DNA from: an uncultured candidate division Zixibacteria bacterium | GTDB taxonomy: Bacteria; Zixibacteria; MSB-5A5; GN15; FEB-12 | Direction: 5' to 3' | Length of the DNA stretch: 64,000 nt | NCBI GenBank assembly: GCA_963735035.1 | Contig: CAVTJJ010000002.1 | Location: 64,001-128,000, forward strand | In this document: piece after piece, positions 1 through 64,000 of the stretch | Position numbering within the stretch: position 1 is the stretch's first letter | Layout of the letters: each line of letters opens with the position of its first letter | Program-made: the position numbers and the translations under genes | Notes under the pieces: generated by a model | Database searches by the model: none | Seen by the model: only the letters and a program-made list of their open reading frames with translations | What the model was told of the DNA's origin: nothing

Positions 1-8
1 GACTCGCC

Positions 9-1082
9 GTGATGGCGTTCGGTTTGATTCGATCTCTCGTCGATGCCTGGTATGCTGGCGCTCGGGCCGCATCCCCCAACCGGCTGGTCACACGGAATGC
101 GGTCAGCGTGGTTTTTCCCCTGCCTCTGGCCTATCGGGATCAAATTCTCAAAGTGGACGGCATTGAAGACATCACTTATGGCAACTGGTTCGGCGGCATC
201 TACGTGGATCCCAAGAATTTCTTTCAGCAGATCGGCGTGGAACCGGAGTCATTTTTCAGAATCTGGCCGGATTTCGTAATTTCCCCCGATCAAAAGGAGG
301 CGTTTAGAAAGGATCGACGTGGCGCTGTCGTCGGCCAGGCTCTCGCGGATCGTTTTAGCTGGAAGGTCGGCGATCAAATAGCTCTAACCGGAACGATCTT
401 TCCCGGTGACTGGACGTTCGTTATCGACGGCATCTACCACGGCGCCAATCCCGATGTTGACGAGACCACCTTCATATTCAATTTCGCCTGTGTTGACGAA
501 CGAATGAGACAAGATTCGCCGGGGCGAGCTGGTCAGATCGGGTGGTACACACTCAAGATAAGCGATCCGACACGTGCCGCCGAAATCGGCTCTAAGGTAG
601 ACGCCCTCTTCGAAAACTCCTGGGCCGAAACCAAGACCGAGACAGAAAAAGAATTCACTTTGAACTTCATCGAAATGAGTAGTGCCATTATAGTCAGCCT
701 GCGCATAGTCTCTTACCTGATCGTCGGTGTTATATTTCTCGTCCTTGCCAACACGATGGCCATGACGGCGCGCGAGCGAGGCGCCGAGAACGCCTTCATG
801 CGCACGCTCGGATTCCGAGCTCATCACCTGGTCGGCCTGATCCTGGGCGAATCAACGCTGGTGGCAGTGTTCGGGGGACTGGTCGGGACAGGACTCCTTT
901 TGCTCGGCGGCAATTTGGTGGCGACAATGGTGAAGGACTACTTCCCGTCGTTCGCGGTCGCCCCCCCGACCTATATCGCCTGTCTTCTGATCGCGCTGGC
1001 CATCGGCGCGGCGGCGGCAATCTTCCCGGCCGTCCGAACCCTTCGGGTGAACATTGTCGACGGACTTCGAGTGGTCGACTAA
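9..1082 (+). CDS. MacB/FtsX-family ABC transporter permease (probably 5'-truncated by window edge)
   Basis: Periplasmic MacB-like region, then MAMTARERGAENAFMRTLGF motif and three C-terminal TM helices. Confidence 0.85.
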   Translation: MMAFGLIRSLVDAWYAGARAASPNRLVTRNAVSVVFPLPLAYRDQILKVDGIEDITYGNWFGGIYVDPKNFFQQIGVEPESFFRIWPDFVISPDQKEAFRKDRRGAVVGQALADRFSWKVGDQIALTGTIFPGDWTFVIDGIYHGANPDVDETTFIFNFACVDERMRQDSPGRAGQIGWYTLKISDPTRAAEIGSKVDALFENSWAETKTETEKEFTLNFIEMSSAIIVSLRIVSYLIVGVIFLVLANTMAMTARERGAENAFMRTLGFRAHHLVGLILGESTLVAVFGGLVGTGLLLLGGNLVATMVKDYFPSFAVAPPTYIACLLIALAIGAAAAIFPAVRTLRVNIVDGLRVVD

Positions 1083-1101
1083 GCGAAATCGAGGCTTGAA
1101 G

Positions 1102-2262
1102 ATGATTCCTCCGAACTATGCAGTACGAAATATCTCCAAACACAAAGTAACCTCGCTTCTCACGATGGCCGGGCTCAGTCTCGTGGTCTTTGTCTTTGCA
1201 GGGTCTCTGATGTTGTCAAACGGATTGAATGAAACCATGGTGGCAACGGGACAGCCTGACAACGTCTCGTTAATCCGCAAGTCGGCTCAGACGGAAGTCA
1301 TGTCGATCGTGTCGTACGAACAGGCTCAGATAGTCAAGGCGGATCAGGACGTAGCCCGCGACCAGGACGGCAATCCGCTCGTAGCCAGTGAAATATACGT
1401 CCTGATTAGTTTGCCCAAACGTGACACACAGGATGAAGCCAATATCGTTGTACGTGGCGTTGGCCCCACATCCTTCGCGCTTCGCCCGAATGTGAAGTTG
1501 GTCGAGGGTCGAATGTGGACAGATCCCGGCTCGGAAGTCATCGCCGGATTATCGGCTTCGAAACGCTACACCGGCTGTGCCGTGGGTGAAAAGCTGAGAT
1601 TCGGAGCCCGGAATTGGACCGTAGTGGGGATTTTCGAGGCCGGTGGCACAGGCTTTGAATCGGAAATCTGGTGCGATATCAATCAGGCCTCCGATGTCTT
1701 TCGGCGCCCGGTCTATTCATCGTTGTTGGCCCGCCTGACCGACACGACGCGGTTCGAGGCCTTCAAGGCCCGGGTAGAAGCCGACCCGCGCCTGACGCTC
1801 GACGTGAAGCGGGAGAAGGATTACTACGCGGCACAGACGCAGATGTTGGGCACCTTCATCAGTATCACTGGAACGGTCATCAGCATAGTCTTTTCTCTCG
1901 GTGCGATTGTCGGCGCCATGATCACCATGTACGCCGCTGTCGCGAACCGTACCCGGGAAATCGGAACCCTTCGGGCTCTTGGCTTTAACCGTTGGAGTAT
2001 CCTGACCGTCTTTCTCTTCGAATCGCTGTTGATAGCCCTGGCGAGTGGCCTGATTGGGATAGGCGCCGCTTACTTTCTGAATTTCCTGCAAATCTCGACG
2101 ACCAACTGGGGCACCTTCTCCGAAATTGCCTTCAACCTCCAACTTTCGACCGGAATCGTCCTGAAGACCCTGGCGTTTGCCCTGATAATGGGGCTGGTCG
2201 GAGGCTTCCTGCCATCGGTTCGTGCCTCACGGCTCCGCATTGTCGATTCTCTGCGGGGCTGA
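1102..2262 (+). CDS. MacB/FtsX-family ABC transporter permease
   Basis: MYAAVANRTREIGTLRALGF motif, 4 TM topology; ATG at 1102 after GAGG. Confidence 0.88.
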   Translation: MIPPNYAVRNISKHKVTSLLTMAGLSLVVFVFAGSLMLSNGLNETMVATGQPDNVSLIRKSAQTEVMSIVSYEQAQIVKADQDVARDQDGNPLVASEIYVLISLPKRDTQDEANIVVRGVGPTSFALRPNVKLVEGRMWTDPGSEVIAGLSASKRYTGCAVGEKLRFGARNWTVVGIFEAGGTGFESEIWCDINQASDVFRRPVYSSLLARLTDTTRFEAFKARVEADPRLTLDVKREKDYYAAQTQMLGTFISITGTVISIVFSLGAIVGAMITMYAAVANRTREIGTLRALGFNRWSILTVFLFESLLIALASGLIGIGAAYFLNFLQISTTNWGTFSEIAFNLQLSTGIVLKTLAFALIMGLVGGFLPSVRASRLRIVDSLRG

Positions 2263-2342
2263 TAGGTCTGTGCGCCGTTGACAGATAGCTGTCGTGCGAG
2301 TCGCACGTCCGGAGTGTGCGGCTCAATCAGGACGTTTTTGAT

Positions 2343-2393
2343 GTCTCATCCATGAGACTTTTCTTGACATTTTGGTCCAAATGGTTGTATAAT
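2343..2393 (+). promoter_or_regulatory. Consensus sigma70 promoter with upstream palindrome, driving the RiPP cluster
   Basis: TTGACA (2364-2369), 18 bp spacer, TATAAT (2388-2393); inverted repeat GTCTCAT-CC-ATGAGAC at 2343-2358. Confidence 0.7.
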
Positions 2394-2781
2394 CACCAAA
2401 GAGTTGCGGAATTTGCGGTGGTACGACTTCTCGCCTATACACCCCGCATAGATTTACTTAATTCGTTCTGACCGTTTACGGTATCCGTCATCGGGGGTCA
2501 GACAAATGCATCCAGCGGACTGCTTCGCCCAACTCAGAACAAGAAGTGGTTGCTGGATATGTCTGACTTTATCAGAACCTGGTCAAGAGTCTCCTTCACT
2601 GCCGGAACTAATTCCATTGACGGCTTCTGCCTCCAGCAATTACCACCCTTCTGCTTCCTAACAAACAAGACAGATTATCCCGAAGCGCGGGCTAAGACTT
2701 CGCTTCCGCATGATGCGGTGTGCGAGGTATTGGCGCCGCAAACCGCCCAGTGGGCCTCACACCCTTTCACGGAGGTTCGTG

Positions 2782-2886
2782 ATGATTTTCTTGATTGAGC
2801 CGAACTCAATCCGTCCCCCCTTCTGCCACAAGTGCTCCTTGTTCTGCAGCAAGGAAATTGGACTGTACGGCATTGACCCGACCTAA
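2782..2886 (+). CDS. RiPP precursor peptide 1, MIFLIEPNSIRPPFCHKCSLFCSKEIGLYGIDPT (34 aa)
   Basis: Translated by hand; GGAGG RBS at 2771; paralogous to precursors 2 and 3; below ORF-track cutoff. Confidence 0.9.
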   Translation: MIFLIEPNSIRPPFCHKCSLFCSKEIGLYGIDPT

Positions 2887-2934
2887 TCCGGGTAGATCGC
2901 GAATTCAACTTAATTAGAAGAGTTCGCATGACTT

Positions 2935-2963
2935 GTGAGGGAGCGGTCCTGCCGTTCCCTCAC
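2935..2963 (+). terminator. Stem-loop after precursor 1 (no U-tract; terminator or mRNA-stabilising hairpin)
   Basis: GTGAGGGAGCGG-TCCTG-CCGTTCCCTCAC, 12 bp with one G-U pair. Confidence 0.55.
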
Positions 2964-3092
2964 CCTGATAACTATGAGTAAGTTGCATTGATACTGTACC
3001 ATCTGGGATGGGTCACGACTGAAGAGCAATTTCAGACGTGAGCTTCCCAGCTAATCGGCCACATGGCCCGCACCCTCACATGGAGGTCCGTG

Positions 3093-3188
3093 ATGATCTT
3101 TTTGATTGAGCCGAATTCGGTTAACCCGCCGAACTGCACAACCAAGTGCAGTCCGAAGAGATACCCGTTGTATGGTATCGATGTTTGA
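3093..3188 (+). CDS. RiPP precursor peptide 2, MIFLIEPNSVNPPNCTTKCSPKRYPLYGIDV (31 aa)
   Basis: Translated by hand; GGAGG RBS at 3082; conserved leader and LYGI motif. Confidence 0.9.
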   Translation: MIFLIEPNSVNPPNCTTKCSPKRYPLYGIDV

Positions 3189-3205
3189 TGAGTGCTTTTG
3201 AGTAC

Positions 3206-3232
3206 GCGGGGAACGGCCCAGCCGTTCCCCGC
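3206..3232 (+). terminator. Stem-loop after precursor 2
   Basis: GCGGGGAACGGC-CCA-GCCGTTCCCCGC, perfect 12 bp. Confidence 0.55.
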
Positions 3233-3366
3233 CTCTAGAATCCGAAGACATTTGATTTAGGTAGAAGCAACTCCGGAACGAGTCACGATTGAGCCAATGG
3301 TTTCAAGATTGGCTTGGCCCGGCTAACCGGCCCAAAAGGCCTGAACCAACCATAGGAGGTTTTTCA

Positions 3367-3468
3367 ATGATCTTCTTAATCGAACCGAACACGGTCAATC
3401 CGCCTTGCGTCGTTAAAGTTTGTGCGAGAATTGTACCGCTCTACGGCATCAAGCCGATCGAGATCTGA
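3367..3468 (+). CDS. RiPP precursor peptide 3, MIFLIEPNTVNPPCVVKVCARIVPLYGIKPIEI (33 aa)
   Basis: Translated by hand; AGGAGG RBS at 3354; conserved leader and LYGI motif. Confidence 0.9.
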   Translation: MIFLIEPNTVNPPCVVKVCARIVPLYGIKPIEI

Positions 3469-3509
3469 TCTCGGTAGCTGATTTCTACCGATCTCGGTAG
3501 ATAAGCTGT

Positions 3510-3542
3510 CGTTAGGGAGAACGATCTTCGTTCTCCCTAACG
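3510..3542 (+). terminator. Stem-loop between precursor 3 and the maturase genes
   Basis: CGTTAGGGAGAACGA-TCT-TCGTTCTCCCTAACG, perfect 15 bp. Confidence 0.6.
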
Positions 3543-3569
3543 CTGAATACAACATTTAGTGCGACCAGT

Positions 3570-4925
3570 ATGCTGACTTTATCTTCATATAATTACTTCG
3601 CCCCCTGGCACGACGGTTATTTCCTTGCGTACAATGCCCGTTCGGGAGCAGTTGCACTGCTCAACGAAGAGAATCAACGAACCTTTCAGGTACTGCTTCA
3701 AAAGATTAGCGACCATCAGACGGAACAACTTAACCCTGAAGAGCAGGAGTTGTTGAAACAACTGCAGTATGGCAAGTTCGTTCACACGGTCGAACCGCCT
3801 GAAATCGACGTATTGAAGTTCGAAAGCCAGCGCGCCAGGTACGACATGACCTCGCTGGGGCTTGTCATCGCCCCCACCATGGCCTGCAACATGGCCTGCA
3901 CGTATTGTTATGAAAGTTCGCGCGGCGGTCGCATGACAGCGGCGACGATGGACTCGGTGGCGCAACTGATAGAAAAGCAAGCCAGGAGCCTGAAGGATTT
4001 GGCCCTGACATGGTATGGCGGCGAACCCCTCCTGGCCATGAACATCATAGAAGATTTGACTTCAAGGATCCTCCGTCTGACGGAACAATACGAAATCAAG
4101 TACACCTCGGCCATTATTACCAACGGCTATCTCCTGGATAAAGAGACCGTCGATCGTTTGCGACAGCTCCACGTGACTGCCGCCCAGGTCACTCTTGACG
4201 GCCCGGCTGCAATTCACAATCGCAAACGGCCCCTTGTGAATGGCCGACCTTCATTTGACACTATCGTTGAGAACTTGAAGTATGCGACCACGAAACTCGG
4301 GATAGGCATCCGAGTCAACGTCGACAAGGAATTCTCACTGGACACAATCGGTCAATTGCTTGATGAACTGGACGGCGCAGGGCTTCGTGATCGTCTGGGC
4401 GTACATTTCGCCCTGATGGAGCCCGCCACGACCGTGTGCTCCAATATCAGTGAAAATTGCTATGATACGGCCGGATTTTCAGCCGTCGAGACCGAATTCT
4501 ATACCCTGCTCCTGGAGCGGGGCTTCCGAATAGAGAAACTCCCGTCACCCATGATGGTGGCCTGCATGGCGCAACTGGTTAATGCCTATGTGGTGGACCC
4601 CGACGGTGACCTGTACCGGTGCTGGAATTACATCGGCGACAAGTCGCACGCCTGCGGCAACATCGCCCAGGAACTTAACCCCGTGCACCCCGAGTTCATG
4701 CGCCTGTTCTCCTTTGATCCCTTTGAAGATAACAAGTGCCGCGAATGTAACGTTTTGCCTCTTTGCCAGGGCGCGTGTCCGTCGCGACGCTTTGACCGTA
4801 ATGTCACAGCCGATCAGCAGTGTGAAAGCTGGCGGTACAACTTGGAGCCGATGCTCGACCTGATCGCCCGGTCGCGCTGGCGGCAAATGCAAAACGCCAA
4901 CCAGGAAGCGAAGAAACCAGTATGA
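3570..4925 (+). CDS. Radical SAM/SPASM peptide maturase with N-terminal RRE-like domain (Clo7bot/Cys-rich-peptide maturase type)
   Basis: ~90 aa N-terminal extension (SSYNYF...LAYNARSGAVA...LLKQLQYGKFV), CNMACTYC, WYGGEPLL, SPASM cysteines (CMA...GDLYRC...CRECNVLPLCQGACP...C). Confidence 0.9.
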   Translation: MLTLSSYNYFAPWHDGYFLAYNARSGAVALLNEENQRTFQVLLQKISDHQTEQLNPEEQELLKQLQYGKFVHTVEPPEIDVLKFESQRARYDMTSLGLVIAPTMACNMACTYCYESSRGGRMTAATMDSVAQLIEKQARSLKDLALTWYGGEPLLAMNIIEDLTSRILRLTEQYEIKYTSAIITNGYLLDKETVDRLRQLHVTAAQVTLDGPAAIHNRKRPLVNGRPSFDTIVENLKYATTKLGIGIRVNVDKEFSLDTIGQLLDELDGAGLRDRLGVHFALMEPATTVCSNISENCYDTAGFSAVETEFYTLLLERGFRIEKLPSPMMVACMAQLVNAYVVDPDGDLYRCWNYIGDKSHACGNIAQELNPVHPEFMRLFSFDPFEDNKCRECNVLPLCQGACPSRRFDRNVTADQQCESWRYNLEPMLDLIARSRWRQMQNANQEAKKPV

Positions 4926-6064
4926 GCGATTTCAAATTCTTTCCGCACTACGTAGTCTGGGAGACTACTTTTGCCTGCAACATGCGTTGTGTTCACTGCG
5001 GCACGTCCGCGGGCAAGCAACGCCCGGATGAACTTACCACCAAAGAGTCACTCGCCCTGATCGATGAACTGGCTGATCTGGGCACGGCGCACCTGGTTCT
5101 TTCCGGTGGCGAGCCGCTGCTTCGCAAAGACTGGCGCGAGTTGACCAGGAGATCCAAACAGCGTGGCATCGGCACCTACATGATCACCAATGCCTTCGCC
5201 ATTACCCCCCAGATTGTCGACGACATGCTGGCCGCCGGGATGGACAAGATCGGCATCAGTTTTGACGGCACCGAGAAGACTCATAACTATATCCGCCAGC
5301 GCGATGACAGCTATGCCAAAGTCATCAACGCGTTCAAGTGGTGCAACGAACGTAAACTGAGATTCCAGGCGGTGTCGCAGATCTCCAATATCAACATCGG
5401 CGAAATGGATCAGATGCGCCAGATTCTGATCGACAACGGCGCCGTCGATTGGCGCATCCAGATGACCACGACCACCGGTCGCATGCGCGGCCTGAGCGAC
5501 ATGGTCCTGTCTATTCCCAACTACACAAAGTTGATCGATAAGTGCATCGAATTCCGCAATCTCGACGGCGTGAAGATCGATCCGGGCGAAAACATCGGCT
5601 ACTTCGGCTGTAAGGGTACCGAACTTATCGACGGCGGCATTTATCTCGGCTGCTACGCCGGCACCAGAGTCGCCGGAGTGGAGTCCAACGGCAACATCAA
5701 GGGATGCTTGTCGATGCAGGAAGACTTTGTCGAAGGCAACATCCGCGATTCCTCGTTCACGGAGATTTGGAATCGGCCCGACGCTTTCGCCTACAATCGC
5801 CAGTTCACCCGCGAGACGGCCGGTGGACCGTGCCGTAAGTGCCATTATCTTCCGTTGTGCCGGGGCGGCTGCACCACGACTTCGTTTGCACAAACAGGTG
5901 AACGAGCCAACAACCCGTACTGCATTCATCGCATTGAGCTCGAAAAAGGTATACAGGCGCCGCCGGATGAACCATATATTGCGGAAATACTGGCGCGGTT
6001 CGAACCACCTGAGGCCGTAGTGACCGATGCTACGCCGCGCTCGACGCCTGATATACCGTCATAG
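4922..6064 (+). CDS. Radical SAM/SPASM enzyme, PlpX-like splicease candidate
   Basis: YVVWETTFACNMRCVHCG, WRIQMTTTTGR, PGENIGYFG, GCYAG...GVESNGNIKGCLSM, LCRGGCT...NNPYCIHR; no N-terminal RRE; 4-nt overlap with upstream gene. Confidence 0.8.
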   Translation: MSDFKFFPHYVVWETTFACNMRCVHCGTSAGKQRPDELTTKESLALIDELADLGTAHLVLSGGEPLLRKDWRELTRRSKQRGIGTYMITNAFAITPQIVDDMLAAGMDKIGISFDGTEKTHNYIRQRDDSYAKVINAFKWCNERKLRFQAVSQISNINIGEMDQMRQILIDNGAVDWRIQMTTTTGRMRGLSDMVLSIPNYTKLIDKCIEFRNLDGVKIDPGENIGYFGCKGTELIDGGIYLGCYAGTRVAGVESNGNIKGCLSMQEDFVEGNIRDSSFTEIWNRPDAFAYNRQFTRETAGGPCRKCHYLPLCRGGCTTTSFAQTGERANNPYCIHRIELEKGIQAPPDEPYIAEILARFEPPEAVVTDATPRSTPDIPS

Positions 6065-6145
6065 CAGACAGACTATAATGCCACTTCGGAACTGTCACGA
6101 CGTCAGACTTCTTTGCACACCCGGTTCCGGGTCAGGTGTATCGGA

Positions 6146-7903
6146 ATGACCAGTCTGATCGCCAAGTTCGGACGATTGTGGGGTTACATTCGTCCGTATC
6201 GTTATCACCAGGCGCTGATGCTCCTGGTGATGGCTATCCTGGCCGTCCTGGTCATAGCCTTGCCGGCGGCGATCCAGTACATGATCGACACCCTGATCCC
6301 GGGGTTGATCGCATCGAGTTCCAACGGGTTCAATTTCCGGCCGCTCGTTCTCTTCTGCCTCTTCCTGGTATCGGTATATCTTGCAGACATATTCTTCGCC
6401 TGGGTGAGGGACTACCTCTCAGGCTACATCGGCGCCCGCATCATTCGCGACCTTCGCTCCCAGCTCTTCGCGCATCTCGAACGCCTGTCGCTGAAGTTCT
6501 TCCAGGAACACCGGGTGGGAGAAGTGATGTCGCGGCTGCTTTCTGATGTCGGCCGTGTGCAGGACTTGTTGTCTTCCACGCTCATGGCCTTGATCACCCA
6601 GGCCCTCATGCTGGCCGCGATCCTCGCATACCTTCTGTCGATCAACTGGATGCTCACTCTGGTCGCTGTGATACCGGTTCCGCTTTCGATCATCTTGACT
6701 AATGCGTACGGCATCCGCTTGAATTTCCTCGCCCGGCTCATTCAGGAGACCCAGGCCGCTCTCTCGGGCCGTCTTCAGGAATCCCTGATGTCGGTCAAGA
6801 CCATCAAGGCGTTCGGCCAGGAAGACCGGGAAAAGAAGAAGTTGGACGACGTCCTCGAGACGCTCACCCACGTGCTGGTCAAGAACAGTTGGATGAATTC
6901 GCTGGCCGTCAACGTGGTCAATTTCTTCAACCAGATCGGCCCGATCGTGGTCCTGGCATGGGGCGTTTATCTGGTAGTGGCGGGCGAGATGAAGATGGGC
7001 CAGTTGATGGGTTTCTACATCCTACTGACTTTCCTTTATTCCCCTATCCAGGGTTTGGCTCAGTCGTTCCTGCAAATCCAGACCGCGATGGCCTCGGTCG
7101 ATCGCGTGTTCGAATACCTGGACATTCCCCCAGCAGTGGTCGAAGACCCAAACCCCGTCACATTGTCGCAATTCAAAGGTGACATTGAGCTCTGTCAGGT
7201 CCGGTTCGTCTACGAAGATTCCCATTTTAGCGTCGATGACTTCTCCTTGTCGATTCATGCCGGTGAAAAAGTTGCGTTCGTGGGGCCTTCAGGCGCAGGC
7301 AAGACCACCATTGCCAACCTGATCCTCAGGTTCTATGACCCCGACCGCGGGCAGATAACTCTGGATGGTGTTGATCTTCGAAGGCTCCCAATCAAATTCC
7401 TTCGCGACCAGATCGCCCTCGTAGATCAGGACCCGCTGTTGTTCAAGGGAAGCATTCGAGAAAACATCGCCTACGGCCGACCTGAGGCGACTCAGGACGA
7501 AGTCGAAGCGGCCGCCCGGGTGGCAAACATCCATGAATTCATCATGTCACTTCCGCGGGGGTACGAGGCTGAAATTGGCGAGCGCGGCGTGACCGTATCG
7601 GGCGGCGAGAAACAGCGCCTCTGCCTGGCACGGGCGATTTTGACTGATCCGAAGATTCTCATTCTGGACGAAGCCACGTCGGCGCTCGACTCGATGTCGG
7701 AACGATTGATTCAGGATTCACTTGCGAAGATTCTAAAGGGCAAGACGGCGATCATTATCGCTCATCGCCTCGCGACGGTCCAGAATGCCGACCGGATCGT
7801 GGCGCTTGAGTCCGGCCGCATAGTAGATCAGGGCACGCACGACGAGCTGACCGCCCGCTGCCCGCTCTATCGTGACCTCGCCGCGAAACAGTTGTTGGTT
7901 TAA
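6146..7903 (+). CDS. ABC exporter (fused TMD+NBD, MsbA/Sav1866 type, no C39 peptidase domain)
   Basis: 6 TM region, Walker A GPSGAGKT, signature VSGGEKQR, Walker B ILILDEATS. Confidence 0.92.
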   Translation: MTSLIAKFGRLWGYIRPYRYHQALMLLVMAILAVLVIALPAAIQYMIDTLIPGLIASSSNGFNFRPLVLFCLFLVSVYLADIFFAWVRDYLSGYIGARIIRDLRSQLFAHLERLSLKFFQEHRVGEVMSRLLSDVGRVQDLLSSTLMALITQALMLAAILAYLLSINWMLTLVAVIPVPLSIILTNAYGIRLNFLARLIQETQAALSGRLQESLMSVKTIKAFGQEDREKKKLDDVLETLTHVLVKNSWMNSLAVNVVNFFNQIGPIVVLAWGVYLVVAGEMKMGQLMGFYILLTFLYSPIQGLAQSFLQIQTAMASVDRVFEYLDIPPAVVEDPNPVTLSQFKGDIELCQVRFVYEDSHFSVDDFSLSIHAGEKVAFVGPSGAGKTTIANLILRFYDPDRGQITLDGVDLRRLPIKFLRDQIALVDQDPLLFKGSIRENIAYGRPEATQDEVEAAARVANIHEFIMSLPRGYEAEIGERGVTVSGGEKQRLCLARAILTDPKILILDEATSALDSMSERLIQDSLAKILKGKTAIIIAHRLATVQNADRIVALESGRIVDQGTHDELTARCPLYRDLAAKQLLV

Positions 7904-8130
7904 TCGATAGATGCCATGCGGACACCGTGCCCGGCAGATGTCCACATCTGCCGCGTTAGAAGATTCATCCGGTACCCCACAGCTTGCTACGGATTGTCTT
8001 AAATTGATCGGCAGGGTTCCACCCCTGCCGTATGACTGGTTGGCCCAGCTGCTTGCAGGTGGGTTGAAGACCGGGTGGTCCATCAGTGTGACCAGATCAT
8101 GGGCACCGCACTATTCCTCCATCTACTAAT

Positions 8131-8652
8131 CTACGGACTCACGCTGGGCAATTTCTCGAACGTGTATCTTCTGCCGCTATCAGGATCATCCACGTAGAAG
8201 AACAGCCGAAGTGGACCAAAATTGAGATCCATCAACCCATACGACATGTAAATGTTGACTACGCACCGGTCCACATGGTCGTTCAACTGCTCAAAATCAA
8301 GTTCAACAGAAGACCGTTCACTGGCCTTCGTGATCAGAGACCATGTTCCAAAACCTGAGATTGATCGCGCGCTATCAAGAGTAAGTGGTAGAAGGATCGA
8401 GGGGAGATGCTCCGCTCTGAATTTTCCATCTCCCCTAATCTCGATTAGTGGCTCCTCCGTCAAGAACAAAGTATCGCCGAATGGCAGAACGACGAAATTG
8501 GACGTCTCTTTTGAGGGCATCCACATACCAATGATCTGACTCTTGTCAGGGGAGCCGCATCCTATCACCACGATTCCTGAAATCGCTATTGCGGAAAAAT
8601 GGGCGCGATACGATTGAATATCCATATGTTCTTTCCTTACCGACACTCGCAC
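8131..8652 (-). CDS. Hypothetical lipoprotein-like protein
   Basis: Hydrophobic stretch ending VVIGC; no recognised domain. Confidence 0.55.
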   Translation of the reverse strand: MRVSVRKEHMDIQSYRAHFSAIAISGIVVIGCGSPDKSQIIGMWMPSKETSNFVVLPFGDTLFLTEEPLIEIRGDGKFRAEHLPSILLPLTLDSARSISGFGTWSLITKASERSSVELDFEQLNDHVDRCVVNIYMSYGLMDLNFGPLRLFFYVDDPDSGRRYTFEKLPSVSP

Positions 8653-9000
8653 GGGTTGAACTTTACAGTTTCACTCCAGTTGAGCACTTGTCGCTTCTCC
8701 AACATGGGTCCAGATGAAAACAGTGCCGGGTGACCCACCTGCTTGCAGGTCGGTTATAAATCCCCTCGAACCCCGCCGATGCCCCCCACCCGACAAGCGG
8801 GTGGGCCACCAGCCAAGTACGGCCCTGTGTCCCGTGACATAGTCTGATTGCATGTCGCAGTATAATTCATACTGCCCGCTCCTGTCAATCACTGCCGGGG
8901 AACAACCGCCCAGGCCACTATCTGAGAATTATTGCGCACTGTCGGACGATGTCATAAATTAGCCGCCAAGAATCGCGAACTACTGAGACACGGAGAACCG

Positions 9001-9531
9001 ATGGCTGAAGAATCAAAAACCCCCTGGCTGAATTACCTCGCCCTTACCACCGTTGTCCTGGCCGTGTGCGCCACCCTCTCGACCTTCCGGGGAAGCAGCT
9101 ACTCTACCAAGTCGGTTCTCGCCCAGTCACAGGCATCGAACCAATGGTCGTATTACCAGTCCAAGAGCATCAAAGGGTATCTCTACGAAATCGGACTGGA
9201 AAAGCTTGAACTGGAACAAAAGGAAAAGGCGCCCTCCCTGTCTCCGGAGTTGGCCGCTGACTACCAGAAAATGATCGAAGAGTATCGGTCCACCATAGCC
9301 CGATACGACGGGGAAAAGAAGACCATCGACAGTACCGCCCGATCCCAGGAAGAACGCCGCGATTGGGCACAGGGTCACTCGCAGACCTTTGGCGTGGCGG
9401 TGATCTTCCTGCAAATAGCGATCCTGCTCTCATCGATCGCCGCCCTTACAAAGAAGAAGCCGCTCTGGTATCTCGGAATGGCTGTCGGCTCGGTCGGTAT
9501 GGTTTACTTCATTATGGGTGTGTTCTTCTGA
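9001..9531 (+). CDS. DUF4337-like membrane protein
   Basis: ASNQWSYYQSKSIK motif, coiled coil, 3 TM; ATG at 9001 after GGAG. Confidence 0.8.
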   Translation: MAEESKTPWLNYLALTTVVLAVCATLSTFRGSSYSTKSVLAQSQASNQWSYYQSKSIKGYLYEIGLEKLELEQKEKAPSLSPELAADYQKMIEEYRSTIARYDGEKKTIDSTARSQEERRDWAQGHSQTFGVAVIFLQIAILLSSIAALTKKKPLWYLGMAVGSVGMVYFIMGVFF

Positions 9532-9888
9532 TCAAGTGAAGCTTCACAAATTGCTTTACTTTGGCAAGTCCCGATAACCCGCCAATGGCGCGGCTGTGCG
9601 GCCCTTGACCGTCCCCTATTGCCGTACAATCTTCGCAAAGTAATTACGCCACTCAACCCCAGATCGTTGGGGGGACGCCGTCTGAATTATTGCGCGCTCC
9701 CCCCCGCACGGGAACCGCAGACGCCCGGAAATTGTTCAACCAGTCTGTGGATCAGCTAAGATCGACAAGTTGGGTCCAATATTAGGACTACTTCAAGGCG
9801 CATAGAAATTTCAAGCTATTTCAACTTTATATATAACGGAAGCATAACAACTAATCAGTACCTGCTCAAAGTCAAAGGAGATGAACTT

Positions 9889-10437
9889 ATGGTCAGGAGA
9901 ATCACACTAGTAATGGCCTTAGTTGCCATGACCGTCGCGGTGGTCGTTGCCGGCGATATGCAGAAGGCCACAACCGGGACACCGTCGATGGAGGCAATGA
10001 AGGCCGGATTGATGAAGTGCTACGTGTGTAAGAACATCGCGGCACACATGGACGAGTATGGCCCCATGGGCATGGAGGCCGTCAAGCTCAACGACGGACT
10101 TGCTATTCGTCACTGGGTCAGAAGCGGTGACCCGAAGAGCGTGGCGGCGTTACATACCGCTTGCATGGCCGCTGGCAAAGCCGGCGAGGAGGCCATGAAT
10201 TTCACGGATGAACAGGCCAAGACGCAGTTGTGCGAGCAGTGCCAGGCGATTCGGGCTGCGGCCAAAGCCGGCGCCCGTGTGAGCAATGGTGCGACGTCCG
10301 ACGGCGATATTATGGTGCTGACCTCCCCAGACCCCGGTGTTCAGATGCAATTGTCGTCGCTGGAGCAAAAGTGCGCCATGATGGCAGTTATGATGGACAT
10401 GCCGGCCAAGGGAAAGCCGACGGCCCAGAAGAACTAG
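9889..10437 (+). CDS. Secreted hypothetical protein with two CxxC motifs
   Basis: GGAG RBS, signal peptide, CYVC and CEQC. Confidence 0.75.
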   Translation: MVRRITLVMALVAMTVAVVVAGDMQKATTGTPSMEAMKAGLMKCYVCKNIAAHMDEYGPMGMEAVKLNDGLAIRHWVRSGDPKSVAALHTACMAAGKAGEEAMNFTDEQAKTQLCEQCQAIRAAAKAGARVSNGATSDGDIMVLTSPDPGVQMQLSSLEQKCAMMAVMMDMPAKGKPTAQKN

Positions 10438-10459
10438 TATGCGAGAATCAGCGGCTTAG

Positions 10460-10492
10460 AGAAGCCCCCTTGACCAGGGGGCTTCTTTCTTT
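10460..10492 (+). terminator. Rho-independent terminator between convergent genes
   Basis: AGAAGCCCCCT-TGACC-AGGGGGCTTCT followed by TTCTTT. Confidence 0.75.
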
Positions 10493-10508
10493 GCCAATTA
10501 TTCGTAGA

Positions 10509-11744
10509 TTAGAAATCGACGCCCAGCCGGGTCAGAAACGTGTCGCTGTGGTCGGAACCTGTCCGGTTGGCTCCGACCGGTGTGCGATAGGTGGTACGAT
10601 TAAGCTCCATCGCCACATACGCAACCGTTCCGGCCTTCTCCACAACCGTGTAGCGACCACCCAGCGAATATCGACCCCTGGTGACTCGTGCGGAGAAGTA
10701 CGACGCCATCCCGTCGTCCTGAAAACTCTCAAACCGAAACGCGGTCGTAAACGGATGCGACCGGGCAAACAACCTTCGAGCCCGGTACAAACCCCGTCGC
10801 GTGAATTGGCTGGGTCGATAGACGAACGAATACGCGGCCGTTAAACTTAGCACACTCTCTCGGAATTCGCGATCGGCGTCCACATACCGCTCCCGACGCA
10901 AGGCCTTGATGTACTCGGCATCGAAAGAGATGCTCTTTGCCATTGGAACAACGATGTTGGTTGCTAATTGAACCACCACGTTGCGTCGAACATGCCCCGG
11001 CTCGCTGAGAACCGCCGCCATCAGGGTTACGGACGAATCCACCGACGAAAATATTCCCGAAGCCACCCATGAGCTGATCTGAGCGGCCGTATCCGGCGCT
11101 CGCATGATTTCGGCGGTATCGAACAGCCGGGATTGGAACAGGTGGTCGCTCGACTCGGCGCCCTTGTAGACCGTCAGCGATGCGTCCAAAGTCGGACCGG
11201 CTTGAATACCGGCCGTCAACCCCACTTTGTTGACCTCATAAGCGTCCTTGGCCATCGGGTCGCTTATCAGTTGATTCTCAAAGACGCCAAAAGGCTGACT
11301 CCTTTTGCCAAATACGGCATAAGGTCCTGAGGCAAAGCCCTGAACATCGATGTGCGCTTCGTCGATAGCTACCCGCTGATCGCCTTCATTGACAAAGTCA
11401 TCCAGCCATTCCGAATTTAGCACGACGGTCGATGAAACATTCTCGGCCAGAGGCGATTCAAGAGCAATTTCGATAATACGCACGTAGAGGTCGGATGTGG
11501 CTCGCTTTCCCGAAGGCCGAATGGGAGTACCGTTGTTCCACCTCAGTTCCCCCTGAAACGTTCCGGACAATTTCAATCTGTCTGTCGGCGACGTGTTCTT
11601 AGTAGTCGTAGAGTCAGATGCGGTGGCTCCAGCCACAGGACTTGCCTTTGCCGTGTAAGCACGTGCCCCAATTAGAAACGTACACGTCGCAACTGCGACC
11701 AGTGTAGTGGACCTAAACAACAACATCTTCTCTCTCCCATCCAA
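10509..11744 (-). CDS. Outer-membrane porin, LbtU-like
   Basis: Signal peptide, IDEAHI...FGKRSQPFGVFENQLISDP motif, C-terminal beta-signal ending in F. Confidence 0.7.
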   Translation of the reverse strand: MDGREKMLLFRSTTLVAVATCTFLIGARAYTAKASPVAGATASDSTTTKNTSPTDRLKLSGTFQGELRWNNGTPIRPSGKRATSDLYVRIIEIALESPLAENVSSTVVLNSEWLDDFVNEGDQRVAIDEAHIDVQGFASGPYAVFGKRSQPFGVFENQLISDPMAKDAYEVNKVGLTAGIQAGPTLDASLTVYKGAESSDHLFQSRLFDTAEIMRAPDTAAQISSWVASGIFSSVDSSVTLMAAVLSEPGHVRRNVVVQLATNIVVPMAKSISFDAEYIKALRRERYVDADREFRESVLSLTAAYSFVYRPSQFTRRGLYRARRLFARSHPFTTAFRFESFQDDGMASYFSARVTRGRYSLGGRYTVVEKAGTVAYVAMELNRTTYRTPVGANRTGSDHSDTFLTRLGVDF

Positions 11745-12183
11745 AGCGGCTGCAATGTAATGTGCAGGATACTATCCACGCAATGCTCAAACCGCCTGGC
11801 TACTCGCGATTGCAGCCCTACCTACGGGCTATCTGAAAATGCGAGATCAAGAGCCGGTAGAACAACCGTTCTTGATGAACATCGTATCCGACTTGTCGCG
11901 ATACCAGGTTCGATAATCGTTGTCGTGCATCCACGACTGGATATCCGCAAGATACGGATTGTGATAGCGCTTGCCGTGCGTTTCGAGATAGATAACTACG
12001 GACGCTCGAAAAGTCGCTCGTTCATCATATTGATGCAAATGAAGTCAATCAGATTGTCACTCTAATTTCTTGACCGACAACATATTGACTTGTGCTTGGG
12101 GACTGGCGTGATGTCCGGGTTCTTCCTAAGTCCTATAAAGTTACAGAAAGACAAACACTGATAAGACAGCCCCAAATAGGGTC

Positions 12184-12211
12184 TTGACAAATACGGGATA
12201 CTCGGTATATT
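12184..12211 (+). promoter_or_regulatory. sigma70 promoter of the aromatic amino acid operon
   Basis: TTGACA-16 bp-TATATT just upstream of the leader ORF. Confidence 0.6.
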
Positions 12212-12220
12212 GGGTCTGAC

Positions 12221-12325
12221 ATGTCCAACTTGGCTTACATAACGGTCGCCCTGATTTCCCTCAGCTCAGTTTTTACCTATTGGTGGTATCGTCATACCCT
12301 CGATAGTGGGCTTGTGCCGGTATAG
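12221..12325 (+). CDS. trpL: Attenuator leader peptide MSNLAYITVALISLSSVFTYWWYRHTLDSGLVPV
   Basis: Tandem TGG TGG at 12281-12286 flanked by Tyr and Phe codons; precedes terminator and trpE. Confidence 0.8.
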   Translation: MSNLAYITVALISLSSVFTYWWYRHTLDSGLVPV

Positions 12326-12348
12326 CCGTTACAGGACAAAGAAATTTG

Positions 12349-12380
12349 AAGCCCGCTATCGAGAAGATAGCGGGCTTTTT
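12349..12380 (+). terminator. Attenuator terminator hairpin
   Basis: AAGCCCGCTATC-GAGAA-GATAGCGGGCTT-TTT; antiterminator partner GATAGTGGGCTT at 12302-12313. Confidence 0.88.
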
Positions 12381-12397
12381 CGTTTCCGGAGGAAAAC

Positions 12398-13867
12398 TTG
12401 GAAATATTCGAAGCTCTAAACGAAAGCCCCCGCAAAGGAAAATTGACCCTCGACCTCGAGGAACTTGATTTCCCCGGAGATCTCGAAACCCCCGTCTCAG
12501 CCTTCATGAAACTACGAGGAGCGGGCGCCCGCTTTCTTCTTGAATCAGCCGAAGACCCCAAATCATCCGGCCGCTACACATTCATAGGCATAGACCCCTT
12601 GCTCCGGATCGAGATACGCGAACAGGATACCCTGATCACGTCGGGCGACGGTAGCCTTACGGTACCACATACGTCATCCAGCGCGCCCTTCGACGGGTTG
12701 AGATTGGTCCTCGATCGATTCCAGACCTCCCCCCATGTCGAAATGCCCCTGCTCGGCGGCCTGGTCGGGTTCACGTCGTACGACATCGTCAAGTTCTTCG
12801 AGCCGAAGTTGGTAAACCTTCTTGCCCCGTCTGATTGGCCGCTCGGCCTCTTCTACTTCGTCGACAAGCTTCTCGTTTTCGACCACTACATGCGGCGCAT
12901 GAAATTGGTCCGCCTGCTTCATCAGGGCGAGACCCTTCGCTCCGGCGGCGAACCGATCGGGCTGGAACAAATCAGAGCCAACCTCGACGGCGCCCGCGTG
13001 CTCGCCTCAAATGGCAAGACTGCAGCCGACAGTGACTACATCTCCAATTTCACACAGGCCGAGTACGAAGCTATGGTTCTGAAAACTCAGGAGCATATTG
13101 TGAAGGGAGACATCTTCCAGACGGTAGTCTCGCAGTGCGAACAGCGTGAGTCAGCGGTAGATTGCTTTCAGGTCTATCGGGCGCTCCGCATGCTCAACCC
13201 TTCTCCCTATATGTACTACCTGGATTTTGGCGAGATCGAACTGATCGGGTCCTCGCCTGAGGCACTTGTCAAGCTGCGCGACGGCCTGGCTACAGCCCGA
13301 CCCATCGCCGGCACTCGAAGGCGCGGCCGCACTCCGGACGATGACCACCGCATGGCTGAAGAACTAATCCGCGATGAAAAGGAACGCGCTGAACATGTCA
13401 TGCTGGTTGATCTCGCCCGTAACGATCTCGGAAGAGTATGCGAGTTCGGCTCCATCTCAGTACCATCCATGCTTCAATTGGAATACTACTCCCACGTCAT
13501 GCACTTGACATCCACCGTTACAGGACGACTGCGAAGCGGCTGTGACCAATTTGATCTATTCCGCTCGGCCTTCCCGGCGGGGACTGTGTCAGGCGCTCCC
13601 AAGTTACGGGCAATGGAGATTATTGCCGATCTCGAGAAGTCGGCACGTGGGCCGTACGCCGGAGCAGTCGGTTACTTCTCGCTCTCGGGCGATTGCGACA
13701 TGTGTATAACGATCCGCACGATCATCAAGCGTAAGGGCAAACTCCTGCTGCAGGCCGGGGCCGGCATTGTCGCCGACTCGATTCCCTCGCAAGAATACCT
13801 CGAAACCAGAAACAAAATTGCGGTTCTCAAGAAAGCCATCAGCGACGCCGAGGAGGGACGGCTATGA
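12398..13867 (+). CDS. trpE: Anthranilate synthase component I
   Basis: LLES, NPSPYMYY, SSPE, PIAGTRRRG, EHVMLVDLARND, FPAGTVSGAPK. Confidence 0.95.
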   Translation: MEIFEALNESPRKGKLTLDLEELDFPGDLETPVSAFMKLRGAGARFLLESAEDPKSSGRYTFIGIDPLLRIEIREQDTLITSGDGSLTVPHTSSSAPFDGLRLVLDRFQTSPHVEMPLLGGLVGFTSYDIVKFFEPKLVNLLAPSDWPLGLFYFVDKLLVFDHYMRRMKLVRLLHQGETLRSGGEPIGLEQIRANLDGARVLASNGKTAADSDYISNFTQAEYEAMVLKTQEHIVKGDIFQTVVSQCEQRESAVDCFQVYRALRMLNPSPYMYYLDFGEIELIGSSPEALVKLRDGLATARPIAGTRRRGRTPDDDHRMAEELIRDEKERAEHVMLVDLARNDLGRVCEFGSISVPSMLQLEYYSHVMHLTSTVTGRLRSGCDQFDLFRSAFPAGTVSGAPKLRAMEIIADLEKSARGPYAGAVGYFSLSGDCDMCITIRTIIKRKGKLLLQAGAGIVADSIPSQEYLETRNKIAVLKKAISDAEEGRL

Positions 13868-14433
13868 CGCTCTTCATCGACAACTACGATTCATTCATCT
13901 ATAACCTCGTCCAGTACTTCGGCGAGAGAGACCCCAACCTGCGCGTGTGTCGCCCGGAGCAGATCACTCTCGAGGAAGTTGTCACTTTGCACCCCGAGAG
14001 GATCATCCTCTCCCCCGGTCCCGGGCATCCCCGCGACGCCGCCCTGTGCCTTGATATCATCAAGACGCTCCACACTCAGATTCCGATTCTCGGCGTCTGC
14101 CTGGGACATCAGTGCATCGCGACGGCGTTTGGGGCCGACGTAATTCCGGCCGAACGGCTCGTGCACGGGAAGACATCGGAAATCTACCATCGCGGCCGGG
14201 GTATTCTATCCGGTCTGCCCAACCCGTTTCGCGCCACCCGCTATCATTCACTGATTGTCAGCGAAGAGACCCTGCCCCCTGAACTTAAGGTTGTCGCCTA
14301 TACCAACGACGGCGAAGTCATGGGGCTGATGCACGAATCTTCGCCCCTGTTCGGAGTTCAGTTTCATCCGGAGTCGATTCTCACCGAAGAAGGCAAGCAG
14401 ATCATCAATCACTTTATGGAATGGCGCTCATGA
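13864..14433 (+). CDS. trpG: Anthranilate synthase component II (glutamine amidotransferase)
   Basis: IDNYDSF, SPGPG, GVCLGHQ, QFHPES. Confidence 0.95.
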   Translation: MTLFIDNYDSFIYNLVQYFGERDPNLRVCRPEQITLEEVVTLHPERIILSPGPGHPRDAALCLDIIKTLHTQIPILGVCLGHQCIATAFGADVIPAERLVHGKTSEIYHRGRGILSGLPNPFRATRYHSLIVSEETLPPELKVVAYTNDGEVMGLMHESSPLFGVQFHPESILTEEGKQIINHFMEWRS

Positions 14434-15446
14434 CCAGAAACGTCCTTAACAAATTGACCGAAGGCCGCTCACTTGGCCTGGCCGAAACCGAAGCGTTCAT
14501 TGATGCGATCGCCGGCGGCAGCGCTACCGACGCCCAGATTGCGGCTTTCCTGACCGGCTTGCGAATCAAAGGCGAGAGCGCCGAGGAACTCGCAGGATGT
14601 GTCAGCGCCTTGCGACGGCACGCCGTTCATGTCCCCCATCATCAGAAGATCGTCTTCGATTGCTGCGGCACGGGCGGTGACGGTTCCAACACCTCGAACA
14701 TTTCGACCGCAGCGGCGTTTGTGGTGGCTTCTTGTGGCGTTCCCACAGCCAAGCACGGTAACCGCGCGGTCAGCTCGAGTTGTGGCTCAGCCGACATCCT
14801 CGAAGAAGCGGGCGCGAAAATCGACATCAGCCCCGAGCATTCCGCGCGACTTCTCGATGAGATCGGCTTCTGCTTCCTCTTTGCCCCGCATTATCATCCC
14901 GCTACCATGCGAGTTGCCAAAGTGCGTCGAGAACTCGCCTTCCGCACGATCTTCAACCTGATCGGCCCCCTCCTCAACCCGGCCCGCGCCACTCACCAGA
15001 TCATCGGAACGTCGTCCTCGAAGTACGCCGCGCTGCTGGCGACGGTAGCAGGACACTTCACCCAGCAGAGTATTGTCAGTTTTCACAATTCACTCGGCGT
15101 TGATGAAATCCTGCCACTGGGTACGAATGTCCTGTACCGCTGGTCGGACAATCACGCCCGACCGGAGATATTATCTGTCCCGGCTTTGTTCGGCGACGGC
15201 TTCACGCTTGATGCCATTCGCGGCGGCGACCGCAAGACAAACCTTGTCATTTTGAAAGAAGTTCTGGCAGGCACGATTTCGTTCCACACGAAAGTAACCG
15301 CGCTCAACGCCGCCCTGGGCCTTCTCTGTGTGGGCAAGGTGTCGGATCTCGAAGACGGCTATGATATGGCGATGGATTCTCTCCGATCAGGATTAGCCAT
15401 CCGACTGTTCGAACGGTTTGTAACAATGTCGCAAGAGGCCGACTGA
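14430..15446 (+). CDS. trpD: Anthranilate phosphoribosyltransferase
   Basis: DCCGTGGDG, KHGNRAVSSSCGSAD, RTIFNLIGPL. Confidence 0.95.
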   Translation: MTRNVLNKLTEGRSLGLAETEAFIDAIAGGSATDAQIAAFLTGLRIKGESAEELAGCVSALRRHAVHVPHHQKIVFDCCGTGGDGSNTSNISTAAAFVVASCGVPTAKHGNRAVSSSCGSADILEEAGAKIDISPEHSARLLDEIGFCFLFAPHYHPATMRVAKVRRELAFRTIFNLIGPLLNPARATHQIIGTSSSKYAALLATVAGHFTQQSIVSFHNSLGVDEILPLGTNVLYRWSDNHARPEILSVPALFGDGFTLDAIRGGDRKTNLVILKEVLAGTISFHTKVTALNAALGLLCVGKVSDLEDGYDMAMDSLRSGLAIRLFERFVTMSQEAD

Positions 15447-16219
15447 TGCTGTTCACCATTGCCAACCGGGTGCGAGCGCGACTCGAGGCCCAGGATCGTG
15501 CGGCATGGGAGCGCGCCATCGAGTCCAAATTACAGTTGCGGGGTCCATGTCTCGGATTTCGACAGGCGCTTGTTGGTGATGGCGAGCATTTCATATTCGA
15601 AATCAAGAGAACCTCTCCGAGGAGCCGGGGTACTACGATCTTGTTGGACGTAGCCACGACCGCCAGAAGCCTGCAGGACCATGGCACTTCAGCCATCAGC
15701 GTCCTGACAGAAAGCGACTACTTCGGCGGCAGCCTCTCCGATCTCGATACCGCCCGTCAATCCGTGTCTCTGCCATTACTGCGCAAGGATTTCATTGTCG
15801 ATAAGCTTCAGATCGCCGAAGCCAAAGCGTTTGGCGCCGACGCGGTCTTGTTGATAGCCGCGCTTCTTCCAGATGGACTGTTGAGGGAGTTCGTGGCGTG
15901 CGCGTTTTCGCTGGGTATCGACGCCCTGGTCGAGATTCATGATGAGTCCGAGCTTGGCCATGTCGTGGACTCGGGAGCAACGATTATCGGTGTCAACAAC
16001 CGCAATCTACACGCTATGACAATCGATCTTCCTGCGGGCGCGCGACTGCTGCAATTGGTTCCCGATCATTGTGTTCGGGTGGCCGAAAGCGGCCTGGCGT
16101 CCCGTGCCGACGTAATTATGATGCGCGATGCCGGCGCCAATGCCTTTCTGATTGGCTCTGCGATCATGCGCGCTCCCGATATGACCGCCGCTATCAAGGA
16201 GTTGATAGGTCATGACTAA
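15446..16219 (+). CDS. trpC: Indole-3-glycerol phosphate synthase
   Basis: EIKRTSP, ISVLTE, LLRKDFI, IGVNNRNL, VAESG. Confidence 0.93.
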   Translation: MLFTIANRVRARLEAQDRAAWERAIESKLQLRGPCLGFRQALVGDGEHFIFEIKRTSPRSRGTTILLDVATTARSLQDHGTSAISVLTESDYFGGSLSDLDTARQSVSLPLLRKDFIVDKLQIAEAKAFGADAVLLIAALLPDGLLREFVACAFSLGIDALVEIHDESELGHVVDSGATIIGVNNRNLHAMTIDLPAGARLLQLVPDHCVRVAESGLASRADVIMMRDAGANAFLIGSAIMRAPDMTAAIKELIGHD

Positions 16220-16802
16220 GGTCAAATTCTGCGGCATTACTAACGTGCGGGACGCTATCGCCGCGGTCGACGCCGGCGCTGATTTTATCGGCCTGGTTCT
16301 GTCGCCTTCTCCCCGACGTGTCGACATTCAGACGGTTGAGAGTATCGTATCCGCCGTGGCTGACAGGGTGTGCACTGTCGGCGTGTTTGCTTCGGAAGCG
16401 GATCTCCTGTCGTTCGATCGAACCACTGATAGTCAGCTCGACTACTTTCAGGTGTACTTTGACTACCGCGGTCTACCCGTCCGACAACCACAGAGGGATT
16501 GGATCAGGTCGTTCTGGATCACTGACTCGGTCAATTGTGAACACCCGAACCACTCCGGCTTGTTTCTATATGATTTCAAGAAGCCCGGTATCGATGCTAT
16601 GCGCGATCTGTGTTCTGAACGTCAGGACGAAATCACACAACGGACATTCATAGCCGGCAATCTGACAGTCGAGAACGTTCACGACGTAGTAAGCGAGTTT
16701 CGGCCGTTCGGTGTTGATGTCGCGCGTGGCACCGAGCTGTCGCCGGGTATGAAGGATGTGGCCAAGATGGAACAGTTTATTCAGAGAGTAAAGAATGTCT
16801 AA
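16212..16802 (+). CDS. trpF: Phosphoribosylanthranilate isomerase
   Basis: VKFCGIT, SPRRV, IAGNLT, GVDVARGTE...KD. Confidence 0.88.
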   Translation: MTKVKFCGITNVRDAIAAVDAGADFIGLVLSPSPRRVDIQTVESIVSAVADRVCTVGVFASEADLLSFDRTTDSQLDYFQVYFDYRGLPVRQPQRDWIRSFWITDSVNCEHPNHSGLFLYDFKKPGIDAMRDLCSERQDEITQRTFIAGNLTVENVHDVVSEFRPFGVDVARGTELSPGMKDVAKMEQFIQRVKNV

Positions 16803-17985
16803 ATCACTACGAAAAGGATACTACGGCGAGTTCGGTGGTCGGTTCGTCCCCGAGACATTGGTCGCGGCTCTGGATGAACTGGAGCGCTGCTTTGTCAAAT
16901 CGCGAGGGGAGAAACAATTCAAGGCTGAGCTGCAGGGTCTGCTTCGGGATTTCGGAGGCCGTCCCACGCCACTCTACCTGGCTACCAATCTGACCCGACG
17001 CTGGAAAGGGGCGCGGATCTATCTCAAACGTGAAGACCTCAACCACACCGGCGCACATAAGATAAATAACACAATCGGCCAGGCACTGCTCGCCAGACGT
17101 CTGGGCAAGAAGCGAATTGTCGCGGAGACGGGTGCCGGACAGCACGGAACCGCCACGGCGGCTGTGTGCGCCATGATGGGGCTTCGCTGCATCATATACA
17201 TGGGCAGCCACGACATGCAACGTCAGCAGCCCAATGTTCTGCGCATGCAATACCTGGGCGCCGAAGTACGCGAGGTAAAAGCCGGTCTGGCCACGCTCAA
17301 AGAGGCAACTTCCGAAGCCATTCGCGACTGGGTCACAAATGTCAATGATACTCACTACATCATAGGCTCGGCGGTCGGCCCTCACCCCTACCCCATGATC
17401 GTGAAAGAGTTTCAGTCGGTGATAGGCCGAGAGACCCATCAACAGATCATGCGCCGTGAACACCATCTCCCAGACTACGTCGTAGCCTGCATCGGCGGCG
17501 GTTCGAACGCCATAGGCATATTCTCGTCATTTCTCAAGGACCCCAAAGTCGCGCTGATCGGTGTGGAGTCGGCCGGCGAAAGTCTGAAGCCGGGACGGCA
17601 TGCGGCTGCCCTCGGGATGGGTACGCCGGGGGTGCTTCATGGATCGCGCAGCTACATACTTCAGGACAGCGAAGGCCAAATATCGCTGACCACTACAATA
17701 AGCGCCGGTCTTGACTACCCGGGCGTGGGCCCGGAACACGCCTCGCTCAAGGATTCCGGCCGGGTGCTCTATCGCACCGCGTTGGACCGGGAGGCGGTTA
17801 CCGCGTTTCGAGAGTTGTGCTGCTACGAAGGCATCATTCCTGCACTCGAATCGAGCTTCGCCCTGGCCTATGCCCGCAAGCTGGCTCGCAAGACGAAACC
17901 GAATCAGATCATAATAGTCAACCTCTCCGGCCGGGGTGACAAAGACCTGCAAAGCGTGATCGATTATGAACGACAAGCTGAATAA
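16795..17985 (+). CDS. trpB: Tryptophan synthase beta chain
   Basis: KREDLNHTGAHKINN, AETGAGQHG, GLDYPGVGPEH, NLSGRGDKD. Confidence 0.97.
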   Translation: MSKSLRKGYYGEFGGRFVPETLVAALDELERCFVKSRGEKQFKAELQGLLRDFGGRPTPLYLATNLTRRWKGARIYLKREDLNHTGAHKINNTIGQALLARRLGKKRIVAETGAGQHGTATAAVCAMMGLRCIIYMGSHDMQRQQPNVLRMQYLGAEVREVKAGLATLKEATSEAIRDWVTNVNDTHYIIGSAVGPHPYPMIVKEFQSVIGRETHQQIMRREHHLPDYVVACIGGGSNAIGIFSSFLKDPKVALIGVESAGESLKPGRHAAALGMGTPGVLHGSRSYILQDSEGQISLTTTISAGLDYPGVGPEHASLKDSGRVLYRTALDREAVTAFRELCCYEGIIPALESSFALAYARKLARKTKPNQIIIVNLSGRGDKDLQSVIDYERQAE

Positions 17986-18769
17986 GACCTTGGCCGATCT
18001 GAAAAAAGCCAACCGGAAGGCCCTGATGCCGTTTATCACAGCGGGCTTTCCGAGCCAGGAGCGCTTTGCGGCAGCTGTCGATGCTATCTGCGAGTCCGGC
18101 GCCGACATCATCGAGATCGGCTTCCCTCATTCCGATCCGCTCGCCGACGGCCCCGTGATCCAGCATTCGTCGCACCGGGCCATCAACCAGGGCTTTACTG
18201 TTGCCAAGGGATTTGCAGCCATCAAATCGATTACGACACGTCACACGCTTCCTGTAGTGATAATGTGCTACAGCAACCTTATCGAAAAGGCTGGTCCCGC
18301 CCGATTCCTCAAATCGTGTCTAGATTCGGGTGTGAGCGGCTTGATCGTCCCCGACATGACTGTGGAAGAAAGCTCCCTGCTACGGAAGCTCTGCTCCGAC
18401 GCCGGTATCGCTTTCATTAATCTAATCGCACCCACTACCCCGCCAAAACGAGCCGCAACCATAGCCGCATCAGGGTCGGGGTTCCTCTATTTCGTGAGTG
18501 TGGTCGGCACCACCGGACCGAGAGCGCGCTTCGACAAGTCCATCGAGCGCCGGATACGACAACTACGAAGCCACACCGCTCTGCCGATATGTATCGGCTT
18601 TGGCATCTCATCCTCGGAAACCGCAGCCGAAGCTGCCCGATATTCCGACGGGGTCATTATCGGGAGCAAAGTCATCCAGCTCATTGACTCCGACGGCGAC
18701 AACGATCATTTCCCCCACCTCAGAACGTTCCTGCTTGAGGTGGCAACCACATTAGGAGGCAAACAATGA
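17966..18769 (+). CDS. trpA: Tryptophan synthase alpha chain
   Basis: IEIGFPHSDPLADGPVIQ, GFGIS, DGVIIGS. Confidence 0.96.
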   Translation: MNDKLNKTLADLKKANRKALMPFITAGFPSQERFAAAVDAICESGADIIEIGFPHSDPLADGPVIQHSSHRAINQGFTVAKGFAAIKSITTRHTLPVVIMCYSNLIEKAGPARFLKSCLDSGVSGLIVPDMTVEESSLLRKLCSDAGIAFINLIAPTTPPKRAATIAASGSGFLYFVSVVGTTGPRARFDKSIERRIRQLRSHTALPICIGFGISSSETAAEAARYSDGVIIGSKVIQLIDSDGDNDHFPHLRTFLLEVATTLGGKQ

Positions 18770-19134
18770 TGCGAGGCATTCGCGGCGCCATTTGCGCTGA
18801 GGCCAATACGCGCGAAGCTGTCTTCGGAGCGACCAGAACACTCCTGACCACGATGATTGAGCGCAACGAGATCGACATTGAACGCATCGCCTCAATCTTT
18901 CTAACGGCGACTCCCGATCTGACAGCCGAGTTTCCCGCCTATGCGGTTCGTGATATTGGGCTGTCGATGGTACCTCTACTGTGCGCCTCAGAAATAAACG
19001 TGCCCGGAGCTATGAAGTCTGTTATTCGCATTTTGATACACGTGGACATCGACAAAAGCCAGGCCCAGATCAAACATTGCTACCTGGGCGAGGCCGCTCG
19101 TTTGCGGCCCGACCTGGCCGGAGGAGTGAAATGA
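18766..19134 (+). CDS. aroH: Chorismate mutase, AroH class
   Basis: MRGIRGA, TPDLTAEFPA, YLGEAARLRPDL. Confidence 0.93.
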   Translation: MMRGIRGAICAEANTREAVFGATRTLLTTMIERNEIDIERIASIFLTATPDLTAEFPAYAVRDIGLSMVPLLCASEINVPGAMKSVIRILIHVDIDKSQAQIKHCYLGEAARLRPDLAGGVK

Positions 19135-20147
19135 TGATTATCGTACTCAAGAAGGGTTCATCCGTCAAGGATATGGCCGGCGTTATAAGACACATCGAAA
19201 GTCTGGGACTCAAACCGCACATCTCGGAAGGCGAGGAAAAAACGATCATCGGGGCGATTGGTGACGAACGCGTAATCGACAAGGAGAAGCTCCTCGCCCT
19301 GGACGGTGTCGAAGCTCTCATCCCCATTCTCAAGCCCTACAAATTGGCATCCAGAGAATTCAAACCCGACTCGACCCTTGTCAGTGTGAATGGAACCAAA
19401 ATCGGCAACGGCTCCGTGGTTGTGATGGCCGGACCCTGCGCCGTGGAAAGTTACGACCAGGTGCTCGAAGCGGCCATACGGGCTAAAGCGGCCGGCGCGA
19501 AGATCCTGCGCGGCGGCGCGTTCAAGCCACGTACTTCCCCGTACGCTTTTCAGGGACTCGGCAAAGCCGGACTTGAGATTCTCGCTCGCGTGCGCGATAA
19601 AGTCGGACTCCCGGTCGTATCCGAATGTCTGTCCCAGGATGATGTATCGCTTCTATCCGAGTATGTGGACATCATTCAGGTCGGCGCCCGCAACATGCAG
19701 AATTTCGCCATGCTGGAACAGGTGGGCAAACAATCCCGACCAGTACTCTTGAAGCGCGGCATGATGTCAACCATCGAAGAACTACTCATGTCGGCCGAAT
19801 ATATCCTGGCCAACGGCAACTATAACGTCATTCTATGTGAGCGTGGTATCCGCACTTTCGAGAAGCTCACTCGAAATACCTGCGACATCACCGCTGTCCC
19901 TCTGCTTAAGTCACTGACTCATCTCCCGGTAATCGTAGATCCTTCTCACGCGACCGGAAGCCGATCGTTGACTACGCCGGTTTCTCTGGCCGCGGTAGCG
20001 GCCGGGGCTGACGGATTGATTATCGAGATACATCCCAATCCCGAGAAGGCGCTGTGCGACGGCCATCAATCACTCTACCTCGACCAGTTCGACGAACTCA
20101 TGAAACAAGTCCGCACTGTCGCCCAGGCGGTCGGTAAGGCGGTATGA
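19131..20147 (+). CDS. aroF: DAHP synthase type I-beta with N-terminal regulatory (ferredoxin-like/ACT) domain
   Basis: MIIVLK start after GGAG, AGPCAVES, RGGAFKPRTSPYAFQG, GARNMQN, DPSHATG. Confidence 0.93.
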   Translation: MMIIVLKKGSSVKDMAGVIRHIESLGLKPHISEGEEKTIIGAIGDERVIDKEKLLALDGVEALIPILKPYKLASREFKPDSTLVSVNGTKIGNGSVVVMAGPCAVESYDQVLEAAIRAKAAGAKILRGGAFKPRTSPYAFQGLGKAGLEILARVRDKVGLPVVSECLSQDDVSLLSEYVDIIQVGARNMQNFAMLEQVGKQSRPVLLKRGMMSTIEELLMSAEYILANGNYNVILCERGIRTFEKLTRNTCDITAVPLLKSLTHLPVIVDPSHATGSRSLTTPVSLAAVAAGADGLIIEIHPNPEKALCDGHQSLYLDQFDELMKQVRTVAQAVGKAV

Positions 20148-20981
20148 TGTCGTTGTCGGCCCTCAGAATCGGTATTGTCGGCCTCGGACAGATCGGCGGA
20201 TCTATTGCGACCAGGCTTAGTATGATGAAAGAGCCACCGGCAATTCTCGGCTTTGACCTGAGGCCGGACCTGCTGCATGCGGCTCAGGAACGACACATAA
20301 TCGCCCGTATCGCCAGATCAGAAGCCGAACTGGTCAGAGACAGCGATCTCATTGTGATAGCCCTGCCGATTGGGGAAATTCTCGCCTTCTTGAGAAGACA
20401 GCAGGAAGGTCTAAGACAGAAAGTCGCAGTTACCGATACCGGATCACTCAAGCTGGCAATCACACATCTCGCCGCTGAACTTGGTATGAACAACTTTGTC
20501 GGCGGCCACCCGCTCGCCGGAACAGAGAAACGCGGCATTGCCTCATGGAGCGCCACGCTCTTCGAAGATGCGAATTACTTTCTCGCATGCGGAGCCGATG
20601 CTGACAGAAATGCTCTCAGAGTGGTAACAGACCTGGTTGGTGTCCTGGGAGCCAAGGCGCTTCCAGTCGATCCGGAGCGGCACGACCGTATCTTCGCCTT
20701 TACCAGCGGTCTTCCCCATATCATGGCTTATTCTCTGATGCGTACGTTCGAGACAATCCCCGATGGTATTCCCGACAAAGCTCTCTTCAGTGCGCCCAGC
20801 TTCAACGGTGCAACTCGTGTGACCAGCTCAGACCCTGAGATGGTATTTCAAGCGCTCTGGAATAATCAGCAGCAATCTCTCCACCGGGCTGGAGTCGTTG
20901 CTTGAGTGCCTGAATGCTGCCAAGAAAGCCCTGGACGACAACGACCCGCAGAGCTTCCGGCGACTGCTCGGACTCCTATAA
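20144..20981 (+). pseudogene. tyrA: Prephenate dehydrogenase with a frameshift near 20870 (real lesion or sequencing error)
   Basis: GLGQIGGS, TDTGSLK, FVGGHPLAG, HD...TSGLPH; ORF stops at 20905 but another frame continues NLSTGLESLLECLNAAKKALDDNDPQSFRRLLGLL* to 20981. Confidence 0.8.
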
Positions 20982-21074
20982 GAAATCGCTCGATCAGCGT
21001 CGTATCAACCGAGAGAGTGTGCCCCGCTAAATACTTGGCGGAGCCCCGGGGCGATTCCGTATATTATCAGCGTT

Positions 21075-21821
21075 ATGAATACCACGCCGGTCCTGCTAAT
21101 TGAAGGTCTCACGAAGCGGTACGGTTCTGTCCGGGCCGTCAACGGAATCTCATTTGCCATACAACCCGGCGAGATTCTGGGTCTGCTCGGTCCCAACGGA
21201 GCCGGCAAATCCACGACCATCAACATGATCCTGGGTATTCTGCGGCCGACCTCCGGAACCATTGAGGTTTTCGGGAAGGACGCCGCAATCGATCGCGCTG
21301 AAATCAGCCAGAACATCAATTTCGCTGCCGTCTATGCCCACCTTCCCCTCAATCTGACCGTTCGCCAGAATCTGCGTATATTCGGTCTGCTGTACAACGT
21401 CAAACCGCTGCAAGAGCGTATTTCGACCCTGCTGCGCGAGTTCGAACTGGAGCAATTCGCCGACACCCGAGCGGGATTGCTGTCGTCAGGAGAGTTGAGT
21501 CGACTCAGCCTGGCGAAGGCGATTGTGAACAATCCCCGTCTGCTGCTCCTCGACGAACCCACTGCGTCGCTCGACCCCAGCATTGCCGGCTTCATCCGGG
21601 AATCAATCAAGGACTACGTGGCGCGAACCAGGACAGCGGTCCTGTGGACTTCGCACAACATGCGCGAGATCGAGGCAGTCTGCGACCGCGTGCTGTTCCT
21701 TTCGCATGGAAGCATTCTTCTTTCGGGCAATCCGCAAACGCTCCCGGGCGAATACGGGAAGAGTGACCTGGAAGAGTTGTTCATCACGGTAGCCCGCGAG
21801 CCGTTGTCGCTGAGAGAATAG
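21075..21821 (+). CDS. ABC-2 type transporter ATP-binding protein
   Basis: GPNGAGKST, LSSGE, LLLLDEPT. Confidence 0.92.
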   Translation: MNTTPVLLIEGLTKRYGSVRAVNGISFAIQPGEILGLLGPNGAGKSTTINMILGILRPTSGTIEVFGKDAAIDRAEISQNINFAAVYAHLPLNLTVRQNLRIFGLLYNVKPLQERISTLLREFELEQFADTRAGLLSSGELSRLSLAKAIVNNPRLLLLDEPTASLDPSIAGFIRESIKDYVARTRTAVLWTSHNMREIEAVCDRVLFLSHGSILLSGNPQTLPGEYGKSDLEELFITVAREPLSLRE

Positions 21822-21824
21822 GCT

Positions 21825-22631
21825 ATGATAGCGTCACGTACCTACGCCGTCTTTCTCCGTCAGCTCTATCTCTACCGGGGCAATCTGACTCGTCCGGCCA
21901 GTGTCTTCATCTGGCTCCTTATCGATATCATTCAGTGGGGCTTCATCAGCAAATTTCTCGGCGTAATTGGACATACGACTTTCGATTTCCTGAGCGCCAT
22001 TCTGGGAGCGATCGTCCTGTGGGGATTCTTCAACCGAATTCAACAGGGGATGATGACCAGCTTTCTCGAAGATGTCTGGAGTCTGAACTTTGTCAATTTC
22101 TTCGCCTCCCCTCTCAGAATATCCGAATACCTGAGCGGCATGGCTTTGACAAGTATTGTCACGGGCATGGCCGGTTTCATTCTGGGAGTTCTTCTCGCCG
22201 CGGTGGCTTTTGGCTTCGACATTCTCAAGATAGGCCTGCTGTTGATTCCGTTTATGGGGATACTGTTCCTTTTCGCGCTGGCGATGGGGATCTTCGTGTC
22301 CGGCGTGATCTTTCGATTCGGCCCCACCGCCGAGTGGCTCGGCTGGCCGATTCCGCTGGTTCTGTCGATCTTCTCCGGCGTCTACTACCCGATCGCCACT
22401 CTACCGCTCGCACTTCGCATGGTCGCCAAAGCTATCCCCGCCTCGTATGTCTTCGAGAGCTTGCGAAGCCTGATCCAAACGGGCAAGTTCTCGGCTGACC
22501 TCGGTGTGAATCTGCTGATCGGCGGCGGGCTCGCGTTATTGTACGTCGGCGCGGCGTATCTATTCTTCATCCGCGTCTATCGCCGCAATCTGGAAACAGG
22601 CGCGATCGCACATTACAGCGCCGAATCTTAG
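21825..22631 (+). CDS. ABC-2 type transporter permease
   Basis: 6 TM helices, FSGVYYPIATLP. Confidence 0.88.
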   Translation: MIASRTYAVFLRQLYLYRGNLTRPASVFIWLLIDIIQWGFISKFLGVIGHTTFDFLSAILGAIVLWGFFNRIQQGMMTSFLEDVWSLNFVNFFASPLRISEYLSGMALTSIVTGMAGFILGVLLAAVAFGFDILKIGLLLIPFMGILFLFALAMGIFVSGVIFRFGPTAEWLGWPIPLVLSIFSGVYYPIATLPLALRMVAKAIPASYVFESLRSLIQTGKFSADLGVNLLIGGGLALLYVGAAYLFFIRVYRRNLETGAIAHYSAES

Positions 22632-22653
22632 TATAATTCTGAAGGTGTAGAGC

Positions 22654-23586
22654 ATGACTAACGAGAACGACGGACTATCGCACCACGGCATCGATGATTC
22701 CTCGACAAAGAGCTTTGACAATGATACTCTTCGCCTGCTGCTCAACCGGTCCAGTTGTCGGAGCTTTGAGGATCGAACGATACCCGAAGATATTCTCACG
22801 ACTGTCCTCGAAGGCGGGACCCGCGCCGCGACAGGCGGTAATCTTCAGCCATATTCCATAATTGAAATCAGGAATCCGGAGACCAGGAAGCGTCTGGCCG
22901 AGCTGAACGAGGATCAGAGCTTTATCGAGACCGCCCCGGTCGACCTGGTATTCTGCATAGATTGGCGACGACTGAGCCGGTGGGCCGCACTCGAACGCGC
23001 GCCCTTTACTGCGGACAAATCCTTCCGCCATTTCTGGATCTCGTTTCAAGATACGATTATCGCCGCGCAGAACATATGCACGGCGGCCGACGCACTCGGC
23101 CTGGGCTCCGTGTATGTTGGCACGATTATCGACCGGCTACGAGAACATCGACAAATTCTTCAACTACCCCGTGGCGTCTTCCCGGTCGTATTGCTTTCAC
23201 TTGGATATCCCAAGTTCCGACCGGCCACCAAGAGGAAACTCGGCCCGGACAGTATCGTTCATCGGGAGGTGTACCGCGATGCCTCGGATGAGGACTTGCG
23301 ACGGATGTTCGAGGAAAAGTACCCCGCGTGGCGCAAGGAGACTACTCCCGAACGCCTGGAAGAGATCGCACAAGTCTGCCGGTTGGTCGGCGGCGAACGA
23401 CTTGCGCGCGAGTGTTTGAAGCGGATCGATGAAAACGGCTACATCAACGCCGCCCAGAACTACTTTGGACTGCACTATCGCGCCGATTTGATGCCGCAGG
23501 GGAACGAAGAGTATCTCTCACTTATGAAGGAGTTCGGGTTCGCCTGGTTTGTAAAGTATACCCCACCCGGAGGTAGCGAATCATAG
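22654..23586 (+). CDS. Nitroreductase family protein (NfsA/FRP-like)
   Basis: RSSCRSF, ATGGNLQPY, DTIIAAQN...LGLGSVYVG. Confidence 0.88.
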   Translation: MTNENDGLSHHGIDDSSTKSFDNDTLRLLLNRSSCRSFEDRTIPEDILTTVLEGGTRAATGGNLQPYSIIEIRNPETRKRLAELNEDQSFIETAPVDLVFCIDWRRLSRWAALERAPFTADKSFRHFWISFQDTIIAAQNICTAADALGLGSVYVGTIIDRLREHRQILQLPRGVFPVVLLSLGYPKFRPATKRKLGPDSIVHREVYRDASDEDLRRMFEEKYPAWRKETTPERLEEIAQVCRLVGGERLARECLKRIDENGYINAAQNYFGLHYRADLMPQGNEEYLSLMKEFGFAWFVKYTPPGGSES

Positions 23587-23760
23587 CAGCGATAATGGAT
23601 TGTGTGCCTGTGTCTTGGAAAACAAACGGTAGAGAACTCTTCCATAACCAGTACGCATTGCCCTGTAATAGAAATAGCCCGGCGCTGCAGGTGCAACACC
23701 GGGCCATTGTGCCTCAGTCAGCAATAGTGCCGACTGAGCCATCCTCCCTCATCTCACAGT

Positions 23761-26187
23761 TTACTTCATCAATATCATCTTCTTCGTTTCCACGAAGTCA
23801 CCGGCGGTCAGGCGGTACATGTAGACACCGCTGGCCTGCGCGATTGCGTCCCAGGTGATACTGTGTTGACCTGCTTCGAGTCGCTGCTCGACAAGCGTAG
23901 CGACCTTCTGGCCGAGCACGTTGAATACTTCCAGACGTACATCGGCCGCCACCGGCAATGCGAACGTAATTTCCGTCACCGGGTTGAACGGGTTCGGGTA
24001 GTTCTGGGCAAGACCGAAGGTGATCGGAAGTGTCTCGGCTATCAGGTCACCGCCGAGCAGCACTACCGACTCGCTCAACTGATTGTCAACAACCACACCA
24101 GAGATGAGCGTGTACTCTCCAGCCAGTTGAACAACTTCAGTCACCCCGGCACTAACGGTCTGACCACCGTCGACATCAATCATCCCCAGGCGGACAAGAT
24201 CACCGGTCTGTCCGTAGAATTGGTTCAGCTTGTCGTTGACCAGATTGACTGGCGACGCGTTCTCAGGTCCACTTAATTCCACTTGCAGACCCCGGAGAGC
24301 TACCGGGGAGTTGACACTGATTGTAGTCACACCGTTTTCGAATGTCGACTGCAGTGAGACTCCTGCGAAAGAACTCTTGAGAGCGGGTCCGCCCTGGTTT
24401 ATGCAACCGCACTGCAGTGGCACTGCTCCACTGACAAACAGGGTATCGATCAGTAGGGCCACGTCACTGATGGTGGCATCTGCGCCACAACTACCATTCA
24501 CGTCGGTAGCGTTGAGGTTACACAACCTCACACCACTGATGAATAAGTGATCGATCAACTTCGAAATGTCACCGATAGTAACATCTCCGTCGTTGTTTGC
24601 ATCGCCGGGGCGGTAACCAAGGATCTCGGTCGAGTCACGGCCGAAATCGAAGGTCGGCACGAATCCCTGGAAATTGATATCAGCAAACTCCAGCCTGCGA
24701 CCTGCCGAAGCTGATAACGCGGTATCCCAGTGAATATAGTAGCTATCTCTGCATGAGCGCGGCGCAATGTATTCAATATTGAACAAGGTGGTTGCTCCGA
24801 CTGGAATGCGCTGCCCAAGAGTGTTCGCCAGCCCAACTGTCAGAAAACCGGAATCCGCTTTGATCGTTGTGACTTTGTAGTCCCAGCTCTCAGTGATTAG
24901 GCCCGTGAAGGATACATCGCACACCTCGACGCCGTCAGGAATCTTGAGCGATACGGTGGCGGCGACCGCTTCCTGGGCTAGATCGCAGGCGACCGGTTGA
25001 ACGGCATATCCTTGGGCGGGACCAGGTTGACCAAACTCGCATGAGTCGCAGGGCCGAGCCGCCAGTGACGGAACTGATAAAGAAGAGGGCAACACAAAAG
25101 GGGCGACGCAGATGTCGTCAACTGCAAATACTGCGTCGCTTGAAGTCGCGTATCCATGTAGCTGAACGTCGATTGACGCCGGACCACTCACGGATGCCGT
25201 GACAGTTCCCTCTACGAGGTGCCACTCAGATGAAATTGGCAAGAGGAACGGGGCTACCCGAGGGTTGGAACCTCCATCTAGTAGATTAATGTCCAAGATG
25301 GATGCGTCGGGGTCCGACGTATCATGTGTGTATTGCTCGCGGATCCAAAAGGTCACGTGATACATGACACCCGCTTCCACATTGAACTGCCCGGAAGTAC
25401 TCCGCATGGAGGCATCATAGTATCCTGCTCCTGACGGAAACGTGAAAGCGGCACAGGTTTGTCCCGAATGTGGGTTGAAGGTCATGGCCGTCCATCCGCT
25501 GGGATACTGGTAAGCGGTCCAGTTCACAAGTCCGCCTTCAAAACCGTCACAAAACTCCTCTTCTGAGCTGATAGAGATGTAGTCCATATCGCAAATGGCG
25601 TCCCAGTTCTGAACAAAGCGAAGTTTGACAAGTAGATCGGGGATTGACCAGCTCTTTGATACTATCAGTGCAAAATCGGGATCAGAATCGCTCTTAGCCC
25701 ATAGTTCACCGCCGTCGGGACGGATCACCACTCTAATTGTTGTCCACTGATTTTCTGTAGTCGGGCCATTTGTATGGACATCTGTCCACTCATTCCCGAA
25801 TCGCCAGCCGTAACCCGCGCCTGGGAGATACGTAATATAGTCGTAGTCGGCTTCGCTGTCTGTCGCACCCCAGAATACTCCGAGGGTTGGCAAAGTATAG
25901 TTCCAGCCACCGCTTATTAGTCTGGACCGGGTCTCTATAGTAATGGGGAGCCCAAGTTCAAGAAGCTTGTCAGCGCAGCCGCTGTAGGACCCATCTGATC
26001 CGATGTGGAGCCAGCCGTTTACAGTATCTACATAGATTGAATCGTCGCTGGCTATCCATCCCCCGGAGCCGATGACATCGGTACTGAAATCTTCGAAGTA
26101 GACTATATCTGCCTCAGACCGTTGTGCCATAACGGCCGTAAGGAAGAATGCGACAATGATCCAACACGCCCTTCTCAGAGTGTTCAT
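23761..26187 (-). CDS. Secreted multidomain protein: lectin/CBM-like region, cohesin-like, dockerin-like, FlgD/T9SS-type C-terminal domain
   Basis: Signal peptide; PGDANNDGDVTIGDISKLIDHLF and DVNGSC...TISDVALLIDTLF; LAQNYPNPFNP...KKMILMK. Confidence 0.8.
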   Translation of the reverse strand: MNTLRRACWIIVAFFLTAVMAQRSEADIVYFEDFSTDVIGSGGWIASDDSIYVDTVNGWLHIGSDGSYSGCADKLLELGLPITIETRSRLISGGWNYTLPTLGVFWGATDSEADYDYITYLPGAGYGWRFGNEWTDVHTNGPTTENQWTTIRVVIRPDGGELWAKSDSDPDFALIVSKSWSIPDLLVKLRFVQNWDAICDMDYISISSEEEFCDGFEGGLVNWTAYQYPSGWTAMTFNPHSGQTCAAFTFPSGAGYYDASMRSTSGQFNVEAGVMYHVTFWIREQYTHDTSDPDASILDINLLDGGSNPRVAPFLLPISSEWHLVEGTVTASVSGPASIDVQLHGYATSSDAVFAVDDICVAPFVLPSSLSVPSLAARPCDSCEFGQPGPAQGYAVQPVACDLAQEAVAATVSLKIPDGVEVCDVSFTGLITESWDYKVTTIKADSGFLTVGLANTLGQRIPVGATTLFNIEYIAPRSCRDSYYIHWDTALSASAGRRLEFADINFQGFVPTFDFGRDSTEILGYRPGDANNDGDVTIGDISKLIDHLFISGVRLCNLNATDVNGSCGADATISDVALLIDTLFVSGAVPLQCGCINQGGPALKSSFAGVSLQSTFENGVTTISVNSPVALRGLQVELSGPENASPVNLVNDKLNQFYGQTGDLVRLGMIDVDGGQTVSAGVTEVVQLAGEYTLISGVVVDNQLSESVVLLGGDLIAETLPITFGLAQNYPNPFNPVTEITFALPVAADVRLEVFNVLGQKVATLVEQRLEAGQHSITWDAIAQASGVYMYRLTAGDFVETKKMILMK

Positions 26188-26363
26188 TTGAGCCTCCATA
26201 ACACTGAATGACCTTGTATCGCCATGTCCATCCTTACGCTAATTGGAAGGCTTGGAATGACGACTCGTTCTAATTCTCTAGTAGAGTCCGAAAGGGGGAA
26301 TTGTAGAAGACAATGTGCTGGTTATCGGAATTCTATCGGGGGCAGACAATAGAGAAAGACGAC

Positions 26364-28793
26364 TTACTGTGCTGCATTATCGAATATGATTCCGGCCGCC
26401 TCGTGGTGGACTATCGAGTCGCCATGATAGACAACGACCTCACTCTTGAGTGAATCAAGCAGAGCTTCGGGCTCTTTGAGCGGCTGCATCCCAACTACGC
26501 GCATGAGATCGGTCAGTTGCGACAGTGCTCCATCAGAAGCTACGACTCGGATTGGTATAAAATGTTCATCCAAATAGTAATAGAAACTTACAAGCTCCAG
26601 TGGTTCCATAAGACGGCGGCCGTCAACGGAGAGCCCGTACCCTTCACCTACCCGAATCTCCCAGGTCATACTTACCGAGTCAAAAGAGATAAAAGTGCAC
26701 ACGCTCCTGACCTCAGGCGCGCTCGATAGGGGTGTCTCAGGAAGCAACACGTAGAATAACTGGCTGCCGCGCGGCATGCCGGACGCAAGGAAGAGTTCGT
26801 TGTCATATGGGGGACTCACCCCCTTCAAGTTGAGCGGATCCAACACGACGATGGCGACTCCGGCCTGGCGGTTATTTGTGCCAGAAAGCACAAGTTCCTT
26901 TCTTCCGTTGCCATCTATGTCCATCGAAATGCCGTCAGTTACTCCCAATGCCCCGGTATGCAAATAGGCCTGGTTATGTACGGCGCCAGCAGTATCGAAT
27001 AGCCTAATTTGTGACCGTGATGGCAACGATGCCGTGGCGGCAGTCAACACAAAACAACCCGCCATATCTGGCAGAAGACGCAACTGCGCCAGCAGATAGT
27101 GGAGGTTCTCTGCGACACCTCCATATGCAACGTCTCCAGGGTAATTCGTTCTCTGGTAAGCAGGCTCTTCCCACATTAGCTTACCTTCGTCATCATAGAA
27201 CTGCACGTTTCCGAGACTACTTTCGCTGCAGGGTGCAAAGAACAACTCATCACGCCCATTACCGTTCACATCAACAGTGACACGGTAATCGTGCCAGGCG
27301 GCCTTATCTTCCGCTAAAGGGACTGCAAATTCGGGGCTTTCCCAAAGCACCTGCCCTTCATCGTTAATTGTGGAGAACGTTCTCCCATGAACTTCAATAT
27401 TGGCAATGTGCCAGTCGAACCACCACGGTGCAAACGTCTTGGTACTAATTACCGCAAGTAGCCCCCAGATGAGCACCAGCATTATCGGCACCTGGATCTT
27501 CGTTGCCCGGCTGTATTTATACGCCTTGCGGGCCACAAACTGCCCCATGCAGACCCGCTCCGCACGTACAATGTTCAGGTTGTCAATCACTTCACGAAAC
27601 GTCGTCGCTCCCACCAGTGTCAGTTGGCGGTGCGGGAAAGCGCGGCCCATTTCTTCAATGCACCAGCGGGCGGTCTCGAGGTTCTCCTGCGGCAGCACCA
27701 GATACCGTATAGGCGAGAAGAAAGCCCGCTCGATCTTCCGTTTCAGACTCTCGGAACTGACAGGGGTCAGCCGGCCGGATTCATTCAACCCGCCTGTAAA
27801 CACGGCTTCCATCGCCACAAATCGTTCATGCTTGTGCACTTCCGGGTGAAGCAATTGGGCATACGCCACGAGCCCCGCCGCCAGGCCGACTGAATCACCC
27901 GTGAAAGTATGATCGCTGTCCACCACTCGGTAGCGAGCCCGAACAAATCGCCCCCTCGTCGGGCCCTCGCCGCTCGTGCCAAGTAGCCGCACTGTTGCAG
28001 ACAGAGACTTGTGGATACAACCCACCAGGGGGTCGTCCGGGGTCTTGATCTGGTTGTCCACCGTCAACTCGTGGTTGGTTGCCCCGGAACGACGATATTC
28101 AGCACTCCCCTGTAGCGACCGGAGCCTCCCCCGGGTGTGTTCTCCACTCGAGTTCTTTTCGACAAACAGGCAACGGACCTCGTCGAAAGACAGCGCTACG
28201 CGCTGGATTTCCCAATCGCGAAGAATTCGGCTCACTACGGGCACAAGAGGGCTGTCGGTCTCGACAAGCTTGACGTGAACAGCTCTCAACAGATCAAGTT
28301 CTGTTAGATCATCTACCGCGTTCTTGTAGGTCGAAAGGCTTGTGTCATCCTGAGCTTGTCGAAGGGCCATCCCGACATTGTCTGTGTCGGGACCGCAGTT
28401 GTACCCTCGCGCCAGGCAGTCCAACGCGTCATCGACCGCCCCTACATAGAAGAACTTGCGGGCGGCTTCTGTAGCCAGGAGTTGGACCGCGTTACGCAAA
28501 ATGCCCGCCTGTTCATTCCCCTTGTGGTAACTTCGAAGCTCAAGAGTCATTGATAAGGTCTGCCGAAGTTCGCTGGGAAGGAGGTCAGTAAGGCATTTCT
28601 CGCTAATGTCGCGTGTTAGAAGCGAAGGATATTCGTCGAAATAACTTCTGTATGATTGGTCGTCCCGGAACTCACTCAGGCTCGGCCAGAATTCGGCCAG
28701 CAGAAGCAATCTCAGATCGGCGGCAGGCTGGCTTTCCAGGCGGCTGCGTAGCTGCTCAAAACTTCGGGCGAATGTGAGCGGCGTAGGTTTCAT
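26364..28793 (-). CDS. Membrane protein with cytoplasmic Lon (S16)-like protease domain and extracytoplasmic FG-GAP/beta-propeller region
   Basis: FTGDSVGLAAGL...AVFTGGLNESGRLTPV...LKRKIERA...LVLPQEN; TM IMLVLIWGLLAVI; DVNGNGRDELF and DIDGNGRKELV repeats. Confidence 0.7.
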   Translation of the reverse strand: MKPTPLTFARSFEQLRSRLESQPAADLRLLLLAEFWPSLSEFRDDQSYRSYFDEYPSLLTRDISEKCLTDLLPSELRQTLSMTLELRSYHKGNEQAGILRNAVQLLATEAARKFFYVGAVDDALDCLARGYNCGPDTDNVGMALRQAQDDTSLSTYKNAVDDLTELDLLRAVHVKLVETDSPLVPVVSRILRDWEIQRVALSFDEVRCLFVEKNSSGEHTRGRLRSLQGSAEYRRSGATNHELTVDNQIKTPDDPLVGCIHKSLSATVRLLGTSGEGPTRGRFVRARYRVVDSDHTFTGDSVGLAAGLVAYAQLLHPEVHKHERFVAMEAVFTGGLNESGRLTPVSSESLKRKIERAFFSPIRYLVLPQENLETARWCIEEMGRAFPHRQLTLVGATTFREVIDNLNIVRAERVCMGQFVARKAYKYSRATKIQVPIMLVLIWGLLAVISTKTFAPWWFDWHIANIEVHGRTFSTINDEGQVLWESPEFAVPLAEDKAAWHDYRVTVDVNGNGRDELFFAPCSESSLGNVQFYDDEGKLMWEEPAYQRTNYPGDVAYGGVAENLHYLLAQLRLLPDMAGCFVLTAATASLPSRSQIRLFDTAGAVHNQAYLHTGALGVTDGISMDIDGNGRKELVLSGTNNRQAGVAIVVLDPLNLKGVSPPYDNELFLASGMPRGSQLFYVLLPETPLSSAPEVRSVCTFISFDSVSMTWEIRVGEGYGLSVDGRRLMEPLELVSFYYYLDEHFIPIRVVASDGALSQLTDLMRVVGMQPLKEPEALLDSLKSEVVVYHGDSIVHHEAAGIIFDNAAQ

Positions 28794-29669
28794 CTACTGA
28801 TACAGACGAATATTAATGGTTGAGTCAGGGTCGATTGGCCCTATCTGCACGGGAACACCAGCCAGCGCCGACACAAGGTCGGACCTGGTCTTCTGGGTAA
28901 CGACCACTTTCACTGAATCGAAATCAGTGCGGCCGTCGAGTTCGACCACCCGAATTGAGAGTTGCTTGCCCTCGGTGCGGCCCTCGAACCTGATCTCGAT
29001 TCGGTCGTGACGGTCAGTCTCAAGAGTGAGTTCCGTGGCGTATTGCACTTTGTCCGGGTCATACGCGAGCGGCTCCAGCGCGAAGACCGCCTCGGGCATC
29101 TTGATCTGCCATTTGAGCTTTTCGAGATTCTCCGTCGCGCCAAGGTCTATGTCCGTGCGACCGTCAGCATCGGTAATGAACTCCTTCCCCAGTTCCGGTA
29201 ACCGTACCATTACATGGGCGATATGGCGGATATCCTCGGCCTGCACTTGAAGGTAATCAGAACCCTTGCTCGTATTGCGCATGACCTGCACTACGATTTC
29301 GGGGTTCTCCGAATAGAGCGTAGCGATCCTGCAAATAGCGGGCTGCTTCTCCGGAGTCCCATCGGCAGCGAGATAGGAGACAGACGGGCGCAATGTGATG
29401 AGCGGTTTGAGGTCGACTATGCTGCCCCGCATGGCTGACTCGTAAAGTGAGTCGCGTAGGGTCAGAAAGCTCTCGGGAAGCGGTTCTGTGGCGCCTGATT
29501 CAGTCGGTATTATGGCATGTTTGTAGTTGTAACAGAATTCTACGCAGAACTCGCAAACTTCAAAGTGTCGGGAAATTTCTTCCCGGCGCGCCGAGTCTAA
29601 CACGGTGTCGTTCAGGTAGTCAATCAAGTCATCCCTTGACGGGTGCATACTACGCCCTTCCTCATTCAT
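28794..29669 (-). CDS. Soluble zf-HC2 (ZAS) anti-sigma-like protein
   Basis: HPSRDDLIDYL...HFEVCEFC (H...HxxxCxxC); no TM; stop abuts the next ATG. Confidence 0.75.
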   Translation of the reverse strand: MNEEGRSMHPSRDDLIDYLNDTVLDSARREEISRHFEVCEFCVEFCYNYKHAIIPTESGATEPLPESFLTLRDSLYESAMRGSIVDLKPLITLRPSVSYLAADGTPEKQPAICRIATLYSENPEIVVQVMRNTSKGSDYLQVQAEDIRHIAHVMVRLPELGKEFITDADGRTDIDLGATENLEKLKWQIKMPEAVFALEPLAYDPDKVQYATELTLETDRHDRIEIRFEGRTEGKQLSIRVVELDGRTDFDSVKVVVTQKTRSDLVSALAGVPVQIGPIDPDSTINIRLYQ

Positions 29670-30756
29670 CTGGTATATAGTCTCCAAGCGACCAGATTGT
29701 AGAATCTTCTCTGAGCCTCCGACGGACTTCTTCTAAAGCCTTGCGGGTGACAGAGTCCATAATATTCTTGACCCGGAGCTGGTATTCCTTCTGGTCAACC
29801 TCCGACCGGAAGTGAAAGAAATATGACGGAATCGAGTCAGCTTCGCCGCAGAGGCAAAAGTCCCTTAGCCAGTCGTTACATGCCTTGATCATGGCTGCCG
29901 CTTCGTCCGGTGTGATCCGGCCTTTGTGGAGGTATGGGGCTATACCGCCTGTCTCTATCCATGCGGAGACATGGCGGACGGCTTCTACAATCTTCCGCAG
30001 CCGAAGTTCACCCAGGGGACCCGCGGGGCGTTCTTGCACATATTCCAGGGCGTCTACATACTCCGCATTCACGGCTATCATGGTGGAAATAAGTATTGAC
30101 CTTGGGATGGCATTTCGGAAATCGGCTTCCTGATCGAGAAGCTCGAATATCTTATTGCACCAGTCGGAGCGGTTGACCGTTTCAAGGAATGCTGTCAGGA
30201 CCAAGCGTTGCAAGCGGTCATCGGGAATGGCAGAGAGTTCATTTCGCAATTGGTATTGGTTAGCCGATAGATAAATGGATTCTCTATGATCGCCCGGCAA
30301 CAGTTTCTGTTGGTAAGTAGGCGATCGCAACACCTCTGCAATGCGCCTCTTCAATAGCGTAATTTCCGGTTCGTAATCGCCGGCGAGCTTTGTCACCTTC
30401 TTCCTGATGAACCCGCGCAACAGGATATGGAAGTGATCCGCCAGATCGCCGGCCTCTGACGCAGTGAAGTCGCTGATTCCGTGCCGTCGGTAGTATTCGA
30501 AGATAATGTCAAAAGGCCTACCCCTACGACTGCTTAGAAAAAAACCTATGACGTCGTTCGTGATGTCGATCAGCGGCTGTTCCGACTGAACTTGATCAAC
30601 AGGCAATCGCCACCCTGCAGATTTCAAGCACCGAAGGTAATGGATAGTTTCACCAACGCAGAGACCAAAGAAATCGTTGAAACAGTTCCGACTCAGCGGA
30701 GACAACAGAAATCTGCGGACAATCTCTGCCTGGTCCTTGTAATCCTGTGCAGTCAA
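29662..30756 (-). CDS. Hypothetical protein, possibly a divergent ECF sigma factor with a large insertion
   Basis: Overlaps the anti-sigma-like gene; sigma2-like helical N-terminus (IDITNDVIGFF...FHILLRGFIRKKV), C-terminal RKALEEVRRRL. Confidence 0.5.
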   Translation of the reverse strand: MTAQDYKDQAEIVRRFLLSPLSRNCFNDFFGLCVGETIHYLRCLKSAGWRLPVDQVQSEQPLIDITNDVIGFFLSSRRGRPFDIIFEYYRRHGISDFTASEAGDLADHFHILLRGFIRKKVTKLAGDYEPEITLLKRRIAEVLRSPTYQQKLLPGDHRESIYLSANQYQLRNELSAIPDDRLQRLVLTAFLETVNRSDWCNKIFELLDQEADFRNAIPRSILISTMIAVNAEYVDALEYVQERPAGPLGELRLRKIVEAVRHVSAWIETGGIAPYLHKGRITPDEAAAMIKACNDWLRDFCLCGEADSIPSYFFHFRSEVDQKEYQLRVKNIMDSVTRKALEEVRRRLREDSTIWSLGDYIPDE

Positions 30757-31144
30757 TCCTGTACGATACTTTCCCTACGACAGTATTTGTCATCTTAATC
30801 TTGCGCAACGGACTGTAAAGTACGGCAGCTTTGGCCTACTGGCAACGGCTTTCCCCGGACCATTACAAGCTCTTATTGCTGGAACTCTATGACCTTGCCT
30901 ATTTCAGGCTGGCCGTAGGTTGCACCATCCGTTAGAACCTCTATCACGCGTTCATACGAACTTGGAATCAGAGTTGTCACAAATTTATCACACCGGGATA
31001 GACCGGTTCATGGACTCTGATGGCCTACATAACATCAGGAGGCGTCGACACCCACTTTGCGGCGATGGTCACGAGTGGGCCGCAAAATGGAAGCGGCTAT
31101 ACCTGTCGAGGAATAACCGCCTCACACTTAGGTTCTGACCGTTT

Positions 31145-32380
31145 CTACAAACAGTCCGGGAGTCCTAACGACGGACCCGTGATGAACAAATAATCGATCA
31201 AATACGAGATGTCGCCAATCGTGATGTCATCACAAATAGGGGTGATGCCGCCGGACTGGTTTATGTCGGCCGCAAGCAGGCAGGGAATGATACCTGTGCA
31301 TGTGCCGGTGACAAACTTGGCGTCGATCAGCGAAGCAACATCTCCTATAGTGGGCTCCGGATTGCCGTCGCCGTTGACATCACCGACGCGGCCCACACAG
31401 CAACGGGTCGTAAAGCTCCAGACGGTTGAGTTCGCACTCATTCCGCCGGCGTTCGAAGCTGAGACGCGCCAGAAATAGGGTTTGTTGCCGGTGAGCCCGG
31501 TCACAGCCAGAGACGTTGCTGATATATTGCTCTGATTTACAGCCGTGGTGCCAAAGACCGCGTCAACTGACACTTGAACCCGATATGATGTTGCGCCGGG
31601 AGATGAATTCCAAGTCAGCGTCGGGCTGGTGGATACTCCACTTGCTCCACTTGCCGGGCTCGCAAGGGTTGGCGGAGCGGGTGCAAGTATCAGCGTAGCA
31701 CGGTTCACAACGTTTGAGATTGCCGCCCAGTTGGGAACTTCGTCGGCCGCCTTCACCGCAAAATAGTAGGCCGTGCCGGCGTTCAGTCCACTGATCACAA
31801 ATGATTCAGCACTACCGGCAATTTTCGGAGTTGGCGCCGAGGCCGCTTTCGTCGCCGATGCGAAGTTGACTGCTGTGATTGCAGCCAAGGAATAACGAAT
31901 GTCGTACTGGCTGGCCGTACCGACATTGCCGTCATCGCCGGAAGCAGTCCAGGCGAGCGCCACACTGGTGGAAGTTGCGGTTCCGGCTGACAGATTGGCT
32001 ATGGCTGCCGGAGCAATAGTCTCCTGCGTCGTCGACTTCTGAGTGACATTGGATAGCGCCGACCAGTTAGCAGCTTCATCCCCCACTTTCAGCGCGAAGT
32101 AGTACACCGTGTTTGGTGCCAGACCGGTGACAGTGAATGTCTCGACGCTGCCGGAAACCTTCGGGACGGGTAGCCCAGTTGCTTTCGTGGCACTGGCCCA
32201 GTTGGCTTCCGTGATCGTCGAAAGGGAGTACCGGATATCGTAGGTCGTGGCTTGTCCAACATATCCGTCATCTCCCGGCGCCGTCCATTTAAGTGTTACA
32301 GAGGCTGCACTGACTCCAGAGACACCTGACAGAACTGTCATAAGGCAGAAAAGCAGACCAAGGTAATTTCGCATAGACAA
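31145..32380 (-). CDS. Secreted fibronectin type III repeat protein with C-terminal dockerin-like domain
   Basis: Signal peptide; two WTAxGDDG...YDIRYS...YYFA FN3 repeats plus a third FN3; CCVGRVGDVNGDG...TIGDISYLIDYLF. Confidence 0.85.
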   Translation of the reverse strand: MSMRNYLGLLFCLMTVLSGVSGVSAASVTLKWTAPGDDGYVGQATTYDIRYSLSTITEANWASATKATGLPVPKVSGSVETFTVTGLAPNTVYYFALKVGDEAANWSALSNVTQKSTTQETIAPAAIANLSAGTATSTSVALAWTASGDDGNVGTASQYDIRYSLAAITAVNFASATKAASAPTPKIAGSAESFVISGLNAGTAYYFAVKAADEVPNWAAISNVVNRATLILAPAPPTLASPASGASGVSTSPTLTWNSSPGATSYRVQVSVDAVFGTTAVNQSNISATSLAVTGLTGNKPYFWRVSASNAGGMSANSTVWSFTTRCCVGRVGDVNGDGNPEPTIGDVASLIDAKFVTGTCTGIIPCLLAADINQSGGITPICDDITIGDISYLIDYLFITGPSLGLPDCL

Positions 32381-32519
32381 CTAGCTCCTGCGGTAACTCA
32401 CTATACTGTTTGAAGTTGACTTGGCTGGATGGTGGGGTAACGACGGAACGGGGACTGCTTACTTAAGCGCCATTCCATTGGCACCTTGCCTCTCCAGGCA
32501 ACGAGCTTAACCGCTACTC

Positions 32520-32549
32520 TTATACGTGAGCGCTCACGCATAGTCGAAA
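32520..32549 (-). promoter_or_regulatory. Duplicated promoter/operator, copy 1
   Basis: Minus strand TCGACT-17-TATAAG with CGTGA-N4-TCACG palindrome in the spacer. Confidence 0.55.
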
Positions 32550-32967
32550 ATATGCGTAACCGCTCAAGAATAGATGATTGTGGGAGCTTTTCTTTGGAGT
32601 TAGGGATGGGTGGTGCTTAAAAGAAGAGTCCGCTCAGATGGGTTACTTAGGGGGGTAAAAGGGAACGTAACCGACCACTTCGCGGACTCATATAGACGGT
32701 AGGGAGTGGTGGAGGGGGGATGCCCGACAGTTACGTCAGGTGGCTGGAGTTCCAGCACACACCACTCCCCATTAGCTGACCGATCGATGGTCCGGCGCCC
32801 AAGCACCGGACCTTGATATCATAGTCGCCATACGTTCGGCCGAGGGAGGCAGCCGTCGGGTAGTTGCGACGCCACGGAAGATTGATTCTTCCGACGGCTG
32901 CTCATTCGCGGCCTCATATTCTATCTGCCTATCAACGATTGCAGATTAGTGTTTCATAACTCACCTA

Positions 32968-32997
32968 TTATACGTGACCGGTCACGCATAGTCGAAA
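32968..32997 (-). promoter_or_regulatory. Duplicated promoter/operator, copy 2
   Basis: Minus strand TCGACT-17-TATAAT; same as copy 1 except in the centre of the palindrome. Confidence 0.55.
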
Positions 32998-33214
32998 GTA
33001 TCTGTGTGGGTGATCAAGAAATCTCATGAAAGGCTTTCGATGGGTACGGACTTGAACGTCGGAAGACTGGGGAAGCTCGGCTATCGGGTGGGATAGATGC
33101 CTGTCTCGACCCAGTGCAAGTTATTGGTAAACAAATCGATACCCAGTTAGACGAACTGGATAGTGGGATACGGCGGTAGAGTAATAACCCGGAGCACTTA
33201 ATAAGAAAGGCGAT

Positions 33215-33649
33215 CTAATTCGTCTTCTTCGTCTTTTGCCATCTGGCGGTCGCAGCCTTTCGAGCGGCTTCGCTCCGCTCGGCTTTGCTGAGAGTCTTAG
33301 CCCGCGCCCTACCGCCCTTGAGTCCGCCTAACCGGCCGAGTGCGACCGCTGCCGGGTTCTTCGTAGAATTCCCCGAAGCTGGTTCTTCGGGCGATTCTTC
33401 ACTCGCGGGCTCATTAGCTGTTGTGGTCGCCGACTCGCCGGCCTGGTCAGTCGAGCCGGGCTTCTCGGGTGGCTGCTCTTTCGTGCGGTCACTTGGCGCG
33501 GTCGTTGATTTGTCGGTAGAGTTGCCGGAGACGGCATCTTCCACCTGCTGCTCATTCGCGCCCTGATCGGCGTTTGATGATTGCGATTCGTTTTGGCCAA
33601 CGTTCCCCGTGGACGACTGCTTTTCCATGCTCTTACTCATTTGCGGCAT
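33215..33649 (-). CDS. Small disordered protein with C-terminal KNPAAVALGRLGGLKGG...ARW motif
   Basis: Motif recurrent in small basic hypothetical proteins; low-complexity acidic N-terminus. Confidence 0.7.
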   Translation of the reverse strand: MPQMSKSMEKQSSTGNVGQNESQSSNADQGANEQQVEDAVSGNSTDKSTTAPSDRTKEQPPEKPGSTDQAGESATTTANEPASEESPEEPASGNSTKNPAAVALGRLGGLKGGRARAKTLSKAERSEAARKAATARWQKTKKTN

Positions 33650-34013
33650 CGCCGCCTATTGCTGCCGGGCTACCTTTGGTGCGTCACCATCTCTTGAGCT
33701 TATCGCCTTGCTTAACCAGAACATAAGGAGCGGCTACCTGTCTGTCAACAAGTACGAGGGGAACAAGAGTTGACACCAAGTCGATCCACTCTCCCCCCAG
33801 TGTGTCATCGGCAGTGACTACTCCCTCAGTCTCGTCCCTGATTGTTGATATAGCACACACCTCTCTTCGTTCCGACGCTGTGACGCTCCGCAGGTTTGTC
33901 CGGACCAAGGATCATCTATGCCGCATCGAACCATGTGAATTCCCATGTCTTGCGCATGCGAGCGTCCGAATATTCAGCAACCATAACTTGAGGTTATGGT
34001 GCCACTTCTTGAT

Positions 34014-34058
34014 TCGCTCAAGCGATGTAGATCCCTTTTCATCCCTTTGGGTGATGGA
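34014..34058 (+). promoter_or_regulatory. 45-bp repeated upstream motif, copy 1 (putative NarL-family sites plus -35)
   Basis: Reverse complement TCCATCACCCAAAGGGATGAAAAGGGATCTACATCGCTTGAGCGA aligns with four other copies. Confidence 0.55.
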
Positions 34059-34177
34059 CTTGTTGAGGCTCTTTTCGTACCTACGTATAGTACTTGGTAA
34101 GTACATGAAGCCTGTTGTGACGAGCGCTTCGGCGTATCCATGTCCACAGGCAAACTCGACATACAAAGGAGAATCAC

Positions 34178-34735
34178 GTGTTTAGAAAAATCAGTGCTGG
34201 AATCATCCTTGGTGCACTCATCCTGTTGCCTATATCTGCGCGCAGTCAGAGTGTATACCTGGGGCCGCACCTGGGCATTCAGAAATCACCCGGGGCCGAC
34301 AAGCCGAACTATTTAGTTGGGGCAACGCTGCGCTTGAAGCTGTTGCCGGTACTTGGTGTGGAAGGGGATATTGGCTATCGCCAGGAGGAGTTTGGTTCAG
34401 GCGCGGTAACAATCAAGACCTGGCCGGTGACGTTCACCGGGCTGCTGTATCCACTGCCGGTGATCTACGGTGGTATCGGTGGGGGCTGGTATAATTCTAC
34501 CATCGACTACTCGACCCAGTACAACCAGTTGGGTTTTGCCGATGAGACTTCCCGTGATTTCGGCTGGCACCTGGCGGCTGGAATTGAACTGCCGGCGTCG
34601 CCTAATATCAAGATTTTCGGCGATGTACGCTTCGTGTTTCTTGACACCAAGTTACGTGACTTGCCGGGCAACGTGCTGCATGGCGCCAAAGCGAACTTCT
34701 ATTCGATAAACGTCGGGTTGCTGTTCGGCTTGTAG
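34178..34735 (+). CDS. Outer membrane beta-barrel protein
   Basis: Signal peptide, alternating beta strands, C-terminal NVGLLFGL. Confidence 0.8.
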   Translation: MFRKISAGIILGALILLPISARSQSVYLGPHLGIQKSPGADKPNYLVGATLRLKLLPVLGVEGDIGYRQEEFGSGAVTIKTWPVTFTGLLYPLPVIYGGIGGGWYNSTIDYSTQYNQLGFADETSRDFGWHLAAGIELPASPNIKIFGDVRFVFLDTKLRDLPGNVLHGAKANFYSINVGLLFGL

Positions 34736-34930
34736 CCTGGGAGTGCACGCCGGCACCTTTCCGGTCAGATATCAGAATGAAGTAGTCGTCGATAGACTAA
34801 TTGCCTAAGCGCTGCTGACCGGTACACAGATGCACCGGTCGGCAGCGTTTCGGTGGCACACGTGGCGTAGCATTTCCCTTGAAGGCGTTCGCGTACCTTC
34901 GCCGATCCTCACAAAGAGCACAGGTGTTCC

Positions 34931-35599
34931 ATGAATGAATTGACAGATTTTCTCTCCTGGGTTGGCGTTGCGCTTGTGACACTGCTCCCCATCATCAATC
35001 CCGTCAGCACGGCCGTCCTCCTCCTCAGTATCAGCGAGCATCTGAGCAAGAAGGAACGACATCGCCAGGTTGCCTGGGCGTGCATCTACATGACTGCAAT
35101 ACTGGTTATGTTTCTGCTGGCGGGTCACCTGATAATGGTAACGCTCGGCATTTCGATCCCGGGTATTCGCCTAGCGGGGGGAATAGTGATAGGCGTTATG
35201 GGATTCCGAATGCTGTTCCCCGGCGAGAGTCACATAACTACGCAAGGCAAGCTCGAAGCCCGGCAGAAGGCAAACATTTCGTTCAGCCCTCTGGCCATGC
35301 CGAGTCTGAGCGGGCCCGGCTCAATTGCGGTCGTCGTCACAATGTCCTCGACCATCGACGGCAAACACGGCGTTGATCAGGCCGTTGCATATTCCGGTGT
35401 GGTAGTTGCGATTGTTCTCAGTGCCGTCATTTCGTGGCTGGTTCTACGTGGGGCCAGTGTCTTGCCGCGCCTCCTGGGTGTCAGCGGGATCGACAGTCTT
35501 ACGAAAATCATGGGTTTCCTCCTCATTTGCATTGCCGTGCAATTCGCCATTGTGGGCGTGAGGGATCTGGTTGTCGACACCGCATTCTGGTCGGGATAG
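34931..35599 (+). CDS. marC: MarC family membrane protein
   Basis: LLPIINP, ISFSPLAMPSLSGPGSIA, TKIMGFLLICIAVQF. Confidence 0.9.
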   Translation: MNELTDFLSWVGVALVTLLPIINPVSTAVLLLSISEHLSKKERHRQVAWACIYMTAILVMFLLAGHLIMVTLGISIPGIRLAGGIVIGVMGFRMLFPGESHITTQGKLEARQKANISFSPLAMPSLSGPGSIAVVVTMSSTIDGKHGVDQAVAYSGVVVAIVLSAVISWLVLRGASVLPRLLGVSGIDSLTKIMGFLLICIAVQFAIVGVRDLVVDTAFWSG

Positions 35600-35677
35600 A
35601 GATTGTCGACTATCCGTTGCCTTTGCCACCCCGACTCCACCTCGTCTGTCTTTCCAACAGCCACTCGTCCATGGGGC

Positions 35678-35706
35678 AAAAAGAAAGCCGGCCTAATGGC
35701 CGGCTT
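35678..35706 (-). terminator. Rho-independent terminator
   Basis: AAGCCGGCC-TAAT-GGCCGGCTT with an A-tract on the plus strand. Confidence 0.7.
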
Positions 35707-35723
35707 AACTTGCCGGGGACAAA

Positions 35724-36092
35724 TCAATCCGCGAGTTTGCGAAGTACTTCAGTTGCTCCGGTGAGCCGCATCCATCGTTTCTCCGACAGAAGTGTAACCA
35801 AAGCTGCCGCGGGTACGAGTAGATAGAGCGCACCGATCACAATGCCGACGGTCGCCTTTGTCGACGGTTCCCAGGGCATAAAGATGAGCAGTGCCAGAGG
35901 GACCATCACGAGCCCCGCACCAATCAGCGTAATCACAAAGACCAGCACACAGACGAGGATAAGGATGCGGTGAGCGCCTTTGACTCCCTCAAGATAGTAG
36001 ATCGCGGCACGCAGTTTGAGCTTATTGAGAGTCGGCTCGACATAGGTGGACCTGAGCCAGTCGAACATCCCTTGAAACAACGAGTTTATCAT
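35724..36092 (-). CDS. Two-TM membrane protein (YqjE/holin-like partner of DUF883)
   Basis: Two hydrophobic helices; directly downstream of DUF883 gene. Confidence 0.6.
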   Translation of the reverse strand: MINSLFQGMFDWLRSTYVEPTLNKLKLRAAIYYLEGVKGAHRILILVCVLVFVITLIGAGLVMVPLALLIFMPWEPSTKATVGIVIGALYLLVPAAALVTLLSEKRWMRLTGATEVLRKLAD

Positions 36093-36095
36093 TTC

Positions 36096-36425
36096 TCAAT
36101 CCTTGCGCGATTTGCCAAGCAGGAAGCCGAACACCAGCGCCGCCGCGGCCGTCCCGCCGATATAGGCCCACGGGTTCTTGTGAACGCTCTTGTCGATATC
36201 CGTTGCGACATCAACCACTTTCTGCTTACCGGCCTCGTAAGTGGAGGTCGCCCGTTGCTTCAACTGGTCCGTGATCGAGCCAAACACGGACGAGAGATCG
36301 GTATACTTGCCTGCCATTGCGGCTTGAAGCTCCTCTTTCTTATCGCGGGCGGCCGCATTCAGTAGCTCCAGCGCCTCGTTAATTCGCTTGTCGTCAAATC
36401 GGTCCATCTCAGTGTCCTCCATCAT
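36096..36425 (-). CDS. DUF883/ElaB/YqjD family tail-anchored protein
   Basis: VHKNPWAYIGGTAAAALVFGFLLG C-terminal anchor. Confidence 0.85.
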   Translation of the reverse strand: MMEDTEMDRFDDKRINEALELLNAAARDKKEELQAAMAGKYTDLSSVFGSITDQLKQRATSTYEAGKQKVVDVATDIDKSVHKNPWAYIGGTAAAALVFGFLLGKSRKD

Positions 36426-36515
36426 TTATGTGCAATATCAAGTTGCTTCGATATCTCACTTGAGGCGGCGCCGACCCCGGGGTCGCCCGGGGTCTTGCGC
36501 CGTCTCAGATGTGAG

Positions 36516-39500
36516 CTACTTCAATAACACCATCTTCTTGCTTTGTGTGAAACTGCCGGCGGTGATACGATAGAAGTAGATGCCCGAACTGACCTGGCGG
36601 CCACCGTCATCCGTGCAATTCCACGTTACCTTATAGCTACCGGCCGTTTGATCCTCGTCCACCAAAGTGCGCACCGTTTGACCGAGGACGTTGAAGATCT
36701 GTATTTCTACGCGGGATTGAGCTGGCACACTGTAATCAATGGTCGTCGTCGGATTGAACGGGTTGGGGTAGTTCTGGCCGAGCACAAATTCAGTCGGGAG
36801 CGTTGCGTCGTTCGAAGTCTCATCCGGTTTATAGACTACGTTTGGCGTAGACAACGGTATAACCCCGGCTGGAATCATGATTCTCTGGTGGATTCGCCCG
36901 ATATTGGTCACTAACGCGGCGTCGACGGTCACAGCCTGGAACCGGTCGGCGAAATACCTGAGAGCCTGCGTGGCCGTAGCGCCGTCAGTCGAAACAATTG
37001 CAAGCTGGCTTAGCCGCGTGGCACCTACGTTCAGCAGGTCCGCCAGCAAGTACTTCCGTCCCAAATGCAGCGTACTGTTGTCGACCAGAACATTCCACTG
37101 ATACAACACGTCATTCAGAGTCATCGCCCGGGCGGGTGACCCTGTATAGGTGATATTGAGAATACGTATCTGGAGACCGTCGTTACGGTTGTAGTAGGCG
37201 TCGAAGATCGCCTGGAGGTAGCCGTCTATCTGGGCGCGAGTCATGTGATAATCACTCGCAGCGCCGGTGCTAATGGCCACGATCTCCCGCTTCCAGGTCC
37301 AGAAGTCTATGATGCCTGACATGTTGGTGAGGCTGAGTACGAAGTCAACCACGAGGTCAGTACCAGCCACGGTGATCGGCACCAATTCGGCTGATACCGC
37401 AGCGAAGCCTATCGGAAGCTCAACCCTGACTGTGTACGAGCCCGGCAGGACTCCCGTTATCAAGTATTGTCCGTCTTCGGCCGTGATGGCCTGTTTCACG
37501 ACTGCTGAAGCCCCGTTCAACAGTGTCACCTGGACACCATAGAGTCCGGCAATATCGGTCTGAACCGTCCCTCGTATCGAGGCCGTGGCCAGTCCGCTTT
37601 GAATCGTCATTTTCGCCGTGTTGTTGTCCTCGGAGCACTCCGCGAGCACTCCCGCCGGATCAACTACCGCGTAGATATCCCTCGGCAAGGGTCCTACGAC
37701 ATAGTTGACTTGTACGGTAGCCGCACTGCCGGCAGCCAGTGAAGGAATAATCTGATCGGTTCCGATCTGTACTCCGCCCGGCAGAGCGCCGTCGAAGAAT
37801 CGCACGACCACGTTTGAGGCCGTAACCGAACCCACCGCGTTATGCACTACTGCAGAGACCGTTACCGTCTGGCCAACCTGCGGCCCTGCTGGGGCCAGGC
37901 TGAGGTCGGCGTCTGCCACATAGAGATCCAGAGGAATGAGGGATACATTGACATCACACTCGGCGGAATCCAACCCCACTTCCGTTGGTCTAACCTTAAT
38001 ATGGAAAGCATAAGTTTTTGCATCGGTTAGATCGAAACACAACTGACCGTCCAACCAGGTGGCCGGAGCCGGTGTCACTATTACCTGGCCGTAATCCTCG
38101 ATGACCAGTGGGACACAAACGTGGGCCGGACTACAGACTTGAACGACTATCGGTCCTGTTGGACAGTCAATCACAGGCGACCGAGTCAACTCGCCAAAAC
38201 CGCCATACATGATGTTCGGCGTGGCCGGATCCACAACCCCGGCCGCAATTATCTGATTCTGATGAATCATGGAGATATTATCAACCAGCGCTGCGTCGAT
38301 CGGGCCGGCGATGAAACGCTCCGACAGATAACGCAGAGCCTTACTGGCCGTGGCGCCGTCGGCGGTAACAATCGCCAGTTGGCTTATCCTCGCCGATACG
38401 ATATTCAGAAGGTCAGCCAGGAGGTATTTCCGTGCTATCGAGGCGCTGCTGTTGTCGGCCAGGACATTCCATTGGTAGATAATGTCGTCGAGCGTCATGG
38501 CCCGCGCCGGATATCCCGTATAGGTGACATACAGCATGCGCGTTTGATGGCCGTCATTGCGTAGATAGTAGGCATTGAATATGGTCTGTAGATATCCGTC
38601 AATCTGGGCGCGGGTCATGCCGTAAGCACCGGCTGCACCAGTACTAATGGCCACAATCTCCCGTTTCCAGCTCCAATAATCGATCACACCCGGCGATACC
38701 GCTAACGTCAGGTCAAGATTCCGGACCACCTCACTCCTGGCCACGGCGACAGTTTGTTCTACCCCACCAATTACGCTGAACCCAATAGGTGACTGAACCA
38801 CCATTCGGTAATTGTCGACCGGCAGGTTGATTAAAGCATAGTACCCGTACTGGTCGCTGATCGCCCTGGCAAAGGGCACTCCGGTCGTACTGTACAGATC
38901 AACATAGACGCCATTCAGACCGATGGCACCGGCTTTGATCAAACCGTGAATGGAGCCTATTGTGCTGGCGGCGCCTGTGAAATTGGCGGTCACAGTCTTG
39001 TTGCTATTCATGACCACGGCCGTAATCGGAGAGGCCGGGTTCTCGACGTCGCCTGTCCACGAAGCAAACGTATATCCAATGGCTGCCGAAGCTGCAACGC
39101 TCACACTGGAGCCCACAAGATAGTGGATAGTGCCGGCGAGTGGACTAGTAGTGCCTCCGGTGGTCGGAGAACTACCAATTGTCATGTCATAAACCAACGT
39201 GGGCACAATCGAGTCGACAGGGACAACAACTTTGGCAAAATAGACATCGAATGGCCCAGTGCCGGAGCGCCATGTAACAGGTATATACGGTGAATTGGCC
39301 GGCACATGAAAGGCGGTATTGGGATCACGCGCATACGCCTGGGTCGATACCTGGTATTCCGCACTCCACGTCAACGTCACTTGTGACCAACGCTTATAAT
39401 ATATTCGCGATGAAGCATCGTCTGCCGACGTCTTACGGCAGTAAAACACATACATATCGTTGCCCCTGACCGTCGTAATCGGATACCAGGCAATACTGCT

Positions 39501-40397
39501 GTTGCTGGCATCAGTGGCTATAATAGTCGTGTGCCAGGCGCCGGTTCCGTTGGCGTAATTCTTCCAGACGTGACGCAAGTTCGTTCCCTGTCCGAAGACC
39601 AGGTGCATGATCGTATCGTTGATCTGGTTGTGGGAAAAGGAACGGTCGTTCACCGGGTTAATTGGATAGATCGAATGATCCGACATCGCCTGGAAACTAA
39701 ATCCGTTCCACAGGTAGTATTCGTAACCTCGAGGATCGTTGAGATAAAGCACTACCAGAACTGGGTTGCCGTTCACATACGGCATGGATCCGATTCTGAC
39801 ATTGAGTGCGCCGGTAGCAACGGCTACTCCCCGGGTCCAGGTCGAGCCGCCGTTGTCGGAATATTGATAGCGCACGTTTTCGGTGGCGCTTCCCCCCAGG
39901 CGCGTAAACACCCAGATTCGGCCGGTGTTCTGCACCATAATACTGGAGCGATGATTCGCCGTGGTACCGCTGAGGTTAACGAGAGCGCCCGCATCCGATA
40001 TGGATTCCGCGGGAGCGTTGAAGTGCCTGAAAGCAATTGCCGAGGTCGAGGGGAAAGTGAAGTACAGATCGTCGCCGGAACCCGATAGCGACAGATGCAT
40101 ATCCAGGTAGCCGTTGATCGTGGTTGTATTGGTACTCCAGGTGGTTCCGGCGTCCTGTGTATAGATTAGATTATTGGAGCGAGAGCCGTTGTTGGCGTAA
40201 CCGATCCACATCTTATTGGGGTCGGTTGGCGACATATACGCCTTCCAGCGCGGAATCCCCAGCGTGGGGCCGTCGGTAGCGGATGATGTGGCTATCCGAA
40301 TCGGCACTGTCAACGAATCTGCGAGGGTGTTGACGGCCATTATCCCAAGTACTACCCCTGCCGTCAGCAACACTCTAATTGAATTTAACTTTCTCAT
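36516..40397 (-). CDS. Large secreted protein: BNR/sialidase-like propeller, InlB-B-like repeat, carboxypeptidase-regulatory-like domains, CARDB, duplicated helical domain, FlgD/T9SS-type CTD
   Basis: Asp-boxes TQDAGTTW and SDNGGSTW; FASWTGD...KTVTANF; VDP...ECSEDNN; LGQNYPNPFNP...KKMVLLK. Confidence 0.82.
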   Translation of the reverse strand: MRKLNSIRVLLTAGVVLGIMAVNTLADSLTVPIRIATSSATDGPTLGIPRWKAYMSPTDPNKMWIGYANNGSRSNNLIYTQDAGTTWSTNTTTINGYLDMHLSLSGSGDDLYFTFPSTSAIAFRHFNAPAESISDAGALVNLSGTTANHRSSIMVQNTGRIWVFTRLGGSATENVRYQYSDNGGSTWTRGVAVATGALNVRIGSMPYVNGNPVLVVLYLNDPRGYEYYLWNGFSFQAMSDHSIYPINPVNDRSFSHNQINDTIMHLVFGQGTNLRHVWKNYANGTGAWHTTIIATDASNSSIAWYPITTVRGNDMYVFYCRKTSADDASSRIYYKRWSQVTLTWSAEYQVSTQAYARDPNTAFHVPANSPYIPVTWRSGTGPFDVYFAKVVVPVDSIVPTLVYDMTIGSSPTTGGTTSPLAGTIHYLVGSSVSVAASAAIGYTFASWTGDVENPASPITAVVMNSNKTVTANFTGAASTIGSIHGLIKAGAIGLNGVYVDLYSTTGVPFARAISDQYGYYALINLPVDNYRMVVQSPIGFSVIGGVEQTVAVARSEVVRNLDLTLAVSPGVIDYWSWKREIVAISTGAAGAYGMTRAQIDGYLQTIFNAYYLRNDGHQTRMLYVTYTGYPARAMTLDDIIYQWNVLADNSSASIARKYLLADLLNIVSARISQLAIVTADGATASKALRYLSERFIAGPIDAALVDNISMIHQNQIIAAGVVDPATPNIMYGGFGELTRSPVIDCPTGPIVVQVCSPAHVCVPLVIEDYGQVIVTPAPATWLDGQLCFDLTDAKTYAFHIKVRPTEVGLDSAECDVNVSLIPLDLYVADADLSLAPAGPQVGQTVTVSAVVHNAVGSVTASNVVVRFFDGALPGGVQIGTDQIIPSLAAGSAATVQVNYVVGPLPRDIYAVVDPAGVLAECSEDNNTAKMTIQSGLATASIRGTVQTDIAGLYGVQVTLLNGASAVVKQAITAEDGQYLITGVLPGSYTVRVELPIGFAAVSAELVPITVAGTDLVVDFVLSLTNMSGIIDFWTWKREIVAISTGAASDYHMTRAQIDGYLQAIFDAYYNRNDGLQIRILNITYTGSPARAMTLNDVLYQWNVLVDNSTLHLGRKYLLADLLNVGATRLSQLAIVSTDGATATQALRYFADRFQAVTVDAALVTNIGRIHQRIMIPAGVIPLSTPNVVYKPDETSNDATLPTEFVLGQNYPNPFNPTTTIDYSVPAQSRVEIQIFNVLGQTVRTLVDEDQTAGSYKVTWNCTDDGGRQVSSGIYFYRITAGSFTQSKKMVLLK

Positions 40398-40483
40398 ATG
40401 ACCTCGATATCACTTATCCGACTGAGCGACTATTGCGACCTTCCTCAATCTTCTCTTGAGTAATTGCAATCGCTCGTTACATG

Positions 40484-41986
40484 TTAATTGCCAATCACCA
40501 TCTTCACTCGATCACCGGACTTGAAACCCGTAGTCGCCTGAGTCTGGTTGATGATCGCTAATGTCTCGAGTTGTATTGAAGATCCTTCTTGCTTAGCCAA
40601 CTCGCCTAATGTTGATGCATTTCTAACGGTGATGATCTTTAGATGCATCGGTTGCATCCTAAGAATATTCTGATCGGTCAAGCGCCGGAACGTTCCCATG
40701 GCGCTGACTATCGCATTTTGATACTCAGCCCAGAGTAAGTCGGTGGTATAGCCGAGCAGTTGGTAGGTATGTCCTTTGTAATCTACAAACGTCGCCTTGC
40801 CCTGCAAGACGCCCTGATCGGTCTGCGCGCGGAATAGTGCTGAAATAGCCGGAAGACCATTGAGATTGCCGGTCTCCTGGTGTTCCGCCTGCAACCCTTG
40901 CTGCCCAAAAAACTCACTGGCTGCCTGTGCTCTGGACGTGCCCTGCGCCAGAGTGATTTGCAACACGGCGTCCTGGTTGGTACTGAGCGCAGCCACAGCT
41001 TCCTTCTGGTTCACCGTCTGCCAGCCTGAAGGGAATACGAAATCGAACTCCAGCTCGGGCTGATAGAAGTGATTGTCGCGAAAGAATCCGTCGCGCGGAT
41101 TCTGGCCGAACACCATGCCATCAATGAGACGCAGATAGCTGTCCTGGTTCACCGACAGGCTACTCATATTCAGGCTGAGCGTATCAATTTCCTTTTGGAA
41201 GGCCTCACTGCGGTTGACCGGGTTAGGATGCGTTTCGAGCCATACGGGTACGCTCCCCCCGCCGCCGGCCTCGCTGACCCGATTCAGCATATCGAACACA
41301 CTGATCATCTGGCGTGGGTCATTCTGCGCTCGCACCATGTAGCGAAACCCCAGATGGTCCGCCTGACTTTCGTCGTCGCGGCTGTATTTTAGATACAGTA
41401 ATCCCAGCCCGGCGTTCAGATACTGACCATAGCGCTGTAGCTTTGGTTCGATCATCATTCCGGCGGTCACTCCCAACTGCGTGACCTGTTGGCTGGAGAT
41501 AGTATGTACCGAGTGCTGCGCTGTTACATGGCCGATCTCGTGTCCCATGACTCCTGCCAGTGCCGCCTCGTTCTCGACGTATGCCATCAGGCCGCGGGTG
41601 ACGTAGATGAAGCCCCCGGGGAGGGCAAACGCGTTAACTGCCGGGTCATCGACTACTCTGAATGTCCACGGTAGAGTGGGGCGTTCGGAGGTTGCGGCGA
41701 GTCTGGCGCCAAGCTTCTGCACGTATTTTTGCAATGCATCATTTGGGTACAGCCCGATACTGGCCACAACCTGTGAATCCGCCTGGCGGCCCATCGCGAT
41801 CTCGCCGGATTCGCTGATTAGATTGAGGTGCTTTTCACCCGTGGCGCGATTCACGGCGCAGCCTCCAAGAGCCACGCCTACCGTCAGCCCAATCAGAGCG
41901 AGCCTCGCAAGGAGACCAAAGCCGCCACGGCTTACATCGGTAGGCACGTGACTGCGGCTTCTCAATAGATTACTGCGTGAGTTCAT
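40484..41986 (-). CDS. M48 family zinc metalloprotease lipoprotein
   Basis: LGGC lipobox, NAFALPGG, HEIGH, YSRDDESQAD, THP. Confidence 0.9.
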   Translation of the reverse strand: MNSRSNLLRSRSHVPTDVSRGGFGLLARLALIGLTVGVALGGCAVNRATGEKHLNLISESGEIAMGRQADSQVVASIGLYPNDALQKYVQKLGARLAATSERPTLPWTFRVVDDPAVNAFALPGGFIYVTRGLMAYVENEAALAGVMGHEIGHVTAQHSVHTISSQQVTQLGVTAGMMIEPKLQRYGQYLNAGLGLLYLKYSRDDESQADHLGFRYMVRAQNDPRQMISVFDMLNRVSEAGGGGSVPVWLETHPNPVNRSEAFQKEIDTLSLNMSSLSVNQDSYLRLIDGMVFGQNPRDGFFRDNHFYQPELEFDFVFPSGWQTVNQKEAVAALSTNQDAVLQITLAQGTSRAQAASEFFGQQGLQAEHQETGNLNGLPAISALFRAQTDQGVLQGKATFVDYKGHTYQLLGYTTDLLWAEYQNAIVSAMGTFRRLTDQNILRMQPMHLKIITVRNASTLGELAKQEGSSIQLETLAIINQTQATTGFKSGDRVKMVIGN

Positions 41987-42028
41987 TCTATCATCCTCCG
42001 ATCAATGTCGCGGGGTAATAGGCTGTAC

Positions 42029-42268
42029 TCATAGGGAGCTCCCGCTTCCGCCGCGCTTCCGCCCAGCGACCATCAGAACGACCCCGAGGACTATCGCAAC
42101 GCTCCCGGCAATCGGTGATAGTGGGATGTGTTTGGTCTCATCGACCTGGACATGCATCGCGCCCATGTCAATGACGTGCTCGGCGGACGTATAGGTTATG
42201 CCACCATAGATGAGCCCCAACGTACCGAGACCGATTAGGATTATGCCGATAATGGTCATGTTCTTCAT
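42029..42268 (-). CDS. Small two-TM membrane protein (DUF3185-like)
   Basis: GAGGAG RBS; GGITYT...IPLSPIAG. Confidence 0.75.
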   Translation of the reverse strand: MKNMTIIGIILIGLGTLGLIYGGITYTSAEHVIDMGAMHVQVDETKHIPLSPIAGSVAIVLGVVLMVAGRKRGGSGSSL

Positions 42269-42296
42269 AGCTACTCCTCTCGTGATGCGGGCGACG

Positions 42297-42446
42297 TCAT
42301 ACTATTCGTCGGCCGGAAATGATCCTGACCAGTACCGCCACAATGGCAAGCACTATCAAGATGTGAATGAAGCCACTTATCGTATAGCCCGTGACTAAAC
42401 CCAGGGCCCATAACAGCAGCAACACTACGGCTATTGTCCACAACAT
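42297..42446 (-). CDS. lmo0937-family small membrane protein, 49 aa (not in ORF track)
   Basis: MLWTIAVVLLLLWALGLVTGYTISGFIHILIVLAIVAVLVRIISGRRIV; AAAGGAGA RBS. Confidence 0.85.
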   Translation of the reverse strand: MLWTIAVVLLLLWALGLVTGYTISGFIHILIVLAIVAVLVRIISGRRIV

Positions 42447-42538
42447 ATGATTCTCCTTTGTATCTGCCCTTGAGTCGCTGCCGATCGGTGCCTGTTTGCA
42501 TCAGCCGGCAGCGCTCCGGCAAGTCGACTGGTCGCCGT

Positions 42539-43309
42539 CTACAAAGACGCAACCGTCATCTGGTTATTTACACTCTTCACACCATGCACATCATTGACGC
42601 GCTTGGTCGCGAGGTCTTTCTCGGCCTGGTTCTTGGCCGAGCCTGTCAAAGTAACGACCCCTTTGTTGGTGGATACTTTGGTATCGAACCCGTCCATCCC
42701 GTGATGATACTGGAGGGACATCCTGACCTGGGTGGTGACGGAAGCGTCATCAACCTTTTCGGCTTTGGTCCTGGCCGGACTGGCCGGTGGTTCGACCACC
42801 GTCATCAGGTTATCTACGGTCTTGACGCCGGAAACATCGCTGGCGTATTCGGTCGTGAGTTGCTTCTGAGCGTCACTGGAGGCCTTGCCCCGGAGGGTCA
42901 CGTTACCATCCTTGACGTCTACTTCGGTGTTGGCGTAGCTCACACTCCGGTGGAACAAGAGTGTACCGCGTACTCTTTCGCTGACCCACGCATCGGAACT
43001 GGCGCTGGCAGGTGCCGCCGTAACGGTGAGCTGGTTGTGTACTATCGTGACACCCGGCAGACCCATCACGGTCTCCTCGGCCATGGACTTGTGAGATTCC
43101 TGGGCGACCGTGCCGCTCAAAGTAACAGCACCGTCAATGGATGCGATCTTGATCGCATCGCCGCTGAGATATGTTTTGAACACATACGAGTTCTTGGCGG
43201 ATTTCTCAATACGATTGTCCATTTGGGAGGCGCTTAGCGGCACAGTGGTCAGCAACAGCAGTGCTGCCGCGGCTAGTGCCGTCAAGTGATGCTGCAATTT
43301 GCTTTTCAT
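42539..43309 (-). CDS. BON domain protein (OsmY-like, three BON domains)
   Basis: Three GxVTLxG...GVxxVxNxL/M repeats; signal peptide. Confidence 0.9.
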   Translation of the reverse strand: MKSKLQHHLTALAAAALLLLTTVPLSASQMDNRIEKSAKNSYVFKTYLSGDAIKIASIDGAVTLSGTVAQESHKSMAEETVMGLPGVTIVHNQLTVTAAPASASSDAWVSERVRGTLLFHRSVSYANTEVDVKDGNVTLRGKASSDAQKQLTTEYASDVSGVKTVDNLMTVVEPPASPARTKAEKVDDASVTTQVRMSLQYHHGMDGFDTKVSTNKGVVTLTGSAKNQAEKDLATKRVNDVHGVKSVNNQMTVASL

Positions 43310-43367
43310 GTTGTTCTTTCCTTTATTGTTCTGCTTAATAGTTGATTGCTTGTAACCGATACATGCC

Positions 43368-43877
43368 CTAATGCCCGAAGGTCCAGCCTACGGTAGCCTT
43401 GAAGTCCGGCGCATCCACCAGACCAAGCTTACCCTCTATGAAGAAATGCCCCGACTGGCTGCCGGCAGATCCCTTACCTATACCAAACTGCATATAGAGC
43501 CCGAGATCGGTCTGGTTGTTGTCGTGCCCATGGTTGTACCAATAGTCATGCTGATAGGAGTAGAATACCGGACCAATGCCGCCGCCCAGATAAGGTGTCC
43601 AGGCGCCCCAATCGGAACGGAAGCGATAGTCAAGCTCGAATGAAGGGGCAATCGTAGTCAAATGATCACCGATGCCAATTTCCAGGTTGGGCAGCATCAT
43701 TAGATTCTCAGCAAGGTCGCCGAAATCGATATGACCACCGAAATGGAACTGATCGGGGTTGACCGTCATCCCGAGTCGCGGTCCCATGCCGTGAAACCCG
43801 GCAGTACGTTGACCGCCAAAGGCCGTGACAGTACCCAACAGGCCTATTATCAATGTTGCGAAGAAAATGCGTCTCAT
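43368..43877 (-). CDS. Small outer membrane beta-barrel protein
   Basis: Signal peptide, PYLGGGIG, C-terminal TVGWTF. Confidence 0.75.
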   Translation of the reverse strand: MRRIFFATLIIGLLGTVTAFGGQRTAGFHGMGPRLGMTVNPDQFHFGGHIDFGDLAENLMMLPNLEIGIGDHLTTIAPSFELDYRFRSDWGAWTPYLGGGIGPVFYSYQHDYWYNHGHDNNQTDLGLYMQFGIGKGSAGSQSGHFFIEGKLGLVDAPDFKATVGWTFGH

Positions 43878-43943
43878 ATGTCAATCCTTTCATAATGCAT
43901 TATGTGCGCCATGCGACGTACCGTACGTCGCGATGGCCTGCCG

Positions 43944-44573
43944 CTATTGCAGCGCTACCTGGGTCGCCTGGCTCGAATAGAACGTGATTTCAGTACCCAC
44001 CCCGTGGAAGATGTCCTGCTTACCGGTGGCAGCGGCCAGACCCGTGCCGGCGGCCGCACCCGCGACGGCGCCGATTTCGGTGCTGCCTTTGCGGTCAACT
44101 ATCTTGCCAATTATGCCGCCAACTATAGCACCGCCGCCGATCATGGCGACTTCGCGGTTGGTATGTGACGCCTTCTTTTCCTGGATCGTCTTGGTAGCCA
44201 CGCTGACCCAGTGTCCGTCTCCGTCCTGAATGGCCGTCAGACTAAAGTCCAATTCGGCCGGGGTTTTGAGTCGGCCGGACTCGACGACTCGGCTTAGCAC
44301 GCCTTTCGCCGCAGCGCCACTCGCGAAGAGGGTGTTGCCGTTTACGATAATGGGACTTGAGAGGGTGGCGCGAAATCCCGCACCGGACCCTTGCACATCA
44401 GTGTCGATCGAATCGACGAGAGTAACCGTAACTGACGTGTTCGCCGGCATCGTTGCATAAGTGATCGCCGGCGCTGCGTTGTTGGCTACCTGTTCGGCCG
44501 TGTTGCCGGTGCCGCAAGACGCGATAAAGAGCGCCAGTGACAGCGAAAGCAACAGGATGATTATTCTGAACAT
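43944..44573 (-). CDS. Lipoprotein with glycine-zipper/TrbI-like region
   Basis: IASC lipobox; IGGGAIVGGIIG...GAVAGAAAGTG. Confidence 0.72.
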   Translation of the reverse strand: MFRIIILLLSLSLALFIASCGTGNTAEQVANNAAPAITYATMPANTSVTVTLVDSIDTDVQGSGAGFRATLSSPIIVNGNTLFASGAAAKGVLSRVVESGRLKTPAELDFSLTAIQDGDGHWVSVATKTIQEKKASHTNREVAMIGGGAIVGGIIGKIVDRKGSTEIGAVAGAAAGTGLAAATGKQDIFHGVGTEITFYSSQATQVALQ

Positions 44574-44619
44574 ATGAACTCCTAACGAAACAAAAAGGTT
44601 AAATTTCACTCTTATCTAA

Positions 44620-45258
44620 TTACCCGACCAAACGACCCATAAGGCTTCTCCGGACTCTGCCATCGGGCCGGTCACACTCAACCACGCAGGTGTCCTCAGT
44701 TATCAGCGATCCCCGCATCAACCTGCGACCCCGATGTAGTTTGGCCTTCGCCTTCTCGACCGTGATGCCTGCAATATCCGCTATCTCCCGGTAAGAGAAC
44801 CCCTCCAACAGAGAAAGAACTACTATCTGCCTCAGGTCCTGGGGTAGATTCCGCACAGCTTGTGAGACGTCGTCATCCGATATCGCCGACAAATCAACGT
44901 GACCGGAGCCGTTCGTAGCATGTTGATTCACCGCTTGTAACGACCGCCCTATGTCGTTCTGCCGGGCAGCGCTGTTTAGCACTATTGAGGGATTCGCAGA
45001 AGATTCGCACCTGACGGCCAGAGCGTTCACCATGATCTTGAAAAGCCATACACGACTGTTGGGGCTGACCTGCTCGTTCAGCCAGGATCGGTATGCCCTT
45101 ACAAACGATATGTTGACTACTTCTCGCGCGTCGCACTCGTTGTCGAGCACGTACCAGGCTACTCGATAGAGGTTGTTTATCTGCGGCAAGGCTTGTGCCT
45201 CGAAATCTGATCTTCTCGCACTGTCGTTCAACATCGATCGTACCTTCTTATTCTTCAC
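44620..45258 (-). CDS. ECF sigma-70 factor
   Basis: LYRVA...RVWLFKIMVN; EGFSYREIADIAGI...KAKLHRGRRLMR. Confidence 0.85.
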   Translation of the reverse strand: MKNKKVRSMLNDSARRSDFEAQALPQINNLYRVAWYVLDNECDAREVVNISFVRAYRSWLNEQVSPNSRVWLFKIMVNALAVRCESSANPSIVLNSAARQNDIGRSLQAVNQHATNGSGHVDLSAISDDDVSQAVRNLPQDLRQIVVLSLLEGFSYREIADIAGITVEKAKAKLHRGRRLMRGSLITEDTCVVECDRPDGRVRRSLMGRLVG

Positions 45259-45429
45259 GGCGACTGAGGTCTCATCGGGATTCAGAGAATTGATGGGTTC
45301 GGGCTACGGTCGAGAATCAGCCGTCTCTTTTGATTCCCATGATCAAGATTGTCGTGTCTTGAAGGTCCTTGCTTCCTGCAAGGGAGAGTTCTCTGCTCGG
45401 TATCAAGTTCGACAACGTGGCGGTCTGAG

Positions 45430-45474
45430 TCAATCCGTCGAAGGATTGGAAAGAGAGCTAGTCCGTTGGAGTGA
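45430..45474 (-). promoter_or_regulatory. 45-bp repeated upstream motif, copy 2
   Basis: TCAATCCGTCGAAGGATTGGAAAGAGAGCTAGTCCGTTGGAGTGA. Confidence 0.6.
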
Positions 45475-45692
45475 GGGTCTAATCATGTCTGATAGGATCG
45501 GCAAGAGCATGACGTAGCAGGGATCCTGTAGGTATACCGGCGACCATGTCTGCTTCCGGCAAGAACGAGCCTGCCCCACCGCAGGATTCATAATTCAAGA
45601 CGCCCGCGAGGTATCGCGGGCGTCCTGGCGCACATGCGCCGAATAGAGAATGCGATTGGCTATTCATTCGCATAGCCGGGATAAATTCGTTG

Positions 45693-46763
45693 TTACGGGG
45701 TCGGTCTCACTATGGTATTGCCGTTTAGTGTTACCGCACCGATACGGGCGAAGGCTCTGCCTTCCAGCGACGCACCGGTATTCAAGGTGATCGACTGGTC
45801 AGCCATAATGGTGCCCTTGAAGACGGAAGTCGTCCCCAGAGTAGCCGAGGTGCCAACCTGCCAGTAGACGTTGGCCGCCTTGGCTCCGCCGCTCAGTATC
45901 ACTTTACGACCTGCGGTGGTAGTAAGTGTGGACGCCATCTGGAATATCCACACCGCGTTGGCGTTGCCCTTGGCGTCGAGCGTCAGGTCACCGGACGAAA
46001 CCGCCAGGCCGGAGGTAGATTTATAGAGACCGGGCGGAAGAGTCATTCCACCAATGTTACCGGCTACACTGACCGGGCCCAGGGTGCGCCCGGCGGCGTT
46101 GTTATAGGCAACTGTCAAGTCGAGCTTGGCCAAAAGCGACGCGGGATCGTCAACATGCTTGGTGCCGACAATTATTCCAGGTGGGAAACCGGTCACCGAT
46201 GAGCCAGGGCTCAAGCCCAGGTCACCTGTGATGTTGGTAGCACCGGTGTTAGTAATTGCCGCTCCGGCCAGGACCACGTAATCGGAAGTCGAAGCAAGTA
46301 CCACCGACAATTGGACAGTGGCCGCGGCCGCGGTCGTAAAGTGCCACACATAGTTACTGGCAAGGGCATTGCCATCACTATCCTTGGCGACGGTCGTAAT
46401 CGTGGCAGTAAAGACAGTGCCTACGACGAGGTCACTTGTAGGGACAAACGACGCACGGTCAGTGGCGGAATTGTACGAGACCGCTCCTGCCACCGCAGTC
46501 ACGCCGGGGCCGCTTACTGTGAACGAAGTCGAGCTGATGGACGAGGCCTGCATCCGCTCGCTGAAGGTTACATTTATGAGCGCCACACCGGTGGCGTTGT
46601 TGATCGGGTTGGTGGATAGCACCGTCGGCGGTGTCTTATCCGTTGATCCACCGGTAGGACCGTTGTCGTTATTGCCGCTGCATCCGACAATTAGCACCGC
46701 GAATAGCAGTGCGGACAACATCGTTGTCCCTAACTTCTTTGTGATATGATTCTGTATGTTCAC
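45693..46763 (-). CDS. Ice-binding-like (DUF3494) lipoprotein with Ig-like Big_5 domain
   Basis: IVGC lipobox; PPTVLSTNP...FSERM; VLAGAAITNTG, TLPPGLY, WIFQ, NVYWQVGTSATLG. Confidence 0.9.
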   Translation of the reverse strand: MNIQNHITKKLGTTMLSALLFAVLIVGCSGNNDNGPTGGSTDKTPPTVLSTNPINNATGVALINVTFSERMQASSISSTSFTVSGPGVTAVAGAVSYNSATDRASFVPTSDLVVGTVFTATITTVAKDSDGNALASNYVWHFTTAAAATVQLSVVLASTSDYVVLAGAAITNTGATNITGDLGLSPGSSVTGFPPGIIVGTKHVDDPASLLAKLDLTVAYNNAAGRTLGPVSVAGNIGGMTLPPGLYKSTSGLAVSSGDLTLDAKGNANAVWIFQMASTLTTTAGRKVILSGGAKAANVYWQVGTSATLGTTSVFKGTIMADQSITLNTGASLEGRAFARIGAVTLNGNTIVRPTP

Positions 46764-47066
46764 TGAGTTACACTCTTTCTTGAATGAGAATTCATCTCAT
46801 TGTTCTTACTGTTTAGTTTCTATAGTTCACGACTGACCAGGCGACTTTAGGATCCCTTCTCACAGTTTCAAGGCAGTATCACAGTTTCTTGTGAAAGTAC
46901 TGCAACACGTCGGTCGCGGCGGCGTTGGAAGTGTCGGCGGATGTAGTCGCCGATAGACTCACTTAACGCTCACGACCTTGAGCGGCTTTTCCCAGATACA
47001 CTACCCTTGGATGGGAGAGGGAGAGTCTTAAGCTCGCTGTCAATCTCGATGTAATTAGCGGCCGGG

Positions 47067-47111
47067 TCAATCGGCCAAAGGATTGGAATGATAGCTAACT
47101 CGTCGGAGCGA
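47067..47111 (-). promoter_or_regulatory. 45-bp repeated upstream motif, copy 3
   Basis: TCAATCGGCCAAAGGATTGGAATGATAGCTAACTCGTCGGAGCGA. Confidence 0.6.
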
Positions 47112-47134
47112 TGAGCTGATCGCGATCATGCATA

Positions 47135-47788
47135 CTACGACGAAGTATTTGTTTGTGTGAATGAGGCCAGTTCGAGCCGCGTGTGTAGAGCCAGCTTGTC
47201 AAGGATGTTGCGAACATGGCCCTTGACGGTATAGACGGCAATCTCTAGTTTGAGAGCTATCTCGGCGTTGCTTCGGCCTTTGGCCAATAGCTTAACCACT
47301 TCGTGCTCACGCTCGGTCAATTTGACAGCAGCCATCACGTGATCCACCGTCCCCTCCTGAATTGCGCTCTCCACGATCTTGGAAAAGAGCGAATCGGCCA
47401 TGGTCGGAGGCAGAATCCTTACTCCCTTGATAACCGATCTGATGGTGTTCAGGAAATCGTCAAGAGTCGCGTCCTTGGGAACAAAGCCGGACACTCCCGC
47501 CTTCACGAATGCGACCACGTCGGCATGTGACGGGATCAAGTCCATGACTATCACTTCCGCTCGAGGGTACCGCTTCTTGATGGACTCGAGCACTTTCAGA
47601 CTGCTCTGACTCCTGAGGCCCAGGTCGAGCAAGACTACGTCCGGTACCAGCTTCTTGGCTTTCGCGAGGGCACTTATATTGCCGGCAGTCGATACTGCCG
47701 TAATGTCCTCTTGCTCGTTGAGCATTGCGGTGGTTCCATCGCGTAAGAGGGGATTGTCTTCGATCAGCAAGACCTTAATCTTTGCCAT
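47135..47788 (-). CDS. NarL/LuxR family response regulator
   Basis: IEDN, PDVVLLDL, GFVPKD, LTEREHEV...SNAEIA...TVKGHVRNIL. Confidence 0.92.
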   Translation of the reverse strand: MAKIKVLLIEDNPLLRDGTTAMLNEQEDITAVSTAGNISALAKAKKLVPDVVLLDLGLRSQSSLKVLESIKKRYPRAEVIVMDLIPSHADVVAFVKAGVSGFVPKDATLDDFLNTIRSVIKGVRILPPTMADSLFSKIVESAIQEGTVDHVMAAVKLTEREHEVVKLLAKGRSNAEIALKLEIAVYTVKGHVRNILDKLALHTRLELASFTQTNTSS

Positions 47789-47904
47789 TGCGAGCCGTTC
47801 TTTCATAAATTTAGCCGGGGTCCTTTCCGGGCCGGTAAAGGCCGTACAGAGAGACCACGGCATTATGTTTACCCAGTAAAGCTTACGACCGATTCCCTAG
47901 GAAA

Positions 47905-47949
47905 TCAATCGCTCTAAAGGATGAAAAAGGGATTAGCTCTTCGGACAGC
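47905..47949 (-). promoter_or_regulatory. 45-bp repeated upstream motif, copy 4
   Basis: TCAATCGCTCTAAAGGATGAAAAAGGGATTAGCTCTTCGGACAGC; minus strand TTGATT-17-TAAGCT. Confidence 0.6.
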
Positions 47950-47953
47950 AGTA

Positions 47954-48644
47954 TTACTCGCTATCTTCGGGGGATAGCGGTGGAGTCTGCTTGTTCATAC
48001 CCCGTGAATGGGCAAACGTCGCCAACTCCAGTCGAGTGTGGAGAGCCAGCTTCTCTAATATGTTATGCACGTGGCTCTTGACGGTATAGACGGCAATATT
48101 GAGCTCACTGGCGATCTCTTTATTGCTCTTTCCAGCGGCTATATTATGAATCACATCCTGCTCCCGGCTCGTCATCTTGATAGCGGAGATTAACTTGTTC
48201 ACCTGGCCACCCTGAAGTGCGTGCTCGACGATTTGAGAGAAAAGCGAACTGGTCATCAACGGCGGGAGAACCTTTGTTCCCTGCGACACCGCCCTGATAG
48301 TGTGCAGGAAATCGTGAAGGGACGCGTCTTTGAGAATGAAACCGGCAACCCCGGCTCTGACAAATTCAGCAACCTCGGCATGTGCCGGAACCAGATCCAT
48401 GACGATTACGTGCGTCTTGGGAAATTGGCGTTTTACTAATTCAACCGTTTCCAGACTGTCTTGGTCCTGGAGACCCAGGTCTCAGCAGCACCACGTCTGG
48501 TGACAGCTTTGCGGCCTTTTCGAAGGCGTCGCCATTGCCTGAAGACGACACCACCTTCATGTCCGCCTCGGAATTGAGCATTTTGGCAATTCCTTCGCGA
48601 AGGAGGCGATTGTCCTCTATCAACAGAACTTTGATTTTTGCCAT
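47954..48644 (-). pseudogene. Second NarL/LuxR response regulator split by a 1-nt insertion near 48482
   Basis: Removing one A restores PDVVLL-DLGLQDQDSLETVELVKRQFPKTHVIVMDL, collinear with the paralog. Confidence 0.85.
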
Positions 48645-48944
48645 ATCACGATTCCTCCATCGTCAACAGAAGCCCCGGCCTTGCTGAGTGATTCCACAAG
48701 TAGCGGCTGAATTTGGGGCGACTCAACCCAGTCATAGCATGGACAGAGCCATGCTATCGTAAATAATTATAGCGTTTACTCCCAGAGAGTGCAATGGGAA
48801 AATGTCTGCAGCCTCTCAGGAGCGTACTGGAACACAATGCGTACCAATCACTTCTTGGCACGAAGAGCCGCCGGGGTAGCGTTTGACATCGGCGTATCTA
48901 ATCGAACCCACCTTCTCTGACATCTGGTCTTATAGTCGAGACTG

Positions 48945-50414
48945 TCACACCCTGTTGAAATCAATGAAACCGCGCTCCACGTCCACGTGAACCAGTTGAA
49001 CGTGCACCCGGTGACCTACGTCGATATTTCCCGTTGCCTGCTCCAGTCGGCCTTCAACCGGTGGACGGAAAAGACGAACCCAGGTTCCCTTCGGTCCTGA
49101 GCCGGTGACAATAGCGTCGAACTGTTCACCGATACTTGATTCCAGCAGCATGGCCGCGGCGGATTTCGTGACCTGTCGCTCCACCTTGTTGGCCGCATCC
49201 TCTTCTTCGGTGCAATGGGCAGCCAGGGCTTCCAATTCATCGATACCGTACGGTACCGGTTTGCTTTCTATGGCAGCCTTCAGCAAGCGCTGTGTGATAA
49301 GATCGGGGTAGCGACGGTTGGGGGCGGTGGAATGAGTGTAATCCTTCACGGCGAGTCCAAAGTGTCCCGGGGCAGTCTCCCCTGGCAACTCGGCCACATA
49401 CTCGCCCGGTCCCATAAGTTTTATGACTGAAAGAGAAAGGTCAGGGAATTTTACCGGATCGGCCGCCTTCTGCTTCGTCAAGAATGCTTCCAGAGCTTTG
49501 GAGTCCGGAACATCAGGAAGGATGAATTCGTGTTCTTTGGCAATCGCCACAATCCGTTCCCATCGCTTTGGGGTGCGGACCACGCGGCGCAAAGACGGGA
49601 ACCGTCTGGCGGCGAGATAGCGCGCCGTTGCTCCGTTGGCTGCAATCATGAAATCTTCAATAATATCCTTGGCACGGTTCTTCTCTTCCACGGCGAGTTC
49701 GCGGATACTGTCGCCATCAAAGACCGGCTTGGCTTCGACAGTCTCAAAGCTAAGGGCGCCGTGAGTATGCCGGAGATTCTTCAAGCTTTGAGCGACTCTG
49801 TCCTGCAAGCGCAGGTTCTCTTCAAGACCCTTTACGGCATTCACAGCCTCAGGCACGCTCCCACTACCTTCCAGCCATGACGCTACGCCGTTATAGGCGA
49901 GCTGTGCTTGATTGCGAACCCGAGCCCGATAAATGTCAGAGTCGTGCAGGGATCCGTCCGCACCTATCACCATCTCGATGACTACCGACAGCCGATCCTC
50001 ATGGACATTCAGTGAAGTGAGGTTGGTGGAAAGATTTTCGGGAAGCATCGGAAAGATTTCGGCGGCGGTATATACCGAAGTGGTATTGTGCCGGGCGTGT
50101 TGGTCGATAGCCGTGCCGGCCTTCACCAGCGAATCTACGTCGGCGATAGCGACCAGTATCTTCGTCATGTCTCCGGGCATGGCTTCAGCGACCGTCAACT
50201 GATCCAGGTCCCTGGAATCATCGTTGTCGATGGAAGCCCACAGCAGGTTGGTCATATCTCGTACTTTCCCGCCGTCGACGGTGGCGGGAGTCTTGATCCC
50301 GGCGAGCTGCTGCAGGGCTGCCGGAGAGAAGTCGGGGAGTAATCCCCTCTCTGTCATGACTCTTCGGGCGATTCGCTGAAGAATTGCGCGATGATGACTA
50401 TCTGTCGAGTTCAT
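48945..50414 (-). CDS. RNB domain ribonuclease (RNase II/R family)
   Basis: SIDNDDSRDLDQ, IEDFMIAAN, YTHSTAPNRRYPDL, C-terminal S1. Confidence 0.92.
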   Translation of the reverse strand: MNSTDSHHRAILQRIARRVMTERGLLPDFSPAALQQLAGIKTPATVDGGKVRDMTNLLWASIDNDDSRDLDQLTVAEAMPGDMTKILVAIADVDSLVKAGTAIDQHARHNTTSVYTAAEIFPMLPENLSTNLTSLNVHEDRLSVVIEMVIGADGSLHDSDIYRARVRNQAQLAYNGVASWLEGSGSVPEAVNAVKGLEENLRLQDRVAQSLKNLRHTHGALSFETVEAKPVFDGDSIRELAVEEKNRAKDIIEDFMIAANGATARYLAARRFPSLRRVVRTPKRWERIVAIAKEHEFILPDVPDSKALEAFLTKQKAADPVKFPDLSLSVIKLMGPGEYVAELPGETAPGHFGLAVKDYTHSTAPNRRYPDLITQRLLKAAIESKPVPYGIDELEALAAHCTEEEDAANKVERQVTKSAAAMLLESSIGEQFDAIVTGSGPKGTWVRLFRPPVEGRLEQATGNIDVGHRVHVQLVHVDVERGFIDFNRV

Positions 50415-50521
50415 AGATCTTGTCTCTGTGTCTTGATAATCGTTTATTGTTCACATTCGGTGATTCGGTTCTATCGCCCTGTGGCTATTCTCACACAATT
50501 TAGTGGTTGAGCAGGACCGTG

Positions 50522-50566
50522 TCCATTACTCCAAAGGTTGAAAAGAGATTTAGCCCATTCGATTGA
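50522..50566 (-). promoter_or_regulatory. 45-bp repeated upstream motif, copy 5
   Basis: TCCATTACTCCAAAGGTTGAAAAGAGATTTAGCCCATTCGATTGA; minus strand TGGACA-17-TAAATT. Confidence 0.55.
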
Positions 50567-50727
50567 GCCGTTTAATGTTAGTTCAAGTCAGGCGTAGAAT
50601 AAACTCAAGCGCGGACTACGAACTACTGCTCGAAACCTGGCGGAGACGTCGTGTGCCTCACCGCTTGATGCCTGTTGACTAATCTCGCCTTCTGCGACGC
50701 CCCCCTCACCTAGCCGTCTCAAAATAA

Positions 50728-50753
50728 AAAATAGCGGTGCAGGGACTCGAACC
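50728..50753 (-). repeat. tRNA 3'-end fragment (att-like direct repeat, left)
   Basis: Minus strand GGTTCGAGTCCCTGCACCGCTA = T-arm plus acceptor strand; no 5' half; identical 26 bp at 58393-58418. Confidence 0.8.
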
Positions 50754-50840
50754 CCGGAGTCGATCAGGCCAGCTCGCGCAATCTTCCTGAAGTACATAGA
50801 ATTGACGAATAACACCTTGATACGTATGGGGTTGGGTCTT

Positions 50841-50880
50841 TTGAACTGGTTTAAACTGTTTTGAGTTGTTTTGAACTGTT
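50841..50880 (+). repeat. Four imperfect 10-bp tandem repeats
   Basis: TTGAACTGGT TTAAACTGTT TTGAGTTGTT TTGAACTGTT. Confidence 0.7.
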
Positions 50881-51070
50881 TGGAATAGAAGTTGTCACAA
50901 ACTTGTCACACACCCTTGGATCCGATTGTCGACTGTTGTATCCACGTCGTTCCACAACCCTGCCTGATCACACGTTGCACCTTCCGCCTGTCAAAGTATG
51001 AATGCCGCCAATTCTTAACATGCGCCCGCTTGCACTGAGCTAAACAGTGCCAATTGGTGACCGCTCAGCA

Positions 51071-51577
51071 CTATTCAAAATCAGGATACACGAAGCTATA
51101 CTTACCAGTTTGCATGCGCTTGACAATGTCCGGCGGGGATACGACAATACCAACCTCAGCTTTTCTGTTCTCCCCATGCAGTTTTCCTACACGCTTGAAT
51201 TCCTCACCAATTCGCCACACATACCAGTTGTGCGATATTGCAACCGGTGTTTCGCCCAGCTTACATCCGTAGTCGTTCGTGTCTCTGAACAGAACTCTAA
51301 GATCGCCCGTCTCGGATACATTACCGACTCTCTCCCAGAGCCCCATCCTAATTCCCCAATGAATGACCACATGCGCATAGAATGCGACATCGTCGTCGAT
51401 TATGCTTTTCAGAACAGGAGAATCCGTCACGGGATGAGCCCGTGCGAAAGCTCTAACAACGTCCGCATTAAGTTGTGTGGGATCGTTGGCCACATATTGA
51501 AAGTACTTCCGCGATTGCTCATTGATCCTCACCGAGAACACGTCGCCAATCACGATCCGGGAGTGTTTTGTGCTCAT
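51071..51577 (-). CDS. Immunity protein, Imm26-like
   Basis: IVIGDVFSVRI...KYFQYV; downstream of Rhs; 4-nt overlap with upstream gene. Confidence 0.65.
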   Translation of the reverse strand: MSTKHSRIVIGDVFSVRINEQSRKYFQYVANDPTQLNADVVRAFARAHPVTDSPVLKSIIDDDVAFYAHVVIHWGIRMGLWERVGNVSETGDLRVLFRDTNDYGCKLGETPVAISHNWYVWRIGEEFKRVGKLHGENRKAEVGIVVSPPDIVKRMQTGKYSFVYPDFE

Positions 51578-52521
51578 ACGAAGTCAGCGCACTGATCGTT
51601 CCATTCTTGAACTCCAACGGTAAGCGCCTTCTCGACAGCCTCCTTGAACGAGTTTCCCACCGGAATCGGAATGTGCTCTTCGTTATCTATGTAGTACAAT
51701 CCGGGCTCCCGATTGCGAAGAAGACACAAGGCTCCGTAGCCTACAATGTCGGCTAACTTGAGGACATACTCGTGTGGCGTCACGTAGACCCATGCTTGAG
51801 AAGGTCCAAGTATTTCTATCAGTTCGTCACATTTCAAGTATTCGCAACAGGCTGTGAACTCGAGATAATCCTGCGGAAACGCCAAGTCATAGTAATCTAC
51901 TATTCTGCCGCGGTTCTCCTCGCTGAGAGGTCCCCAAATAGCGGCACATTCGCGTGAGCACAATAGGCTCCTGATCCACACCGGCAACGCTTCAATAGAG
52001 CTAGCATGTTCACATGGAAAAGGATTTGCATCCATCGGGTCAAACAGTACGTGAACATCTGAAACTTCAATGTCTGCCGGACGAGGGCTACTTGTTCCGA
52101 ACACCTGGCGCGGAGACTGTTCGAAACTCATCTGGCACAGACAACCGCGAGATATGTACAAGTCCGCACGTACCTGGTGGTTCTCGGGGTTGTGGTACCC
52201 CCTCACGATTGCGGAAGCGACCGGCTGGAGCAGGATATCGCTGAAAGCAAACGGAGCTGACACGATCGGTGTCACATGCCACAATTTGCGATACGATGAA
52301 AACGTTAGCGTCTGTCCCTTATCCCAATGAGAGGTAATATTCAATTGCGACATTTGCATCCGCATGCAGTTGCGGGCGAGGGGCGGTAAGGCATCACAAA
52401 TTCTGTCAAGAACAAGCGACTCATACGGCCTGCGTCTATGCCAGCACACAAGCTTCCCAATTCCAAAGCAAATTGATGACTCGACTTTCGACAGGAAATC
52501 GGTCACGTTGGCTTCACTCAT
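51574..52521 (-). CDS. SMI1/KNR4 (SUKH) domain immunity protein
   Basis: C-terminal PLSEE...LAFPQDYLEF...LYYIDNE...VGNSFKEAVE. Confidence 0.7.
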   Translation of the reverse strand: MSEANVTDFLSKVESSICFGIGKLVCWHRRRPYESLVLDRICDALPPLARNCMRMQMSQLNITSHWDKGQTLTFSSYRKLWHVTPIVSAPFAFSDILLQPVASAIVRGYHNPENHQVRADLYISRGCLCQMSFEQSPRQVFGTSSPRPADIEVSDVHVLFDPMDANPFPCEHASSIEALPVWIRSLLCSRECAAIWGPLSEENRGRIVDYYDLAFPQDYLEFTACCEYLKCDELIEILGPSQAWVYVTPHEYVLKLADIVGYGALCLLRNREPGLYYIDNEEHIPIPVGNSFKEAVEKALTVGVQEWNDQCADFV

Positions 52522-52765
52522 GTCACATCCTTTCCATAGACTCAGATCAACAGAGGTGACCGGGTAGATCAGCTACCGATGTGGAGTTGTTCACTTGCTC
52601 TGACATGATCAGACGTTGACTGATTGCGGGATATCGCTGCATTCCGGGCGACAACGAATCATCTACGAAGCCCATACCACGATCTGATAGTTCCATATTG
52701 GGCAGCCAATCCAAGTGGTTATTCAAGCGTCAAACGCTCCTGTAGTTACACTATTCACACTGCAA

Positions 52766-55700
52766 TCAGTTCTGGTCGAGCCAGTCATTGATAAACATTC
52801 CGAGCGTGCCATAGGCGGCGCCAAATATTAGTCCCCTGTATGGAAGTGGTAGCCTCGTCCATTGGCGCATTGCCCACGGCCACTTCATATCTCTGGTAAT
52901 GCCTTTTACGAAGTTCCCTCTCGGGTCATGCATTGTGTGCACCCACTTAGACACGTAGTTGCCGTTCCAAATCGTGTAACGATTGAACCTCGCAATACCA
53001 AGTTTTTCGAAGTACCTTGTCGGAAACCAGTGTGAGAACTGTAATCCCGACCTTGTTGAGCCCAGCTTCCAATACCTGGCAGACCGTGCCAGAGACATTC
53101 TCACTCCTCCGGTTAGACCTGTGAATGTACTAGCGGCGAATCCAGCCCATTCTCCAATCTTGTAAGCGTTCGAGCAAACATCGGTATAGTAGTCTCCGCC
53201 ATAGAGTTCCGTGCGCCTTATTATTTTGGTGATGCCCAGTGATGCTACATCACCAAATCCTATCATGAATTGAGCGGCATCGTCACCAAACTCACCCAAA
53301 GAGTACAACCCCATAGGGTCTATATAGTTTATCGGATTCTGGCCGGCGTAGCCATACAAATTCAACCCTCCAGCAATACCAATCGGGTCCGGCGTTATAT
53401 ACCGACCCAGGGTTGGCTGGTACTGGCGGAACATGTTGTAGTACAAATCGGTCGAACGGTCATGGTATTGTCCAGGGAACCGCGGATTACTAAGCGTTGA
53501 CGCGTTCTCACTTGCCAGCGCGCCAAACGGGTAGTACTGCGCACTCCAGCGGATAGTCTTTGCAGAGTCGGTCACGGCCTGTGGCGTCCCGAGATGGTCG
53601 TTGTGGTACCAGCCAATGTCAAAATGGGTCACGGTTGTAGTGTCTACTTCCTCGTTGTACGCCCACACTCGCGCGATCGGCTGCCCGTATAAGTAGACAT
53701 AGTCGGTCTCCCAATCCCCGGAGTAGTATTCGGTCAGCAGCAGCCCGTTGGCGGCATGAATGTACCGGCTTGTCCCACCGGGCGTGGTCAAGGACGAGCG
53801 CTGGCTCCTCGAGTTGTAGGCCTGCTGGTAGGTCGTGTCGTTCTGAGTCACCGACACCAACCGGTTCGCTTGGTCATACCCGTACTCGGTGGTGTCAGAC
53901 CCGACTACCTGCGTGACCAGATTGCCAATATCATCGTATACAAAACTCGCCTGTGTGAACCCGGACAAGCCGGTCAGTCGGTTGTTCGCATAGGTGTAAG
54001 TCGTTGTATCATAGCCCACTATCTCTCTGCGACGGTCGCCGTTGTCATAATACTCGTACCGGATTGTGTCCTGCGCCAGTGACGATCGAATCATCCGGGT
54101 CAAGCGGTTCTGCTTGTCATAGGAATAGCTCGTGCTATTCCCCGTATTGAGCGAATCGTAGTACGACAGCACGTTCCCAGTTGTATCGTACAGGTACGAC
54201 CGCCGCAAGACCGTGTCCGCACCAGTACTGATCCCCGTAAGAAATCCCCGGGTGTCATAATTGTACTTAGTCTCTATCCCGTTGCCGTACCAGACCGACT
54301 TGATCCCGCCGAAAGGCTCGTAGGCAATCGAATCCGCAATGACTTGAGATTGTCCCTCGCCGAACTGAGCGCTCACCCGGCTCACACGTCCCTCGGAATC
54401 GTACGAGTAGGTGTACTCTACACCCGACGGATAGGTCACCGAGGCAACCTCACCATTCTTGGTGTAAGTGTATGCTATGACGCAGGATGTGTCGTCAAGT
54501 TCGTGGGCTTCCTCGATCACCCGCCCGAAGGCATCGTACTCATATTCGATACCCACTCCATCTTTCGCTTCCCTCACCAGCCGACCCCGGGCATAGGCAG
54601 ATGTCGAGTCGCCGTCGTACTCATAGGTAACATCCAGCGTGCTGTCCGGGTAGTCAGCCAAAGTCACCCGCCCCAGAGCATCGTATTCGAACTCAACCGT
54701 CGTCCCGCTGGCATCGGCGTGACTGACCAGGTTACCCGCAGCGTCGTAAGCGTACTCGGTCACCCCAGTAACCGCGCAGCTATCTCTTAGCAAATGGCCG
54801 CGATCATCGTACCAGAACGCGAACACATTGCTGTCCGGATCGGTGACTCGTGTGAGGTTGTCCTGGATGTCATAAGCCAGATGGGTCGTCAGGTGAGAGC
54901 CGTCATCTGCCACTTCTACAATCTCCGTCACTCTGCCAAATAGGTCATACTCTATGAAGGTGGAGTCATTTAGTGCTGAGACTATAATCGTATCAAGCCA
55001 CCCCATCGCGTCATAGCGGTACTCGTACCCTTCCCGCTCGGTCAACTGGGACTTCCAGTTGTAGGTGTATGCCTCTTGCATGCGAAGCTGATTGGCAGTG
55101 TCGTAGTAATTGACGCTGCTGAGGTTCGACATGTTGTCGTAGTCGTACGCTATAGAGTCGCCGCTACCATTGAGGAGATATGTCAGCCAGTTGTGCTCAT
55201 CATAGTTCAACGAATAAGTGTTGCCCATCGGCGAGGTGATCTCAGTGATGGCTCCCTTGCAATTGAGAGTCAGGTCTGTGGACGCACTATCGGCGCTTAG
55301 TGAGTTCTCGAGGATGCGGTTGACACGCCCCCGTTTGTCGTACTCGTATTCTGTCTTAACGCCATTTGGCTCAATGACATACGGCATACTTCCCGGCCCG
55401 ATGTCGCGTGCTCCGAAAGCCACGGTATCGCCGTTTGGGAAGATCGCATAAAGCAAGTCTGCGGTAGTCGAGTCGTATCGAAGAGCAATCGTATCAGCAA
55501 TATTTGTACGTGGACCATCAACTTTGATGAGTTGACCTCGAGAGTTGTAGTCAAACCTGGAGGTGTCAGCGTAGCTAGTACTGGAATCGATCCAGCCGGT
55601 TTCAATCCGTTCTAAAGCGTTGCCATTGGAATCTCGAACCAATACCGTTTCTCGATACCCCGACGGATTGGCGACACTGGCCATTTTGATGCGAGTCGGC

Positions 55701-57406
55701 AGATTATAGGTAGCGTCGTATTCGAAGGTCGTAGTAATTGAGTCTCCGTAATAGGCGTCACGAATAAGAGTATCGAGGTTGCCGTAATCGTCATACTCCG
55801 TCAAGTCAATGCGCCCATTGGCGTACTCGACTGAAGTTACGCGCCCCTGAAAGTCATGGTGGAAGTGACGACCGCAGCTACCGCAGTCATTGTCAACAAC
55901 ATCTTCCAGGTAACGTCGCCAGTTTCCGGTGTTCTGTCGGGAATAATAGGAGGTTGTTAGAGAAGTATCGTGATTCTGAGTCACTTCCGTCTCGTATATG
56001 CGAGCCGTGATGACGGTGTCGATCGTGGTATCCACACCGTCGACAATCGTATCGACATAGAACTCAGTGGAATCTTGCGTATAGGCCAATGATACGTGCT
56101 CCACGTCAGGGCCAATATCGTTGTACGCTTCTACTACCATGCCACATGAACCATATCTAAAATGCCACGAAGCACCGTCCGAAGTGGTGGTCTGCACAAT
56201 GCGGCGGCGATCTGCGGACGCTGTCCCGGCCGTGTATTGCTCCCACGAACTGTCCGGGTAGGTCACTTTCCTCAGGAATCCCGTCGAGTCCACGTATGCG
56301 TATCTAACCAACACATGGTTGTCCGCGTCATTGACGCTGTACAGCACGTACTGTCCTCCTGCGGTGGTGTACTCCAAATCAAGGTGTCTAGTGCTATCAA
56401 CAGCAATGCGACGCAGATAACCGCCCGACCAATCTAACTTGATTTGATTGCCGTTACGGTCTGTGATCTTGGTCAGGTTGAACAGTAGTGTATCCCCGTA
56501 GGAGAATTCGAGTAGGGTACCATCGTCGGTCGTAACGACATATCTGTTACTATCCGCATTGTAGTCCAGAGCGTATTCCGATTCGACCGGACTGAACGAC
56601 CGATTGCCCACACTCCCCTGTCCCTTGAAGTGTATTGCCCTGCCGGTCCCCTCTACCATGACAACCTCATTCACAATATACGCTTCAGAGAGATCATTGT
56701 AAGGGTACCACCGATCTGCTTCATACAGCCTGGCGTTGTAGTTGTAAGTCCACATCTTGGTGGGATTTGGCTTGCTTTCATTGGAGTAGCTGTTGTAGTA
56801 GCGCGTAAACGAAATGGGGAGCCCTGCATCATTCTCCACCACCGCGTCAGTCCGGACCAAATTGAGATTCCCGTTGACTGCATTAACCGGATCACTTATA
56901 GCTGACGCGCATGCCATAGGGCCAAAATCCGCCGCCACGTCCGGCAGAAACGGCACGCTAACAGCAACATTGGACTTGCTCCTGCATATCACCACAGTAC
57001 TGTTATTGTCATAGGATGAGGCAGCAGTTTCAAATGTGACAACACGGCTGCACCAACCCACGGTCAGATACTTGTCGCTGATGTTGCAATGGACACAGCC
57101 TGTATCGTTGGGTATTCCCGCAGTACATTCGACCGAACTACCAAACCCATTGCCCCCTGCAACGCACTTCACCGAGAAACGATTTGTCGCGCTTGGATAA
57201 GCATCGAACATAGTGCCTGATCCGTTAACGCGAAATTTGTGGGTGCGAGTGGCAGCGTTTACAACCGACGAGTGCTGCACCGAGACACTTGCTCCGTTTG
57301 CACAGTCACCATTACAGCCAGAAATAATATCGCCTTGCCCGAGCGTATCAGGCGGGCACAACAGAAGCGCGACAATGACGATAGCAGCCAACAGCAGAGC
57401 ATCCAT
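52766..57406 (-). CDS. Rhs/YD-repeat polymorphic toxin (start uncertain; ORF open to 57622)
   Basis: DPVNAVNGN...FTRYYNS (DUF6531-like), many YD repeats, RFPGQY...PDPIGIAGGLNLYGYAGQNPINYIDPMGL. Confidence 0.93.
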   Translation of the reverse strand: MDALLLAAIVIVALLLCPPDTLGQGDIISGCNGDCANGASVSVQHSSVVNAATRTHKFRVNGSGTMFDAYPSATNRFSVKCVAGGNGFGSSVECTAGIPNDTGCVHCNISDKYLTVGWCSRVVTFETAASSYDNNSTVVICRSKSNVAVSVPFLPDVAADFGPMACASAISDPVNAVNGNLNLVRTDAVVENDAGLPISFTRYYNSYSNESKPNPTKMWTYNYNARLYEADRWYPYNDLSEAYIVNEVVMVEGTGRAIHFKGQGSVGNRSFSPVESEYALDYNADSNRYVVTTDDGTLLEFSYGDTLLFNLTKITDRNGNQIKLDWSGGYLRRIAVDSTRHLDLEYTTAGGQYVLYSVNDADNHVLVRYAYVDSTGFLRKVTYPDSSWEQYTAGTASADRRRIVQTTTSDGASWHFRYGSCGMVVEAYNDIGPDVEHVSLAYTQDSTEFYVDTIVDGVDTTIDTVITARIYETEVTQNHDTSLTTSYYSRQNTGNWRRYLEDVVDNDCGSCGRHFHHDFQGRVTSVEYANGRIDLTEYDDYGNLDTLIRDAYYGDSITTTFEYDATYNLPTRIKMASVANPSGYRETVLVRDSNGNALERIETGWIDSSTSYADTSRFDYNSRGQLIKVDGPRTNIADTIALRYDSTTADLLYAIFPNGDTVAFGARDIGPGSMPYVIEPNGVKTEYEYDKRGRVNRILENSLSADSASTDLTLNCKGAITEITSPMGNTYSLNYDEHNWLTYLLNGSGDSIAYDYDNMSNLSSVNYYDTANQLRMQEAYTYNWKSQLTEREGYEYRYDAMGWLDTIIVSALNDSTFIEYDLFGRVTEIVEVADDGSHLTTHLAYDIQDNLTRVTDPDSNVFAFWYDDRGHLLRDSCAVTGVTEYAYDAAGNLVSHADASGTTVEFEYDALGRVTLADYPDSTLDVTYEYDGDSTSAYARGRLVREAKDGVGIEYEYDAFGRVIEEAHELDDTSCVIAYTYTKNGEVASVTYPSGVEYTYSYDSEGRVSRVSAQFGEGQSQVIADSIAYEPFGGIKSVWYGNGIETKYNYDTRGFLTGISTGADTVLRRSYLYDTTGNVLSYYDSLNTGNSTSYSYDKQNRLTRMIRSSLAQDTIRYEYYDNGDRRREIVGYDTTTYTYANNRLTGLSGFTQASFVYDDIGNLVTQVVGSDTTEYGYDQANRLVSVTQNDTTYQQAYNSRSQRSSLTTPGGTSRYIHAANGLLLTEYYSGDWETDYVYLYGQPIARVWAYNEEVDTTTVTHFDIGWYHNDHLGTPQAVTDSAKTIRWSAQYYPFGALASENASTLSNPRFPGQYHDRSTDLYYNMFRQYQPTLGRYITPDPIGIAGGLNLYGYAGQNPINYIDPMGLYSLGEFGDDAAQFMIGFGDVASLGITKIIRRTELYGGDYYTDVCSNAYKIGEWAGFAASTFTGLTGGVRMSLARSARYWKLGSTRSGLQFSHWFPTRYFEKLGIARFNRYTIWNGNYVSKWVHTMHDPRGNFVKGITRDMKWPWAMRQWTRLPLPYRGLIFGAAYGTLGMFINDWLDQN

Positions 57407-58392
57407 AGTGCATAGTGAAAGTCCTCTTGGCCAATTGCATTCATAGGTTGACTTGCTTTCCCGTGGATGATCAGTGTAGTCGAACATTTCGTCCTCCCAA
57501 GACGACTCTTTGCATTGCGTTATACCGCAACTAATTTGTTGAGTCTCGTCGCTATCGCACATGCCGGCCCCAAGTTCATATAGTAACACAGTGTACCTTA
57601 TTGTCAATCGTGCAGCACCCACAACAGCAGGTTAGGTTCCCGCACATTGTCATACGCACGAACAGACCAAACCGCACCTTCAAGTGCTCTCAGATAGCCG
57701 ATCTATCAACGACAGATACACACCTGTACCAGATGATCAGTTCATCCCTGCATGCCTTATGTATATGTACAATACTCCTTGACGCTATTATGTCGTACAA
57801 AGGATCATATGTCAAGCACTTTCTGAACAAACAATGTCACATTCTCATGAACTGACCACCACGTATCTAATGAGATCATGTAAGCGATGACTTTGAAGCA
57901 CCCGTCTGTTCGTTCAAAGCGTGTTGACGAGTTCGAACAGAGGCAAGTACATCGCAATGAGGATAAAAGCCACCAGGATGCCTGGTAAGACGACAATGAT
58001 TGATTCTATTAATGATGTGATCGTCGTAATCGCTCAGTGGTCCCACAGCGTCGTGTGGTGATAGACTCATTCATCCGGTGCTCGGCGCGATGTCGCCTCA
58101 TCGTCGATCCAGTTCTCTTCCCAGATCATTCCATTCCGGCCAGGCACCTTGCGAGTGGCGCCAGCCCGATAGATCGAGCAGCTATTCGGCCCGTAGCAAA
58201 ACGTTTCGAACCGATATTTCGTCTTTGACGGGTTCCTCTGATCAAGGATTGCGCGACTATAGCTCTCCTACAACGTCGTGTCGGACTGAGCGAGACACCT
58301 ACTTTCGGGTTGAGAATTGTCACGAATATGACACACATGCGTGAGAAATTTCAACGAACAGCCGTAATGGATTGTGTATCTTTGGCTTGGAT

Positions 58393-58418
58393 AAAATAGC
58401 GGTGCAGGGACTCGAACC
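58393..58418 (-). repeat. tRNA 3'-end fragment (att-like direct repeat, right)
   Basis: AAAATAGCGGTGCAGGGACTCGAACC identical to 50728-50753. Confidence 0.8.
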
Positions 58419-58603
58419 GAAGGTACTGGTGGCCATCCCTCTTGAACTGACCGTAAAGAACGGGAAACGGGCCAGACGGAACGTCATCTGACGGTTGGGA
58501 CGAACATCTGAATCCTGACCGTAAGTTCAACGCTGCCATGGGTGTGCATCTTGAAAGGTCAAGTTGGTCAGACATTACAACATTGGCGCCGGGATTCAGC
58601 AGT

Positions 58604-58938
58604 ATTGGCGCAATACACATACGACCCAATCCCTGGCGTCTTGTACCACAGCGGGTCCGGTGACGTGAAGATCTTCAGCGCCGGATCATAGTACCGCTGG
58701 CCGTAGTACGCAATGTCCCGGCTCAGGTCTTCGTCGAGGTACTGACCCGTGTACCGGAAGTTGTTCGCACTGGGGCCGATCACTTTGCTGCTCAGCATCT
58801 CGCCCCACGGACGGTACAGGTTATGCGTCTTGACATTGCCGTTGTAACCTATCGTCGCCAACACCGAACCGAGGTGATCCGTGATGAAATACTTGATGTC
58901 ACTGGTACCTCCGGTCGTGAACGTCGCAATCCGCTCGC
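58604..58938 (-). pseudogene. Orphan Rhs core fragment, near-copy of about 60605-60935
   Basis: ERIATF...DHLGSVLATIGYNGNVKTHNLYRPWGE...DPLWYK...YVYCAN, then similarity breaks; no toxin tip. Confidence 0.85.
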
Positions 58939-58971
58939 TTGATCAGCCCACCCGAAGCGTGGGCTGTACGG

Positions 58972-60003
58972 CTATTGGTCAGCCACACTGTCCAGAATCT
59001 GGGGGTATCGCTTGTCGATCCAATACAGCGAGGATAGCTCGCTGATACCACCGGTAAGATTAGTCTTAATGTGATCACCCGTACCGAGATCGTATAACCA
59101 CACTCGTTTCCGGTCGTCCAAGACGCCTTCTACCTTTGTGTATACGTAAACCTTGCCATCGGGTGCAAAGCAGCCCGTATACAGGCGCTCCTTATCGCTG
59201 TCAACATCTGTCCAGACGCTGTCTCGGAGGCTGAGTATCCGCACATGTTGATCGCGGTCGAATCCATCAGCCACAGCTATCTTCTCGCGATCCCGCGATA
59301 TCGCCACCAGTACACCGCTGCACACTTGCCTCTTGTCACCGGTTGTCAGTGTTACAGCGTATACACCATGCTCACTGATGAGCACAGTGCTGTCTGTAAG
59401 AAAGAACCCCGTCGCGATCGGCCCCTGGTGAGTTGGCTCCTTCAACGATCCGTCGGCAACCAGAGTATCTACAGTTACGAAGTAATGAGTCACATCCTGA
59501 ATAAGTGTGAATATTGAATCCAGACAGAAGATGCCTCGCTTATTGTTGAATCGCCCGCAGTATAGGAGGTGGCCTGTTGTACGGTCACGGTCTATTGACC
59601 AGCAGGCAAATTCGGGGGTCGACAACTTGGCCTCAATAATAACTGCTGCCGACATAGGCACATAGCGACCGACCGGTGCATCCGAAAGTGGGAGGCTATC
59701 CGCCGTCCAAAAACCCTCATAGCCAGCCTTGAGTACCGTGAATAATGAACCGCCCGCATCAGCGCATTGCATTTGCGCTTTTAGTTCTTTCGTTTCCCAT
59801 GGAACGAGCTGCTGTCTACCGGTCGATAAATCCAAAGCCATTGTTCCGTGGGTAGTCGACATAAGTAGTGTACCGCTGTATTGGGGCAAAGCTTCCGTCG
59901 TGCCAGTGGACTGACAACCCGTCTGGACTGTCATGCCGACGATCATCAGCAACACCCCACGCGACAGCATGCTTCGTCTACGAACTGTATTGTTCTCAGC
60001 CAT
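58972..60003 (-). CDS. Lipoprotein with TolB-like propeller features; probable immunity protein
   Basis: LLMIVGMTVQTGC lipobox-like; ISRDREKIAV, FAPDGKVYVY; directly after the Rhs stop. Confidence 0.65.
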   Translation of the reverse strand: MAENNTVRRRSMLSRGVLLMIVGMTVQTGCQSTGTTEALPQYSGTLLMSTTHGTMALDLSTGRQQLVPWETKELKAQMQCADAGGSLFTVLKAGYEGFWTADSLPLSDAPVGRYVPMSAAVIIEAKLSTPEFACWSIDRDRTTGHLLYCGRFNNKRGIFCLDSIFTLIQDVTHYFVTVDTLVADGSLKEPTHQGPIATGFFLTDSTVLISEHGVYAVTLTTGDKRQVCSGVLVAISRDREKIAVADGFDRDQHVRILSLRDSVWTDVDSDKERLYTGCFAPDGKVYVYTKVEGVLDDRKRVWLYDLGTGDHIKTNLTGGISELSSLYWIDKRYPQILDSVADQ

Positions 60004-60013
60004 AAGAAGAGTC

Positions 60014-63000
60014 CTAAGGTTCCAGCGGTGGCATTCCATTCTCAGGATCATATGCGTCTATCTTGACTTCAGAGTTCCATCCCTTTGGCTTCTTGTCTCC
60101 TGATGCCTTCTGCGTTGGAGATTTCAACGTCTTGTCGCCCTTCAGAACTTTGAAATACAAATTTGGCAGCGCCGGACCAGGAATCTCCGTAGGAGCGATC
60201 CCAAAGAGAATATAGATCGCCGCGTCAGCGCAATTGAATCCGAAGAGAGCATAAGCCGGGTCATCGCCGCCATTCTTAATTTGATTGATACGATCCATGA
60301 CTTTCTGGTCAAATTCGGCCGACGTCTCCCACATCTTTGCTTCGTCGGCTACATAGCCATTCTGAATCTGCAACTCTGCATCCATAATATCCTGCAACGG
60401 CTCTCCAAATCGTTGTACATCCAGATCTCCCCCTGTGTACAATGGGAAGCCATCCCCCCCTTTTCGCTCGAAGGACAACACCGTCCAGCCAGTGCGATCA
60501 TTACCAACTGCTCCGAACATGTGACCTGCGCCGTAGGCCCTATCATGATCTATGAATAGTGTCACAGAATCACCTTGCCGATCCACGAACTTCACCGGGT
60601 TGTTCCGGCAGTAGACATACGAACCCGTCCCGGGATCCTTATACCACAGCGGGTCCGGTGACGTGAAGATCTTCAGCGCCGGATCATAGTACCGCTGGCC
60701 GTAGTACGCAATGTCTCGGCCCAGCTCTTCGTCCAGATACTGACCCGTGTATCGGAAATTGTTCGCACTGGGACCGATCACTTTGCTGCTCAGCATCTCG
60801 CCCCACGGACGGTACAGGTTATGCGTCTTGACATTGCCGTTGTAACCGATCGTCGCCAACACCGAACCGAGATGGTCGCCCACGTAATAGGCCACGTCCG
60901 TCTGAAGGCCGGCCTTGAACTTCGCAATCCGCTCGCCGTTGGCGTACACATAATTGCCATACAGAGTTGTACTCGCTCCGGCCTTAAAATAGTCGCTCAA
61001 CATATCGCCGCCAAGGTAATAATATCCCCACCGGGCCGTCTCCTTCTCCGGACACGGATACCAGTACCCCTCACCCCCGCCTCCGTCACCAGGAGTCTTA
61101 CCATTTAGCGTTGGTGCAACCTTGGCACGAGGAGCCGCCTCCGACTCCAAAGACAAGGCATCGCGAGACCGCATCATAGAATCGAGAGTCGAGCCACCCG
61201 GAGGTCTCATCGACTGTCCCGAGACCGGATCGTCGTTGATTCCGGTCGAATCACCTTCCGCCCAGCACTGCATATCAAGGACTTCTTCCGTCTTCTTGGC
61301 TATTCGCTGACCTGACGTATTGTACCAGTAATGTACCGAATCCCGCAATACCTGCCCTTGCCTCACCCGACCGGCCAATTGTTCCGCATAATTGTACGAC
61401 ATGTCCATGTCTTCACTCTCGTAGCGGTAGATCGAGCCGGAGGGCATATACAAGAAATTGTCCGTGCTGCAGTTCAGCGAAGGCCCTATACATCTCACCT
61501 GATTGGTGCCGGGATAGTAACTGTAGCCCTGTAAGAGCAGGGAGTTGCTGGCGCGCCTCACATTGGTTAGATTGCCGTTGCGATCGTAACCGTAGAGTTG
61601 CGCTGTCGGCGAGGGCAAAGTATTCCCGGTAAAGTCCTCGCCCGCCATGCGGTCCAGAGGATCATAGGCGAACTTCTGTACCGTAGTTCGTACTCCTCCC
61701 GTCACGGCCGCATCGCTTACCCGAGCCGTATAAGAAGCGATGTTGCCATTGTAGTAGCCGGCAGGAAACTGAGACTGCGGTCCCGCATATGCGTTAGAGT
61801 TGTAGGTCAGTTCCAGACCAACATGATCACCACTACCGCTTTCGACATTTGTCACCTGACCGTCATTGATGCTTACCAGCCAGTCACGAGCATTATACTT
61901 GTAGTCGACTATCTGGGCGGTACCGGTGCTGCCGAATGCTTTCTTCCTGACCTGGCCGGTGGGCCAGTAGTCAAATTGGACTCTCATCGACGACACGCTG
62001 TCTGCCACCTGGGTCACCTGTCCGGCCCGGTTGTACGAGTAGTTGACGTACTTCTGGTTGGGGTATCTGACCTGGAGCTGCTGACCAATGCTATTGTACG
62101 TCATTGCGAAATCGCGCGTAATTGAAGCTGTATCGATACCACAAATGTACTGTTTCTTCTGTGCCACGCGACCATACGCATCGTAGACGTATTCCTCCCA
62201 TGATGCCGAATCTGAGTGTCCAGACGCGTAGCTTACCGCCTTTGTGAGGCGGCCGCGACCGAACTCTCCCTGGTCGTAGAAATACCGGGCTGTCACGCGG
62301 TACTCGGCCGTGTCATGCGTGGACGGACTAGGGTACTCCGGGATGAACGCATTGAACTGAGTACGGTGTAATACACCCAGAATGACACCTTCTTCTACGG
62401 GTCGGCTATGCGGGTCGTACTTCATGTAATGGAATCTATTCGGATTATAGAAGCCGTCCGAAGCAGTCAGTGTGAATCTAGGGTTGCCATTCTTATCGTA
62501 CAAATGCTCTTCAACGCCATAGTCCCCGGCCGAGTCTAACGTTAGCCAGCCGTGATTGTTGTAGTGACGGTGGATGCCTTGTTCCTCCGGCTGAACGACC
62601 AGCGTGTCGTTGCCGAAGAAGTTCTTGTAGAACTTCGTCGTTGTATACACATCCGCCGTGTCCAGCGGCACCAGCGCACCGTCGCAGACGTCGAACTTGA
62701 ACCTCAGGTCAACATAACCCCAGGGCCCATAACCTTCAGGATAAGCGGCAATAAGAATTATATAGTCGCCTGCCTTTACGTCGATCGCATTGTAATCCGT
62801 CCAGTCGCTCAACTGGCACATCCCACCCGCACCTGTTCGGTGAACTACCAAGGTATCATTTCGGTATACACTTGTATACAACGCCGAATCACAGAGTTCA
62901 TCAGCGGCATCAAAATGAAATTTGCTTTCCACTTGAGCTACCTGTGGGCTCGGTTCGGTGTGCTGTGGTATCGTCAGCGAGTATGACTGATAGTAGACGC

Positions 63001-64000
63001 CCTCCTGGTAACCCGGATATTCACCATGGCAGTTGATTACCACGCTGGTGTCTTTGGCAGAACCCGCACAATCCACTTCTTCCGATGCGAATGACGTTCG
63101 CGATGATCCGATGACTCGGTTCAACTTATCCCTGTAAGTGTGGACAACATTGTTGTTCTCATCAATAATCAACTCATCGAATACGCTGTCGGCCGCATAA
63201 CTCGGCGCAGAATAGCCGTACATAGTTGTATCTGAGCTGCGGTAATCTTGAGTGATTGGATAATCCCTGAATGCCCCTGGGGGACTCATCACCCACGGTC
63301 GGCGCAAAGGATCATCACTATATTGCGCGTACGTGTACGGTACTTGAAGCCCGGCATCGTACACATCCGGCATGACAACCGAATCTTGATAATATGAAGT
63401 CAAGTAGCACCCTGCATCAAGGGCCGTCCCAGGCTGCCAGGCAAACATCGACTCGCTATTCAAGTATGAAGTTACGAAATCAAAGGGATTCACTTCATCG
63501 TTTATCCAACTGAAGCACCCGTATGTAGCTGACGGTGTAAGCCATACGGGTTTGAATCCACACTCCTTCTGACCGTCGAAGGTGTAGGTTGCGCCGGTTA
63601 TGGCAATCCGCGATCCATCAAACGTCTGCGTTTGCTTAACCTTGCCAAATGAGTTGATGAAATCGGCCGTGACCGTAGGGTCGCTGACAAATACAAGATT
63701 GTCTACCCAGCTTCGGAGACTGCAGATTTCATCGCTGCCGCGCCGCAGGCGCAGGTGTAGAGCAGTAAACTTAGTGCTTCCGAAATACGTATCCGTCAGC
63801 CTATAAACGCAATCGTTGTTGATGAAGAAATACAAGTCGTTGCCAATGCGCCCCACCCCAAGTCTTTGCTTGCCTTTTGACACACGCACTGAGTATTCCA
63901 TACCCCAAGCGTCGTTGCCGCTTGCATATCCGCAATTACCCAATCCACTATCGCCAAGGAGATGCAATTCTATGTTCGCCAAGTACTGACGGCTGTTCTC
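60014..64000 (-). CDS. Rhs-repeat polymorphic toxin, 5' end beyond the window
   Basis: YD repeats, DYKYNARDWL, DHLGSV, RYYDPALKIFTSPDPL...NNPVKFVDRQG cleavage motif, ~180 aa tip. Confidence 0.92.
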   Translation of the reverse strand, partial: ENSRQYLANIELHLLGDSGLGNCGYASGNDAWGMEYSVRVSKGKQRLGVGRIGNDLYFFINNDCVYRLTDTYFGSTKFTALHLRLRRGSDEICSLRSWVDNLVFVSDPTVTADFINSFGKVKQTQTFDGSRIAITGATYTFDGQKECGFKPVWLTPSATYGCFSWINDEVNPFDFVTSYLNSESMFAWQPGTALDAGCYLTSYYQDSVVMPDVYDAGLQVPYTYAQYSDDPLRRPWVMSPPGAFRDYPITQDYRSSDTTMYGYSAPSYAADSVFDELIIDENNNVVHTYRDKLNRVIGSSRTSFASEEVDCAGSAKDTSVVINCHGEYPGYQEGVYYQSYSLTIPQHTEPSPQVAQVESKFHFDAADELCDSALYTSVYRNDTLVVHRTGAGGMCQLSDWTDYNAIDVKAGDYIILIAAYPEGYGPWGYVDLRFKFDVCDGALVPLDTADVYTTTKFYKNFFGNDTLVVQPEEQGIHRHYNNHGWLTLDSAGDYGVEEHLYDKNGNPRFTLTASDGFYNPNRFHYMKYDPHSRPVEEGVILGVLHRTQFNAFIPEYPSPSTHDTAEYRVTARYFYDQGEFGRGRLTKAVSYASGHSDSASWEEYVYDAYGRVAQKKQYICGIDTASITRDFAMTYNSIGQQLQVRYPNQKYVNYSYNRAGQVTQVADSVSSMRVQFDYWPTGQVRKKAFGSTGTAQIVDYKYNARDWLVSINDGQVTNVESGSGDHVGLELTYNSNAYAGPQSQFPAGYYNGNIASYTARVSDAAVTGGVRTTVQKFAYDPLDRMAGEDFTGNTLPSPTAQLYGYDRNGNLTNVRRASNSLLLQGYSYYPGTNQVRCIGPSLNCSTDNFLYMPSGSIYRYESEDMDMSYNYAEQLAGRVRQGQVLRDSVHYWYNTSGQRIAKKTEEVLDMQCWAEGDSTGINDDPVSGQSMRPPGGSTLDSMMRSRDALSLESEAAPRAKVAPTLNGKTPGDGGGGEGYWYPCPEKETARWGYYYLGGDMLSDYFKAGASTTLYGNYVYANGERIAKFKAGLQTDVAYYVGDHLGSVLATIGYNGNVKTHNLYRPWGEMLSSKVIGPSANNFRYTGQYLDEELGRDIAYYGQRYYDPALKIFTSPDPLWYKDPGTGSYVYCRNNPVKFVDRQGDSVTLFIDHDRAYGAGHMFGAVGNDRTGWTVLSFERKGGDGFPLYTGGDLDVQRFGEPLQDIMDAELQIQNGYVADEAKMWETSAEFDQKVMDRINQIKNGGDDPAYALFGFNCADAAIYILFGIAPTEIPGPALPNLYFKVLKGDKTLKSPTQKASGDKKPKGWNSEVKIDAYDPENGMPPLEP

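Follow-up and report, generated by a model that had tools for sequence, protein, structure and literature searches.

A short stretch in an uncultured Zixibacteria bacterium is, on a modest balance of probability, a RiPP cluster conserved in Zixibacteria-type genomes, in which a thioether-forming radical SAM enzyme (rSAM1) and a splicease (rSAM2) would act on short peptides. We infer both chemistries; the product would most likely be a peptide bearing thioether bridges and an alpha-keto-beta-Leu/Met warhead. The three short ORFs, two rSAM/SPASM genes and ABC exporter gene described in a sequence-only reading of the window (the whole 64,000-nt stretch of DNA that was analyzed) are all present where that reading placed them. 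They follow one another on the plus strand in the order short ORFs, rSAM1, rSAM2 and exporter (Table 1). The overall interpretation offered by that reading stands in part: peptide conservation, the placement of rSAM2 and the CteB-like character of rSAM1 favor it, while the failure to reach curated cut-offs and the position of rSAM2 in a sister clade do not.

Table 1. Features of the cluster and its surroundings (positions in the window)
Feature	Coordinates	Strand	Remarks
Terminator-like hairpin	2343..2358	+	6-pair stem then T-run; ends upstream FtsX-type permease genes
Sigma-70-type promoter, TTGACA-18-TATAAT	2364..2393	+	12/12 consensus positions; predicted by consensus match alone
Precursor peptide 1, 34 aa	2782..2886	+	3 Cys; G-L-Y-G-I site; GGAGG before ATG; family member
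GC-rich 13-bp hairpin	2935..2963	+	3′ of precursor 1; without U-tract
Precursor peptide 2, 31 aa	3093..3188	+	2 Cys; P-L-Y-G-I site; GGAGG before ATG
GC-rich 12-bp hairpin	3206..3232	+	3′ of precursor 2; z −4.7; 0/200 shuffles as stable
Precursor peptide 3, 33 aa	3367..3468	+	2 Cys; P-L-Y-G-I site; GGAGG before ATG
Perfect 15-bp hairpin	3510..3542	+	between precursor 3 and rSAM1; z −6.4 for 3466-3569
rSAM1, radical SAM/SPASM, 451 aa	3570..4925	+	N-terminal RRE-like domain; Pfam/NCBIfam
rSAM2, radical SAM/SPASM, 380 aa	4922..6064	+	4-nt overlap with rSAM1; Pfam/NCBIfam
ABC transporter, fused permease + ATPase, 596 aa	6113..7903	+	ABC_membrane + ABC_tran; Pfam/NCBIfam

The left edge of the locus, set at 2343 by the earlier reading, coincides with a small hairpin, and the predicted sigma-70 promoter lies about 390 nt 5′ of precursor 1. 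Of the hairpins found 3′ of the precursor genes, the first sits in a 92-nt stretch with a folding energy of −37.7 kcal/mol (z −5.2), and none of 200 shuffles was as stable. These structures probably shift the transcript balance toward the precursors and away from the enzymes. Judged from the gene arrangement, rSAM2 is translationally coupled to rSAM1.

The ORFs had been proposed to be paralogues with a GGAGG ribosome-binding site, a common N-terminus, 2–3 Cys and an LYG-I site, and this description was borne out. GGAGG lies 6–8 nt 5′ of each ATG, the first 8 residues are identical in all three, and the LYG-I site falls 3–6 residues from the C-terminus. A 48-nt direct repeat at precursor 2 reproduces the ribosome-binding site and start region of precursor 1 with 85% identity. 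In one detail the locus departs from that reading: peptide 3 has an exact copy in the public protein collection, from which peptides 1 and 2 are absent; exact copies also exist for two of the three relatives' peptides that were looked up.

A search pattern combining the N-terminal motif with one or more Cys, and leaving out Y-G, was applied to the window and 81 fetched loci and returned 90 peptides, 85 of them distinct. The N-terminal heptad, M-[I/V/L]-[Y/F]-L-[I/V]-[D/E]-P, is invariant. Tyr-Gly occurs in 81 of the distinct peptides, once in 78 and twice in 3, within a site near the C-terminus whose consensus is P-[L/M/C]-Y-G-[V/I]-[P/D] and which is preceded by CxxxC-spaced Cys. Among these 81 peptides, Pro occupies position −2 of the Y-G site in 80, Tyr is preceded by L (56), M (16) or C (9), Gly is followed by V in 44 and by I in 33, and the next position has P 51 times and D 13 times. 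Two to five Cys lie upstream of X-Y-G in all but one of them; in 53 of the 85, the first Cys falls at residue 15, and CxxxC spacings predominate. Y-G is missing from 4 of the 85, at least two of which have Y-S at the equivalent site, and this counts against our reading. Chance does not account for the peptides: each of the 12 fetched orthologous loci encodes one to three of them directly 5′ of the same enzyme pair, and Y-G recurs as it does without having been searched for.

Of 41 genomes belonging to this order, 12, including that of the window, carry full-length rSAM2 orthologues (56–73% identity), and a 13th genome has a fragment at a contig end, the first 62 residues only. rSAM1 orthologues (48–71% identity) adjoin rSAM2 in all 12 fetched loci, and the ABC transporter is 57–72% identical in relatives. 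In a larger set of 60 loci, comprising the window and 59 loci from public MAGs mostly labelled Zixibacteria/GN15, rSAM1 is present in 58, the peptides in 52, the ABC gene in 46 and a B12-binding rSAM gene in 33. The sequence-only reading had staked itself against homologous loci devoid of such peptides, and these proved few: six of the eight are truncated where their contigs stop, another is masked over a stretch, and L057 alone is complete on both sides. L057, with no peptide matching the search pattern between its complete flanks, counts against the reading that we favor.

rSAM2 has the radical SAM CxxxCxxC motif and a SPASM domain with auxiliary-cluster cysteines: it matches Pfam Radical_SAM and SPASM, and its C19/C23/C26 and another 8 Cys do not vary among 12 orthologues. 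Its top NCBIfam models, TIGR04103 (229.1 bits) and TIGR03913 (228.8 bits), are practically tied and lead NirJ2 (185 bits) by about 44 bits, with AhbD (176), MftC (148) and PqqE (105) ranking lower; both leading scores fail the curated cut-offs of 725 and 592, respectively. TIGR04103 is presumably the same family as IPR026482. PlpX has been assigned to IPR026482 (PMC11002830), and the best NCBIfam model for rSAM2 is that of the PlpX family, matched below its cut-off. Among 149 scanned representatives of the nearest 50% clusters, TIGR04103 or TIGR03913 is the top model, at E≤1e-85, for 16; 130 of the other 133 attain this level on no model, and 3 are two-domain fusions that do so on another model through their other domain. 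The neighbor P0067 shares 36% identity with rSAM2 and 55–58% with proteins of Nostoc and Calothrix that carry the NCBI name 'nif11-class peptide radical SAM maturase 3'.

A tree of 172 sequences and 350 columns was built from the hits nearest rSAM2 and only 6 outgroup pieces, with NCBI-named family members standing in for the characterized spliceases PlpX, PcpX and RhaX. The Zixibacteria rSAM2 sequences form a clade (support 0.99), and the small group containing it is sister (0.93) to a 110-leaf clade of all TIGR04103-/TIGR03913-type sequences. AhbD-, GeoRSP-, TIGR04133- and MftC-like pieces fall outside this combined grouping. Counting against our reading, rSAM2 lies outside the clade with NCBI-named PlpX-family proteins and is sister to it only. 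Among residues of the modelled interface with the peptide, Q180, N224, an aromatic residue at 241, N292 and R314 are common to the Zixibacteria clade and 11 named TIGR04103 proteins; they are also found in most surrounding sequences and differ in the 6 outgroup pieces. Family models and phylogeny make rSAM2 a relative of PlpX-type spliceases, in a clade sister to the splicease-type sequences. Its proposed splicease-like nature gains from its best models and tree neighborhood and loses from the distance to the cut-off and from lying beside, not inside, the splicease-type clade.

We also modelled the complex of rSAM2 and peptide 1, adding SAM and three Fe-S clusters as ligands. The complex scored 0.79 (the model's own confidence), against 0.02 for the best of 3 controls. 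In a calibration that covered neither custom alignments nor ligands, both of which were used here, 116 of 157 solved complexes attain this mark, as do 2 of 215 mismatched pairs. Separate runs share at least 81% of contacts, with a partner pLDDT of at least 66. Peptide residues 25–33, including Y29 and G30, contact the rSAM2 barrel at residues 12, 28, 56-62, 84-88, 108-111, 149-151, 176-180, 220-224 and 262-264, and peptide residues 1–7 contact the SPASM part at 292-297 and 310-312. No solved complex similar to rSAM2-peptide was found; by sequence, rSAM2 comes closest to SkfB and PqqE in the PDB. AlphaFold2 models of known spliceases likewise place XYG in the active center, according to PMC11414181, and the position of Y-G in the barrel of our model resembles them in this respect.

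If the two enzymes served cofactor or heme-type biosynthesis (NirJ/Ahb/PqqE-like) and modified no peptide, the ORFs would be non-coding or regulatory. The NirJ2, AhbD and PqqE matches of rSAM2 fit such a role, as does the annotation of some public relatives as 'heme biosynthesis protein'. We regard this as highly improbable. The ORFs are conserved as amino acids in the 52 loci, where Pro, Tyr and Gly do not vary and the Cys follow a pattern; each of the three precursor ORFs has a ribosome-binding site, and an Rfam scan of the region found no family at its gathering score. The complex model passes its controls, and rSAM2 does not group with NirJ, Ahb or MftC (clustering with NirJ/Ahb/PqqE was what the sequence-only reading had named as telling against it): its top models are TIGR04103 and TIGR03913, and the tree sets it apart from AhbD- and MftC-like pieces. 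Peptide conservation, ribosome-binding sites, tree and complex model lead us to disfavor a heme or cofactor role.

An unlikely alternative retains the RiPP cluster and has rSAM2 perform another Tyr-directed radical reaction at P-X-Y-G-[V/I], yielding no keto-amide; candidates are a C-C or C-S cross-link, such as a three-residue Tyr-x-Val/Ile cyclophane or a Cys-Tyr link, beta-hydroxylation or epimerization. It draws on the low identity (27–42%) of rSAM2 to sequences outside its own family, on its place in a sister clade below both cut-offs, and on its match to the Tyr-directed rSAM-SPASM enzyme MftC, itself below a cut-off of 265 bits. Three-residue cyclophane formers use an aromatic-x-x pattern, and Y-G-[V/I] fits this as well. 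However, the site agrees at every residue with splice sites already known (P-L/M-Y-G-aliphatic-P), and a variable X before fixed Y and G follows the logic of spliceotides. Models of cyclophane formers (YhhB, GrrM, FxsB, AmcB) are not among the 25 best for rSAM2 and match rSAM1 weakly, at 58–78 bits. MftC requires a C-terminal Tyr and a separate RRE protein, MftB. The Zixibacteria cluster resembles MftC/MftA in combining an rSAM-SPASM enzyme with a peptide of about 30 aa that has a Tyr close to its C-terminal end, but across the peptide family this Tyr is not terminal: Gly and 3–10 more residues come after it, which argues against MftC-type decarboxylation. Splicing by rSAM2 is the reading that we prefer.

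The best models for rSAM1 all describe maturases of Cys-rich peptides: Clo7bot (TIGR04334, 343.9 bits), TIGR04463 (301.1), FlmE/OhkG, CefB, geopeptide and PapB (132.9). It is under every curated cut-off (600 for TIGR04334, 525 for TIGR04463 and 340 for PapB). Among solved structures, CteB (5wgg; E 5.5e-25) is nearest in sequence, matched over residues 16-241 with the N-terminal domain included, and a profile of 13 rSAM1 orthologues aligns with CteB residues 14-246. An AF2 model (pLDDT 83) has a strand-and-helix N-terminal domain over residues 1-90, and its best fold match is again CteB (TM 0.65–0.69 over about 460 columns); a Pfam search of rSAM1 gave no PqqD match. The second-best fold match is TigE (8vpo), to our knowledge not a thioether enzyme. 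Because the CxxxCxxC motif and 9 further Cys are invariant, rSAM1 is most likely catalytically active. In one public protein of 938 aa, P0049, a splicease-like domain (TIGR04103, 250 bits) is fused to a Clo7bot-like domain (422 bits), a natural fusion that speaks for our reading. rSAM1 is probably a Cys thioether-forming enzyme, going by its sequence and modelled structure; the CteB likeness sustains this earlier proposal, and the gap to the Clo7bot cut-off weakens it. No conserved thioether acceptor residue was identified among the peptides, which counts against it.

It is quite improbable, in our estimate, that rSAM2 splices while rSAM1 makes no thioethers, the Cys residues instead forming disulfides or binding metal. 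rSAM1 might then epimerize, form a C-C link, cyclopropanate, or mainly bind the peptide as an activating partner of rSAM2. Its failure to reach any curated cut-off and its fold match to TigE would be in keeping with such roles. As reported in PMC11626197, the two Cys of the characterized spliceotides RcsA and RasA simply form a disulfide, with no thioether enzyme involved, and this counts against our reading; type I spliceases depend on PlpY, a distinct RRE-like activator (PMC11414181), and rSAM1 has an RRE-like domain. On the other side stand the invariant Cys of rSAM1, the nature of its best models, and the conserved CxxxC spacing and first-Cys position in the peptides; moreover, the complex model docks the heptad straight onto rSAM2 without a helper. 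We retain thioether formation by rSAM1 as the preferred role.

Known spliceotide pathways comprise type I (PlpX/PlpY/PlpA and PcpXYA of Pleurocapsa) and type II (RhaX/RasX/RcsX with their precursors, of Rheinheimera). As in these, an rSAM-SPASM gene lies beside precursors bearing X-Y-G with X = Leu or Met. PMC10533398 gives the PlpA splice tag as P-I-R-P-L/G-Y-G-L-P-I, and PMC11626197 gives MYG in RcsA and LYG in RasA as splice sites; the Zixibacteria context, P-X-Y-G-aliphatic-P, resembles the PlpA tag. The cluster also resembles the binary spliceotide types in having no separate Y protein. Unlike spliceotide pathways, it has precursors of 31–48 aa with a 7-residue N-terminal motif and no Nif11/NHLP or helical leader, several CxxxC cysteines upstream of X-Y-G, a second, CteB-like maturase encoded alongside, the B12-binding rSAM gene of many loci, and a Zixibacteria lineage. 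Among thioether maturases, the comparators are CteB (SCIFF/ranthipeptide; PDB 5wgg/5why), PapB, the uncharacterized Clo7bot (TIGR04334) and TIGR04463. rSAM1 shares the three-part build of CteB (N-terminal peptide-binding domain, rSAM barrel and SPASM), and the Zixibacteria peptides, like the substrates of these maturases, are rich in Cys. They are far shorter than SCIFF-type precursors and have the additional X-Y-G site, and, unlike in CteB/PapB systems, the rSAM1-type enzyme is paired with a splicease-like one, fused to it in P0049.

In the pathway that we infer, including the order of its steps and the fate of the heptad, the three 31–34 aa peptides would be the substrates and the N-terminal heptad a very short leader-like recognition element. 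rSAM1, through its own peptide-binding domain, would link Cys to backbone or side-chain carbons, the bridges most likely being thioethers of the sactionine or ranthionine type, and rSAM2 would excise tyramine at X-Y-G to leave alpha-keto-beta-Leu/Met. The ABC transporter, going by sequence, is probably the exporter of the finished product; its best model is the MsbA-related TIGR02204 (502 bits, under the cut-off of 780), and it has no peptidase domain. The 64-kb window contains no leader peptidase gene, which counts against this scheme. Taken together, the locus looks like an untested pairing of two known peptide-editing chemistries, and it probably makes cross-linked peptides with a protease-blocking keto-amide group from tiny Cys-rich peptides.

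Three short ORFs, two radical SAM/SPASM genes (rSAM1 and rSAM2) and an ABC transporter gene form the candidate cluster summarized in the table, and the layout proposed in the sequence-only reading was borne out in full. A GGAGG ribosome binding site lies a few bases 5′ of each ATG and the first eight residues of peptides 1–3 are identical, as that reading had also claimed. In all three the L-Y-G-I site stands 3–6 residues from the C-terminal end, and a 48-nt direct repeat (85% identity) links the start regions of peptides 1 and 2. None of the three matched an NCBIfam or Pfam model. Behind each peptide gene lies a strong, GC-rich hairpin that lacks a U-tract (z = −5.2, −4.7 and −6.4), and 0 of 200 shuffles folded as well as the native hairpin in each case; hairpins placed in this way would keep precursor transcripts abundant relative to those of the enzymes. 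Upstream, a sigma-70 consensus promoter match sits behind a small hairpin that closes a set of permease genes. The interval between this match and peptide 1 holds no conserved ORF; it might represent a long 5′ leader, or the promoter match may have arisen by chance. No Rfam family reached its gathering score within positions 2200–3700. The FtsX/MacB-type permease genes were considered as cluster members and rejected, because counterparts are absent from 13 fetched loci. No peptidase gene was found within the window, which contains three very large ORFs elsewhere.

Features of the locus and of related loci (positions without a prefix are those of the window; L- and G-prefixes denote fetched loci and the window's own genome)
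Feature	Position	Size or content	Remark
FtsX/MacB-type permease genes	9–2262		
Sigma-70 consensus promoter match	2364–2393	12/12 consensus positions	
Promoter match to peptide 1	2394–2781	~390 nt	
Peptide 1 ORF	2782–2886	34 aa, 3 Cys	Gly before L-Y-G-I site
Peptide 2 ORF	3093–3188	31 aa, 2 Cys	Pro before L-Y-G-I site
Peptide 3 ORF	3367–3468	33 aa, 2 Cys	Pro before L-Y-G-I site
rSAM1	3570–4925	451 aa	radical SAM
rSAM2	4922–6064	380 aa	4-nt overlap with rSAM1
ABC transporter	6113–7903		without peptidase domain; 3′ of rSAM2
Large ORF	36516–40397 (−)	1293 aa	
Large ORF	52766–57622 (−)	1618 aa	
Large ORF	60014–64000 (−)	>1322 aa	
Variant precursors	L053:2295–2417; L063:2141–2278; L067:2333–2449		one with duplicated P-L-Y-G-V, two with Y-S for Y-G
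B12-rSAM gene, example	L015:8113–9549		
Tyr-Gly-bearing Myxococcota neighbours, examples	L091:2863–4008; L098:2495–3736		
rSAM2 paralogue, same genome	L023:4022–5221 (−) = G000:C3:943646–944752		39% identity to rSAM2
Second rSAM pair, same genome	L109:116–1456; G000:C4:561428–562396	446 aa (rSAM1-like), then 344 aa (rSAM-SPASM)	

Gene content and conservation were observed directly in related genomes. The window's genome measures 3.6 Mb, and most of its relatives in public records bear the label Candidatus Zixiibacteriota or GN15. Among the 41 same-order genomes searched, its own included, 12 carry a full-length rSAM2 orthologue (56–73% identity) and a thirteenth has only a fragment at a contig end. 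The order peptide(s), rSAM1, rSAM2 holds in the 12 fetched loci, with the ABC gene following in 10; locus L016 has no ABC gene within its flank and L022 ends at a contig end. Eight of the 12 also have, between rSAM2 and the ABC gene, a gene of ~478 aa that is absent from the window and whose product is a radical SAM enzyme with a B12-binding domain (Pfam). A wider scan, restricted to one genome per species, recovered 79 loci: ~60 with at least 49% identity, from Zixibacteria-type MAGs, and ~18 with 37–42% identity, from Polyangiaceae or Myxococcota. In the first group (the window plus 59), rSAM1 is present at 58 of 60 loci, peptides at 52, the B12-rSAM gene at 33 and the ABC gene at 46. The sequence-only reading had named homologous loci lacking such peptides as evidence that would tell against it; six of the eight peptide-less loci are cut by a contig end just upstream, one has a masked stretch, and one (L057) has full flanks yet no peptide matching the search pattern. 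With the peptides conserved to this extent, the alternative that this is not a RiPP system at all appears to us extremely improbable.

The Polyangiaceae and Myxococcota loci (L081–L102) yielded no such peptides in any case. Their rSAM2 homologues stand alone without an rSAM1 partner, often divergent beside a protein of 220–410 aa that holds 2–6 Tyr-Gly sites.

The peptides were sought in six frames with a pattern that required only a start codon, the N-terminal motif and one or more Cys and left Tyr-Gly unspecified. This gave 90 peptides, 85 of them distinct, of 31–48 aa. Their N-terminal heptad, M-[I/V/L]-[Y/F]-L-[I/V]-[D/E]-P, is largely imposed by the pattern, and residue frequencies within it therefore carry no independent weight; the recovery of peptides from nearly every locus does. 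Tyr-Gly occurs in 81 of the 85 (once in 78, twice in 3). Around the last such site in these 81, Pro occupies −2 in 80, the X at −1 is L (56), M (16) or C (9), the residue after Gly is mostly V (44) or I (33), and the next is most often P (51) or D (13); 3–10 residues lie C-terminal to the Gly. Two to five cysteines precede the site in 80 of 81 peptides, spaced mostly as CxxxC, a unit present one to three times. In 53 of 85 peptides the first Cys is residue 15, and in 63 of 81 the last one lies 6 or 8 residues before the Tyr. Y and G are invariant in alignment A3 partly by construction, as the four peptides without Y-G were excluded from it; at least two of these have Y-S at the equivalent place. 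Variant precursors with a duplicated site or with Y-S are natural tests of the motif requirement.

[quoted passage not shown] In published work, PlpXY naturally splices MYG and LYG and has P-I-R-P-(L/G)-Y-G-L-P-I as its transferable splice tag (PMC10533398), while RcsX splices MYG and RasX splices LYG (PMC11626197). The Zixibacteria consensus, K-P-[L/M/C]-Y-G-[V/I]-P, matches the known site context at five of six positions and varies at X, the same position at which spliceotides vary, with Y and G constant.

The B12-rSAM protein matched no NCBIfam model at 1e-40 and may add a further modification such as C-methylation. We asked whether presence of its gene tracks an I-K-P motif before the splice site and rejected this idea, since I-K is the commonest pair both in loci with the gene (27 peptides) and in loci without it (8 peptides).

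rSAM2 scored highest with TIGR04103 ('nif11-class peptide radical SAM maturase 3'; 229.1 bits against a cut-off of 725) and TIGR03913 ('GDL motif peptide-associated'; 228.8 against 592), followed by TIGR04133 (185), NirJ2 (185), AhbD (176) and MftC (148 bits). We take TIGR04103 to be equivalent to InterPro IPR026482. PlpX, the founding splicease, is assigned to that entry (PMC11002830). Searched exhaustively with phmmer, a set of 1.84 billion cluster representatives gave 491 matches at E ≤ 1e-30, in which the whole Zixibacteria family is one representative (62% identity) and the others are 27–42% identical to rSAM2. NCBIfam was scanned at E ≤ 1e-85 with 149 of the best 150 matches, one fragment being skipped. 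TIGR04103 or TIGR03913 was the top model in 16, one of which passes the TIGR03913 cut-off; three two-domain fusions reached threshold on another model (Clo7bot, TIGR04133 or AhbD) through their other domain, and the remaining 130 had no model at this E-value. One representative, P0067, is 36% identical to rSAM2 and 55–58% identical to NCBI-named TIGR04103 proteins of Nostoc, Calothrix, Scytonema and Microseira.

A FastTree phylogeny (LG+gamma; 172 sequences, 350 columns) had its root placed at an MftC-like protein encoded in the window's genome; the sequences were selected for their similarity to rSAM2 and the outgroup numbers just six pieces, which calls for caution in reading it. This outgroup was assembled from domains of three fusion proteins plus one protein of the window's genome, and searches for the AhbD and MftC families found loci in that genome only and none in the control genomes. 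The Zixibacteria rSAM2 clade (support 0.99) has as its sister (0.997) a paralogue from the same genome with two representatives. The ~24-leaf group containing the clade is in turn sister (0.93) to a 110-leaf clade that includes every TIGR04103- and TIGR03913-type sequence, and AhbD-, GeoRSP- and TIGR04133-like pieces branch outside. Models and tree thus set rSAM2 apart from NirJ, Ahb and MftC, as its description as splicease-like had called for, yet also place it outside the PlpX family proper. An enzyme so placed might instead perform a different Tyr-directed reaction; with the site context shared with spliceotides set beside this placement, we consider that unlikely and prefer tyramine splicing.

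The same-genome paralogue is a stand-alone gene with no such peptides nearby; its neighbour encodes a TPR/CHAT-domain protein of 1056 aa. Two SPASM cysteines, at alignment columns C262 and C317, are mostly missing from the paralogue and from the two representatives closest to it. Many neighbours of rSAM2 in sequence space carry C-terminal extensions of 100–400 aa.

For the complex model, rSAM2 (alignment of 12 rows) and peptide 1 (alignment of 81 rows) were combined with SAM and three 4Fe-4S clusters. The complex passed its controls, with a score of 0.79 (runs 0.76, 0.82 and 0.79) against 0.02 for the best of three controls. Among solved complexes 116 of 157 attain the same mark, against 2 of 215 mismatched pairs; these counts hold only roughly for the pair studied here, which was modelled from its own alignments with ligands included. 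The runs agree in at least 81% of contacts, with a partner pLDDT of at least 66. In the model, peptide residues 25–33, which include Y29 and G30, contact rSAM2 residues 12, 28, 56–62, 84–88, 108–111, 149–151, 176–180, 220–224 and 262–264, among them the conserved GGEP region and other barrel positions. Residues 1–7 contact 292–297 and 310–312 in the SPASM part, the heptad docking as a strand, and the Cys-rich middle is mostly free. Interface positions Q180, N224, aromatic 241, N292, R314 and S264 are common to the Zixibacteria clade and 11 of 11 named TIGR04103 proteins; they also occur in most surrounding sequences and differ in the six outgroup pieces. We know of no solved structure of a splicease or similar complex, and in the PDB the sequences closest to rSAM2 are SkfB and PqqE (E 1e-24 to 1e-15), so the result is unlikely to reflect memory of a solved complex. 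Richter et al. reported the same placement of XYG, within the active centre, for proven spliceases modelled with AlphaFold2 (PMC11414181).

For rSAM1, the sequence-only reading had called for placement against Clo7bot-type maturases. TIGR04334 (Clo7bot maturase) was indeed the top model, at 344 bits against a cut-off of 600, followed by TIGR04463 (301), FlmE/OhkG (221), CefB 'Cys-every-fifth' (218), geopeptide maturase (214) and PapB (133 bits). All of these are maturases of Cys-rich peptides, but rSAM1 falls below every cut-off. The papers listed by a literature search for Clo7bot, OhkG, FlmE, TIGR04463, TIGR04334 and geopeptide were all unrelated, so the chemistry of these families is taken from NCBIfam names alone. 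The closest solved protein to a profile of 13 rSAM1 orthologues is CteB (5wgg/5why; E 5.5e-25); the match begins at residue 16 and thus covers the N-terminal domain. An AlphaFold2 model (pLDDT 83, pTM 0.82) has a strand-and-helix domain at residues 1–90 ahead of the barrel, and its fold is closest to CteB (TM 0.65–0.69 over ~460 columns), then TigE, anSME and SuiB. In CteB the N-terminal domain is an RRE responsible for leader binding, and both CteB and PapB are thioether-forming enzymes; the PDB title of 5why agrees with this. The radical SAM motif and nine further cysteines are invariant in rSAM1. A single public protein of 938 aa, P0049, fuses a splicease-like domain (6–342) to a Clo7bot-like maturase domain (500–929), so the pairing is not peculiar to the window locus. 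Set against the sub-threshold model scores, the resemblance to CteB makes a non-thioether role for rSAM1 rather improbable, and thioether formation is the role that we favour.

P0049 comes from one NCBI contig of 252 kb; P0002, P0124 and P0131 are other two-domain rSAM fusions among the neighbours of rSAM2. The second rSAM pair in the window's genome is possibly another RiPP cluster; the best model of its 344-aa member is MftC (181 bits, below cut-off).

In the mechanism that we propose, rSAM1 would bind the heptad through its RRE-like domain and link the CxxxC cysteines to carbon atoms, rSAM2 would bind the same heptad on its SPASM domain and splice tyramine out of P-X-Y-G, and the ABC exporter would release the product. 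What the analysis shows is the gene content, its conservation, the family relationships of the enzymes and a complex model that passes its controls; the two chemistries, the sequence in which they act and what becomes of the heptad are inferred, and we hold the reading as a whole to be probable by a modest measure. A bolder version would make this a RiPP subclass without prior description, built on a ~35-aa peptide whose heptad is read by both enzymes. The seven-residue handle alone would suffice for docking on rSAM2, with no RRE or Y protein; the peptide would be stapled by several CxxxC-derived thioethers and armed with an alpha-keto-beta-Leu, -Met or -Cys warhead; and in about half of the loci the B12-dependent rSAM would modify it further. 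Taken jointly, these claims are tentative and fall somewhat short of an even chance.

Spliceotides as such are already known and widespread. A 2022 survey, as quoted by later papers, reported 27 confirmed pairs, 939 predicted systems and 189 genera, and defined spliceotide types by enzyme phylogeny and precursor identity (Scott et al., Chem). Our searches of the literature on spliceases, spliceotides and thioether-forming rSAM enzymes found no such precursor with an obligatory CteB-like second enzyme, although the 2022 survey may cover the group. As far as these searches reach, the combination of a 31–48 aa precursor, a seven-residue handle, CxxxC cysteines, a single P-X-Y-G and an obligatory CteB-like enzyme appears to be new. 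If the bolder version is correct, the peptides would be the smallest natural splicease substrates known, and the product the first natural product in which ranthi/sacti-type bridges occur together with a spliced keto-amide.

Keto-amides formed by splicing are proven warheads against proteases: elastase, chymotrypsin and cathepsin B are inhibited by the Rheinheimera spliceotides in their spliced form only, and the keto-amide is required (PMC11626197). Two further papers describe spliceases used to put beta-amino acids and reactive handles into proteins (PMC10533398, PMC11414181). With substrates of 31–48 aa recognised through seven residues, the family would offer a compact scaffold amenable to synthesis, and perhaps a minimal splice tag, in a system that would need no helper protein and has a second cross-linking enzyme built in; the 85 natural peptide variants are a ready-made library. 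Among the papers listed by a search for Zixibacteria together with spliceotides, ranthipeptides, sactipeptides or biosynthetic gene clusters, none mentions the phylum, which to our knowledge is known from metagenomes only. The cluster would offer an initial view of the specialised peptide chemistry of Zixibacteria.

Follow-up and report, generated by a model that had tools for sequence, protein, structure and literature searches.

An uncultured candidate division Zixibacteria bacterium carries, upstream of two overlapping radical SAM genes, three short open reading frames, pepA, pepB and pepC, that are probably paralogous precursor genes of a single RiPP family, one without a family model and with predicted thioether and ketoamide chemistry. 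The genes lie in a 64,000-nucleotide stretch of contig CAVTJJ010000002.1, here called the window, to which all positions refer (Table 1).

Three short genes and a peptide family

The original prediction described an unannotated triplet of precursor genes. All three frames are present, each preceded by a GGAGG ribosome-binding site 5, 5 and 7 nt 5' of the ATG of pepA, pepB and pepC, respectively (positions 2772-2776 for pepA). Longer ORFs starting at 2710, 3063 and 3289 were dismissed because the homologues begin at the methionine of MIYLIDP. The word "unannotated" holds for pepA and pepB, which exact look-up did not find in the protein collection in either short or long form, but not for pepC, whose exact sequence is present there (P0045). 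None of the three matches an NCBIfam or Pfam family at E values up to 0.01; a search with these and two paralogue peptides described below returned no NCBIfam family at E up to 10, where HMMER filters may drop weak matches. A literature search found no mention of the family motifs, with the lists of Scott et al. (2022), reportedly of 939 predicted splicease systems, standing outside the comparison; judged by title and abstract start, it yielded nothing relevant on Zixibacteria RiPPs.

Frames this short, two of them missing from a protein collection, might be chance frames in repeated regulatory DNA that is never translated. The codons argue against this. As originally noted, MIFLIEPN and LYGI are common to the three peptides while the codons specifying them differ only synonymously, and every codon pair listed was found (ATT/ATC, TTC/TTT, TTG/TTA, GAG/GAA and AAC/AAT at the N-terminus; CTG/TTG/CTC, TAC/TAT and GGC/GGT in LYGI). 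In the 14 codons that specify the same residue in all three genes, 13/42 nucleotide sites vary, all synonymously, where only ~21-22% of single-base changes would be expected to be synonymous, a post hoc count in that the codons were picked because they are identical in residue. The ribosome-binding sites stand at the right distance. The 60 nt 5' of the three ATGs share 27-48% mutual identity (ungapped), and in comparison with a same-genus genome the noncoding DNA 5' of pepA is unalignable while the ends of the pepA ORF align. The 227 homologues are conserved as proteins, flanking DNA is not, and 65 of the 80 loci gathered with rSAM2 have same-strand family peptides upstream. A look-up of sequencing runs listed three DNA runs, with small shares (0.07), and none of RNA. 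We give chance frames next to no credence and regard translation of the ORFs as very probable.

The 227 distinct homologous peptides, of 20-48 aa (median 37), share a layout of M-I-[Y/F]-L-I-[D/E]-P (consensus MIYLIDP), 5-9 variable residues, a core with 2-5 cysteines, P-[L/M]-Y-G-[I/V]-[P/D] and a short tail. PepA, PepB and PepC score 75.5, 80.4 and 72.9 bits against the family profile, and all three contain an xYG splice-type site. The selection on the peptide that had been proposed from the codons is borne out family-wide: P7 is kept in 227/227 peptides and YG in 224/227, with proline at −2 of the YG site in 218/224 and the tyrosine preceded by L (177), M (33) or C (13). Residues 1-7 are conserved, and the first cysteine falls at position 14-16 in 202/224. 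A profile search of a 5.8-billion collection returned 153 proteins at E<=1e-3, none with a name other than "hypothetical protein"; a search of 1.84 billion proteins returned 225 representatives (50% identity), the match starting at residue 1 in 141 of 150 representatives among the matches listed. The distribution is patchy, covering 85/285 Zixibacteria genomes, 40/130 genera and 9/20 families, with 1-10 copies in each matching genome.

The cores are hypervariable, 217 being distinct among 224 peptides. The three different cysteine spacings reported for the window peptides were confirmed (Table 1), but the "library of ring sizes" drawn from them fits the family less well, where CxxxC makes up 349 of 468 Cys-to-Cys spacings. 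Threonine, at the second position in 137 of these 349 units, would be the first candidate for a thioether acceptor. Because CxxxC predominates, variation in the family lies mainly in sequence and cysteine number and less in spacing; moreover, if rings are formed by thioethers to non-Cys acceptors, their size is not set by Cys spacing.

The gene cassette

The original prediction hinged on conserved homologues lying beside orthologous rSAM pairs, and this is the arrangement found. In addition to the upstream peptides, an rSAM1 homologue lies 5' of rSAM2 at 71 of 72 related loci and an ABC exporter homologue 3' of it at 54/72, and the order peptide(s)-rSAM1-rSAM2-ABC is seen in five of the six relatives having peptides. 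In the window, the start of rSAM2 overlaps the stop of rSAM1 by 4 nt, and the only Pfam domains of the exporter are ABC_membrane (38-311) and ABC_tran (375-523). No protease was found in the conserved cassette of the related loci. Two MacB/FtsX permeases upstream (9-2262) and the four genes that follow the exporter, each present at 0/72 related loci, were not counted as part of the cassette.

Among the noncoding elements, a promoter-like site precedes pepA, the region between them being unconserved in the same-genus genome, and a hairpin follows each peptide gene; for the hairpin 3' of pepA, 0 of 200 shuffles fold equally well. No Rfam family was found in window positions 1-12000 or in positions 1-1600 of the second-cassette locus L002.

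Table 1. Positions of the cassette genes and noncoding elements in the window.
Feature	Position	Strand	Description
Promoter-like TTGACA-18-TATAAT	2364..2393	+	12/12 consensus match only; ~390 nt 5' of pepA
pepA	2782..2886	+	34-aa precursor, MIFLIEPNSIRPPFCHKCSLFCSKEIGLYGIDPT; MIFLIEPN...CxxCxxxC...LYGIDPT
Hairpin 3' of pepA	2935..2963	+	13 bp; −24 kcal/mol, z −5.5; without U tract
pepB	3093..3188	+	31-aa precursor, MIFLIEPNSVNPPNCTTKCSPKRYPLYGIDV; CxxxC, PLYGIDV
Hairpin 3' of pepB	3206..3232	+	12 bp; −27.6 kcal/mol, z −5.6
pepC	3367..3468	+	33-aa precursor, MIFLIEPNTVNPPCVVKVCARIVPLYGIKPIEI; CxxxxC, PLYGIKPIEI
Hairpin 3' of pepC	3510..3542	+	15 bp; −25.2 kcal/mol, z −7.1
rSAM1	3570..4925	+	451-aa radical SAM/SPASM maturase; N-terminal recognition domain, residues ~1-90
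rSAM2	4922..6064	+	380-aa radical SAM/SPASM enzyme without N-terminal recognition domain; splicease-like candidate
ABC exporter	6113..7903	+	596 aa; fused permease and ATPase, without peptidase domain

Small peptides with an invariant tyrosine, encoded next to SPASM relatives of MftC and PqqE, could instead give rise to a redox cofactor or metal-binding factor that acts inside the cell, in the manner of mycofactocin or PQQ, and not to a secreted product; CxxxC repeats could bind metal. Precursors of cofactors, however, usually occur in one copy and keep their sequence, whereas these have hypervariable cores, occur in up to ten copies in a patchy set of genomes and are linked to an ABC exporter, so that we consider a cofactor role very improbable.

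Two radical SAM enzymes

The best NCBIfam match of rSAM1 is the Clo7bot-type model TIGR04334 (343.9 bits; cutoff 600), which spans residues 5-431 of the protein and 3-431 of the 440 model positions. The original prediction likened the peptides to Clo7bot-type MKYIxxP starts; the likeness stands at the level of this sub-cutoff enzyme match but not at that of the peptides, which match no NCBIfam model. The rSAM1 scores against the SCIFF maturase and PapB families are 93.5 bits (cutoff 425) and 132.9 bits (cutoff 340), respectively. An AF2 model of rSAM1 (pLDDT 89.5) has as its top Foldseek matches structures 5why and 5wgg of CteB, the SCIFF thioether synthase (E 1e-20, TM 0.63-0.69, ~465 columns); in the model, the CteB-type fold includes an N-terminal peptide-recognition domain of strands 2-4, 8-12, 18-22 and 27-31 followed by helices. 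The second-best NCBIfam match is TIGR04463 (301.1 bits, cutoff 525), whose member CrpC was shown to install ranthionine crosslinks (PMC13692751).

Leader-RRE modelling, proposed with the original prediction as a check, placed PepA on the N-terminal domain of rSAM1 with a complex score of 0.76 (median of 3 runs), against 0.01 for the best of 3 controls; the mark set for this score is reached by 116/157 solved complexes and 2/215 mismatched pairs. The runs had at least 53% of contacts in common with a partner pLDDT of at least 45, and the peptide's own fold in the complex is uncertain (pLDDT 46-51). The modelled interface comprises peptide residues 1-10 and 12 and, on rSAM1, residues 20, 22, 25-32, 35, 61, 64-65 and 67-69 together with residues of the C-terminal helix, many of these positions being invariant or nearly so among 50 orthologues. 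The high score may owe something to known structures, since that of a CteB-leader complex has been solved. Together with the conservation of residues 1-7 and the usual position of the first cysteine, the predicted contacts fit the very short recognition sequence that was originally proposed.

The second enzyme points toward splicing chemistry. Its two best NCBIfam matches are TIGR04103 (229.1 bits, cutoff 725), of which PlpX is presumably a member, and TIGR03913 (228.8 bits, cutoff 591.75), and its nearest families, nif11-class maturase 3 and the GDL-motif enzymes, both adjoin peptides carrying xYG sites. The Nostoc "nif11-class peptide radical SAM maturase 3" annotated as TIGR04103 (34.6% identity to rSAM2, E 1e-58) adjoins a Nif11 precursor ending in ...ALYGLPPELF, and peptides of the GDL-motif and DUF1843 types that accompany the other family contain MLYGG, KPYGV and QPYGAG. 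The family C-terminus IKPLYGIPI matches the published PlpXY splice tag GPIRPLYGLPI (PMC10533398, Table 1) over eight positions, including the prolines at −2 and +3. Motif and homology support, indirectly, the idea of a warhead. An ESM Atlas search with rSAM2, whose AF2 model has a pLDDT of 91.2, returned only generic radical SAM/SPASM clusters.

Phylogenetic analysis placed rSAM2 in a supported clade (98/97) with nif11-class maturase 3 and GDL-motif-type enzymes that leaves out MftC, TIGR04053 and both rSAM1s. Branching inside this clade is unresolved; rSAM2 forms a subclade of its own, and two kinds of clade member have no xYG peptide in their vicinity. One is a long-branched TIGR04133 enzyme. 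The other is a group of rSAM2 relatives at ~41% identity, whose neighbors are an MFS transporter and a 441-aa protein; having no peptide close by, this group was dropped as a guide.

Several of these observations speak against a splicease. The family scores of rSAM2 fall well short of the curated cutoffs (229 bits, with 725 and 592 required), and its clade includes enzymes without a nearby xYG peptide. Every characterized splicease described relies on a Y protein or else on a helical leader (PMC11414181); here the gap from the rSAM2 stop (6064) to the ABC start (6113) contains no ORF, only ~14 residues precede the first cysteine, and the precursors have no helical leader. The precursors could then belong to a RiPP in which P-L-Y-G-I serves as a second recognition site, a structural turn or the target of a different reaction at the tyrosine, for example a three-residue Y-G-I cyclophane crosslink, a decarboxylation or another thioether. 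MftC, an enzyme acting on a C-terminal tyrosine, also scores 148 bits against rSAM2. We consider a non-splicease rSAM2 unlikely in view of the eight-position match to the splice tag, the xYG peptides beside both best families and the absence of cyclophane-forming families from the best 25 NCBIfam matches of rSAM2.

A second cassette in the same genome (contig C4, loci L002 and L004) offers a natural contrast that counts in favor of the pathway proposed below. Like the first, it combines short tandem peptides, a paralogue of rSAM1 (35% identical to it) and a SPASM partner enzyme, in that order. Its two peptides, of 30-31 aa, start with [M/V]KLIQLPG and contain one or two cysteines and a conserved tyrosine but no YG, and the partner is MftC/NirJ2-like rather than splicease-like, reaching only 90.7 bits against TIGR04103.

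Proposed pathway and related systems

In the pathway that we favor, the hairpin 3' of each ORF would stabilize or partly terminate the precursor message. The first ten or so residues of the translated peptide are likely to be the whole leader, lying as a strand against the recognition domain of rSAM1 as in the complex model. rSAM1, by its kinship with CteB, the Clo7bot maturases, CrpC and PapB, would then, with somewhat less assurance, link sulfurs of core cysteines to carbons of other residues to form thioether rings. By analogy with the spliceotides RasA and RcsA, the cysteines could form disulfides instead. rSAM2 would cut tyramine out of the invariant L-Y-G site and leave a ketoamide, a step proposed because its nearest families adjoin peptides with xYG sites. 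The product would be exported by the ABC transporter, and, the conserved cassette being without a protease, the short N-terminus may stay or be cut by a general protease.

The closest known systems are the spliceotides, that is, the cyanobacterial type I PlpA/PlpX/PlpY and the binary RhaA/RhaX, RasA/RasX and RcsA/RcsX. They resemble the present cassette in the relation of rSAM2 to nif11-class maturase 3, in an xYG site whose tyrosine follows L or M and which has proline at −2 and +3, close to the PlpA2-derived splice tag, and, for RasA and RcsA, in cysteines near the splice site. Unlike them, the family has precursors of only 20-48 aa with neither a Nif11/NHLP-type or helical leader nor a Y protein, its rSAM2 stands in its own subclade below the TIGR04103 cutoff, and its cassettes always include a further radical SAM enzyme, of thioether type, that brings a recognition domain of its own. 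With the ranthipeptides and sactipeptides (SCIFF/CteB, PapB, CrpC) it has in common the CteB fold of rSAM1, including the recognition domain on which the leader strand was modelled, a Cys-rich core and, for CrpC, the second-best match of rSAM1. It differs from them in rSAM1 scores below every family cutoff, a leader of ~10 residues, and a conserved C-terminal YG module with a second enzyme. Its window substrates, of 31-34 aa, also differ from the CrpA-type substrates, which are proteins (PMC13692751). Clo7bot offers a match of rSAM1 to the whole TIGR04334 model and short Cys-rich peptides whose conserved hydrophobic start closes with a proline, but the enzyme score falls short of the cutoff and the peptides match no NCBIfam model; the literature search found no Clo7bot paper.

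More tentatively, the cassette may represent a minimal RiPP library, phylum-wide in Zixibacteria and fast-diversifying, in which a docking tag of ~10 residues suffices for two radical SAM enzymes to make thioether-stapled peptides that end in an alpha-ketoamide protease-inhibitor warhead, with splicing independent of a Y protein or helical leader. Either the recognition domain of rSAM1 or a conserved C-terminal helix of rSAM2 (351-358) would take the place of the Y protein or leader, and such a system, if real, would be a natural counterpart of engineered leader-independent spliceases.

The peptide family was previously unnamed. Genome mining probably under-counts cassettes of this sort, given that neither Pfam nor NCBIfam covers the family and that gene calling overlooked pepA and pepB. 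Should the predicted chemistry prove right, the cassette is a compact two-enzyme route to constrained ketoamide peptides, with ~2.5 kb of enzyme genes and precursors of ~100 nt; more than 200 cores of such peptides would already have been sampled by nature, and the recognition tag would be short enough to serve in peptide libraries and as a protein tag. The cassette would, moreover, be a case of a splicease working without the Y protein or helical leader of the described systems, and would provide the first natural-product function for a widespread gene set of this uncultured phylum.

A family of short Cys-rich peptides

Three tandem precursor-peptide ORFs, pepA, pepB and pepC, each with GGAGG 5-7 nt 5' of its ATG, share the start MIFLIEPN and carry LYGI near the C-terminal end. 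The original prediction had read selection on the peptide from synonymous codon differences among them; all the differences it listed were found, and the Cys spacing it gave for each ORF was confirmed. Where all three copies agree in residue (14 codons), 13 of the 42 nucleotide sites differ, always synonymously, although only about a fifth of possible single-base changes would be synonymous. Having been picked for their identity, these codons give a post hoc count, and the case for the three ORFs therefore rests on independent homologues.

Searched with a profile of the three peptides, 6 of 60 relatives had homologues. Enlarged to 15 members and run against a collection of 5.8 billion proteins, the profile matched 153 proteins at E ≤ 1e-3, all unnamed or labeled 'hypothetical protein', with Zixibacteria MAGs as the sole organism names; pepC alone of the three window peptides is present in the protein collection. 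A 115-row profile searched against 1.84 billion proteins gave 225 representatives (50% identity clusters), and the 150 listed were all 29-71 aa long, 141 of them matching from their own residue 1. Across the phylum, 85 of 285 genomes matched at E ≤ 1e-4 (68 of 198 high-quality genomes), spanning 40 of 130 genera and 9 of 20 families, with at most 10 copies per genome. No Pfam or NCBIfam model matched the peptides. Computation thus shows a real, wide family that is conserved at the protein level.

The anatomy of the family was tabulated over 227 distinct peptides of 20-48 aa (median 37). Positions 1-3 are M, I or V (196/227), and Y or F (all); positions 4-7 are L (220/227), I or V, D/E/N, and P, the last three without exception. 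In 202 of 224 peptides the first Cys is residue 14, 15 or 16, and 225 of 227 contain 2-5 Cys, CxxxC accounting for 349 of the 468 spacings between successive Cys, with Thr as the second position in 137 of these units. The middle is hypervariable (217 distinct cores in 224 peptides). YG is present in 224 of 227, in the context P(218)-[L177/M33/C13]-Y-G-[I133/V86]-[P119/D69], and is most commonly followed by a tail of 3 or 6 residues. In one genome with 10 profile matches over several contigs, locus L023 holds two variant members on the opposite strand, one without any YG (ending ...CPPVLCPPNLCPLF) and one in which YG is followed by a Cys-rich tail (...ILYGVPWCPPVCPLFF).

Each window ORF is followed by a perfect 12-15 bp stem whose loop is 3 nt long (−24 to −27.6 kcal/mol, z −5.5 to −7.1), none of them with a U tract, and a sigma-70-like site matches the consensus at 12 of 12 positions; an Rfam scan of window positions 1-12000 matched no family. 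The pepA and pepB ribosome-binding sites sit in small hairpins, picked up by a terminator scan, that reach up to or overlap the start codon and may serve in translation control.

Coordinates of the features described (positions are those of the window unless a locus is named)
Feature	Locus	Position	Strand	Description
sigma-70-like site		2364-2393
RBS hairpin, pepA		2767-2782		TCACGGAGGTTCGTGA
pepA		2782-2886	+	34 aa; CxxCxxxC
RBS hairpin, pepB		3079-3092		CATGGAGGTCCGTG
pepB		3093-3188	+	31 aa; CxxxC
pepC		3367-3468	+	33 aa; CxxxxC
rSAM1		3570-4925		451 aa; radical SAM/SPASM protein, directly downstream of peptides
rSAM2		4922-6064		380 aa; second radical SAM/SPASM protein; start overlaps rSAM1 stop by 4 nt
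rSAM2 C-terminal helix		5972-5995		residues 351-358
ABC exporter		6113-7903		without peptidase domain
Second cassette	own genome, contig C4	about 559.3-562.4 kb
Second-cassette peptides	L002	811-906, 1304-1396
Second-cassette enzymes	L004	101-2472
Regions 5' of second-cassette peptides	L002	about 585-810, 1085-1303
Variant peptide without YG	L023	8770-8901	-
Variant peptide with Cys-rich tail	L023	11085-11201	-
B12-binding radical SAM gene	L029	7101-8549		482 aa
Outgroup enzyme	L098/L101/L104	6001-7056
Small ORF, Agathobacter rectalis record	L108	2683-2898

Conservation of the cassette

Querying species-representative genomes with rSAM2 yielded 174 confirmed relatives, 80 of which were kept. 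Their record titles are mostly Candidatus Zixiibacteriota, the others being Ignavibacteria(les), GN15, Calditrichaeota, Eisenbacteria, Thermodesulfobacteriota, Nitrospirota and Terriglobales. In 65 of the 80 loci, family peptides are encoded 5' of rSAM2 in the same orientation; the 15 peptide-less loci comprise seven of a ~41%-identity outgroup with a different gene context, six contigs cut off upstream, one masked upstream, and locus L080. Among the 72 related loci, an rSAM1 homologue is found upstream of rSAM2 in 71 and an ABC homologue downstream in 54, and the order peptide(s)-rSAM1-rSAM2-ABC is kept in five of six peptide-bearing relatives, the sixth reaching a contig end. The peptide ORFs are thus linked, by computation, to a two-enzyme cassette and an exporter. 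No protease gene was found in the conserved cassette across the 72 loci. Two upstream MacB/FtsX permeases and four genes 3' of the ABC gene were considered as members and rejected, both sets being present in 0 of 72.

A gap of roughly 1.4 kb separates rSAM2 from ABC in about 30 of the 54 loci with an ABC match. In L029, a related Zixibacteria locus, it is filled by a B12-binding radical SAM protein with weak matches to RiPP C-methyltransferase and P-methyltransferase families, a gene absent from the window cassette. A B12-type enzyme is also present at L080, the second rSAM1-rSAM2 pair of one Zixibacteria chromosome, where the family HMM detected no family peptide on either strand within 6 kb each side of rSAM2 and the gene immediately 5' is instead one of 253 aa.

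Predicted recognition of the peptide N-terminus by rSAM1

The best NCBIfam match of rSAM1 is TIGR04334 (Clo7bot maturase), at 343.9 bits over its full length against a cutoff of 600, followed by TIGR04463 at 301.1 bits against 525 and then by FlmE/OhkG, CefB, the geopeptide maturase and PapB, all below cutoff. A member of TIGR04463, CrpC, was recently shown to install ranthionine thioethers (PMC13692751). In the AF2 model of rSAM1 (pLDDT 89.5), the four strands and three helices of an N-terminal domain precede the radical SAM core, and the top Foldseek matches were to CteB (5why, 5wgg; E 1e-20, TM 0.63-0.69, about 465 columns), ahead of anSME, TigE, SuiB and ChlB. The modeled enzyme is thus CteB-like in fold and includes a recognition domain.

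With a 50-row rSAM1 alignment and a 115-row pepA alignment as inputs, the complex model scored a median of 0.76 (runs 0.67, 0.76 and 0.81) versus 0.01 for the best of three controls, a mark reached by 116 of 157 solved complexes versus 2 of 215 mismatched pairs; contact agreement between runs was at least 53%. The model supports binding of pepA to rSAM1, although the pass may partly reflect likeness to CteB and its leader, because that complex is solved. The confident interface comprises peptide residues 1-10 and 12 and rSAM1 residues 20, 22, 25-32, 35, 61, 64-65, 67-69, 324, 326-328 and 432-440, many of them invariant or nearly so across 50 orthologues. Computation therefore places the first ten peptide residues on the predicted recognition domain, while the pLDDT of pepA in the complex is at least 45 and its own fold is uncertain. 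The predicted pair resembles a leader on its recognition domain, which falls short of proof that this copy binds.

A splicease-like second enzyme and the proposed chemistry

The CxxxCxxC motif of rSAM2 begins at residue 19, which therefore leaves no room for an N-terminal recognition domain, and the AF2 model (pLDDT 91.2) agrees. A confident short C-terminal helix in this model (consensus ..LLxRF), present in most orthologues and absent from the divergent subclade L092/L094/L095, is a candidate built-in activator helix. The top NCBIfam match is TIGR04103, 'nif11-class peptide radical SAM maturase 3' (229.1 bits, cutoff 725), which we take to be the family of PlpX, then TIGR03913, 'GDL motif peptide-associated' (228.8 bits, cutoff 591.75), with TIGR04133 (185), NirJ2 (185), AhbD (176) and MftC (148) ranking lower.

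The annotated neighbors of rSAM2 relatives offer direct support, at the sequence level, for a splicease-like reading. A Nostoc plasmid enzyme annotated TIGR04103 (34.6% identical to rSAM2, E 1e-58) has a Nif11 precursor, whose last residues are ...GGRGSIALYGLPPELF, on one side and a 71-aa ORF on the other, the A-X-Y layout (precursor, enzyme, Y protein) described for type I spliceotides (PMC11414181). Azospirillum and Aureibacter relatives (35-37% identity) adjoin DUF1843 peptides that begin ...IRMLYGG, ...IKPYGV and ...IIQPYGAG. A record of Agathobacter rectalis holds, immediately 5' of the genes for a radical SAM protein (34% identical to rSAM2) and an MFS transporter, a small ORF that carries no annotation and ends ...GPVMYGTGVRM (...NLFGPVMYGTGVRM); it looks like an unannotated splicease-type precursor of a gut Firmicute. 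The peptides themselves point the same way: their commonest C-terminal module, [G/H]IKPLYGIPI, closely matches the PlpA2-derived splice tags tested in PMC10533398, which read GPIRPLYGLPI; relative to RPLYGLPI, its sole substitutions are K in place of R and I in place of L. Splicing at LYG is described for RasA, whose two Cys form a disulfide (PMC11626197).

In a maximum-likelihood tree of 22 rows, eight of them Zixibacteria rSAM2, these fall in a supported clade (98/97) with the Nostoc, Azospirillum, Aureibacter and Agathobacter relatives, while MftC, a TIGR04053 enzyme, the second enzyme of the paralogous cassette and both rSAM1s fall outside. The clade has no resolved internal branching order and also takes in the 41% outgroup and a long-branched TIGR04133 enzyme, at whose inspected loci no xYG peptide was visible. 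At the nearest outgroup loci (L098/L101/L104; ~41% identity; titles UBP9, Burkholderiales, Syntrophorhabdaceae and Chloroflexota), the enzyme gene has an MFS-like gene on one side and a 441-447-aa gene, then a glyoxalase-like gene, on the other, and a small peptide was not found.

The paralogous cassette of the same genome offers a natural contrast. Its peptides (30-31 aa; VKLIQLPG...PLYIICGHY and MKLIQLPG...IWYIICSIH) are both without YG, its rSAM1 paralogue is 35% identical (Clo7bot 308 bits, TIGR04463 306 bits), and its second enzyme is an MftC/NirJ2-like SPASM protein that reaches only 90.7 bits against TIGR04103. The ~230 nt 5' of each peptide are better conserved than the ORFs, the two units being 80% identical overall with ORFs included; these upstream parts include a promoter-like TTGACA box and an extended 5' leader in which long blocks are identical, and might represent a duplicated promoter unit or a regulatory RNA. 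Rfam matched nothing in L002 positions 1-1600.

Spliceotides and thioether RiPPs from RRE-bearing SPASM enzymes are known kinds. The window cassette and its peptides are without a Y protein and a helical leader. Four features were not found described in combination in the literature searched: a conserved N-terminus of 7-10 residues as sole leader, obligate pairing of two enzymes, a hypervariable CxxxC core and phylum-wide spread. The splicease survey of Scott et al. 2022 may list these enzymes. In the proposed chemistry, rSAM1 would make thioethers and rSAM2 would excise tyramine, and the product would be exported and would inhibit proteases.
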